A DNA stretch of 64,000 nucleotides from Eledone cirrhosa (lineage: Eukaryota), in the NCBI GenBank assembly GCA_964016885.1, contig CAXHJY010001253.1:1-64000 (forward strand), given 5' to 3'. The translations under genes were made by a program, and so were the position numbers. Below are positions 1-64,000 of the stretch, piece after piece; position 1 is the stretch's first letter; every line of letters starts with the position of its first letter. The notes under the pieces were generated by a model. It worked only from the letters and a program-made list of their open reading frames with translations. It searched no databases and was not told the origin of the DNA.

Positions 1-271
1 ATCGATCCGACCACGGGCGGCCGGCCCGCGATTGAAAAGGTAACTCCGCCGGCAAATCGTCATTTTTGGATTCGTTTTCTTCGAAGCACACCATTCGCCG
101 GCGGACTTTGTTGACGTTTAACACGGTTTGGTTCCACAGCCACAACTATTGATTTTACGGAGATATCTTGCTGAAATTCACGCCACCCATAGCCAATGAG
201 TGTCTGCACATGTACCAGTAATTACAGATCGATACGACCACGGGCGGCCGGCCCGCGATTGAAAAGGTAAC

Positions 272-332
272 TCCGCCGGCAAATCGTCATTTTTGGATTC
301 GTTTTCTTCGAAGCACACCATTCGCCGGCGGA
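272..332. other. Intra-monomer inverted repeat (example copy; present in nearly all A monomers)
   Basis: TCCGCCGGCAAAT (272-284) pairs 12/13 with ATTCGCCGGCGGA (320-332) and extends to 16/19. The spacer is 35 nt. Confidence 0.8.
297..313 (-). other. CENP-B-box-like 17-mer (example copy); function unproven
   Basis: The minus strand reads CTTCGAAGAAAACGAAT, matching 7/9 core positions of NTTCGNNNNANNCGGGN. The variant at 28841-28857 reads CTTCGAAGAAAACGGAT, matching 8/9. Confidence 0.3.
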
Positions 333-3300
333 CTTTGCTGACGTTTAACACGGTTTGGTTCCACAGCCACAACTATTGATTTTACGGAGATATCTTGCTG
401 AAATTCACGCCACCCATAGCCAATGAGTGTCTGCACATGTACCAGTAATTACAGATCGATCCGACCACGGGCGGCCGGCCCGCGATTGAAAAGGTAACTC
501 CGCCGGCAAATCGTCATTTTTGGATTCGTTTTCTTCGAAGCACACCATTCGCCGGCGGACTTTGCTGACGTTTAACACGGTTTGGTTCCACAGCCACAAC
601 TATTGATTTTACGGAGATATCTTGCTGAAATTCACGCCACACATAGCCAATGAGTGTCTGCACATGTACCAGTAATTACAGATCGATCCGACCACGGGCG
701 GCCGGGCCGTGATTGAAAAGGTAACTCCGCCGGCAAATCGTCATTTTTGGATTCGTTTTCTTCGAAGCACACCATTCGCCGGCGGACTTTGTTGACGTTT
801 AACACGGTTTGGTTCCACAGCCACAACTATTGATTTTACGGAGATATCTTGCTGAAATTCACGCCACCCATAGCCAATGAGTGTCTGCACATGTACCAGT
901 AATTACAGATCGACCCGACCACGGGCGGCCGGCCCGCGATTGAAAAGGTAACTCCGCCGGCAAATCGCCATTTTTGGATTCGTTTTCTTCGAAGCACACC
1001 ATTCGCCGGCGGACTTTGTTGACGTTTAACACGGTTTGGTTCCACAGCCACAACTATTGATTTTACCGAGATATCTTGCTGAAATTCACGCCACACATAG
1101 CCAATGAGTGTCTGCAGATGTACCAGTAATTACAGATCGATCCGACCACGGGCGGCCGGGCCGTGATTGAAAAGGTAACTCCGCCGGCAAATCGTCATTT
1201 TTGGATTCGTTTTCTTCGAAGCACACCATTCGCCGGCGGACTTTGTTGACGTTTAACACGGTTTGGTTCCACAGCCACAACTATTGATTTTACGGAGATA
1301 TCTTGCTGAAATTCACGCCACACATAGCCAATGAGTGTCTGCACATGTACCAGTAATTACAGATCGATCCGACCACGGGCGGCCGGCCCGCGATTGAAAA
1401 GGTAACTCCGCCGGCAAATCGCCATTTTTGGATTCGTTTTCTTCGAAGCACACCATTCGCCGGCGGACTTTGTTGACGTTTAACACGGTTTGGTTCCACA
1501 GCCACAACTATTGATTTTACGGAGATATCTTGCTGAAATTCACGCCACACATAGCCAATGAGTGTCTGCACATGTACCAGTAATTACAGATCGATCCGAC
1601 CACGGGCGGCCGGGCCGTGATTGAAAAGGTAACTCCGCCGGCAAATCGTCATTTTTGGATTCGTTTTCTTCGAAGCACACCATTCGCCGGCGGACTTTGC
1701 TGACGTTTAACACGGTTTGGTTCCACAGCCACAACTATTGATTTTACGGAGATATCTTGCTGAAATTCACGCCACACATAGCCAATGAGTGTCTGCACAT
1801 GTACCAGTAATTACAGATCGATCCGACCACGGGCGGCCGGCCCGCGATTGAAAAGGTAACTCCGCCGGCAAATCGTCATTTTTGGATTCGTTTTCTTCGA
1901 AGCACACCATTCGCCGGCGGACTTTGTTGACGTTTAACACGGTTTGGTTCCACAGCCACAACTATTGATTTTACGGAGATATCTTGCTGAAATTCACGCC
2001 ACCCATAGCCAATGAGTGTCTGCACATGTACCAGTAATTACAGATCGATCCGACCACGGGCGGCCGGCCCGCGATTGAAAAGGTAACTCCGCCGGCAAAT
2101 CGTCATTTTTGGATTCGTTTTCTTCGAAGCACACCATTCGCCGGCGGACTTTGCTGACGTTTAACACGGTTTGGTTCCACAGCCACAACTATTGATTTTA
2201 CGGAGATATCTTGCTGAAATTCACGCCACACATAGCCAATGAGTGTCTGCACATGTACCAGTAATTACAGATCGATCCGACCACGGGCGGCCGGCCCGCG
2301 ATTGAAAAGGTAACTCCGCCGGCAAATCGTCATTTTTGGATTCGTTTTCTTCGAAGCACACCATTCGCCGGCGGACTTTGTTGACGTTTAACACGGTTTG
2401 GTTCCACAGCCACAACTATTGATTTTACGGAGATATCTTGCTGAAATTCACGCCACCCATAGCCAATGAGTGTCTGCACATGTACCAGTAATTACAGATC
2501 GATACGACCACGGGCGGCCGGCCCGCGATTGAAAAGGTAACTCCGCCGGCAAATCGTCATTTTTGGATTCGTTTTCTTCGAAGCACACCATTCGCCGGCG
2601 GACTTTGCTGACGTTTAACACGGTTTGGTTCCACAGCCACAACTATTGATTTTACGGAGATATCTTGCTGAAATTCACGCCACACATAGCCAATGAGTGT
2701 CTGCAGATGTACCAGTAATTACAGATCGATCCGACCACGGGCGGCCGGGCCGTGATTGAAAAGGTAACTCCGCCGGCAAATCGTCATTTTTGGATTCGTT
2801 TTCTTCGAAGCACACCATTCGCCGGCGGACTTTGTTGACGTTTAACACGGTTTGGTTCCACAGCCACAACTATTGATTTTACGGAGATATCTTGCTGAAA
2901 TTCACGCCACACATAGCCAATGAGTGTCTGCACATGTACCAGTAATTACAGATCGATCCGACCACGGGCGGCCGGCCCGCGATTGAAAAGGTAACTCCGC
3001 CGGCAAATCGCCATTTTTGGATTCGTTTTCTTCGAAGCACACCATTCGCCGGCGGACTTTGTTGACGTTTAACACGGTTTGGTTCCACAGCCACAACTAT
3101 TGATTTTACCGAGATATCTTGCTGAAATTCACGCCACACATAGCCAATGAGTGTCTGCACATGTACCAGTAATTACAGATCGATCCGACCACGGGCGGCC
3201 GGCCCGCGATTGAAAAGGTAACTCCGCCGGCAAATCGCCATTTTTGGATTCGTTTTCTTCGAAGCACACCATTCGCCGGCGGACTTTGTTGACGTTTAAC

Positions 3301-6300
3301 ACGGTTTGGTTCCACAGCCACAACTATTGATTTTACGGAGATATCTTGCTGAAATTCACGCCACACATAGCCAATGAGTGTCTGCACATGTACCAGTAAT
3401 TACAGATCGATCCGACCACGGGCGGCCGGGCCGTGATTGAAAAGGTAACTCCGCCGGCAAATCGTCATTTTTGGATTCGTTTTCTTCGAAGCACACCATT
3501 CGCCGGCGGACTTTGCTGACGTTTAACACGGTTTGGTTCCACAGCCACAACTATTGATTTTACGGAGATATCTTGCTGAAATTCACGCCACACATAGCCA
3601 ATGAGTGTCTGCACATGTACCAGTAATTACAGATCGATCCGACCACGGGCGGCCGGCCCGCGATTGAAAAGGTAACTCCGCCGGCAAATCGTCATTTTTG
3701 GATTCGTTTTCTTCGAAGCACACCATTCGCCGGCGGACTTTGTTGACGTTTAACACGGTTTGGTTCCACAGCCACAACTATTGATTTTACGGAGATATCT
3801 TGCTGAAATTCACGCCACCCATAGCCAATGAGTGTCTGCACATGTACCAGTAATTACAGATCGATCCGACCACGGGCGGCCGGCCCGCGATTGAAAAGGT
3901 AACTCCGCCGGCAAATCGTCATTTTTGGATTCGTTTTCTTCGAAGCACACCATTCGCCGGCGGACTTTGCTGACGTTTAACACGGTTTGGTTCCACAGCC
4001 ACAACTATTGATTTTACGGAGATATCTTGCTGAAATTCACGCCACACATAGCCAATGAGTGTCTGCACATGTACCAGTAATTACAGATCGATCCGACCAC
4101 GGGCGGCCGGCCCGCGATTGAAAAGGTAACTCCGCCGGCAAATCGTCATTTTTGGATTCGTTTTCTTCGAAGCACACCATTCGCCGGCGGACTTTGCTGA
4201 CGTTTAACACGGTTTGGTTCCACAGCCACAACTATTGATTTTACGGAGATATCTTGCTGAAATTCACGCCACACATAGCCAATGAGTGTCTGCACATGTA
4301 CCAGTAATTACAGATCGATCCGACCACGGGCGGCCGGCCCGCGATTGAAAAGGTAACTCCGCCGGCAAATCGTCATTTTTGGATTCGTTTTCTTCGAAGC
4401 ACACCATTCGCCGGCGGACTTTGTTGACGTTTAACACGGTTTGGTTCCACAGCCACAACTATTGATTTTACGGAGATATCTTGCTGAAATTCACGCCACC
4501 CATAGCCAATGAGTGTCTGCACATGTACCAGTAATTACAGATCGATACGACCACGGGCGGCCGGCCCGCGATTGAAAAGGTAACTCCGCCGGCAAATCGT
4601 CATTTTTGGATTCGTTTTCTTCGAAGCACACCATTCGCCGGCGGACTTTGCTGACGTTTAACACGGTTTGGTTCCACAGCCACAACTATTGATTTTACGG
4701 AGATATCTTGCTGAAATTCACGCCACCCATAGCCAATGAGTGTCTGCACATGTACCAGTAATTACAGATCGATCCGACCACGGGCGGCCGGCCCGCGATT
4801 GAAAAGGTAACTCCGCCGGCAAATCGTCATTTTTGGATTCGTTTTCTTCGAAGCACACCATTCGCCGGCGGACTTTGTTGACGTTTAACACGGTTTGGTT
4901 CCACAGCCACAACTATTGATTTTACGGAGATATCTTGCTGAAATTCACGCCACACATAGCCAATGAGTGTCTGCACATGTACCAGTAATTACAGATCGAT
5001 CCGACCACGGGCGGCCGGCCCGCGATTGAAAAGGTAACTCCGCCGGCAAATCGTCATTTTTGGATTCGTTTTCTTCGAAGCACACCATTCGCCGGCGGAC
5101 TTTGTTGACGTTTAACACGGTTTGGTTCCACAGCCACAACTATTGATTTTACGGAGATATCTTGCTGAAATTCACGCCACCCATAGCCAATGAGTGTCTG
5201 CACATGTACCAGTAATTACAGATCGATCCGACCACGGGCGGCCGGCCCGCGATTGAAAAGGTAACTCCGCCGGCAAATCGTCATTTTTGGATTCGTTTTC
5301 TTCGAAGCACACCATTCGCCGGCGGACTTTGCTGACGTTTAACACGGTTTGGTTCCACAGCCACAACTATTGATTTTACGGAGATATCTTGCTGAAATTC
5401 ACGCCACACATAGCCAATGAGTGTCTGCACATGTACCAGTAATTACAGATCGATCCGACCACGGGCGGCCGGCCCGCGATTGAAAAGGTAACTCCGCCGG
5501 CAAATCGTCATTTTTGGATTCGTTTTCTTCGAAGCACACCATTCGCCGGCGGACTTTGTTGACGTTTAACACGGTTTGGTTCCACAGCCACAACTATTGA
5601 TTTTACGGAGATATCTTGCTGAAATTCACGCCACCCATAGCCAATGAGTGTCTGCACATGTACCAGTAATTACAGATCGATCCGACCACGGGCGGCCGGC
5701 CCGCGATTGAAAAGGTAACTCCGCCGGCAAATCGTCATTTTTGGATTCGTTTTCTTCGAAGCACACCATTCGCCGGCGGACTTTGCTGACGTTTAACACG
5801 GTTTGGTTCCACAGCCACAACTATTGATTTTACGGAGATATCTTGCTGAAATTCACGCCACACATAGCCAATGAGTGTCTGCACATGTACCAGTAATTAC
5901 AGATCGATCCGACCACGGGCGGCCGGCCCGCGATTGAAAAGGTAACTCCGCCGGCAAATCGTCATTTTTGGATTCGTTTTCTTCGAAGCACACCATTCGC
6001 CGGCGGACTTTGTTGACGTTTAACACGGTTTGGTTCCACAGCCACAACTATTGATTTTACGGAGATATCTTGCTGAAATTCACGCCACCCATAGCCAATG
6101 AGTGTCTGCACATGTACCAGTAATTACAGATCGATCCGACCACGGGCGGCCGGCCCGCGATTGAAAAGGTAACTCCGCCGGCAAATCGTCATTTTTGGAT
6201 TCGTTTTCTTCGAAGCACACCATTCGCCGGCGGACTTTGTTGACGTTTAACACGGTTTGGTTCCACAGCCACAACTATTGATTTTACGGAGATATCTTGC

Positions 6301-7214
6301 TGAAATTCACGCCACCCATAGCCAATGAGTGTCTGCACATGTACCAGTAATTACAGATCGACCCGACCACGGGCGGCCGGCCCGCGATTGAAAAGGTAAC
6401 TCCGCCGGCAAATCGTCATTTTTGGATTCGTTTTCTTCGAAGCACACCATTCGCCGGCGGACTTTGCTGACGTTTAACACGGTTTGGTTCCACAGCCACA
6501 ACTATTGATTTTACGGAGATATCTTGCTGAAATTCACGCCACACATAGCCAATGAGTGTCTGCACATGTACCAGTAATTACAGATCGATCCGACCACGGG
6601 CGGCCGGCCCGCGATTGAAAAGGTAACTCCGCCGGCAAATCGTCATTTTTGGATTCGTTTTCTTCGAAGCACACCATTCGCCGGCGGACTTTGTTGACGT
6701 TTAACACGGTTTGGTTCCACAGCCACAACTATTGATTTTACGGAGATATCTTGCTGAAATTCACGCCACACATAGCCAATGAGTGTCTGCACATGTACCA
6801 GTAATTACAGATCGATCCGACCACGGGCGGCCGGCCCGCGATTGAAAAGGTAACTCCGCCGGCAAATCGTCATTTTTGGATTCGTTTTCTTCGAAGCACA
6901 CCATTCGCCGGCGGACTTTGTTGACGTTTAACACGGTTTGGTTCCACAGCCACAACTATTGATTTTACGGAGATATCTTGCTGAAATTCACGCCACACAT
7001 AGCCAATGAGTGTCTGCACATGTACCAGTAATTATAGATCGATCCGACCACGGGCGGCCGGCCCGCGATTGAAAAGGTAACTCCGCCGGCAAATCGTCAT
7101 TTTTGGATTCGTTTTCTTCGAAGCACACCATTCGCCGGCGGACTTTGTTGACGTTTAACACGGTTTGGTTCCACAGCCACAACTATTGATTTTACGGAGA
7201 TATCTTGCTGAAAT

Positions 7215-10200
7215 TCACGCCACACATAGCCAATGAGTGTCTGCACATGTACCAGTAATTACAGATCGATCCGACCACGGGCGGCCGGCCCGCGATTGAA
7301 AAGGTAACTCCGCCGGCAAATCGCCATTTTTGGATTCGTTTTCTTCGAAGCACACCATTCGCCGGCGGACTTTGTTGACGTTTAACACGGTTTGGTTCCA
7401 CAGCCACAACTATTGATTTTACCGAGATATCTTGCTGAAATTCACGCCACACATAGCCAATGAGTGTCTGCACATGTACCAGTAATTACAGATCGATCCG
7501 ACCACGGGCGGCCGGGCCGTGATTGAAAAGGTAACTCCGCCGGCAAATCGTCATTTTTGGATTCGTTTTCTTCGAAGCACACCATTCGCCGGCGGACTTT
7601 GCTGACGTTTAACACGGTTTGGTTCCACAGCCACAACTATTGATTTTACGGAGATATCTTGCTGAAATTCACGCCACACATAGCCAATGAGTGTCTGCAC
7701 ATGTACCAGTAATTATAGATCGATCCGACCACGGGCGGCCGGCCCGCGATTGAAAAGGTAACTCCGCCGGCAAATCGTCATTTTTGGATTCGTTTTCTTC
7801 GAAGCACACCATTCGCCGGCGGACTTTGTTGACGTTTAACACGGTTTGGTTCCACAGCCACAACTATTGATTTTACGGAGATATCTTGCTGAAATTCACG
7901 CCACACATAGCCAATGAGTGTCTGCACATGTACCAGTAATTACAGATCGATCCGACCACGGGCGGCCGGCCCGCGATTGAAAAGGTAACTCCGCCGGCAA
8001 ATCGCCATTTTTGGATTCGTTTTCTTCGAAGCACACCATTCGCCGGCGGACTTTGTTGACGTTTAACACGGTTTGGTTCCACAGCCACAACTATTGATTT
8101 TACGGAGATATCTTGCTGAAATTCACGCCACCCATAGCCAATGAGTGTCTGCACATGTACCAGTAATTACAGATCGATACGACCACGGGCGGCCGGCCCG
8201 CGATTGAAAAGGTAACTCCGCCGGCAAATCGTCATTTTTGGATTCGTTTTCTTCGAAGCACACCATTCGCCGGCGGACTTTGCTGACGTTTAACACGGTT
8301 TGGTTCCACAGCCACAACTATTGATTTTACGGAGATATCTTGCTGAAATTCACGCCACCCATAGCCAATGAGTGTCTGCACATGTACCAGTAATTACAGA
8401 TCGATCCGACCACGGGCGGCCGGCCCGCGATTGAAAAGGTAACTCCGCAGGCAAATCGTCATTTTTGGATTCGTTTTCTTCGAAGCACACCATTCGCCGG
8501 CGGACTTTGTTGACGTTTAACACGGTTTGGTTCCACAGCCACAACTATTGATTTTACGGAGATATCTTGCTGAAATTCACGCCACACATAGCCAATGAGT
8601 GTCTGCACATGTACCAGTAATTACAGATCGATCCGACCACGGGCGGCCGGCCCGCGATTGAAAAGGTAACTCCGCCGGCAAATCGTCATTTTTGGATTCG
8701 TTTTCTTCGAAGCACACCATTCGCCGGCGGACTTTGTTGACGTTTAACACGGTTTGGTTCCACAGCCACAACTATTGATTTTACGGAGATATCTTGCTGA
8801 AATTCACGCCACCCATAGCCAATGAGTGTCTGCACATGTACCAGTAATTACAGATCGATCCGACCACGGGCGGCCGGCCCGCGATTGAAAAGGTAACTCC
8901 GCCGGCAAATCGTCATTTTTGGATTCGTTTTCTTCGAAGCACACCATTCGCCGGCGGACTTTGCTGACGTTTAACACGGTTTGGTTCCACAGCCACAACT
9001 ATTGATTTTACGGAGATATCTTGCTGAAATTCACGCCACACATAGCCAATGAGTGTCTGCACATGTACCAGTAATTACAGATCGATCCGACCACGGGCGG
9101 CCGGCCCGCGATTGAAAAGGTAACTCCGCCGGCAAATCGTCATTTTTGGATTCGTTTTCTTCGAAGCACACCATTCGCCGGCGGACTTTGTTGACGTTTA
9201 ACACGGTTTGGTTCCACAGCCACAACTATTGATTTTACGGAGATATCTTGCTGAAATTCACGCCACCCATAGCCAATGAGTGTCTGCACATGTACCAGTA
9301 ATTACAGATCGATACGACCACGGGCGGCCGGCCCGCGATTGAAAAGGTAACTCCGCCGGCAAATCGTCATTTTTGGATTCGTTTTCTTCGAAGCACACCA
9401 TTCGCCGGCGGACTTTGCTGACGTTTAACACGGTTTGGTTCCACAGCCACAACTATTGATTTTACGGAGATATCTTGCTGAAATTCACGCCACACATAGC
9501 CAATGAGTGTCTGCACATGTACCAGTAATTACAGATCGATCCGACCACGGGCGGCCGGCCCGCGATTGAAAAGGTAACTCCGCCGGCAAATCGCCATTTT
9601 TGGATTCGTTTTCTTCGAAGCACACCATTCGCCGGCGGACTTTGTTGACGTTTAACACGGTTTGGTTCCACAGCCACAACTATTGATTTTACCGAGATAT
9701 CTTGCTGAAATTCACGCCACACATAGCCAATGAGTGTCTGCACATGTACCAGTAATTACAGATCGATCCGACCACGGGCGGCCGGGCCGTGATTGAAAAG
9801 GTAACTCCGCCGGCAAATCGTCATTTTTGGATTCGTTTTCTTCGAAGCACACCATTCGCCGGCGGACTTTGCTGACGTTTAACACGGTTTGGTTCCACAG
9901 CCACAACTATTGATTTTACGGAGATATCTTGCTGAAATTCACGCCACACATAGCCAATGAGTGTCTGCACATGTACCAGTAATTATAGATCGATCCGACC
10001 ACGGGCGGCCGGCCCGCGATTGAAAAGGTAACTCCGCCGGCAAATCGTCATTTTTGGATTCGTTTTCTTCGAAGCACACCATTCGCCGGCGGACTTTGTT
10101 GACGTTTAACACGGTTTGGTTCCACAGCCACAACTATTGATTTTACGGAGATATCTTGCTGAAATTCACGCCACACATAGCCAATGAGTGTCTGCACATG

Positions 10201-11981
10201 TACCAGTAATTACAGATCGATCCGACCACGGGCGGCCGGCCCGCGATTGAAAAGGTAACTCCGCCGGCAAATCGCCATTTTTGGATTCGTTTTCTTCGAA
10301 GCACACCATTCGCCGGCGGACTTTGTTGACGTTTAACACGGTTTGGTTCCACAGCCACAACTATTGATTTTACGGAGATATCTTGCTGAAATTCACGCCA
10401 CCCATAGCCAATGAGTGTCTGCACATGTACCAGTAATTACAGATCGATACGACCACGGGCGGCCGGCCCGCGATTGAAAAGGTAACTCCGCCGGCAAATC
10501 GTCATTTTTGGATTCGTTTTCTTCGAAGCACACCATTCGCCGGCGGACTTTGCTGACGTTTAACACGGTTTGGTTCCACAGCCACAACTATTGATTTTAC
10601 GGAGATATCTTGCTGAAATTCACGCCACCCATAGCCAATGAGTGTCTGCACATGTACCAGTAATTACAGATCGATCCGACCACGGGCGGCCGGCCCGCGA
10701 TTGAAAAGGTAACTCCGCAGGCAAATCGTCATTTTTGGATTCGTTTTCTTCGAAGCACACCATTCGCCGGCGGACTTTGTTGACGTTTAACACGGTTTGG
10801 TTCCACAGCCACAACTATTGATTTTACGGAGATATCTTGCTGAAATTCACGCCACCCATAGCCAATGAGTGTCTGCACATGTACCAGTAATTACAGATCG
10901 ATCCGACCACGGGCGGCCGGCCCGCGATTGAAAAGGTAACTCCGCAGGCAAATCGTCATTTTTGGATTCGTTTTCTTCGAAGCACACCATTCGCCGGCGG
11001 ACTTTGTTGACGTTTAACACGGTTTGGTTCCACAGCCACAACTATTGATTTTACGGAGATATCTTGCTGAAATTCACGCCACACATAGCCAATGAGTGTC
11101 TGCACATGTACCAGTAATTACAGATCGATCCGACCACGGGCGGCCGGCCCGCGATTGAAAAGGTAACTCCGCCGGCAAATCGTCATTTTTGGATTCGTTT
11201 TCTTCGAAGCACACCATTCGCCGGCGGACTTTGTTGACGTTTAACACGGTTTGGTTCCACAGCCACAACTATTGATTTTACGGAGATATCTTGCTGAAAT
11301 TCACGCCACCCATAGCCAATGAGTGTCTGCACATGTACCAGTAATTACAGATCGATCCGACCACGGGCGGCCGGCCCGCGATTGAAAAGGTAACTCCGCC
11401 GGCAAATCGTCATTTTTGGATTCGTTTTCTTCGAAGCACACCATTCGCCGGCGGACTTTGCTGACGTTTAACACGGTTTGGTTCCACAGCCACAACTATT
11501 GATTTTACGGAGATATCTTGCTGAAATTCACGCCACACATAGCCAATGAGTGTCTGCACATGTACCAGTAATTACAGATCGATCCGACCACGGGCGGCCG
11601 GCCCGCGATTGAAAAGGTAACTCCGCCGGCAAATCGTCATTTTTGGATTCGTTTTCTTCGAAGCACACCATTCGCCGGCGGACTTTGTTGACGTTTAACA
11701 CGGTTTGGTTCCACAGCCACAACTATTGATTTTACGGAGATATCTTGCTGAAATTCACGCCACCCATAGCCAATGAGTGTCTGCACATGTACCAGTAATT
11801 ACAGATCGATACGACCACGGGCGGCCGGCCCGCGATTGAAAAGGTAACTCCGCCGGCAAATCGTCATTTTTGGATTCGTTTTCTTCGAAGCACACCATTC
11901 GCCGGCGGACTTTGCTGACGTTTAACACGGTTTGGTTCCACAGCCACAACTATTGATTTTACGGAGATATCTTGCTGAAAT
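7215..11981 (+). repeat. 10-monomer (2270-bp) higher-order duplication; second copy has one extra monomer
   Basis: The variant order repeats from 7215 and 9485. Private allele CTCCGCAGGC at 8449, 10719 (+2270) and 10946 (+227). Confidence 0.88.
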
Positions 11982-12208
11982 TCACGCCACACATAGCCAA
12001 TGAGTGTCTGCACATGTACCAGTAATTACAGATCGATCCGACCACAGGCGGCCGGCCCGCGATTGAAAAGGTAACTCCGCCGGCAAATCGTCATTTTTGG
12101 ATTCGTTTTCTTCGAAGCACACCATTCGCCGGCGGACTTTGCTGACGTTTAACACGGTTTGGTTCCACAGCCACAACTATTGATTTTACGGAGATATCTT
12201 GCTGAAAT

Positions 12209-15200
12209 TCACGCCACCCATAGCCAATGAGTGTCTGCACATGTACCAGTAATTACAGATCGATCCGACCACGGGCGGCCGGCCCGCGATTGAAAAGGTA
12301 ACTCCGCCGGCAAATCGTCATTTTTGGATTCGTTTTCTTCGAAGCACACCATTCGCCGGCGGACTTTGTTGACGTTTAACACGGTTTGGTTCCACAGCCA
12401 CAACTATTGATTTTACGGAGATATCTTGCTGAAATTCACGCCACCCATAGCCAATGAGTGTCTGCACATGTACCAGTAATTACAGATCGATCCGACCACG
12501 GGCGGCCGGCCCGCGATTGAAAAGGTAACTCCGCCGGCAAATCGTCATTTTTGGATTCGTTTTCTTCGAAGCACACCATTCGCCGGCGGACTTTGCTGAC
12601 GTTTAACACGGTTTGGTTCCACAGCCACAACTATTGATTTTACGGAGATATCTTGCTGAAATTCACGCCACCCATAGCCAATGAGTGTCTGCACATGTAC
12701 CAGTAATTACAGATCGATCCGACCACGGGCGGCCGGGCCGTGATTGAAAAGGTAACTCCGCCGGCAAATCGTCATTTTTGGATTCGTTTTCTTCGAAGCA
12801 CACCATTCGCCGGCGGACTTTGTTGACGTTTAACACGGTTTGGTTCCACAGCCACAACTATTGATTTTACGGAGATATCTTGCTGAAATTCACGCCACCC
12901 ATAGCCAATGAGTGTCTGCACATGTACCAGTAATTACAGATCGACCCGACCACGGGCGGCCGGCCCGCGATTGAAAAGGTAACTCCGCCGGCAAATCGTC
13001 ATTTTTGGATTCGTTTTCTTCGAAGCACACCATTCGCCGGCGGACTTTGCTGACGTTTAACACGGTTTGGTTCCACAGCCACAACTATTGATTTTACGGA
13101 GATATCTTGCTGAAATTCACGCCACACATAGCCAATGAGTGTCTGCACATGTACCAGTAATTACAGATCGATCCGACCACGGGCGGCCGGCCCGCGATTG
13201 AAAAGGTAACTCCGCCGGCAAATCGTCATTTTTGGATTCGTTTTCTTCGAAGCACACCATTCGCCGGCGGACTTTGTTGACGTTTAACACGGTTTGGTTC
13301 CACAGCCACAACTATTGATTTTACGGAGATATCTTGCTGAAATTCACGCCACACATAGCCAATGAGTGTCTGCACATGTACCAGTAATTACAGATCGATC
13401 CGACCACGGGCGGCCGGCCCGCGATTGAAAAGGTAACTCCGCCGGCAAATCGTCATTTTTGGATTCGTTTTCTTCGAAGCACACCATTCGCCGGCGGACT
13501 TTGTTGACGTTTAACACGGTTTGGTTCCACAGCCACAACTATTGATTTTACGGAGATATCTTGCTGAAATTCACGCCACCCATAGCCAATGAGTGTCTGC
13601 ACATGTACCAGTAATTACAGATCGATCCGACCACGGGCGGCCGGCCCGCGATTGAAAAGGTAACTCCGCCGGCAAATCGTCATTTTTGGATTCGTTTTCT
13701 TCGAAGCACACCATTCGCCGGCGGACTTTGCTGACGTTTAACACGGTTTGGTTCCACAGCCACAACTATTGATTTTACGGAGATATCTTGCTGAAATTCA
13801 CGCCACACATAGCCAATGAGTGTCTGCACATGTACCAGTAATTACAGATCGATCCGACTACAGGCGGCCGGCCCGCGATTGAAAAGGTAACTCCGCCGGC
13901 AAATCGTCATTTTTGGATTCGTTTTCTTCGAAGCACACCATTCGCCGGCGGACTTTGTTGACGTTTAACACGGTTTGGTTCCACAGCCACAACTATTGAT
14001 TTTACGGAGATATCTTGCTGAAATTCACGCCACCCATAGCCAATGAGTGTCTGCACATGTACCAGTAATTACAGATCGATACGACCACGGGCGGCCGGCC
14101 CGCGATTGAAAAGGTAACTCCGCCGGCAAATCGTCATTTTTGGATTCGTTTTCTTCGAAGCACACCATTCGCCGGCGGACTTTGCTGACGTTTAACACGG
14201 TTTGGTTCCACAGCCACAACTATTGATTTTACGGAGATATCTTGCTGAAATTCACGCCACCCATAGCCAATGAGTGTCTGCACATGTACCAGTAATTACA
14301 GATCGATCCGACCACGGGCGGCCGGCCCGCGATTGAAAAGGTAACTCCGCCGGCAAATCGTCATTTTTGGATTCGTTTTCTTCGAAGCACACCATTCGCC
14401 GGCGGACTTTGTTGACGTTTAACACGGTTTGGTTCCACAGCCACAACTATTGATTTTACGGAGATATCTTGCTGAAATTCACGCCACCCATAGCCAATGA
14501 GTGTCTGCACATGTACCAGTAATTACAGATCGATCCGACCACGGGCGGCCGGCCCGCGATTGAAAAGGTAACTCCGCCGGCAAATCGTCATTTTTGGATT
14601 CGTTTTCTTCGAAGCACACCATTCGCCGGCGGACTTTGCTGACGTTTAACACGGTTTGGTTCCACAGCCACAACTATTGATTTTACGGAGATATCTTGCT
14701 GAAATTCACGCCACCCATAGCCAATGAGTGTCTGCACATGTACCAGTAATTACAGATCGATCCGACCACGGGCGGCCGGGCCGTGATTGAAAAGGTAACT
14801 CCGCCGGCAAATCGTCATTTTTGGATTCGTTTTCTTCGAAGCACACCATTCGCCGGCGGACTTTGTTGACGTTTAACACGGTTTGGTTCCACAGCCACAA
14901 CTATTGATTTTACGGAGATATCTTGCTGAAATTCACGCCACCCATAGCCAATGAGTGTCTGCACATGTACCAGTAATTACAGATCGACCCGACCACGGGC
15001 GGCCGGCCCGCGATTGAAAAGGTAACTCCGCCGGCAAATCGTCATTTTTGGATTCGTTTTCTTCGAAGCACACCATTCGCCGGCGGACTTTGCTGACGTT
15101 TAACACGGTTTGGTTCCACAGCCACAACTATTGATTTTACGGAGATATCTTGCTGAAATTCACGCCACACATAGCCAATGAGTGTCTGCACATGTACCAG

Positions 15201-15613
15201 TAATTACAGATCGATCCGACCACGGGCGGCCGGCCCGCGATTGAAAAGGTAACTCCGCCGGCAAATCGTCATTTTTGGATTCGTTTTCTTCGAAGCACAC
15301 CATTCGCCGGCGGACTTTGTTGACGTTTAACACGGTTTGGTTCCACAGCCACAACTATTGATTTTACGGAGATATCTTGCTGAAATTCACGCCACACATA
15401 GCCAATGAGTGTCTGCACATGTACCAGTAATTACAGATCGATCCGACCACGGGCGGCCGGCCCGCGATTGAAAAGGTAACTCCGCCGGCAAATCGTCATT
15501 TTTGGATTCGTTTTCTTCGAAGCACACCATTCGCCGGCGGACTTTGTTGACGTTTAACACGGTTTGGTTCCACAGCCACAACTATTGATTTTACGGAGAT
15601 ATCTTGCTGAAAT
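12209..15613 (+). repeat. 9-monomer (2043-bp) period; also 38378-42463
   Basis: Variant monomers recur at +2043: 12663/14706 and 12890/14933; 38605/40648, 38832/40875 and 39513/41556. Confidence 0.85.
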
Positions 15614-15840
15614 TCACGCCACACATAGCCAATGAGTGTCTGCACATGTACCAGTAATTATAGATCGATCCGACCACGGGCGGCCGGCCCGCGATTGAAA
15701 AGGTAACTCCGCCGGCAAATCGTCATTTTTGGATTCGTTTTCTTCGAAGCACACCATTCGCCGGCGGACTTTGTTGACGTTTAACACGGTTTGGTTCCAC
15801 AGCCACAACTATTGATTTTACGGAGATATCTTGCTGAAAT

Positions 15841-17656
15841 TCACGCCACACATAGCCAATGAGTGTCTGCACATGTACCAGTAATTACAGATCGATCCGA
15901 CCACGGGCTGCCGGCCCGCGATTGAAAAGGTAACTCCGCCGGCAAATCGCCATTTTTGGATTCGTTTTCTTCGAAGCACACCATTCGCCGGCGGACTTTG
16001 TTGACGTTTAACACGGTTTGGTTCCACAGCCACAACTATTGATTTTACCGAGATATCTTGCTGAAATTCACGCCACACATAGCCAATGAGTGTCTGCACA
16101 TGTACCAGTAATTACAGATCGATCCGACCACGGGCGGCCGGCCCGCGATTGAAAAGGTAACTCCGCCGGCAAATCGTCATTTTTGGATTCGTTTTCTTCG
16201 AAGCACACCATTCGCCGGCGGACTTTGCTGACGTTTAACACGGTTTGGTTCCACAGCCACAACTATTGATTTTACGGAGATATCTTGCTGAAATTCACGC
16301 CACACATAGCCAATGAGTGTCTGCACATGTACCAGTAATTACAGATCGATCCGACCACGGGCGGCCGGCCCGCGATTGAAAAGGTAACTCCGCCGGCAAA
16401 TCGTCATTTTTGGATTCGTTTTCTTCGAAGCACACCATTCGCCGGCGGACTTTGTTGACGTTTAACACGGTTTGGTTCCACAGCCACAACTATTGATTTT
16501 ACGGAGATATCTTGCTGAAATTCACGCCACACATAGCCAATGAGTGTCTGCACATGTACCAGTAATTACACATCGATCCGACCACGGGCGGCCGGGCCGT
16601 GATTGAAAAGGTAACTCCGCCGGCAAATCGTCATTTTTGGATTCGTTTTCTTCGAAGCACACCATTCGCCGGCGGACTTTGCTGACGTTTAACACGGTTT
16701 GGTTCCACAGCCACAACTATTGATTTTACGGAGATATCTTGCTGAAATTCACGCCACACATAGCCAATGAGTGTCTGCACATGTACCAGTAATTACAGAT
16801 CGATCCGACCACGGGCTGCCGGCCCGCGATTGAAAAGGTAACTCCGCCGGCAAATCGCCATTTTTGGATTCGTTTTCTTCGAAGCACACCATTCGCCGGC
16901 GGACTTTGTTGACGTTTAACACGGTTTGGTTCCACAGCCACAACTATTGATTTTACCGAGATATCTTGCTGAAATTCACGCCACACATAGCCAATGAGTG
17001 TCTGCACATGTACCAGTAATTACAGATCGATCCGACCACGGGCGGCCGGCCCGCGATTGAAAAGGTAACTCCGCCGGCAAATCGTCATTTTTGGATTCGT
17101 TTTCTTCGAAGCACACCATTCGCCGGCGGACTTTGCTGACGTTTAACACGGTTTGGTTCCACAGCCACAACTATTGATTTTACGGAGATATCTTGCTGAA
17201 ATTCACGCCACACATAGCCAATGAGTGTCTGCACATGTACCAGTAATTACAGATCGATCCGACCACGGGCGGCCGGCCCGCGATTGAAAAGGTAACTCCG
17301 CCGGCAAATCGTCATTTTTGGATTCGTTTTCTTCGAAGCACACCATTCGCCGGCGGACTTTGTTGACGTTTAACACGGTTTGGTTCCACAGCCACAACTA
17401 TTGATTTTACGGAGATATCTTGCTGAAATTCACGCCACACATAGCCAATGAGTGTCTGCACATGTACCAGTAATTACACATCGATCCGACCACGGGCGGC
17501 CGGGCCGTGATTGAAAAGGTAACTCCGCCGGCAAATCGTCATTTTTGGATTCGTTTTCTTCGAAGCACACCATTCGCCGGCGGACTTTGCTGACGTTTAA
17601 CACGGTTTGGTTCCACAGCCACAACTATTGATTTTACGGAGATATCTTGCTGAAAT
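15841..17656 (+). repeat. 4-monomer (908-bp) tandem duplication; also 45188-47003
   Basis: GGGCTGCC/CGCCAT monomers at 15841/16749. TACACATC+GGGCCGTG monomers at 16522/17430. Confidence 0.87.
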
Positions 17657-20600
17657 TCACGCCACACATAGCCAATGAGTGTCTGCACATGTACCAGTAA
17701 TTACAGATCGATCCGACCACGGGCGGCCGGCCCGCGATTGAAAAGGTAACTCCGCCGGCAAATCGTCATTTTTGGATTCGTTTTCTTCGAAGCACACCAT
17801 TCGCCGGCGGACTTTGTTGACGTTTAACACGGTTTGGTTCCACAGCCACAACTATTGATTTTACGGAGATATCTTGCTGAAATTCACGCCACACATAGCC
17901 AATGAGTGTCTGCACATGTACCAGTAATTATAGATCGATCCGACCACGGGCGGCCGGCCCGCGATTGAAAAGGTAACTCCGCCGGCAAATCGTCATTTTT
18001 GGATTCGTTTTCTTCGAAGCACACCATTCGCCGGCGGACTTTGTTGACGTTTAACACGGTTTGGTTCCACAGCCACAACTATTGATTTTACGGAGATATC
18101 ATGCTGAAATTCACGCCACACATAGCCAATGAGTGTCTGCACATGTACCAGTAATTACAGATCGATCCGACCACGGGCGGCCGGCCCGCGATTGAAAAGG
18201 TAACTCCGCCGGCAAATCGCCATTTTTGGATTCGTTTTCTTCGAAGCACACCATTCGCCGGCGGACTTTGTTGACGTTTAACACGGTTTGGTTCCACAGC
18301 CACAACTATTGATTTTACCGAGATATCTTGCTGAAATTCACGCCACACATAGCCAATGAGTGTCTGCACATGTACCAGTAATTACAGATCGATCCGACCA
18401 CGGGCGGCCGGCCCGCGATTGAAAAGGTAACTCCGCCGGCAAATCGTCATTTTTGGATTCGTTTTCTTCGAAGCACACCATTCGCCGGCGGACTTTGCTG
18501 ACGTTTAACACGGTTTGGTTCCACAGCCACAACTATTGATTTTACGGAGATATCTTGCTGAAATTCACGCCACACATAGCCAATGAGTGTCTGCACATGT
18601 ACCAGTAATTACAGATCGATCCGACCACGGGCGGCCGGCCCGCGATTGAAAAGGTAACTCCGCCGGCAAATCGTCATTTTTGGATTCGTTTTCTTCGAAG
18701 CACACCATTCGCCGGCGGACTTTGTTGACGTTTAACACGGTTTGGTTCCACAGCCACAACTATTGATTTTACGGAGATATCTTGCTGAAATTCACGCCAC
18801 ACATAGCCAATGAGTGTCTGCACATGTACCAGTAATTACAGATCGATCCGACCACGGGCGGCCGGCCCGCGATTGAAAAGGTAACTCCGCCGGCAAATCG
18901 TCATTTTTGGATTCGTTTTCTTCGAAGCACACCATTCGCCGGCGGACTTTGTTGACGTTTAACACGGTTTGGTTCCACAGCCACAACTATTGATTTTACG
19001 GAGATATCTTGCTGAAATTCACGCCACCCATAGCCAATGAGTGTCTGCACATGTACCAGTAATTACAGATCGATCCGACCACGGGCGGCCGGCCCGCGAT
19101 TGAAAAGGTAACTCCGCCGGCAAATCGTCATTTTTGGATTCGTTTTCTTCGAAGCACACCATTCGCCGGCGGACTTTGCTGACGTTTAACACGGTTTGGT
19201 TCCACAGCCACAACTATTGATTTTACGGAGATATCTTGCTGAAATTCACGCCACACATAGCCAATGAGTGTCTGCACATGTACCAGTAATTACAGATCGA
19301 TCCGACCACAGGCGGCCGGCCCGCGATTGAAAAGGTAACTCCGCCGGCAAATCGTCATTTTTGGATTCGTTTTCTTCGAAGCACACCATTCGCCGGCGGA
19401 CTTTGTTGACGTTTAACACGGTTTGGTTCCACAGCCACAACTATTGATTTTACGGAGATATCTTGCTGAAATTCACGCCACCCATAGCCAATGAGTGTCT
19501 GCACATGTACCAGTAATTACAGATCGATACGACCACGGGCGGCCGGCCCGCGATTGAAAAGGTAACTCCGCCGGCAAATCGTCATTTTTGGATTCGTTTT
19601 CTTCGAAGCACACCATTCGCCGGCGGACTTTGCTGACGTTTAACACGGTTTGGTTCCACAGCCACAACTATTGATTTTACGGAGATATCTTGCTGAAATT
19701 CACGCCACCCATAGCCAATGAGTGTCTGCACATGTACCAGTAATTACAGATCGATCCGACCACGGGCGGCCGGCCCGCGATTGAAAAGGTAACTCCGCCG
19801 GCAAATCGTCATTTTTGGATTCGTTTTCTTCGAAGCACACCATTCGCCGGCGGACTTTGTTGACGTTTAACACGGTTTGGTTCCACAGCCACAACTATTG
19901 ATTTTACGGAGATATCTTGCTGAAATTCACGCCACACATAGCCAATGAGTGTCTGCACATGTACCAGTAATTACAGATCGATCCGACCACGGGCGGCCGG
20001 CCCGCGATTGAAAAGGTAACTCCGCCGGCAAATCGTCATTTTTGGATTCGTTTTCTTCGAAGCACACCATTCGCCGGCGGACTTTGTTGACGTTTAACAC
20101 GGTTTGGTTCCACAGCCACAACTATTGATTTTACGGAGATATCTTGCTGAAATTCACGCCACACATAGCCAATGAGTGTCTGCACATGTACCAGTAATTA
20201 TAGATCGATCCGACCACGGGCGGCCGGCCCGCGATTGAAAAGGTAACTCCGCCGGCAAATCGTCATTTTTGGATTCGTTTTCTTCGAAGCACACCATTCG
20301 CCGGCGGACTTTGCTGACGTTTAACACGGTTTGGTTCCACAGCCACAACTATTGATTTTACGGAGATATCTTGCTGAAATTCACGCCACACATAGCCAAT
20401 GAGTGTCTGCACATGTACCAGTAATTACAGATCGATCCGACCACAGGCGGCCGGCCCGCGATTGAAAAGGTAACTCCGCCGGCAAATCGTCATTTTTGGA
20501 TTCGTTTTCTTCGAAGCACACCATTCGCCGGCGGACTTTGTTGACGTTTAACACGGTTTGGTTCCACAGCCACAACTATTGATTTTACGGAGATATCTTG

Positions 20601-22650
20601 CTGAAATTCACGCCACCCATAGCCAATGAGTGTCTGCACATGTACCAGTAATTACAGATCGATCCGACCACGGGCGGCCGGCCCGCGATTGAAAAGGTAA
20701 CTCCGCCGGCAAATCGTCATTTTTGGATTCGTTTTCTTCGAAGCACACCATTCGCCGGCGGACTTTGTTGACGTTTAACACGGTTTGGTTCCACAGCCAC
20801 AACTATTGATTTTACGGAGATATCTTGCTGAAATTCACGCCACACATAGCCAATGAGTGTCTGCACATGTACCAGTAATTACAGATCGATCCGACCACGG
20901 GCGGCCGGCCCGCGATTGAAAAGGTAACTCCGCCGGCAAATCGTCATTTTTGGATTCGTTTTCTTCGAAGCACACCATTCGCCGGCGGACTTTGTTGACG
21001 TTTAACACGGTTTGGTTCCACAGCCACAACTATTGATTTTACGGAGATATCTTGCTGAAATTCACGCCACACATAGCCAATGAGTGTCTGCACATGTACC
21101 AGTAATTATAGATCGATCCGACCACGGGCGGCCGGCCCGCGATTGAAAAGGTAACTCCGCCGGCAAATCGTCATTTTTGGATTCGTTTTCTTCGAAGCAC
21201 ACCATTCGCCGGCGGACTTTGTTGACGTTTAACACGGTTTGGTTCCACAGCCACAACTATTGATTTTACGGAGATATCTTGCTGAAATTCACGCCACACA
21301 TAGCCAATGAGTGTCTGCACATGTACCAGTAATTACAGATCGATCCGACCACGGGCTGCCGGCCCGCGATTGAAAAGGTAACTCCGCCGGCAAATCGCCA
21401 TTTTTGGATTCGTTTTCTTCGAAGCACACCATTCGCCGGCGGACTTTGTTGACGTTTAACACGGTTTGGTTCCACAGCCACAACTATTGATTTTACCGAG
21501 ATATCTTGCTGAAATTCACGCCACACATAGCCAATGAGTGTCTGCACATGTACCAGTAATTACAGATCGATCCGACCACGGGCGGCCGGCCCGCGATTGA
21601 AAAGGTAACTCCGCCGGCAAATCGTCATTTTTGGATTCGTTTTCTTCGAAGCACACCATTCGCCGGCGGACTTTGCTGACGTTTAACACGGTTTGGTTCC
21701 ACAGCCACAACTATTGATTTTACGGAGATATCTTGCTGAAATTCACGCCACACATAGCCAATGAGTGTCTGCACATGTACCAGTAATTACAGATCGATCC
21801 GACCACGGGCGGCCGGCCCGCGATTGAAAAGGTAACTCCGCCGGCAAATCGTCATTTTTGGATTCGTTTTCTTCGAAGCACACCATTCGCCGGCGGACTT
21901 TGTTGACGTTTAACACGGTTTGGTTCCACAGCCACAACTATTGATTTTACGGAGATATCTTGCTGAAATTCACGCCACACATAGCCAATGAGTGTCTGCA
22001 CATGTACCAGTAATTACACATCGATCCGACCACGGGCGGCCGGGCCGTGATTGAAAAGGTAACTCCGCCGGCAAATCGTCATTTTTGGATTCGTTTTCTT
22101 CGAAGCACACCATTCGCCGGCGGACTTTGCTGACGTTTAACACGGTTTGGTTCCACAGCCACAACTATTGATTTTACGGAGATATCTTGCTGAAATTCAC
22201 GCCACACATAGCCAATGAGTGTCTGCACATGTACCAGTAATTACAGATCGATCCGACCACGGGCGGCCGGCCCGCGATTGAAAAGGTAACTCCGCCGGCA
22301 AATCGTCATTTTTGGATTCGTTTTCTTCGAAGCACACCATTCGCCGGCGGACTTTGTTGACGTTTAACACGGTTTGGTTCCACAGCCACAACTATTGATT
22401 TTACGGAGATATCTTGCTGAAATTCACGCCACACATAGCCAATGAGTGTCTGCACATGTACCAGTAATTATAGATCGATCCGACCACGGGCGGCCGGCCC
22501 GCGATTGAAAAGGTAACTCCGCCGGCAAATCGTCATTTTTGGATTCGTTTTCTTCGAAGCACACCATTCGCCGGCGGACTTTGTTGACGTTTAACACGGT
22601 TTGGTTCCACAGCCACAACTATTGATTTTACGGAGATATCATGCTGAAAT

Positions 22651-25600
22651 TCACGCCACACATAGCCAATGAGTGTCTGCACATGTACCAGTAATTACAG
22701 ATCGATCCGACCACGGGCGGCCGGCCCGCGATTGAAAAGGTAACTCCGCCGGCAAATCGCCATTTTTGGATTCGTTTTCTTCGAAGCACACCATTCGCCG
22801 GCGGACTTTGTTGACGTTTAACACGGTTTGGTTCCACAGCCACAACTATTGATTTTACCGAGATATCTTGCTGAAATTCACGCCACACATAGCCAATGAG
22901 TGTCTGCACATGTACCAGTAATTACAGATCGATCCGACCACGGGCGGCCGGCCCGCGATTGAAAAGGTAACTCCGCCGGCAAATCGCCATTTTTGGATTC
23001 GTTTTCTTCGAAGCACACCATTCGCCGGCGGACTTTGTTGACGTTTAACACGGTTTGGTTCCACAGCCACAACTATTGATTTTACGGAGATATCTTGCTG
23101 AAATTCACGCCACCCATAGCCAATGAGTGTCTGCACATGTACCAGTAATTACAGATCGACCCGACCACGGGCGGCCGGCCCGCGATTGAAAAGGTAACTC
23201 CGCCGGCAAATCGTCATTTTTGGATTCGTTTTCTTCGAAGCACACCATTCGCCGGCGGACTTTGCTGACGTTTAACACGGTTTGGTTCCACAGCCACAAC
23301 TATTGATTTTACGGAGATATCTTGCTGAAATTCACGCCACACATAGCCAATGAGTGTCTGCACATGTACCAGTAATTACAGATCGATCCGACCACGGGCG
23401 GCCGGCCCGCGATTGAAAAGGTAACTCCGCCGGCAAATCGTCATTTTTGGATTCGTTTTCTTCGAAGCACACCATTCGCCGGCGGACTTTGTTGACGTTT
23501 AACACGGTTTGGTTCCACAGCCACAACTATTGATTTTACGGAGATATCTTGCTGAAATTCACGCCACCCATAGCCAATGAGTGTCTGCACATGTACCAGT
23601 AATTACAGATCGATCCGACCACGGGCGGCCGGCCCGCGATTGAAAAGGTAACTCCGCCGGCAAATCGTCATTTTTGGATTCGTTTTCTTCGAAGCACACC
23701 ATTCGCCGGCGGACTTTGCTGACGTTTAACACGGTTTGGTTCCACAGCCACAACTATTGATTTTACGGAGATATCTTGCTGAAATTCACGCCACCCATAG
23801 CCAATGAGTGTCTGCACATGTACCAGTAATTACAGATCGATCCGACCACGGGCGGCCGGGCCGTGATTGAAAAGGTAACTCCGCCGGCAAATCGTCATTT
23901 TTGGATTCGTTTTCTTCGAAGCACACCATTCGCCGGCGGACTTTGTTGACGTTTAACACGGTTTGGTTCCACAGCCACAACTATTGATTTTACGGAGATA
24001 TCTTGCTGAAATTCACGCCACCCATAGCCAATGAGTGTCTGCACATGTACCAGTAATTACAGATCGACCCGACCACGGGCGGCCGGCCCGCGATTGAAAA
24101 GGTAACTCCGCCGGCAAATCGTCATTTTTGGATTCGTTTTCTTCGAAGCACACCATTCGCCGGCGGACTTTGCTGACGTTTAACACGGTTTGGTTCCACA
24201 GCCACAACTATTGATTTTACGGAGATATCTTGCTGAAATTCACGCCACACATAGCCAATGAGTGTCTGCACATGTACCAGTAATTACAGATCGATCCGAC
24301 CACGGGCGGCCGGCCCGCGATTGAAAAGGTAACTCCGCCGGCAAATCGTCATTTTTGGATTCGTTTTCTTCGAAGCACACCATTCGCCGGCGGACTTTGT
24401 TGACGTTTAACACGGTTTGGTTCCACAGCCACAACTATTGATTTTACGGAGATATCTTGCTGAAATTCACGCCACACATAGCCAATGAGTGTCTGCACAT
24501 GTACCAGTAATTACAGATCGATCCGACCACGGGCGGCCGGCCCGCGATTGAAAAGGTAACTCCGCCGGCAAATCGTCATTTTTGGATTCGTTTTCTTCGA
24601 AGCACACCATTCGCCGGCGGACTTTGTTGACGTTTAACACGGTTTGGTTCCACAGCCACAACTATTGATTTTACGGAGATATCTTGCTGAAATTCACGCC
24701 ACACATAGCCAATGAGTGTCTGCACATGTACCAGTAATTATAGATCGATCCGACCACGGGCGGCCGGCCCGCGATTGAAAAGGTAACTCCGCCGGCAAAT
24801 CGTCATTTTTGGATTCGTTTTCTTCGAAGCACACCATTCGCCGGCGGACTTTGTTGACGTTTAACACGGTTTGGTTCCACAGCCACAACTATTGATTTTA
24901 CGGAGATATCTTGCTGAAATTCACGCCACACATAGCCAATGAGTGTCTGCACATGTACCAGTAATTACAGATCGATCCGACCACGGGCTGCCGGCCCGCG
25001 ATTGAAAAGGTAACTCCGCCGGCAAATCGCCATTTTTGGATTCGTTTTCTTCGAAGCACACCATTCGCCGGCGGACTTTGTTGACGTTTAACACGGTTTG
25101 GTTCCACAGCCACAACTATTGATTTTACGGAGATATCATGCTGAAATTCACGCCACACATAGCCAATGAGTGTCTGCACATGTACCAGTAATTACAGATC
25201 GATCCGACCACGGGCGGCCGGCCCGCGATTGAAAAGGTAACTCCGCCGGCAAATCGCCATTTTTGGATTCGTTTTCTTCGAAGCACACCATTCGCCGGCG
25301 GACTTTGTTGACGTTTAACACGGTTTGGTTCCACAGCCACAACTATTGATTTTACCGAGATATCTTGCTGAAATTCACGCCACACATAGCCAATGAGTGT
25401 CTGCACATGTACCAGTAATTACAGATCGATCCGACCACGGGCGGCCGGCCCGCGATTGAAAAGGTAACTCCGCCGGCAAATCGCCATTTTTGGATTCGTT
25501 TTCTTCGAAGCACACCATTCGCCGGCGGACTTTGTTGACGTTTAACACGGTTTGGTTCCACAGCCACAACTATTGATTTTACGGAGATATCTTGCTGAAA

Positions 25601-27644
25601 TTCACGCCACCCATAGCCAATGAGTGTCTGCACATGTACCAGTAATTACAGATCGACCCGACCACGGGCGGCCGGCCCGCGATTGAAAAGGTAACTCCGC
25701 CGGCAAATCGTCATTTTTGGATTCGTTTTCTTCGAAGCACACCATTCGCCGGCGGACTTTGCTGACGTTTAACACGGTTTGGTTCCACAGCCACAACTAT
25801 TGATTTTACGGAGATATCTTGCTGAAATTCACGCCACACATAGCCAATGAGTGTCTGCACATGTACCAGTAATTACAGATCGATCCGACCACGGGCGGCC
25901 GGCCCGCGATTGAAAAGGTAACTCCGCCGGCAAATCGTCATTTTTGGATTCGTTTTCTTCGAAGCACACCATTCGCCGGCGGACTTTGTTGACGTTTAAC
26001 ACGGTTTGGTTCCACAGCCACAACTATTGATTTTACGGAGATATCTTGCTGAAATTCACGCCACCCATAGCCAATGAGTGTCTGCACATGTACCAGTAAT
26101 TACAGATCGATCCGACCACGGGCGGCCGGCCCGCGATTGAAAAGGTAACTCCGCCGGCAAATCGTCATTTTTGGATTCGTTTTCTTCGAAGCACACCATT
26201 CGCCGGCGGACTTTGCTGACGTTTAACACGGTTTGGTTCCACAGCCACAACTATTGATTTTACGGAGATATCTTGCTGAAATTCACGCCACCCATAGCCA
26301 ATGAGTGTCTGCACATGTACCAGTAATTACAGATCGATCCGACCACGGGCGGCCGGGCCGTGATTGAAAAGGTAACTCCGCCGGCAAATCGTCATTTTTG
26401 GATTCGTTTTCTTCGAAGCACACCATTCGCCGGCGGACTTTGTTGACGTTTAACACGGTTTGGTTCCACAGCCACAACTATTGATTTTACGGAGATATCT
26501 TGCTGAAATTCACGCCACCCATAGCCAATGAGTGTCTGCACATGTACCAGTAATTACAGATCGACCCGACCACGGGCGGCCGGCCCGCGATTGAAAAGGT
26601 AACTCCGCCGGCAAATCGTCATTTTTGGATTCGTTTTCTTCGAAGCACACCATTCGCCGGCGGACTTTGCTGACGTTTAACACGGTTTGGTTCCACAGCC
26701 ACAACTATTGATTTTACGGAGATATCTTGCTGAAATTCACGCCACACATAGCCAATGAGTGTCTGCACATGTACCAGTAATTACAGATCGATCCGACCAC
26801 GGGCGGCCGGCCCGCGATTGAAAAGGTAACTCCGCCGGCAAATCGTCATTTTTGGATTCGTTTTCTTCGAAGCACACCATTCGCCGGCGGACTTTGTTGA
26901 CGTTTAACACGGTTTGGTTCCACAGCCACAACTATTGATTTTACGGAGATATCTTGCTGAAATTCACGCCACACATAGCCAATGAGTGTCTGCACATGTA
27001 CCAGTAATTACAGATCGATCCGACCACGGGCGGCCGGCCCGCGATTGAAAAGGTAACTCCGCCGGCAAATCGTCATTTTTGGATTCGTTTTCTTCGAAGC
27101 ACACCATTCGCCGGCGGACTTTGTTGACGTTTAACACGGTTTGGTTCCACAGCCACAACTATTGATTTTACGGAGATATCTTGCTGAAATTCACGCCACA
27201 CATAGCCAATGAGTGTCTGCACATGTACCAGTAATTATAGATCGATCCGACCACGGGCGGCCGGCCCGCGATTGAAAAGGTAACTCCGCCGGCAAATCGT
27301 CATTTTTGGATTCGTTTTCTTCGAAGCACACCATTCGCCGGCGGACTTTGTTGACGTTTAACACGGTTTGGTTCCACAGCCACAACTATTGATTTTACGG
27401 AGATATCTTGCTGAAATTCACGCCACACATAGCCAATGAGTGTCTGCACATGTACCAGTAATTACAGATCGATCCGACCACGGGCTGCCGGCCCGCGATT
27501 GAAAAGGTAACTCCGCCGGCAAATCGCCATTTTTGGATTCGTTTTCTTCGAAGCACACCATTCGCCGGCGGACTTTGTTGACGTTTAACACGGTTTGGTT
27601 CCACAGCCACAACTATTGATTTTACCGAGATATCTTGCTGAAAT
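22651..27644 (+). repeat. 11-monomer (2497-bp) tandem duplication; another 11-mer at 41329-46322
   Basis: The variant series is repeated from 22651 and 25148 (23786/26283, 24694/27191, 24921/27418). Confidence 0.87.
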
Positions 27645-28484
27645 TCACGCCACACATAGCCAATGAGTGTCTGCACATGTACCAGTAATTACAGATCGAT
27701 CCGACCACGGGCGGCCGGCCCGCGATTGAAAAGGTAACTCCGCCGGCAAATCGTCATTTTTGGATTCGTTTTCTTCGAAGCACACCATTCGCCGGCGGAC
27801 TTTGCTGACGTTTAACACGGTTTGGTTCCACAGCCACAACTATTGATTTTACGGAGATATCTTGCTGAAATTCACGCCACACATAGCCAATGAGTGTCTG
27901 CACATGTACCAGTAATTACAGATCGATCCGACCACGGGCGGCCGGCCCGCGATTGAAAAGGTAACTCCGCCGGCAAATCGTCATTTTTGGATTCGTTTTC
28001 TTCGAAGCACACCATTCGCCGGCGGACTTTGTTGACGTTTAACACGGTTTGGTTCCACAGCCACAACTATTGATTTTACGGAGATATCTTGCTGAAATTC
28101 ACGCCACACATAGCCAATGAGTGTCTGCACATGTACCAGTAATTACACATCGATCCGACCACGGGCGGCCGGGCCGTGATTGAAAAGGTAACTCCGCCGG
28201 CAAATCGTCATTTTTGGATTCGTTTTCTTCGAAGCACACCATTCGCCGGCGGACTTTGCTGACGTTTAACACGGTTTGGTTCCACAGCCACAACTATTGA
28301 TTTTACGGAGATATCTTGCTGAAATTCACGCCACACATAGCCAATGAGTGTCTGCACATGTACCAGTAATTACACATCGATCCGACCACGGGCGGCTGGC
28401 CCGCGATTGAAAAGGTAACTCCGCCGGCAAATCGTCATTTTTGGATTCGTTTTCTTCGAAGCACACCATTCGCCGCCGGACTTC

Positions 28485-28516
28485 AGCTGCCTCATTTAGC
28501 ATGGGCAGTTTTTTTT
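28485..28516 (+). terminator. Terminator-like hairpin plus T-tract in tail-B (example copy; one per B monomer)
   Basis: AGCTGCC(T)CAT-TTAGC-ATGGGCAG followed by T8 (or TTTTTCTT). The shape is clear, but there is no evidence of transcription. Confidence 0.2.
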
Positions 28517-29113
28517 GAAAATCACACCACACACAACCAATGTGTGTCTGCACATGTACCAGTAATTACAGATCGATCCCACCACGGGCGGCCGGCCCAC
28601 AATCGAAAAGGTTACTCCGCCTGCAAATCGTCATTTTCGGATTCGTTTTCTTCGAAGCACACCATTCGCCGGCGGACTTCAGCTGCCTCATTTAGCATGG
28701 GCAGTTTTTCTTGAAGATCACACCACACACAGCCAATGAGTGTCTGCACATGTACCAGTAATTAGAGATCGATCCGACCACGGGCGGCCGGCCCACGATC
28801 GAGAAAAAGGTAACTCCGCCGGCAAATCGTCATTTTTGTGATCCGTTTTCTTCGAAGCACACCATTCGCCGCCGGACTTCAGCTGCCTCATTTAGCATGG
28901 GCAGTTTTTTTTGAAAATCACACCACACACAACCAATGTGTGTCTGCACATGTACCAGTAATTACAGATCGATCCGACCACGGGCGGCCGGCCCGCGATT
29001 GAAAAGGTAACTCCGCCGGCAAATCGTCATTTTTGTGATTCGTTTTCTTCGAAGCACACCATTCGCCGCCGGACTTCAGCTGCCTCATTTAGCATGGGAG
29101 TTTTTTTTGAAAA

Positions 29114-29281
29114 TCACACCACACACAACCAATGTGTGTCTGCACATGTACCAGTAATTACAGATCGATCCCACCACGAGTTCAATGTAAACAAACTTAC
29201 GCTCAACGACTTTGTTGACGTTTAACACGGTTTGGTTCCACAGCCACAACTATTGATTTTACGGAGATATCTTGCTGAAAT
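29114..29281 (+). repeat. Type-C 168-bp monomer (first of 10), in which a 29-bp linker replaces the core
   Basis: Linker AGTTCAATGTAAAC(A/T)AACTTACGCTCAAC starts at 29179, 30987, 32202, 33614, 35649, 36863, 38275, 60342, 62150 and 63562, always 103 bp before the next unit start. Confidence 0.95.
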
Positions 29282-32200
29282 TCACGCCACACATAGCCAA
29301 TGAGTGTCTGCACATGTACCAGTAATTACAGATCGATCCGACCAGGGGCGGCCGGCCCGCGATTGAAAAGGTAACTCCGCCGGCAAATCGTCATTTTTGG
29401 ATTCGTTTTCTTCGAAGCACACCATTCGCCGGCGGACTTTGTTGACGTTTAACACGGTTTGGTTCCACAGCCACAACTATTGATTTTAAGGAGATATCTT
29501 GCTGAAATTCACGCCACACATAGCCAATGAGTGTCTGCACATGTACCAGTAATTACAGATCGATCCGACCAGGGGCGGCCGGCCCGCGATTGAAAAGGTA
29601 ACTCCGCCGGCAAATCGTCATTTTTGTGATTCGTTTTCTTCGAAGCACACCATTCGCCGGCGGACTTTGTTGACGTTTAACACGGTTTGGTTCCACAGCC
29701 ACAACTATTGATTTTAAGGAGATATCTTGCTGAAATTCACGCCACACATAGCCAATGAGTGTCTGCATATGTACCAGTAATTACAGATCGATCCGACCAC
29801 GGACGGCCGGCCCGCGATTGAAAAGGTAACTCCGCCGGCAAATCGTCATTTTCGGATTCGTTTTCTTCGAAGCACACCATTCGCCGGCGGACTTCAGCTG
29901 CCTCATTTAGCATGGGCAGTTTTTCTTGAAGATCACACCACACACAGCCAATGAGTGTCTGCACATGTACCAGTAATTACAGATGGATCCCACCACGGGC
30001 GGCCGGCCCACAATCGAAAAGGTTACTCCGCCTGCAAATCGTCATTTTCGGATTCGTTTTCTTCGAAGCACACCATTCGCCGGCGGACTTCAGCTGCCTC
30101 ATTTAGCATGGGCAGTTTTTCTTGAAGATCACACCACACACAGCCAATGAGTGTCTGCACATGTACCAGTAATTAGAGATCGATCCGACCACGGGCGGCC
30201 GGCCCACGATCGAGAAAAAGGTAACTCCGCCGGCAAATCGTCATTTTTGTGATCCGTTTTCTTCGAAGCACACCATTCGCCGCCGGACTTCAGCTGCCTC
30301 ATTTAGCATGGGCAGTTTTTTTTGAAAATCACACCACACACAACCAATGTGTGTCTGCACATGTACCAGTAATTACAGATCGATCCGACCACGGGCGGCC
30401 GGCCCGCGATTGAAAAGGTAACTCCGCCGGCAAATCGTCATTTTTGTGATTCGTTTTCTTCGAAGCACACCATTCGCCGCCGGACTTCAGCTGCCTCATT
30501 TAACATGGGCAGTTTTTTTTTAAAATCACACCACATACAACCAATGTGTGTCTGCACATGTACCAGTAATTACAGATCGATCCCACCACGGGCGGCCGGC
30601 CCACAATCGAAAAGGTTACTCCGCCTGCAAATCGTCATTTTCGGATTCGTTTTCTTCGAAGCACACCATTCGCCGCCGGACTTCAGCTGCCTCATTTAGC
30701 ATGGGCAGTTTTTCTTGAAGATCACACCACACACAGCCAATGAGTGTCTGCACATGTACCAGTAATTAGAGATCGATCCGACCACGGGCGGCCGGCCCAC
30801 GATCGAGAAAAAGGTAACTCCGCCGGCAAATCGTCATTTTTGTGATCCGTTTTCTTCGAAGCACACCATTCGCCGCCGGACTTCAGCTGCCTCATTTAGC
30901 ATGGGCAGTTTTTTTTGAAAATCACACCACACACAACCAATGTGTTTCTGCACATGTACCAGTAATTACAGATCGATCCCACCACGAGTTCAATGTAAAC
31001 TAACTTACGCTCAACGACTTTGTTGACGTTTAACACGGTTTGGTTCCACAGCCACAACTATTGATTTTAAGGAGATATCTTGCTGAAATTCACGCCACAC
31101 ATAGCCAATGAGTGTCTGCACATGTACCAGTAATTACAGATCGATCCGACCACGGGCGGCCAGCCCGCGATTGAAAAGGTAACTCCGCCGGCAAATCGTC
31201 ATTTTTGGATTCGTTTTCTTCGAAGCACACCATTCGCCGGCGGACTTTGTTGACGTTTAACACGGTTTGGTTCCACAGCCACAACTATTGATTTTAAGGA
31301 GATATCTTGCTGAAATTCACGCCACACATAGCCAATGAGTGTCTGCACATGTACCAGTAATTACAGATCGATCCGACCAGGGGCGGCCGGCCCGCGATTG
31401 AAAAGGTAACTCCGCCGGCAAATCGTCATTTTTGGATTCGTTTTCTTGGAAGCACACCATTCGCCGGCGGACTTTGTTGACGTTTAACACGGTTTGGTTC
31501 CACAGCCACAACTATTGATTTTAAGGAGATATCTTGCTGAAATTCACGCCACACATAGCCAATGAGTGTCTGCACATGTACCAGTAATTACAGATCGATC
31601 CGACCACGGGCGGCCGGCCCGCGATTGAAAAAGTAACTCCGCCGGCAAATCGTCATTTTTGTGATCCGTTTTCTTCGAAGCACACCATTCGCCGCCGGAC
31701 TTCAGCTGCCTCATTTAGCATGGGCTGTTTTTTTTGAAAATCACACCACACACAACCAATGTGTGTCTGCACATGTACCAGTAATTACAGATCGATCCCC
31801 CCACGGGCGGCCGGCCCACAATCGAAAAGGTTACTCCGCCTGCAAATCGTCATTTTCGGATTCGTTTTCTTCGAAGCACACCATTCGCCGGCGGACTTCA
31901 GCTGCCTCATTTAGCATGGGCAGTTTTTCTTGAAGATCACACCACACACAGCCAATGAGTGTCTGCACATGTACCAGTAATTAGAGATCGATCCGACCAC
32001 GGGCGGCCGGCCCACGATCGAGAAAAAGGTAACTCCGCCGGCAAATCGTCATTTTTGTGATCCGTTTTCTTCGAAGCACACCATTCGCCGCCGGACTTCA
32101 GCTGCCTCATTTAGCATGGGCAGTTTTTTTTGAAAATCACACCACACACAACCAATGTGTTTCTGCACATGTACCAGTAATTACAGATCGATCCCACCAC

Positions 32201-35200
32201 GAGTTCAATGTAAACTAACTTACGCTCAACGACTTTGTTGACGTTTAACACGGTTTGGTTCCACAGCCACAACTATTGATTTTAAGGAGATATCTTGCTG
32301 AAATTCACGCCACACATAGCCAATGAGTGTCTGCACATGTACCAGTAATTACAGATCGATCCGACCACGGGCGGCCAGCCCGCGATTGAAAAGGTAACTC
32401 CGCCGGCAAATCGTCATTTTTGGATTCGTTTTCTTCGAAGCACACCATTCGCCGGCGGACTTTGTTGACGTTTAACACGGTTTGGTTCCACAGCCACAAC
32501 TATTGATTTTAAGGAGATATCTTGCTGAAATTCACGCCACACATAGCCAATGAGTGTCTGCACATGTACCAGTAATTACAGATCGATCCGACCAGGGGCG
32601 GCCGGCCCGCGATTGAAAAGGTAACTCCGCCGGCAAATCGTCATTTTTGGATTCGTTTTCTTGGAAGCACACCATTCGCCGGCGGACTTTGTTGACGTTT
32701 AACACGGTTTGGTTCCACAGCCACAACTATTGATTTTAAGGAGATATCTTGCTGAAATTCACGCCACACATAGCCAATGAGTGTCTGCACATGTACCAGT
32801 AATTACAGATCGATCCGACCACGGGCGGCCGGCCCGCGATTGAAAAAGTAACTCCGCCGGCAAATCGTCATTTTTGTGATCCGTTTTCTTCGAAGCACAC
32901 CATTCGCCGCCGGACTTCAGCTGCCTCATTTAGCATGGGCTGTTTTTTTTGAAAATCACACCACACACAACCAATGTGTGTCTGCACATGTACCAGTAAT
33001 TACAGATCGATCCCCCCACGGGCGGCCGGCCCACAATCGAAAAGGTTACTCCGCCTGCAAATCGTCATTTTCGGATTCGTTTTCTTCGAAGCACACCATT
33101 CGCCGGCGGACTTCAGCTGCCTCATTTAGCATGGGCAGTTTTTCTTGAAGATCACACCACACACAGCCAATGAGTGTCTGCACATGTACCAGTAATTAGA
33201 GATCGATCCGACCACGGGCGGCCGGCCCACGATCGAGAAAAAGGTAACTCCGCCGGCAAATCGTCATTTTTGTGATCCGTTTTCTTCGAAGCACACCATT
33301 CGCCGCCGGACTTCAGCTGCCTCATTTAGCATGGGCAGTTTTTTTTGAAAATCACACCACACACAACCAATGTGTGTCTGCACATGTACCAGTAATTACA
33401 GATCGATCTGACCACGGGCGGCCGGCCCGCGATTGAAAAGGTAACTCCGCCGGCAAATCGTCATTTTTGTGATTCGTTTTCTTCGAAGCACACCATTCGC
33501 CGCCGGACTTCAGCTGCCTCATTTAGCATGGGCAGTTTTTTTTGAAAATCATACCACACACAACCAATGTGTGTCTGCACATGTACCAGTAATTACAGAT
33601 CGATCCCACCACGAGTTCAATGTAAACAAACTTACGCTCAACGACTTTGTTGACGTTTAACACGGTTTGGTTCCACAGCCACAACTATTGATTTTACGGA
33701 GATATCTTGCTGAAATTCACGCCACACATAGCCAATGAGTGTCTGCACATGTACCAGTAATTACAGATCGATCCGACCACAGGCGGCCGGCCCGCGATTG
33801 AAAAGGTAACTCCGCCGGCAAATCGTCATTTTTGGATTCGTTTTCTTCGAAGCACACCATTCGCCGGCGGACTTTGTTGACGTTTAACACGGTTTGGTTC
33901 CACAGCCACAACTATTGATTTTACGGAGATATCTTGCTGAAATTCACGCCACACATAGCCAATGAGTGTCTGCACATGTACCAGTAATTACAGATCGATC
34001 CGACCAGGGGCGGCCGGCCCGCGATTGAAAAGGTAACTCCGCCGGCAAATCGTCATTTTTGGATTCGTTTTCTTCGAAGCACACCATTCGCCGGCGGACT
34101 TTGTTGACGTTTAACACGGTTTGGTTCCACAGCCACAACTATTGATTTTAAGGAGATATCTTGCTGAAATTCACGCCACACATAGCCAATGAGTGTCTGC
34201 ACATGTACCAGTAATTACAGATCGATCCGACCAGGGGCGGCCGGCCCGCGATTGAAAAGGTAACTCCGCCGGCAAATCGTCATTTTTGTGATTCGTTTTC
34301 TTCGAAGCACACCATTCGCCGGCGGACTTTGTTGACGTTTAACACGGTTTGGTTCCACAGCCACAACTATTGATTTTAAGGAGATATCTTGCTGAAATTC
34401 ACGCCACACATAGCCAATGAGTGTCTGCATATGTACCAGTAATTACAGATCGATCCGACCACGGACGGCCGGCCCGCGATTGAAAAGGTAACTCCGCCGG
34501 CAAATCGTCATTTTCGGATTCGTTTTCTTCGAAGCACACCATTCGCCGGCGGACTTCAGCTGCCTCATTTAGCATGGGCAGTTTTTCTTGAAGATCACAC
34601 CACACACAGCCAATGAGTGTCTGCACATGTACCAGTAATTACAGATGGATCCCACCACGGGCGGCCGGCCCACAATCGAAAAGGTTACTCCGCCTGCAAA
34701 TCGTCATTTTCGGATTCGTTTTCTTCGAAGCACACCATTCGCCGGCGGACTTCAGCTGCCTCATTTAGCATGGGCAGTTTTTCTTGAAGATCACACCACA
34801 CACAGCCAATGAGTGTCTGCACATGTACCAGTAATTAGAGATCGATCCGACCACGGGCGGCCGGCCCACGATCGAGAAAAAGGTAACTCCGCCGGCAAAT
34901 CGTCATTTTTGTGATCCGTTTTCTTCGAAGCACACCATTCGCCGCCGGACTTCAGCTGCCTCATTTAGCATGGGCAGTTTTTTTTGAAAATCACACCACA
35001 CACAACCAATGTGTGTCTGCACATGTACCAGTAATTACAGATCGATCCGACCACGGGCGGCCGGCCCGCGATTGAAAAGGTAACTCCGCCGGCAAATCGT
35101 CATTTTTGTGATTCGTTTTCTTCGAAGCACACCATTCGCCGCCGGACTTCAGCTGCCTCATTTAACATGGGCAGTTTTTTTTTAAAATCACACCACATAC

Positions 35201-38200
35201 AACCAATGTGTGTCTGCACATGTACCAGTAATTACAGATCGATCCCACCACGGGCGGCCGGCCCACAATCGAAAAGGTTACTCCGCCTGCAAATCGTCAT
35301 TTTCGGATTCGTTTTCTTCGAAGCACACCATTCGCCGCCGGACTTCAGCTGCCTCATTTAGCATGGGCAGTTTTTCTTGAAGATCACACCACACACAGCC
35401 AATGAGTGTCTGCACATGTACCAGTAATTAGAGATCGATCCGACCACGGGCGGCCGGCCCACGATCGAGAAAAAGGTAACTCCGCCGGCAAATCGTCATT
35501 TTTGTGATCCGTTTTCTTCGAAGCACACCATTCGCCGCCGGACTTCAGCTGCCTCATTTAGCATGGGCAGTTTTTTTTGAAAATCACACCACACACAACC
35601 AATGTGTTTCTGCACATGTACCAGTAATTACAGATCGATCCCACCACGAGTTCAATGTAAACTAACTTACGCTCAACGACTTTGTTGACGTTTAACACGG
35701 TTTGGTTCCACAGCCACAACTATTGATTTTAAGGAGATATCTTGCTGAAATTCACGCCACACATAGCCAATGAGTGTCTGCACATGTACCAGTAATTACA
35801 GATCGATCCGACCACGGGCGGCCAGCCCGCGATTGAAAAGGTAACTCCGCCGGCAAATCGTCATTTTTGGATTCGTTTTCTTCGAAGCACACCATTCGCC
35901 GGCGGACTTTGTTGACGTTTAACACGGTTTGGTTCCACAGCCACAACTATTGATTTTAAGGAGATATCTTGCTGAAATTCACGCCACACATAGCCAATGA
36001 GTGTCTGCACATGTACCAGTAATTACAGATCGATCCGACCAGGGGCGGCCGGCCCGCGATTGAAAAGTAACTCCGCCGGCAAATCGTCATTTTTGGATTC
36101 GTTTTCTTGGAAGCACACCATTCGCCGGCGGACTTTGTTGACGTTTAACACGGTTTGGTTCCACAGCCACAACTATTGATTTTAAGGAGATATCTTGCTG
36201 AAATTCACGCCACACATAGCCAATGAGTGTCTGCACATGTACCAGTAATTACAGATCGATCCGACCACGGGCGGCCGGCCCGCGATTGAAAAAGTAACTC
36301 CGCCGGCAAATCGTCATTTTTGTGATCCGTTTTCTTCGAAGCACACCATTCGCCGCCGGACTTCAGCTGCCTCATTTAGCATGGGCTGTTTTTTTTGAAA
36401 ATCACACCACACACAACCAATGTGTGTCTGCACATGTACCAGTAATTACAGATCGATCCCCCCACGGGCGGCCGGCCCACAATCGAAAAGGTTACTCCGC
36501 CTGCAAATCGTCATTTTCGGATTCGTTTTCTTCGAAGCACACCATTCGCCGGCGGACTTCAGCTGCCTCATTTAGCATGGGCAGTTTTTCTTGAAGATCA
36601 CACCACACACAGCCAATGAGTGTCTGCACATGTACCAGTAATTAGAGATCGATCCGACCACGGGCGGCCGGCCCACGATCGAGAAAAAGGTAACTCCGCC
36701 GGCAAATCGTCATTTTTGTGATCCGTTTTCTTCGAAGCACACCATTCGCCGCCGGACTTCAGCTGCCTCATTTAGCATGGGCAGTTTTTTTTGAAAATCA
36801 CACCACACACAACCAATGTGTTTCTGCACATGTACCAGTAATTACAGATCGATCCCACCACGAGTTCAATGTAAACTAACTTACGCTCAACGACTTTGTT
36901 GACGTTTAACACGGTTTGGTTCCACAGCCACAACTATTGATTTTAAGGAGATATCTTGCTGAAATTCACGCCACACATAGCCAATGAGTGTCTGCACATG
37001 TACCAGTAATTACAGATCGATCCGACCACGGGCGGCCAGCCCGCGATTGAAAAGGTAACTCCGCCGGCAAATCGTCATTTTTGGATTCGTTTTCTTCGAA
37101 GCACACCATTCGCCGGCGGACTTTGTTGACGTTTAACACGGTTTGGTTCCACAGCCACAACTATTGATTTTAAGGAGATATCTTGCTGAAATTCACGCCA
37201 CACATAGCCAATGAGTGTCTGCACATGTACCAGTAATTACAGATCGATCCGACCAGGGGCGGCCGGCCCGCGATTGAAAAGGTAACTCCGCCGGCAAATC
37301 GTCATTTTTGGATTCGTTTTCTTGGAAGCACACCATTCGCCGGCGGACTTTGTTGACGTTTAACACGGTTTGGTTCCACAGCCACAACTATTGATTTTAA
37401 GGAGATATCTTGCTGAAATTCACGCCACACATAGCCAATGAGTGTCTGCACATGTACCAGTAATTACAGATCGATCCGACCACGGGCGGCCGGCCCGCGA
37501 TTGAAAAAGTAACTCCGCCGGCAAATCGTCATTTTTGTGATCCGTTTTCTTCGAAGCACACCATTCGCCGCCGGACTTCAGCTGCCTCATTTAGCATGGG
37601 CTGTTTTTTTTGAAAATCACACCACACACAACCAATGTGTGTCTGCACATGTACCAGTAATTACAGATCGATCCCCCCACGGGCGGCCGGCCCACAATCG
37701 AAAAGGTTACTCCGCCTGCAAATCGTCATTTTCGGATTCGTTTTCTTCGAAGCACACCATTCGCCGGCGGACTTCAGCTGCCTCATTTAGCATGGGCAGT
37801 TTTTCTTGAAGATCACACCACACACAGCCAATGAGTGTCTGCACATGTACCAGTAATTAGAGATCGATCCGACCACGGGCGGCCGGCCCACGATCGAGAA
37901 AAAGGTAACTCCGCCGGCAAATCGTCATTTTTGTGATCCGTTTTCTTCGAAGCACACCATTCGCCGCCGGACTTCAGCTGCCTCATTTAGCATGGGCAGT
38001 TTTTTTTGAAAATCACACCACACACAACCAATGTGTGTCTGCACATGTACCAGTAATTACAGATCGATCTGACCACGGGCGGCCGGCCCGCGATTGAAAA
38101 GGTAACTCCGCCGGCAAATCGTCATTTTTGTGATTCGTTTTCTTCGAAGCACACCATTCGCCGCCGGACTTCAGCTGCCTCATTTAGCATGGGCAGTTTT

Positions 38201-38377
38201 TTTTGAAAATCATACCACACACAACCAATGTGTGTCTGCACATGTACCAGTAATTACAGATCGATCCCACCACGAGTTCAATGTAAACAAACTTACGCTC
38301 AACGACTTTGTTGACGTTTAACACGGTTTGGTTCCACAGCCACAACTATTGATTTTACGGAGATATCTTGCTGAAAT
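29282..38377 (+). repeat. ~4.66-kb tandem duplication inside island 1 (29282-33943 vs 33944 onward)
   Basis: Landmarks offset by 4662 (29737/34399, 30505/35167, 31090/35752), then by 4661 after a 1-bp deletion near 36067 (32305/36966, 33469/38130). Confidence 0.93.
31090..33351 (+). repeat. 1215-bp composite higher-order repeat (A-A-B-B-B-C), tandemly duplicated; also present at 35752/36966
   Basis: Offsets of 1215 at 31090/32305, 31317/32532 and 31661/32876. Shared private variants GGCCAGCCC, TCTTGGAAG, GGGCTGTTT and GATCCCCCCAC. Confidence 0.92.
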
Positions 38378-41300
38378 TCACGCCACCCATAGCCAATGAG
38401 TGTCTGCACATGTACCAGTAATTACAGATCGATCCGACCACGGGCGGCCGGCCCGCGATTGAAAAGGTAACTCCGCCGGCAAATCGTCATTTTTGGATTC
38501 GTTTTCTTCGAAGCACACCATTCGCCGGCGGACTTTGCTGACGTTTAACACGGTTTGGTTCCACAGCCACAACTATTGATTTTACGGAGATATCTTGCTG
38601 AAATTCACGCCACACATAGCCAATGAGTGTCTGCACATGTACCAGTAATTACAGATCGATCCGACCACAGGCGGCCGGCCCGCGATTGAAAAGGTAACTC
38701 CGCCGGCAAATCGTCATTTTTGGATTCGTTTTCTTCGAAGCACACCATTCGCCGGCGGACTTTGTTGACGTTTAACACGGTTTGGTTCCACAGCCACAAC
38801 TATTGATTTTACGGAGATATCTTGCTGAAATTCACGCCACCCATAGCCAATGAGTGTCTGCACATGTACCAGTAATTACAGATCGATACGACCACGGGCG
38901 GCCGGCCCGCGATTGAAAAGGTAACTCCGCCGGCAAATCGTCATTTTTGGATTCGTTTTCTTCGAAGCACACCATTCGCCGGCGGACTTTGCTGACGTTT
39001 AACACGGTTTGGTTCCACAGCCACAACTATTGATTTTACGGAGATATCTTGCTGAAATTCACGCCACCCATAGCCAATGAGTGTCTGCACATGTACCAGT
39101 AATTACAGATCGATCCGACCACGGGCGGCCGGCCCGCGATTGAAAAGGTAACTCCGCCGGCAAATCGTCATTTTTGGATTCGTTTTCTTCGAAGCACACC
39201 ATTCGCCGGCGGACTTTGTTGACGTTTAACACGGTTTGGTTCCACAGCCACAACTATTGATTTTACGGAGATATCTTGCTGAAATTCACGCCACCCATAG
39301 CCAATGAGTGTCTGCACATGTACCAGTAATTACAGATCGATCCGACCACGGGCGGCCGGCCCGCGATTGAAAAGGTAACTCCGCCGGCAAATCGTCATTT
39401 TTGGATTCGTTTTCTTCGAAGCACACCATTCGCCGGCGGACTTTGCTGACGTTTAACACGGTTTGGTTCCACAGCCACAACTATTGATTTTACGGAGATA
39501 TCTTGCTGAAATTCACGCCACCCATAGCCAATGAGTGTCTGCACATGTACCAGTAATTACAGATCGATCCGACCACGGGCGGCCGGGCCGTGATTGAAAA
39601 GGTAACTCCGCCGGCAAATCGTCATTTTTGGATTCGTTTTCTTCGAAGCACACCATTCGCCGGCGGACTTTGTTGACGTTTAACACGGTTTGGTTCCACA
39701 GCCACAACTATTGATTTTACGGAGATATCTTGCTGAAATTCACGCCACCCATAGCCAATGAGTGTCTGCACATGTACCAGTAATTACAGATCGACCCGAC
39801 CACGGGCGGCCGGCCCGCGATTGAAAAGGTAACTCCGCCGGCAAATCGTCATTTTTGGATTCGTTTTCTTCGAAGCACACCATTCGCCGGCGGACTTTGC
39901 TGACGTTTAACACGGTTTGGTTCCACAGCCACAACTATTGATTTTACGGAGATATCTTGCTGAAATTCACGCCACACATAGCCAATGAGTGTCTGCACAT
40001 GTACCAGTAATTACAGATCGATCCGACCACGGGCGGCCGGCCCGCGATTGAAAAGGTAACTCCGCCGGCAAATCGTCATTTTTGGATTCGTTTTCTTCGA
40101 AGCACACCATTCGCCGGCGGACTTTGTTGACGTTTAACACGGTTTGGTTCCACAGCCACAACTATTGATTTTACGGAGATATCTTGCTGAAATTCACGCC
40201 ACACATAGCCAATGAGTGTCTGCACATGTACCAGTAATTACAGATCGATCCGACCACGGGCGGCCGGCCCGCGATTGAAAAGGTAACTCCGCCGGCAAAT
40301 CGTCATTTTTGGATTCGTTTTCTTCGAAGCACACCATTCGCCGGCGGACTTTGTTGACGTTTAACACGGTTTGGTTCCACAGCCACAACTATTGATTTTA
40401 CGGAGATATCTTGCTGAAATTCACGCCACCCATAGCCAATGAGTGTCTGCACATGTACCAGTAATTACAGATCGATCCGACCACGGGCGGCCGGCCCGCG
40501 ATTGAAAAGGTAACTCCGCCGGCAAATCGTCATTTTTGGATTCGTTTTCTTCGAAGCACACCATTCGCCGGCGGACTTTGCTGACGTTTAACACGGTTTG
40601 GTTCCACAGCCACAACTATTGATTTTACGGAGATATCTTGCTGAAATTCACGCCACACATAGCCAATGAGTGTCTGCACATGTACCAGTAATTACAGATC
40701 GATCCGACCACAGGCGGCCGGCCCGCGATTGAAAAGGTAACTCCGCCGGCAAATCGTCATTTTTGGATTCGTTTTCTTCGAAGCACACCATTCGCCGGCG
40801 GACTTTGTTGACGTTTAACACGGTTTGGTTCCACAGCCACAACTATTGATTTTACGGAGATATCTTGCTGAAATTCACGCCACCCATAGCCAATGAGTGT
40901 CTGCACATGTACCAGTAATTACAGATCGATACGACCACGGGCGGCCGGCCCGCGATTGAAAAGGTAACTCCGCCGGCAAATCGTCATTTTTGGATTCGTT
41001 TTCTTCGAAGCACACCATTCGCCGGCGGACTTTGCTGACGTTTAACACGGTTTGGTTCCACAGCCACAACTATTGATTTTACGGAGATATCTTGCTGAAA
41101 TTCACGCCACCCATAGCCAATGAGTGTCTGCACATGTACCAGTAATTACAGATCGATCCGACCACGGGCGGCCGGCCCGCGATTGAAAAGGTAACTCCGC
41201 CGGCAAATCGTCATTTTTGGATTCGTTTTCTTCGAAGCACACCATTCGCCGGCGGACTTTGTTGACGTTTAACACGGTTTGGTTCCACAGCCACAACTAT

Positions 41301-44300
41301 TGATTTTACGGAGATATCTTGCTGAAATTCACGCCACCCATAGCCAATGAGTGTCTGCACATGTACCAGTAATTACAGATCGATCCGACCACGGGCGGCC
41401 GGCCCGCGATTGAAAAGGTAACTCCGCCGGCAAATCGTCATTTTTGGATTCGTTTTCTTCGAAGCACACCATTCGCCGGCGGACTTTGCTGACGTTTAAC
41501 ACGGTTTGGTTCCACAGCCACAACTATTGATTTTACGGAGATATCTTGCTGAAATTCACGCCACCCATAGCCAATGAGTGTCTGCACATGTACCAGTAAT
41601 TACAGATCGATCCGACCACGGGCGGCCGGGCCGTGATTGAAAAGGTAACTCCGCCGGCAAATCGTCATTTTTGGATTCGTTTTCTTCGAAGCACACCATT
41701 CGCCGGCGGACTTTGTTGACGTTTAACACGGTTTGGTTCCACAGCCACAACTATTGATTTTACGGAGATATCTTGCTGAAATTCACGCCACCCATAGCCA
41801 ATGAGTGTCTGCACATGTACCAGTAATTACAGATCGACCCGACCACGGGCGGCCGGCCCGCGATTGAAAAGGTAACTCCGCCGGCAAATCGTCATTTTTG
41901 GATTCGTTTTCTTCGAAGCACACCATTCGCCGGCGGACTTTGCTGACGTTTAACACGGTTTGGTTCCACAGCCACAACTATTGATTTTACGGAGATATCT
42001 TGCTGAAATTCACGCCACACATAGCCAATGAGTGTCTGCACATGTACCAGTAATTACAGATCGATCCGACCACGGGCGGCCGGCCCGCGATTGAAAAGGT
42101 AACTCCGCCGGCAAATCGTCATTTTTGGATTCGTTTTCTTCGAAGCACACCATTCGCCGGCGGACTTTGTTGACGTTTAACACGGTTTGGTTCCACAGCC
42201 ACAACTATTGATTTTACGGAGATATCTTGCTGAAATTCACGCCACACATAGCCAATGAGTGTCTGCACATGTACCAGTAATTACAGATCGATCCGACCAC
42301 GGGCGGCCGGCCCGCGATTGAAAAGGTAACTCCGCCGGCAAATCGTCATTTTTGGATTCGTTTTCTTCGAAGCACACCATTCGCCGGCGGACTTTGTTGA
42401 CGTTTAACACGGTTTGGTTCCACAGCCACAACTATTGATTTTACGGAGATATCTTGCTGAAATTCACGCCACACATAGCCAATGAGTGTCTGCACATGTA
42501 CCAGTAATTATAGATCGATCCGACCACGGGCGGCCGGCCCGCGATTGAAAAGGTAACTCCGCCGGCAAATCGTCATTTTTGGATTCGTTTTCTTCGAAGC
42601 ACACCATTCGCCGGCGGACTTTGTTGACGTTTAACACGGTTTGGTTCCACAGCCACAACTATTGATTTTACGGAGATATCTTGCTGAAATTCACGCCACA
42701 CATAGCCAATGAGTGTCTGCACATGTACCAGTAATTACAGATCGATCCGACCACGGGCTGCCGGCCCGCGATTGAAAAGGTAACTCCGCCGGCAAATCGC
42801 CATTTTTGGATTCGTTTTCTTCGAAGCACACCATTCGCCGGCGGACTTTGTTGACGTTTAACACGGTTTGGTTCCACAGCCACAACTATTGATTTTACCG
42901 AGATATCTTGCTGAAATTCACGCCACACATAGCCAATGAGTGTCTGCACATGTACCAGTAATTACAGATCGATCCGACCACGGGCGGCCGGCCCGCGATT
43001 GAAAAGGTAACTCCGCCGGCAAATCGTCATTTTTGGATTCGTTTTCTTCGAAGCACACCATTCGCCGGCGGACTTTGCTGACGTTTAACACGGTTTGGTT
43101 CCACAGCCACAACTATTGATTTTACGGAGATATCTTGCTGAAATTCACGCCACACATAGCCAATGAGTGTCTGCACATGTACCAGTAATTACAGATCGAT
43201 CCGACCACGGGCGGCCGGCCCGCGATTGAAAAGGTAACTCCGCCGGCAAATCGTCATTTTTGGATTCGTTTTCTTCGAAGCACACCATTCGCCGGCGGAC
43301 TTTGTTGACGTTTAACACGGTTTGGTTCCACAGCCACAACTATTGATTTTACGGAGATATCTTGCTGAAATTCACGCCACACATAGCCAATGAGTGTCTG
43401 CACATGTACCAGTAATTACACATCGATCCGACCACGGGCGGCCGGGCCGTGATTGAAAAGGTAACTCCGCCGGCAAATCGTCATTTTTGGATTCGTTTTC
43501 TTCGAAGCACACCATTCGCCGGCGGACTTTGCTGACGTTTAACACGGTTTGGTTCCACAGCCACAACTATTGATTTTACGGAGATATCTTGCTGAAATTC
43601 ACGCCACACATAGCCAATGAGTGTCTGCACATGTACCAGTAATTACAGATCGATCCGACCACGGGCTGCCGGCCCGCGATTGAAAAGGTAACTCCGCCGG
43701 CAAATCGCCATTTTTGGATTCGTTTTCTTCGAAGCACACCATTCGCCGGCGGACTTTGTTGACGTTTAACACGGTTTGGTTCCACAGCCACAACTATTGA
43801 TTTTACCGAGATATCTTGCTGAAATTCACGCCACCCATAGCCAATGAGTGTCTGCACATGTACCAGTAATTACAGATCGATCCGACCACGGGCGGCCGGC
43901 CCGCGATTGAAAAGGTAACTCCGCCGGCAAATCGTCATTTTTGGATTCGTTTTCTTCGAAGCACACCATTCGCCGGCGGACTTTGCTGACGTTTAACACG
44001 GTTTGGTTCCACAGCCACAACTATTGATTTTACGGAGATATCTTGCTGAAATTCACGCCACCCATAGCCAATGAGTGTCTGCACATGTACCAGTAATTAC
44101 AGATCGATCCGACCACGGGCGGCCGGGCCGTGATTGAAAAGGTAACTCCGCCGGCAAATCGTCATTTTTGGATTCGTTTTCTTCGAAGCACACCATTCGC
44201 CGGCGGACTTTGTTGACGTTTAACACGGTTTGGTTCCACAGCCACAACTATTGATTTTACGGAGATATCTTGCTGAAATTCACGCCACCCATAGCCAATG

Positions 44301-47300
44301 AGTGTCTGCACATGTACCAGTAATTACAGATCGACCCGACCACGGGCGGCCGGCCCGCGATTGAAAAGGTAACTCCGCCGGCAAATCGTCATTTTTGGAT
44401 TCGTTTTCTTCGAAGCACACCATTCGCCGGCGGACTTTGCTGACGTTTAACACGGTTTGGTTCCACAGCCACAACTATTGATTTTACGGAGATATCTTGC
44501 TGAAATTCACGCCACACATAGCCAATGAGTGTCTGCACATGTACCAGTAATTACAGATCGATCCGACCACGGGCGGCCGGCCCGCGATTGAAAAGGTAAC
44601 TCCGCCGGCAAATCGTCATTTTTGGATTCGTTTTCTTCGAAGCACACCATTCGCCGGCGGACTTTGTTGACGTTTAACACGGTTTGGTTCCACAGCCACA
44701 ACTATTGATTTTACGGAGATATCTTGCTGAAATTCACGCCACACATAGCCAATGAGTGTCTGCACATGTACCAGTAATTACAGATCGATCCGACCACGGG
44801 CGGCCGGCCCGCGATTGAAAAGGTAACTCCGCCGGCAAATCGTCATTTTTGGATTCGTTTTCTTCGAAGCACACCATTCGCCGGCGGACTTTGTTGACGT
44901 TTAACACGGTTTGGTTCCACAGCCACAACTATTGATTTTACGGAGATATCTTGCTGAAATTCACGCCACACATAGCCAATGAGTGTCTGCACATGTACCA
45001 GTAATTATAGATCGATCCGACCACGGGCGGCCGGCCCGCGATTGAAAAGGTAACTCCGCCGGCAAATCGTCATTTTTGGATTCGTTTTCTTCGAAGCACA
45101 CCATTCGCCGGCGGACTTTGTTGACGTTTAACACGGTTTGGTTCCACAGCCACAACTATTGATTTTACGGAGATATCTTGCTGAAATTCACGCCACACAT
45201 AGCCAATGAGTGTCTGCACATGTACCAGTAATTACAGATCGATCCGACCACGGGCTGCCGGCCCGCGATTGAAAAGGTAACTCCGCCGGCAAATCGCCAT
45301 TTTTGGATTCGTTTTCTTCGAAGCACACCATTCGCCGGCGGACTTTGTTGACGTTTAACACGGTTTGGTTCCACAGCCACAACTATTGATTTTACCGAGA
45401 TATCTTGCTGAAATTCACGCCACACATAGCCAATGAGTGTCTGCACATGTACCAGTAATTACAGATCGATCCGACCACGGGCGGCCGGCCCGCGATTGAA
45501 AAGGTAACTCCGCCGGCAAATCGTCATTTTTGGATTCGTTTTCTTCGAAGCACACCATTCGCCGGCGGACTTTGCTGACGTTTAACACGGTTTGGTTCCA
45601 CAGCCACAACTATTGATTTTACGGAGATATCTTGCTGAAATTCACGCCACACATAGCCAATGAGTGTCTGCACATGTACCAGTAATTACAGATCGATCCG
45701 ACCACGGGCGGCCGGCCCGCGATTGAAAAGGTAACTCCGCCGGCAAATCGTCATTTTTGGATTCGTTTTCTTCGAAGCACACCATTCGCCGGCGGACTTT
45801 GTTGACGTTTAACACGGTTTGGTTCCACAGCCACAACTATTGATTTTACGGAGATATCTTGCTGAAATTCACGCCACACATAGCCAATGAGTGTCTGCAC
45901 ATGTACCAGTAATTACACATCGATCCGACCACGGGCGGCCGGGCCGTGATTGAAAAGGTAACTCCGCCGGCAAATCGTCATTTTTGGATTCGTTTTCTTC
46001 GAAGCACACCATTCGCCGGCGGACTTTGCTGACGTTTAACACGGTTTGGTTCCACAGCCACAACTATTGATTTTACGGAGATATCTTGCTGAAATTCACG
46101 CCACACATAGCCAATGAGTGTCTGCACATGTACCAGTAATTACAGATCGATCCGACCACGGGCTGCCGGCCCGCGATTGAAAAGGTAACTCCGCCGGCAA
46201 ATCGCCATTTTTGGATTCGTTTTCTTCGAAGCACACCATTCGCCGGCGGACTTTGTTGACGTTTAACACGGTTTGGTTCCACAGCCACAACTATTGATTT
46301 TACCGAGATATCTTGCTGAAATTCACGCCACACATAGCCAATGAGTGTCTGCACATGTACCAGTAATTACAGATCGATCCGACCACGGGCGGCCGGCCCG
46401 CGATTGAAAAGGTAACTCCGCCGGCAAATCGTCATTTTTGGATTCGTTTTCTTCGAAGCACACCATTCGCCGGCGGACTTTGCTGACGTTTAACACGGTT
46501 TGGTTCCACAGCCACAACTATTGATTTTACGGAGATATCTTGCTGAAATTCACGCCACACATAGCCAATGAGTGTCTGCACATGTACCAGTAATTACAGA
46601 TCGATCCGACCACGGGCGGCCGGCCCGCGATTGAAAAGGTAACTCCGCCGGCAAATCGTCATTTTTGGATTCGTTTTCTTCGAAGCACACCATTCGCCGG
46701 CGGACTTTGTTGACGTTTAACACGGTTTGGTTCCACAGCCACAACTATTGATTTTACGGAGATATCTTGCTGAAATTCACGCCACACATAGCCAATGAGT
46801 GTCTGCACATGTACCAGTAATTACACATCGATCCGACCACGGGCGGCCGGGCCGTGATTGAAAAGGTAACTCCGCCGGCAAATCGTCATTTTTGGATTCG
46901 TTTTCTTCGAAGCACACCATTCGCCGGCGGACTTTGCTGACGTTTAACACGGTTTGGTTCCACAGCCACAACTATTGATTTTACGGAGATATCTTGCTGA
47001 AATTCACGCCACACATAGCCAATGAGTGTCTGCACATGTACCAGTAATTACAGATCGATCCGACCACGGGCGGCCGGCCCGCGATTGAAAAGGTAACTCC
47101 GCCGGCAAATCGTCATTTTTGGATTCGTTTTCTTCGAAGCACACCATTCGCCGGCGGACTTTGTTGACGTTTAACACGGTTTGGTTCCACAGCCACAACT
47201 ATTGATTTTACGGAGATATCTTGCTGAAATTCACGCCACACATAGCCAATGAGTGTCTGCACATGTACCAGTAATTATAGATCGATCCGACCACGGGCGG

Positions 47301-50300
47301 CCGGCCCGCGATTGAAAAGGTAACTCCGCCGGCAAATCGTCATTTTTGGATTCGTTTTCTTCGAAGCACACCATTCGCCGGCGGACTTTGTTGACGTTTA
47401 ACACGGTTTGGTTCCACAGCCACAACTATTGATTTTACGGAGATATCATGCTGAAATTCACGCCACACATAGCCAATGAGTGTCTGCACATGTACCAGTA
47501 ATTACAGATCGATCCGACCACGGGCGGCCGGCCCGCGATTGAAAAGGTAACTCCGCCGGCAAATCGCCATTTTTGGATTCGTTTTCTTCGAAGCACACCA
47601 TTCGCCGGCGGACTTTGTTGACGTTTAACACGGTTTGGTTCCACAGCCACAACTATTGATTTTACCGAGATATCTTGCTGAAATTCACGCCACACATAGC
47701 CAATGAGTGTCTGCACATGTACCAGTAATTACAGATCGATCCGACCACGGGCGGCCGGCCCGCGATTGAAAAGGTAACTCCGCCGGCAAATCGTCATTTT
47801 TGGATTCGTTTTCTTCGAAGCACACCATTCGCCGGCGGACTTTGTTGACGTTTAACACGGTTTGGTTCCACAGCCACAACTATTGATTTTACGGAGATAT
47901 CTTGCTGAAATTCACGCCACCCATAGCCAATGAGTGTCTGCACATGTACCAGTAATTACAGATCGATACGACCACGGGCGGCCGGCCCGCGATTGAAAAG
48001 GTAACTCCGCCGGCAAATCGTCATTTTTGGATTCGTTTTCTTCGAAGCACACCATTCGCCGGCGGACTTTGCTGACGTTTAACACGGTTTGGTTCCACAG
48101 CCACAACTATTGATTTTACGGAGATATCTTGCTGAAATTCACGCCACACATAGCCAATGAGTGTCTGCACATGTACCAGTAATTACAGATCGATCCGACC
48201 ACGGGCGGCCGGCCCGCGATTGAAAAGGTAACTCCGCCGGCAAATCGTCATTTTTGGATTCGTTTTCTTCGAAGCACACCATTCGCCGGCGGACTTTGTT
48301 GACGTTTAACACGGTTTGGTTCCACAGCCACAACTATTGATTTTACGGAGATATCTTGCTGAAATTCACGCCACCCATAGCCAATGAGTGTCTGCACATG
48401 TACCAGTAATTACAGATCGATCCGACCACGGGCGGCCGGCCCGCGATTGAAAAGGTAACTCCGCCGGCAAATCGTCATTTTTGGATTCGTTTTCTTCGAA
48501 GCACACCATTCGCCGGCGGACTTTGCTGACGTTTAACACGGTTTGGTTCCACAGCCACAACTATTGATTTTACGGAGATATCTTGCTGAAATTCACGCCA
48601 CACATAGCCAATGAGTGTCTGCACATGTACCAGTAATTACAGATCGATCCGACCACAGGCGGCCGGCCCGCGATTGAAAAGGTAACTCCGCCGGCAAATC
48701 GTCATTTTTGGATTCGTTTTCTTCGAAGCACACCATTCGCCGGCGGACTTTGTTGACGTTTAACACGGTTTGGTTCCACAGCCACAACTATTGATTTTAC
48801 GGAGATATCTTGCTGAAATTCACGCCACCCATAGCCAATGAGTGTCTGCACATGTACCAGTAATTACAGATCGATACGACCACGGGCGGCCGGCCCGCGA
48901 TTGAAAAGGTAACTCCGCCGGCAAATCGTCATTTTTGGATTCGTTTTCTTCGAAGCACACCATTCGCCGGCGGACTTTGCTGACGTTTAACACGGTTTGG
49001 TTCCACAGCCACAACTATTGATTTTACGGAGATATCTTGCTGAAATTCACGCCACCCATAGCCAATGAGTGTCTGCACATGTACCAGTAATTACAGATCG
49101 ATCCGACCACGGGCGGCCGGCCCGCGATTGAAAAGGTAACTCCGCCGGCAAATCGTCATTTTTGGATTCGTTTTCTTCGAAGCACACCATTCGCCGGCGG
49201 ACTTTGTTGACGTTTAACACGGTTTGGTTCCACAGCCACAACTATTGATTTTACGGAGATATCTTGCTGAAATTCACGCCACCCATAGCCAATGAGTGTC
49301 TGCACATGTACCAGTAATTACAGATCGATCCGACCACGGGCGGCCGGGCCGTGATTGAAAAGGTAACTCCGCCGGCAAATCGTCATTTTTGGATTCGTTT
49401 TCTTCGAAGCACACCATTCGCCGGCGGACTTTGTTGACGTTTAACACGGTTTGGTTCCACAGCCACAACTATTGATTTTACGGAGATATCTTGCTGAAAT
49501 TCACGCCACCCATAGCCAATGAGTGTCTGCACATGTACCAGTAATTACAGATCGACCCGACCACGGGCGGCCGGCCCGCGATTGAAAAGGTAACTCCGCC
49601 GGCAAATCGTCATTTTTGGATTCGTTTTCTTCGAAGCACACCATTCGCCGGCGGACTTTGCTGACGTTTAACACGGTTTGGTTCCACAGCCACAACTATT
49701 GATTTTACGGAGATATCTTGCTGAAATTCACGCCACACATAGCCAATGAGTGTCTGCACATGTACCAGTAATTACAGATCGATCCGACCACGGGCGGCCG
49801 GCCCGCGATTGAAAAGGTAACTCCGCCGGCAAATCGTCATTTTTGGATTCGTTTTCTTCGAAGCACACCATTCGCCGGCGGACTTTGTTGACGTTTAACA
49901 CGGTTTGGTTCCACAGCCACAACTATTGATTTTACGGAGATATCTTGCTGAAATTCACGCCACACATAGCCAATGAGTGTCTGCACATGTACCAGTAATT
50001 ACAGATCGATCCGACCACGGGCGGCCGGCCCGCGATTGAAAAGGTAACTCCGCCGGCAAATCGTCATTTTTGGATTCGTTTTCTTCGAAGCACACCATTC
50101 GCCGGCGGACTTTGTTGACGTTTAACACGGTTTGGTTCCACAGCCACAACTATTGATTTTACGGAGATATCTTGCTGAAATTCACGCCACACATAGCCAA
50201 TGAGTGTCTGCACATGTACCAGTAATTATAGATCGATCCGACCACGGGCGGCCGGCCCGCGATTGAAAAGGTAACTCCGCCGGCAAATCGTCATTTTTGG

Positions 50301-53300
50301 ATTCGTTTTCTTCGAAGCACACCATTCGCCGGCGGACTTTGTTGACGTTTAACACGGTTTGGTTCCACAGCCACAACTATTGATTTTACGGAGATATCTT
50401 GCTGAAATTCACGCCACACATAGCCAATGAGTGTCTGCACATGTACCAGTAATTACAGATCGATCCGACCACGGGCTGCCGGCCCGCGATTGAAAAGGTA
50501 ACTCCGCCGGCAAATCGCCATTTTTGGATTCGTTTTCTTCGAAGCACACCATTCGCCGGCGGACTTTGTTGACGTTTAACACGGTTTGGTTCCACAGCCA
50601 CAACTATTGATTTTACCGAGATATCTTGCTGAAATTCACGCCACACATAGCCAATGAGTGTCTGCACATGTACCAGTAATTACAGATCGATCCGACCACG
50701 GGCGGCCGGCCCGCGATTGAAAAGGTAACTCCGCCGGCAAATCGTCATTTTTGGATTCGTTTTCTTCGAAGCACACCATTCGCCGGCGGACTTTGCTGAC
50801 GTTTAACACGGTTTGGTTCCACAGCCACAACTATTGATTTTACGGAGATATCTTGCTGAAATTCACGCCACACATAGCCAATGAGTGTCTGCACATGTAC
50901 CAGTAATTACAGATCGATCCGACCACGGGCGGCCGGCCCGCGATTGAAAAGGTAACTCCGCCGGCAAATCGTCATTTTTGGATTCGTTTTCTTCGAAGCA
51001 CACCATTCGCCGGCGGACTTTGTTGACGTTTAACACGGTTTGGTTCCACAGCCACAACTATTGATTTTACGGAGATATCTTGCTGAAATTCACGCCACAC
51101 ATAGCCAATGAGTGTCTGCACATGTACCAGTAATTACACATCGATCCGACCACGGGCGGCCGGGCCGTGATTGAAAAGGTAACTCCGCCGGCAAATCGTC
51201 ATTTTTGGATTCGTTTTCTTCGAAGCACACCATTCGCCGGCGGACTTTGCTGACGTTTAACACGGTTTGGTTCCACAGCCACAACTATTGATTTTACGGA
51301 GATATCTTGCTGAAATTCACGCCACACATAGCCAATGAGTGTCTGCACATGTACCAGTAATTACAGATCGATCCGACCACGGGCGGCCGGCCCGCGATTG
51401 AAAAGGTAACTCCGCCGGCAAATCGTCATTTTTGGATTCGTTTTCTTCGAAGCACACCATTCGCCGGCGGACTTTGTTGACGTTTAACACGGTTTGGTTC
51501 CACAGCCACAACTATTGATTTTACGGAGATATCTTGCTGAAATTCACGCCACACATAGCCAATGAGTGTCTGCACATGTACCAGTAATTATAGATCGATC
51601 CGACCACGGGCGGCCGGCCCGCGATTGAAAAGGTAACTCCGCCGGCAAATCGTCATTTTTGGATTCGTTTTCTTCGAAGCACACCATTCGCCGGCGGACT
51701 TTGTTGACGTTTAACACGGTTTGGTTCCACAGCCACAACTATTGATTTTACGGAGATATCATGCTGAAATTCACGCCACACATAGCCAATGAGTGTCTGC
51801 ACATGTACCAGTAATTACAGATCGATCCGACCACGGGCGGCCGGCCCGCGATTGAAAAGGTAACTCCGCCGGCAAATCGCCATTTTTGGATTCGTTTTCT
51901 TCGAAGCACACCATTCGCCGGCGGACTTTGTTGACGTTTAACACGGTTTGGTTCCACAGCCACAACTATTGATTTTACCGAGATATCTTGCTGAAATTCA
52001 CGCCACACATAGCCAATGAGTGTCTGCACATGTACCAGTAATTACAGATCGATCCGACCACGGGCGGCCGGCCCGCGATTGAAAAGGTAACTCCGCCGGC
52101 AAATCGCCATTTTTGGATTCGTTTTCTTCGAAGCACACCATTCGCCGGCGGACTTTGTTGACGTTTAACACGGTTTGGTTCCACAGCCACAACTATTGAT
52201 TTTACGGAGATATCTTGCTGAAATTCACGCCACCCATAGCCAATGAGTGTCTGCACATGTACCAGTAATTACAGATCGACCCGACCACGGGCGGCCGGCC
52301 CGCGATTGAAAAGGTAACTCCGCCGGCAAATCGTCATTTTTGGATTCGTTTTCTTCGAAGCACACCATTCGCCGGCGGACTTTGCTGACGTTTAACACGG
52401 TTTGGTTCCACAGCCACAACTATTGATTTTACGGAGATATCTTGCTGAAATTCACGCCACACATAGCCAATGAGTGTCTGCACATGTACCAGTAATTACA
52501 GATCGATCCGACCACGGGCGGCCGGCCCGCGATTGAAAAGGTAACTCCGCCGGCAAATCGTCATTTTTGGATTCGTTTTCTTCGAAGCACACCATTCGCC
52601 GGTGGACTTTGTTGACGTTTAACACGGTTTGGTTCCACAGCCACAACTATTGATTTTACGGAGATATCTTGCTGAAATTCACGCCACCCATAGCCAATGA
52701 GTGTCTGCACATGTACCAGTAATTACAGATCGATCCGACCACGGGCGGCCGGCCCGCGATTGAAAAGGTAACTCCGCCGGCAAATCGTCATTTTTGGATT
52801 CGTTTTCTTCGAAGCACACCATTCGCCGGCGGACTTTGCTGACGTTTAACACGGTTTGGTTCCACAGCCACAACTATTGATTTTACGGAGATATCTTGCT
52901 GAAATTCACGCCACCCATAGCCAATGAGTGTCTGCACATGTACCAGTAATTACAGATCGATCCGACCACGGGCGGCCGGGCCGTGATTGAAAAGGTAACT
53001 CCGCCGGCAAATCGTCATTTTTGGATTCGTTTTCTTCGAAGCACACCATTCGCCGGCGGACTTTGTTGACGTTTAACACGGTTTGGTTCCACAGCCACAA
53101 CTATTGATTTTACGGAGATATCTTGCTGAAATTCACGCCACACATAGCCAATGAGTGTCTGCACATGTACCAGTAATTACAGATCGATCCGACCACGGGC
53201 TGCCGGCCCGCGATTGAAAAGGTAACTCCGCCGGCAAATCGCCATTTTTGGATTCGTTTTCTTCGAAGCACACCATTCGCCGGCGGACTTTGTTGACGTT

Positions 53301-56300
53301 TAACACGGTTTGGTTCCACAGCCACAACTATTGATTTTACCGAGATATCTTGCTGAAATTCACGCCACACATAGCCAATGAGTGTCTGCACATGTACCAG
53401 TAATTACAGATCGATCCGACCACGGGCGGCCGGCCCGCGATTGAAAAGGTAACTCCGCCGGCAAATCGTCATTTTTGGATTCGTTTTCTTCGAAGCACAC
53501 CATTCGCCGGCGGACTTTGCTGACGTTTAACACGGTTTGGTTCCACAGCCACAACTATTGATTTTACGGAGATATCTTGCTGAAATTCACGCCACACATA
53601 GCCAATGAGTGTCTGCACATGTACCAGTAATTACAGATCGATCCGACCACGGGCGGCCGGCCCGCGATTGAAAAGGTAACTCCGCCGGCAAATCGTCATT
53701 TTTGGATTCGTTTTCTTCGAAGCACACCATTCGCCGGCGGACTTTGTTGACGTTTAACACGGTTTGGTTCCACAGCCACAACTATTGATTTTACGGAGAT
53801 ATCTTGCTGAAATTCACGCCACACATAGCCAATGAGTGTCTGCACATGTACCAGTAATTACACATCGATCCGACCACGGGCGGCCGGGCCGTGATTGAAA
53901 AGGTAACTCCGCCGGCAAATCGTCATTTTTGGATTCGTTTTCTTCGAAGCACACCATTCGCCGGCGGACTTTGCTGACGTTTAACACGGTTTGGTTCCAC
54001 AGCCACAACTATTGATTTTACGGAGATATCTTGCTGAAATTCACGCCACACATAGCCAATGAGTGTCTGCACATGTACCAGTAATTACAGATCGATCCGA
54101 CCACGGGCGGCCGGCCCGCGATTGAAAAGGTAACTCCGCCGGCAAATCGTCATTTTTGGATTCGTTTTCTTCGAAGCACACCATTCGCCGGCGGACTTTG
54201 TTGACGTTTAACACGGTTTGGTTCCACAGCCACAACTATTGATTTTACGGAGATATCTTGCTGAAATTCACGCCACACATAGCCAATGAGTGTCTGCACA
54301 TGTACCAGTAATTATAGATCGATCCGACCACGGGCGGCCGGCCCGCGATTGAAAAGGTAACTCCGCCGGCAAATCGTCATTTTTGGATTCGTTTTCTTCG
54401 AAGCACACCATTCGCCGGCGGACTTTGTTGACGTTTAACACGGTTTGGTTCCACAGCCACAACTATTGATTTTACGGAGATATCATGCTGAAATTCACGC
54501 CACACATAGCCAATGAGTGTCTGCACATGTACCAGTAATTACAGATCGATCCGACCACGGGCGGCCGGCCCGCGATTGAAAAGGTAACTCCGCCGGCAAA
54601 TCGCCATTTTTGGATTCGTTTTCTTCGAAGCACACCATTCGCCGGCGGACTTTGTTGACGTTTAACACGGTTTGGTTCCACAGCCACAACTATTGATTTT
54701 ACCGAGATATCTTGCTGAAATTCACGCCACACATAGCCAATGAGTGTCTGCACATGTACCAGTAATTACAGATCGATCCGACCACGGGCGGCCGGCCCGC
54801 GATTGAAAAGGTAACTCCGCCGGCAAATCGCCATTTTTGGATTCGTTTTCTTCGAAGCACACCATTCGCCGGCGGACTTTGTTGACGTTTAACACGGTTT
54901 GGTTCCACAGCCACAACTATTGATTTTACGGAGATATCTTGCTGAAATTCACGCCACCCATAGCCAATGAGTGTCTGCACATGTACCAGTAATTACAGAT
55001 CGACCCGACCACGGGCGGCCGGCCCGCGATTGAAAAGGTAACTCCGCCGGCAAATCGTCATTTTTGGATTCGTTTTCTTCGAAGCACACCATTCGCCGGC
55101 GGACTTTGCTGACGTTTAACACGGTTTGGTTCCACAGCCACAACTATTGATTTTACGGAGATATCTTGCTGAAATTCACGCCACACATAGCCAATGAGTG
55201 TCTGCACATGTACCAGTAATTACAGATCGATCCGACCACGGGCGGCCGGCCCGCGATTGAAAAGGTAACTCCGCCGGCAAATCGTCATTTTTGGATTCGT
55301 TTTCTTCGAAGCACACCATTCGCCGGTGGACTTTGTTGACGTTTAACACGGTTTGGTTCCACAGCCACAACTATTGATTTTACGGAGATATCTTGCTGAA
55401 ATTCACGCCACCCATAGCCAATGAGTGTCTGCACATGTACCAGTAATTACAGATCGATCCGACCACGGGCGGCCGGCCCGCGATTGAAAAGGTAACTCCG
55501 CCGGCAAATCGTCATTTTTGGATTCGTTTTCTTCGAAGCACACCATTCGCCGGCGGACTTTGCTGACGTTTAACACGGTTTGGTTCCACAGCCACAACTA
55601 TTGATTTTACGGAGATATCTTGCTGAAATTCACGCCACCCATAGCCAATGAGTGTCTGCACATGTACCAGTAATTACAGATCGATCCGACCACGGGCGGC
55701 CGGGCCGTGATTGAAAAGGTAACTCCGCCGGCAAATCGTCATTTTTGGATTCGTTTTCTTCGAAGCACACCATTCGCCGGCGGACTTTGTTGACGTTTAA
55801 CACGGTTTGGTTCCACAGCCACAACTATTGATTTTACGGAGATATCTTGCTGAAATTCACGCCACCCATAGCCAATGAGTGTCTGCACATGTACCAGTAA
55901 TTACAGATCGACCCGACCACGGGCGGCCGGCCCGCGATTGAAAAGGTAACTCCGCCGGCAAATCGTCATTTTTGGATTCGTTTTCTTCGAAGCACACCAT
56001 TCGCCGGCGGACTTTGCTGACGTTTAACACGGTTTGGTTCCACAGCCACAACTATTGATTTTACGGAGATATCTTGCTGAAATTCACGCCACACATAGCC
56101 AATGAGTGTCTGCACATGTACCAGTAATTACAGATCGATCCGACCACGGGCGGCCGGCCCGCGATTGAAAAGGTAACTCCGCCGGCAAATCGTCATTTTT
56201 GGATTCGTTTTCTTCGAAGCACACCATTCGCCGGCGGACTTTGTTGACGTTTAACACGGTTTGGTTCCACAGCCACAACTATTGATTTTACGGAGATATC

Positions 56301-59300
56301 TTGCTGAAATTCACGCCACACATAGCCAATGAGTGTCTGCACATGTACCAGTAATTACAGATCGATCCGACCACGGGCGGCCGGCCCGCGATTGAAAAGG
56401 TAACTCCGCCGGCAAATCGTCATTTTTGGATTCGTTTTCTTCGAAGCACACCATTCGCCGGCGGACTTTGTTGACGTTTAACACGGTTTGGTTCCACAGC
56501 CACAACTATTGATTTTACGGAGATATCTTGCTGAAATTCACGCCACACATAGCCAATGAGTGTCTGCACATGTACCAGTAATTATAGATCGATCCGACCA
56601 CGGGCGGCCGGCCCGCGATTGAAAAGGTAACTCCGCCGGCAAATCGTCATTTTTGGATTCGTTTTCTTCGAAGCACACCATTCGCCGGCGGACTTTGTTG
56701 ACGTTTAACACGGTTTGGTTCCACAGCCACAACTATTGATTTTACGGAGATATCTTGCTGAAATTCACGCCACACATAGCCAATGAGTGTCTGCACATGT
56801 ACCAGTAATTACAGATCGATCCGACCACGGGCTGCCGGCCCGCGATTGAAAAGGTAACTCCGCCGGCAAATCGCCATTTTTGGATTCGTTTTCTTCGAAG
56901 CACACCATTCGCCGGCGGACTTTGTTGACGTTTAACACGGTTTGGTTCCACAGCCACAACTATTGATTTTACGGAGATATCATGCTGAAATTCACGCCAC
57001 ACATAGCCAATGAGTGTCTGCACATGTACCAGTAATTACAGATCGATCCGACCACGGGCGGCCGGCCCGCGATTGAAAAGGTAACTCCGCCGGCAAATCG
57101 CCATTTTTGGATTCGTTTTCTTCGAAGCACACCATTCGCCGGCGGACTTTGTTGACGTTTAACACGGTTTGGTTCCACAGCCACAACTATTGATTTTACG
57201 GAGATATCTTGCTGAAATTCACGCCACCCATAGCCAATGAGTGTCTGCACATGTACCAGTAATTACAGATCGACCCGACCACGGGCGGCCGGCCCGCGAT
57301 TGAAAAGGTAACTCCGCCGGCAAATCGTCATTTTTGGATTCGTTTTCTTCGAAGCACACCATTCGCCGGCGGACTTTGTTGACGTTTAACACGGTTTGGT
57401 TCCACAGCCACAACTATTGATTTTACGGAGATATCTTGCTGAAATTCACGCCACCCATAGCCAATGAGTGTCTGCACATGTACCAGTAATTACAGATCGA
57501 TCCGACCACGGGCGGCCGGCCCGCGATTGAAAAGGTAACTCCGCCGGCAAATCGTCATTTTTGGATTCGTTTTCTTCGAAGCACACCATTCGCCGGCGGA
57601 CTTTGCTGACGTTTAACACGGTTTGGTTCCACAGCCACAACTATTGATTTTACGGAGATATCTTGCTGAAATTCACGCCACCCATAGCCAATGAGTGTCT
57701 GCACATGTACCAGTAATTACAGATCGATCCGACCACGGGCGGCCGGGCCGTGATTGAAAAGGTAACTCCGCCGGCAAATCGTCATTTTTGGATTCGTTTT
57801 CTTCGAAGCACACCATTCGCCGGCGGACTTTGTTGACGTTTAACACGGTTTGGTTCCACAGCCACAACTATTGATTTTACGGAGATATCTTGCTGAAATT
57901 CACGCCACCCATAGCCAATGAGTGTCTGCACATGTACCAGTAATTACAGATCGACCCGACCACGGGCGGCCGGCCCGCGATTGAAAAGGTAACTCCGCCG
58001 GCAAATCGTCATTTTTGGATTCGTTTTCTTCGAAGCACACCATTCGCCGGCGGACTTTGCTGACGTTTAACACGGTTTGGTTCCACAGCCACAACTATTG
58101 ATTTTACGGAGATATCTTGCTGAAATTCACGCCACACATAGCCAATGAGTGTCTGCACATGTACCAGTAATTACAGATCGATCCGACCACGGGCGGCCGG
58201 CCCGCGATTGAAAAGGTAACTCCGCCGGCAAATCGTCATTTTTGGATTCGTTTTCTTCGAAGCACACCATTCGCCGGCGGACTTTGTTGACGTTTAACAC
58301 GGTTTGGTTCCACAGCCACAACTATTGATTTTACGGAGATATCTTGCTGAAATTCACGCCACACATAGCCAATGAGTGTCTGCACATGTACCAGTAATTA
58401 CAGATCGATCCGACCACGGGCGGCCGGCCCGCGATTGAAAAGGTAACTCCGCCGGCAAATCGTCATTTTTGGATTCGTTTTCTTCGAAGCACACCATTCG
58501 CCGGCGGACTTTGTTGACGTTTAACACGGTTTGGTTCCACAGCCACAACTATTGATTTTACGGAGATATCTTGCTGAAATTCACGCCACACATAGCCAAT
58601 GAGTGTCTGCACATGTACCAGTAATTATAGATCGATCCGACCACGGGCGGCCGGCCCGCGATTGAAAAGGTAACTCCGCCGGCAAATCGTCATTTTTGGA
58701 TTCGTTTTCTTCGAAGCACACCATTCGCCGGCGGACTTTGTTGACGTTTAACACGGTTTGGTTCCACAGCCACAACTATTGATTTTACCGAGATATCTTG
58801 CTGAAATTCACGCCACACATAGCCAATGAGTGTCTGCACATGTACCAGTAATTACAGATCGATCCGACCACGGGCGGCCGGCCCGCGATTGAAAAGGTAA
58901 CTCCGCCGGCAAATCGTCATTTTTGGATTCGTTTTCTTCGAAGCACACCATTCGCCGGCGGACTTTGCTGACGTTTAACACGGTTTGGTTCCACAGCCAC
59001 AACTATTGATTTTACGGAGATATCTTGCTGAAATTCACGCCACACATAGCCAATGAGTGTCTGCACATGTACCAGTAATTACAGATCGATCCGACCACGG
59101 GCGGCCGGCCCGCGATTGAAAAGGTAACTCCGCCGGCAAATCGTCATTTTTGGATTCGTTTTCTTCGAAGCACACCATTCGCCGGCGGACTTTGTTGACG
59201 TTTAACACGGTTTGGTTCCACAGCCACAACTATTGATTTTACGGAGATATCTTGCTGAAATTCACGCCACACATAGCCAATGAGTGTCTGCACATGTACC

Positions 59301-59488
59301 AGTAATTACACATCGATCCGACCACGGGCGGCCGGGCCGTGATTGAAAAGGTAACTCCGCCGGCAAATCGTCATTTTTGGATTCGTTTTCTTCGAAGCAC
59401 ACCATTCGCCGGCGGACTTTGCTGACGTTTAACACGGTTTGGTTCCACAGCCACAACTATTGATTTTACGGAGATATCTTGCTGAAAT
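38378..59488 (+). repeat. Homogeneous type-A block 2: 93 x 227-bp monomers
   Basis: (59489-38378)/227 = 93 exactly. It uses largely the same variant sites as block 1. Confidence 0.98.
50409..55856 (+). repeat. 12-monomer (2724-bp) tandem duplication
   Basis: The series is repeated from 50409 and 53133. Private allele GCCGGTGGAC at 52603 and 55327 (+2724). Confidence 0.9.
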
Positions 59489-62400
59489 TCACGCCACACA
59501 TAGCCAATGAGTGTCTGCACATGTACCAGTAATTACACATCGATCCGACCACGGGCGGCTGGCCCGCGATTGAAAAGGTAACTCCGCCGGCAAATCGTCA
59601 TTTTTGGATTCGTTTTCTTCGAAGCACACCATTCGCCGCCGGACTTCAGCTGCCTCATTTAGCATGGGCAGTTTTTTTTGAAAATCACACCACACACAAC
59701 CAATGTGTGTCTGCACATGTACCAGTAATTACAGATCGATCCCACCACGGGCGGCCGGCCCACAATCGAAAAGGTTACTCCGCCTGCAAATCGTCATTTT
59801 CGGATTCGTTTTCTTCGAAGCACACCATTCGCCGGCGGACTTCAGCTGCCTCATTTAGCATGGGCAGTTTTTCTTGAAGATCACACCACACACAGCCAAT
59901 GAGTGTCTGCACATGTACCAGTAATTAGAGATCGATCCGACCACGGGCGGCCGGCCCACGATCGAGAAAAAGGTAACTCCGCCGGCAAATCGTCATTTTT
60001 GTGATCCGTTTTCTTCGAAGCACACCATTCGCCGCCGGACTTCAGCTGCCTCATTTAGCATGGGCAGTTTTTTTTGAAAATCACACCACACACAACCAAT
60101 GTGTGTCTGCACATGTACCAGTAATTACAGATCGATCCGACCACGGGCGGCCGGCCCGCGATTGAAAAGGTAACTCCGCCGGCAAATCGTCATTTTTGTG
60201 ATTCGTTTTCTTCGAAGCACACCATTCGCCGCCGGACTTCAGCTGCCTCATTTAGCATGGGAGTTTTTTTTGAAAATCACACCACACACAACCAATGTGT
60301 GTCTGCACATGTACCAGTAATTACAGATCGATCCCACCACGAGTTCAATGTAAACAAACTTACGCTCAACGACTTTGTTGACGTTTAACACGGTTTGGTT
60401 CCACAGCCACAACTATTGATTTTACGGAGATATCTTGCTGAAATTCACGCCACACATAGCCAATGAGTGTCTGCACATGTACCAGTAATTACAGATCGAT
60501 CCGACCAGGGGCGGCCGGCCCGCGATTGAAAAGGTAACTCCGCCGGCAAATCGTCATTTTTGGATTCGTTTTCTTCGAAGCACACCATTCGCCGGCGGAC
60601 TTTGTTGACGTTTAACACGGTTTGGTTCCACAGCCACAACTATTGATTTTAAGGAGATATCTTGCTGAAATTCACGCCACACATAGCCAATGAGTGTCTG
60701 CACATGTACCAGTAATTACAGATCGATCCGACCAGGGGCGGCCGGCCCGCGATTGAAAAGGTAACTCCGCCGGCAAATCGTCATTTTTGTGATTCGTTTT
60801 CTTCGAAGCACACCATTCGCCGGCGGACTTTGTTGACGTTTAACACGGTTTGGTTCCACAGCCACAACTATTGATTTTAAGGAGATATCTTGCTGAAATT
60901 CACGCCACACATAGCCAATGAGTGTCTGCATATGTACCAGTAATTACAGATCGATCCGACCACGGACGGCCGGCCCGCGATTGAAAAGGTAACTCCGCCG
61001 GCAAATCGTCATTTTCGGATTCGTTTTCTTCGAAGCACACCATTCGCCGGCGGACTTCAGCTGCCTCATTTAGCATGGGCAGTTTTTCTTGAAGATCACA
61101 CCACACACAGCCAATGAGTGTCTGCACATGTACCAGTAATTACAGATGGATCCCACCACGGGCGGCCGGCCCACAATCGAAAAGGTTACTCCGCCTGCAA
61201 ATCGTCATTTTCGGATTCGTTTTCTTCGAAGCACACCATTCGCCGGCGGACTTCAGCTGCCTCATTTAGCATGGGCAGTTTTTCTTGAAGATCACACCAC
61301 ACACAGCCAATGAGTGTCTGCACATGTACCAGTAATTAGAGATCGATCCGACCACGGGCGGCCGGCCCACGATCGAGAAAAAGGTAACTCCGCCGGCAAA
61401 TCGTCATTTTTGTGATCCGTTTTCTTCGAAGCACACCATTCGCCGCCGGACTTCAGCTGCCTCATTTAGCATGGGCAGTTTTTTTTGAAAATCACACCAC
61501 ACACAACCAATGTGTGTCTGCACATGTACCAGTAATTACAGATCGATCCGACCACGGGCGGCCGGCCCGCGATTGAAAAGGTAACTCCGCCGGCAAATCG
61601 TCATTTTTGTGATTCGTTTTCTTCGAAGCACACCATTCGCCGCCGGACTTCAGCTGCCTCATTTAACATGGGCAGTTTTTTTTTAAAATCACACCACATA
61701 CAACCAATGTGTGTCTGCACATGTACCAGTAATTACAGATCGATCCCACCACGGGCGGCCGGCCCACAATCGAAAAGGTTACTCCGCCTGCAAATCGTCA
61801 TTTTCGGATTCGTTTTCTTCGAAGCACACCATTCGCCGCCGGACTTCAGCTGCCTCATTTAGCATGGGCAGTTTTTCTTGAAGATCACACCACACACAGC
61901 CAATGAGTGTCTGCACATGTACCAGTAATTAGAGATCGATCCGACCACGGGCGGCCGGCCCACGATCGAGAAAAAGGTAACTCCGCCGGCAAATCGTCAT
62001 TTTTGTGATCCGTTTTCTTCGAAGCACACCATTCGCCGCCGGACTTCAGCTGCCTCATTTAGCATGGGCAGTTTTTTTTGAAAATCACACCACACACAAC
62101 CAATGTGTTTCTGCACATGTACCAGTAATTACAGATCGATCCCACCACGAGTTCAATGTAAACTAACTTACGCTCAACGACTTTGTTGACGTTTAACACG
62201 GTTTGGTTCCACAGCCACAACTATTGATTTTAAGGAGATATCTTGCTGAAATTCACGCCACACATAGCCAATGAGTGTCTGCACATGTACCAGTAATTAC
62301 AGATCGATCCGACCACGGGCGGCCAGCCCGCGATTGAAAAGGTAACTCCGCCGGCAAATCGTCATTTTTGGATTCGTTTTCTTCGAAGCACACCATTCGC

Positions 62401-64000
62401 CGGCGGACTTTGTTGACGTTTAACACGGTTTGGTTCCACAGCCACAACTATTGATTTTAAGGAGATATCTTGCTGAAATTCACGCCACACATAGCCAATG
62501 AGTGTCTGCACATGTACCAGTAATTACAGATCGATCCGACCAGGGGCGGCCGGCCCGCGATTGAAAAGGTAACTCCGCCGGCAAATCGTCATTTTTGGAT
62601 TCGTTTTCTTGGAAGCACACCATTCGCCGGCGGACTTTGTTGACGTTTAACACGGTTTGGTTCCACAGCCACAACTATTGATTTTAAGGAGATATCTTGC
62701 TGAAATTCACGCCACACATAGCCAATGAGTGTCTGCACATGTACCAGTAATTACAGATCGATCCGACCACGGGCGGCCGGCCCGCGATTGAAAAAGTAAC
62801 TCCGCCGGCAAATCGTCATTTTTGTGATCCGTTTTCTTCGAAGCACACCATTCGCCGCCGGACTTCAGCTGCCTCATTTAGCATGGGCTGTTTTTTTTGA
62901 AAATCACACCACACACAACCAATGTGTGTCTGCACATGTACCAGTAATTACAGATCGATCCCCCCACGGGCGGCCGGCCCACAATCGAAAAGGTTACTCC
63001 GCCTGCAAATCGTCATTTTCGGATTCGTTTTCTTCGAAGCACACCATTCGCCGGCGGACTTCAGCTGCCTCATTTAGCATGGGCAGTTTTTCTTGAAGAT
63101 CACACCACACACAGCCAATGAGTGTCTGCACATGTACCAGTAATTAGAGATCGATCCGACCACGGGCGGCCGGCCCACGATCGAGAAAAAGGTAACTCCG
63201 CCGGCAAATCGTCATTTTTGTGATCCGTTTTCTTCGAAGCACACCATTCGCCGCCGGACTTCAGCTGCCTCATTTAGCATGGGCAGTTTTTTTTGAAAAT
63301 CACACCACACACAACCAATGTGTGTCTGCACATGTACCAGTAATTACAGATCGATCTGACCACGGGCGGCCGGCCCGCGATTGAAAAGGTAACTCCGCCG
63401 GCAAATCGTCATTTTTGTGATTCGTTTTCTTCGAAGCACACCATTCGCCGCCGGACTTCAGCTGCCTCATTTAGCATGGGCAGTTTTTTTTGAAAATCAT
63501 ACCACACACAACCAATGTGTGTCTGCACATGTACCAGTAATTACAGATCGATCCCACCACGAGTTCAATGTAAACAAACTTACGCTCAACGACTTTGTTG
63601 ACGTTTAACACGGTTTGGTTCCACAGCCACAACTATTGATTTTACGGAGATATCTTGCTGAAATTCACACCACACACAGCCAATGAGTGTCTGCACATGT
63701 ACCAGTAATTAGAGATCGATCCGACCACGGGCGGCCGGCCCACGATCGAGAAAAAGGTAACTCCGCCGGCAAATCGTCATTTTTGTGATCCGTTTTCTTC
63801 GAAGCACACCATTCGCCGCCGGACTTCAGCTGCCTCATTTAGCATGGGCAGTTTTTTTTGAAAATCACACCACACACAACCAATGTGTGTCTGCACATGT
63901 ACCAGTAATTACAGATCGATCCGACCACGGGCGGCCGGCCCGCGATTGAAAAGGTAACTCCGCCGGCAAATCGTCATTTTTGTGATTCGTTTTCTTCGAA
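59489..64000 (+). repeat. Mixed island 2 (truncated by window end), a copy of island 1
   Basis: Same unit order and private variants as 28326 onward at offset 31163 (59489/28326, 60445/29282, 62253/31090). It lacks one 1215-bp unit. Confidence 0.95.

What the first reader, a model, noticed from the sequence alone, without database searches (positions are those of the whole stretch)
28918..29281. Apparent birth record of the 227-bp satellite: B + C fused by a GACTT-microhomology deletion
Seen: B = head + core + GACTT + tail-B; C = head + 29-bp linker + GACTT + tail-A; A = head + core + GACTT + tail-A. Every C directly follows a B. Deleting from the GACTT of a B to the GACTT of the next C removes 38+65+29+5 = 137 bp, and 196+168-137 = 227, exactly an A monomer. 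B units are diverse (subtypes, indels), while A units are nearly identical. Inference: B is ancestral, and a ~100-bp foreign segment (linker + tail-A) entered a B unit to make C. A microhomology-mediated deletion then created the chimeric A, which swept the array, leaving the islands as relics.
Basis: partly seen in the sequence, partly recalled or inferred. Interest (0 to 1): 0.75.

Follow-up and report, generated by a model that had tools for sequence, protein, structure and literature searches.

The report
Hybrid satellite born from sister repeats
The 227-base repeat filling this window is the front of one repeat type joined to the back of another at a shared five-letter word, and it likely arose recently from two old sister repeats that still survive without it elsewhere in the genome, which makes it a well-preserved example of a known way that satellite DNA renews itself.

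Summary
The A/B/C anatomy is real. All 90 sampled C units with a visible predecessor follow a B. A joins the B front to the C tail at GACTT, and raw reads from another study show this joint.

The direction (A young, from B and C) is supported: 13 sampled loci on two chromosomes hold diverse B or B+C with no A, and A carries derived states on both sides of the joint.

Two claims fail. First, linker + tail-A is not foreign. A fourth family, D (about 1,260 copies, C2:209.2 Mb), is a dimer of sister monomers that both carry the distal tail-A. Its D1 monomer is 168 bp, like C, and D2 matches C's linker in place. C is therefore likely an old sister monomer, and tail-B the derived part. Second, this island is not the birth record. 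The pair here gives 228 bp, 0 of 90 B units before a C carry A's core, and the islands are identical recent copies.

Hybrid monomers made by out-of-register deletion are a known satellite process. No outgroup species was obtained, and the scan has no earlier look-alike.

The parts
28918..29113 (+). B monomer (196 bp) of the finding: head, core, GACTT, tail-B (tail-B is 37 bp in this copy)
29009..29027 (+). left arm of an imperfect 19-bp inverted repeat in the core
   Evidence: 15/19 in modal A, shuffle p 0.002, chosen after inspection
29058..29076 (+). right arm of the inverted repeat, ending in GACTT (29072-29076), the B-side junction word
29077..29113 (+). tail-B: no match in family D, likely the derived tail; weakly resembles the 3' core
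29114..29281 (+). C monomer (168 bp): head ending CCCACCAC, 29-bp linker, GACTT, tail-A; likely old sister monomer, counterpart of D2
29179..29207 (+). linker; matches the start of D2's 16-bp minisatellite at the same position after the head
   Evidence: 16/29 ungapped; offset scan peaks at 0 and +16; 10/29 against B core, 5/29 against D1
29208..29212 (+). GACTT, the C-side junction word (AACTT in all 22 sampled C of chromosome C1)
29213..29240 (+). proximal tail-A, shared by C and A only; holds the polarising site at 29238 (C in all 450 A and in 69 C; A in 22 C1-type C and in 73 of 73 D1); origin unresolved
29241..29275 (+). distal tail-A, native upstream partner of the head in both D monomers
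29308..29534 (+). A monomer (227 bp) following the C
1..28351 (+). homogeneous A array (about 125 copies)
28352..38403 (+). B/C/A island 1, with an internal 4.66-kb duplication
38404..59514 (+). homogeneous A array (about 93 copies)
59515..64000 (+). B/C/A island 2, identical to island 1 over its first 3,000 bp; continues to the contig end at 70 kb

Best explanation
A is a hybrid satellite monomer with B's front and C's tail joined at GACTT; it likely arose once, recently, by an out-of-register deletion in a mixed B/C array, and C is likely an old sister monomer rather than a B carrying foreign DNA. Steps: (1) Inferred from family D: the ancestor had 168-bp monomers of two kinds, core-type and linker-type, both with the distal tail-A in front of the head. 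(2) Inferred: the core-type lineage lengthened its core, replaced its tail and became B, which spread on C1, C2 and C4 with occasional C units; such A-free layers are shown to exist. (3) Inferred: a break or template switch at the foot of the core's inverted repeat was repaired on the GACTT of a downstream C of the C4 type; the B donor was not of the kinds that precede C today. (4) Shown as a pattern, inferred as a process: A was amplified by ordinary tandem-repeat turnover, now outnumbers C more than tenfold and has mixed into B arrays on C1 and C2. B units right after an A carry A's core, as expected of crossovers back into B, and islands are copied along with A.
For: A-free layers: C1 279.69-279.82 Mb holds B+C only, C1 279.84-279.93 pure B, and C2 243.85, 244.0, 244.2 and 244.45 pure B. 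That is 587 B and 22 C with no A in 13 loci, with B distances of 3-10% within a locus. A rises along C2 from 0 of 50 units (244.45) to 16 of 48 (244.6) and 29 of 45 (244.8).

Polarity from D, front: D1 and old B read CCCACGATCG, while 404 of 450 A in the three commonest classes read CCCGCGATTG, a state found in 0 of 587 B of A-free loci. Polarity from D, tail: D1 (73/73) and C1-type C (22/22) read TTAC, while all 450 A and the other 69 C read TTCC.

A's 99-bp tail is 0-2 changes from C4-type C and 1-3 from C1-type C, but A's 127-bp front is at least 6 (median 11) changes from any B of A-free loci, so the tail was shared recently. A tree with the D1 core as outgroup nests A among B (support 82/84, not starred). 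C matches D in length, head end and linker. The reciprocal junction (linker-GACTT-tail-B) has 0 exact copies in the assembly, which fits a rare one-way event. Exact-motif counts: A joint 9,185; C linker 574; B tail 7,592 (B is undercounted because it varies).
Against: No outgroup species: the other organism labels gave only trace depth, and raw reads of one of them gave none. Polarity rests on one paralog and three sites. D1 itself has the order head-core-distal tail-A, so A's gross layout is ancestral-like. Tail diversity is not lower in A than in C (2.0% against 1.6%). A keeps the perfect 9-bp stem (400 of 450 A; 2 of 587 B in A-free loci), and the old-B state looks like CpG decay of it (inference), so A holds a probably ancestral state there. 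The direct B parent was not found: A's full core occurs in B only right after an A (22 of 22). The proximal 28 bp of tail-A have no significant match in D (p 0.12 and 0.90). The tree is weak and recombination violates its model. The loci were hand-picked, and most A copies lie in places I did not sample. Five shared bases at a joint between two AT-rich neighbours are compatible with microhomology repair but do not prove it.
Confidence: 0.65

Rival explanations
1. A's layout is the old one: a D1-like monomer lengthened its core to give A, B arose from it by tail replacement, and today's A copies are only a recently homogenised lineage whose tail was kept alike with C by conversion.
For: D1 has head, core and distal tail-A in A's order. 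Tail-B has no match in D. A keeps the perfect stem that old B seems to have lost by CpG decay. Tail diversity in A is not below that in C.
Against: No diverged A was seen among 450 sampled (front distance 2.3%). C units in A-free layers have a tail only 1-3 changes from A's and hold the D-like TTAC state that no sampled A has, which would need an extinct older A as donor. A's front state GCGATTG is absent from D1 and from A-free B.
Confidence: 0.18
2. A is a B/C hybrid, but it was made by conversion or template switching between units or arrays (tail capture), not by deleting the DNA between a B and a downstream C.
For: No B that precedes a C carries A's core (0 of 90). A's core looks like a mosaic of B subtypes: front state shared with B1, one-base loss and CCGGCG shared with B2.
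Against: A deletion from a non-adjacent B to a later C, or later change in A's founder, explains the same data. The joint is clean, with five shared bases and no inserted letters (table 5).
Confidence: 0.1
3. One reading: foreign DNA entered a B to make C, the adjacent B-C pair was fused, and the islands here are relics of that event.
For: C always follows B. The proximal 28 bp of tail-A have no significant match in B or D. 51 of 90 B before a C share A's front state and are 2-3 changes from A's front.
Against: Distal tail-A, the linker, the head end and the 168-bp length all have counterparts in D. No dispersed donor was seen: the tail motif has one hit in the first 279.7 Mb of C1, and the printed DNA around it shows no head. 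The product of the named pair is 228 bp with two differences from A. The islands are identical recent copies.
Confidence: 0.07

Closest known systems
Hybrid monomers in human alpha-satellite higher-order repeats (PMC6447721; passages read)
   Same: An out-of-register deletion joins the first part of one monomer to the last part of another.
   Different: In the passages read, the parents are same-length homologous monomers and the hybrid is a part of a higher-order repeat. Here the joined interiors do not align, the unit length changes (196 and 168 to 227), and the hybrid forms its own monomeric arrays.
Meloidogyne chitwoodi/fallax satellite library with Box 1 and Box 2 junctions (PMC3694981; passages read)
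   Same: Divergent monomers share a conserved block, occur in simple and mixed arrays, and are rearranged at short shared motifs.
   Different: Their junction motifs are 17-20 bp and conserved across the library. The joint here is a 5-bp word outside the conserved head, and is AACTT in one C lineage.
Drosophila buzzatii-cluster pBuM-1 (alpha) to pBuM-2 (alpha/beta) turnover (PMC5555486; passages read)
   Different: Beta is described as non-homologous and of unknown origin, and the direction is rooted with other species. Here the added part has a sister in the same genome and no outgroup species was available.
Rsp-like insertion into 1.688 arrays in the Drosophila simulans clade (PMC7403614; abstract read)
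   Same: Microhomology-mediated repair is proposed for joints between two satellites, and the younger one invades arrays of the older.
   Different: It concerns insertion of an existing, separate satellite, not the making of a new hybrid monomer.
Layered expansion of centromeric arrays (bioRxiv 10.1101/2021.07.12.452052; abstract and section 9 read)
   Same: Young homogeneous repeats lie beside older, more divergent layers.
   Different: Mirror symmetry was not shown here, the C1 layers are separated by an assembly gap, and centromere function was not tested.

Membership tests
Satellite DNA with concerted evolution | long head-to-tail arrays of a non-coding unit, homogeneous within an array | tested here: met
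   no Rfam match in 28300-30400
Hybrid monomer by out-of-register deletion | 5' part from one monomer type, 3' part from another, sharp joint | tested here: met
Hybrid monomer by out-of-register deletion | both parents present and older than the hybrid | tested here: inconclusive
   A-free B and B+C layers and three polarised sites; exact B parent not found; no outgroup species
Microhomology-mediated end joining product | short identical word at the joint present in both parents, kept once, no insertion | tested here: met
   GACTT in B, in 69 of 91 C and once in A; necessary, not sufficient
Microhomology-mediated end joining product | dependence on the repair pathway | not testable with these tools
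   needs genetics
pBuM-2-type composite (insertion of non-homologous DNA) | added segment has no counterpart in the satellite family | tested here: not met
   distal tail-A and linker have counterparts in family D; 28 bp remain unassigned
Centromeric layered expansion | young core flanked on both sides by older layers | tested here: inconclusive
   one-sided gradients on C1 and C2 from sparse 10-kb samples
Centromeric layered expansion | CENP-A on the youngest layer | not testable with these tools
   no chromatin data
Helentron central repeat (as in oyster; PMC7492417 seen only as a search listing; motif likeness recalled, from no call) | short arrays dispersed through the genome inside element ends | tested here: not met
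   one hit of the tail motif in the first 279.7 Mb of C1, with no head in the printed flanks; other chromosomes were not listed by the tool

The most novel reading that the evidence does not exclude
One genome preserves the whole pedigree of a satellite family: a 168-bp core/linker dimer (D), its descendants B and C, and the hybrid A. A was cut at the foot of a hairpin and won because it reunited an intact stem with the ancestral tail, becoming the new centromeric layer. The same linker also seeded the 16-bp minisatellite that lies beside interstitial TTAGGG arrays.
Probability: 0.12. Interest if true: 0.65.

Novelty: new member of a known kind. Interest (0 to 1): 0.36.

Why it matters
New satellite monomers are usually seen only after their parents have vanished, so their origin is guessed. 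Here both parents, layers that lack the hybrid, a zone where it mixes into the older array, and a more distant sister family that gives direction all sit in one assembly. That makes it a clean test case for how a length-changing hybrid arises and spreads, and for whether spread needs a structural advantage. The process itself is already described in other animals, and no function is shown.

Tried and rejected
Tail-A as a diverged homolog of tail-B: it looked plausible by eye, but scores were within shuffles for four B types (p 0.6-0.9). A weak reverse-complement similarity of the C interior to B (p 0.006-0.03) was not pursued.

Special folding of A: no monomer type folded better than shuffles (z from -1.8 to +0.1; A -0.44), so a whole-monomer structural advantage is not supported.

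Outgroup by sequencing runs: 8 of 24 listed runs were laid. Five contig runs with other organism labels had depths of about 10 to a few thousand, against about a million in the matching organism's run, and raw reads for one of those labels gave 0. I read them as traces and drew nothing from their A-only or B-only patterns.

Dispersed donor: DNA searches returned only satellite copies among the 40 scored of about 585 candidates. The C3 junction piece is single-copy. A 3-mismatch tail search listed only exact hits first.

The first haplotype script mis-parsed two of three sites (only its unit counts, site 3 and C/A tail states are used) and was redone. Rfam gave nothing.

The B-before-C rule was tested on sampled stretches only, not genome-wide. 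Loci L001-L005, L046-L065 and L100-L122 (overlapping samples) and L020 and L023 (fragments) were left out of the counts.

Literature: 9 searches listed no description of this family by title or start of abstract. They cannot search by sequence, and no supplements were read.

Full report
What is there. The window is the first 64 kb of a 70-kb unplaced contig (C1280) of a 3.0-Gb genome. It is one satellite array of 234 A, 45 B and 10 C units. The three types share a head. A and B share the core, A and C share tail-A, and the switch point is GACTT. All 10 C follow a B. The A joint and the C linker are present in raw reads of a separate study of the same coded organism, so the unit types are real. 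Earlier scan notes call this genome octopus-like; I did not test that.

The arithmetic. At the stated place the two GACTT are 136 bp apart, and the joined product is 228 bp with two differences from the modal A. The sum 227 holds for a generic B and only restates the shared modules. In the wider sample, 0 of 90 B units before a C carry A's core haplotype, and 1 of 90 has A's state next to the junction. A's full core appears in B only directly after an A (22 of 22), as expected of crossovers from A back into B. The two islands of the window are identical over 3,000 bp and hold an internal repeat identical over 1,800 bp, while A neighbours are about 99% alike. They are recent copies, or in part assembly duplicates, not untouched relics.

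The rest of the genome. Exact motifs give 9,185 A joints, 574 C linkers and 7,592 B tails. I sampled 60 stretches of up to 10 kb; 31 of them held A/B/C arrays and went into the counts. On C1 the array runs from B+C without A (279.69-279.82 Mb) through pure B to an assembly gap, then A+B without C (to 280.11 Mb). On C2, pure B samples (243.85-244.45 Mb, with one mixed patch at 244.32) give way to rising A at 244.6 and 244.8. C4 (211.63-212.26 Mb) is a B/C/A mosaic with the same subtypes as the window's islands.

A fourth family. A loose end in laid contigs led to family D: 1,264 motif hits starting at C2:209.196 Mb, with D units in samples up to 209.84 Mb. Its unit of about 520 bp is a dimer. 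D1 is head, short core and distal tail-A, 168 bp in 73 of 73 units. D2 is head, a run of a 16-bp minisatellite and distal tail-A. The distal 35 bp of tail-A match D1 at 30 of 35 positions and D2 at z 10.5; tail-B matches neither; the start of B's core matches D1 (z 5.4-5.7). C's 29-bp linker matches D2 at the same position after the head, 16 of 29 without gaps (p 2e-5), against 10 for B's core and 5 for D1. C and D2 end the head in CCCACCA (73 of 91 C; the other 18 TCCACCA); A, most B and D1 read CCGAC. So linker + tail-A does occur outside A/B/C, but in a sister satellite and in the same place relative to the head. I infer that C is an old linker-type monomer of ancestral length and that tail-B is the novelty. 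The proximal 28 bp of tail-A stay unassigned (p 0.12).

Direction. With D as reference, A is derived on both sides of the joint. Front: ACGATCG in D1 and old B, GCGATTG in most A and in 0 of 587 A-free B. Tail: TTAC in D1 and the 22 C of chromosome C1, TTCC in all 450 A and the 69 other C. A's tail is 0-3 changes from any 168-bp C, while its front is at least 6 changes from any A-free B. The tail was therefore shared recently, and the C lineage holds both the old and the new state, which points to C as donor. A tree with D1 as outgroup nests A within B, without strong support. Against this: tail diversity is not lower in A than in C; D1 already has A's gross order; A keeps a stem that old B seems to have lost; and only three sites and one paralog give the root.

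Mechanism. Shown: a clean joint with five shared bases. GACTT ends the right arm of a 15/19 inverted repeat in the core (p 0.002, noticed after the fact), and the 9-bp stem is perfect in 400 of 450 A but in 2 of 587 A-free B. Inferred: a break or stalled fork at the stem foot of a stem-intact B was repaired on a downstream C's GACTT, and tandem-repeat turnover (unequal exchange and conversion, from general knowledge) did the rest. Whole-monomer folding is not unusual for any type, so no structural advantage of A is shown. The reciprocal junction is absent from the assembly as an exact motif, which argues against frequent two-way exchange at GACTT.

Comparison. Hybrid monomers from out-of-register deletions are described for human alpha satellite (PMC6447721, passages). 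Rearrangement of divergent monomers at short motifs is described in Meloidogyne (PMC3694981, passages), composite-unit turnover in Drosophila pBuM (PMC5555486, passages), microhomology at satellite joints in Rsp-like/1.688 (PMC7403614, abstract), and young-beside-old layers in human centromeres (bioRxiv 10.1101/2021.07.12.452052, section 9). This case works like the first of these. It differs in that the hybrid changed unit length, joined non-alignable interiors and formed its own arrays. It is not a pBuM-type foreign insertion. Centromere function is untested; the sampled arrays lie in mid-chromosome satellite blocks, which is only suggestive.

Verdict. The central idea, that A is a young B/C hybrid, is the best reading (about 0.65). 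The foreign-insertion step and the 'birth record at this island' are not supported. It is a new, well-preserved member of a known kind; interest 0.36.

Noticed in passing
L023:5300-9350 (G000:C3:184.746-184.750 Mb): Pieces of B, C and A sit inside a large degenerate TTAGGG array in mid-chromosome. Two copies break inside tail-A where its TTTA runs straight into GGGTTAG, as telomere healing at a break would look. A third piece ends in a short inversion joined to a D1-like tail and the 16-bp repeat; this junction is single-copy.
   Followed up: partly
L024 (G000:C3:184.85 Mb); L067-L078, L080-L083 (C2:209.2-209.84 Mb): The 16-bp minisatellite inside D2 also forms a free array next to the C3 TTAGGG block and resembles degenerate telomere repeats. 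Whether it grew from a linker-like sequence or the linker is a decayed copy of it is open.
   Followed up: partly
L089, L090 (G000:C2:243.3-243.6 Mb): TTAGGG arrays fill two samples 300 kb apart, just upstream of the pure B array: a second association of this family with interstitial telomere repeats.
   Followed up: no
window:29027-29063 against 29087-29123 (approximate): B's 3' core resembles tail-B plus the start of the head about 60 bp later (p 0.004-0.013 in 3 of 4 modal B, 0.12 in the fourth; post hoc), so B may have been built by an internal duplication.
   Followed up: partly
L019, L020 (G000:C2:244.32-244.34 Mb): A small patch of B, A and 153-bp C (15-bp loss) lies between runs of a 25-28-bp repeat within the pure B region.
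   Followed up: no
L041 (G000:C2:169.457 Mb): A short homogeneous A array ends in B, then a truncated C, then non-satellite DNA: a transplanted block whose end keeps the B-C pair.
   Followed up: partly
L006-L011, L016, L020, L026, L079, L094: Many unrelated satellites abut these arrays (55, 99, 29, 48, 20, 46/91 and 12-bp units), forming satellite mosaics more than 2 Mb long on C4.
   Followed up: no
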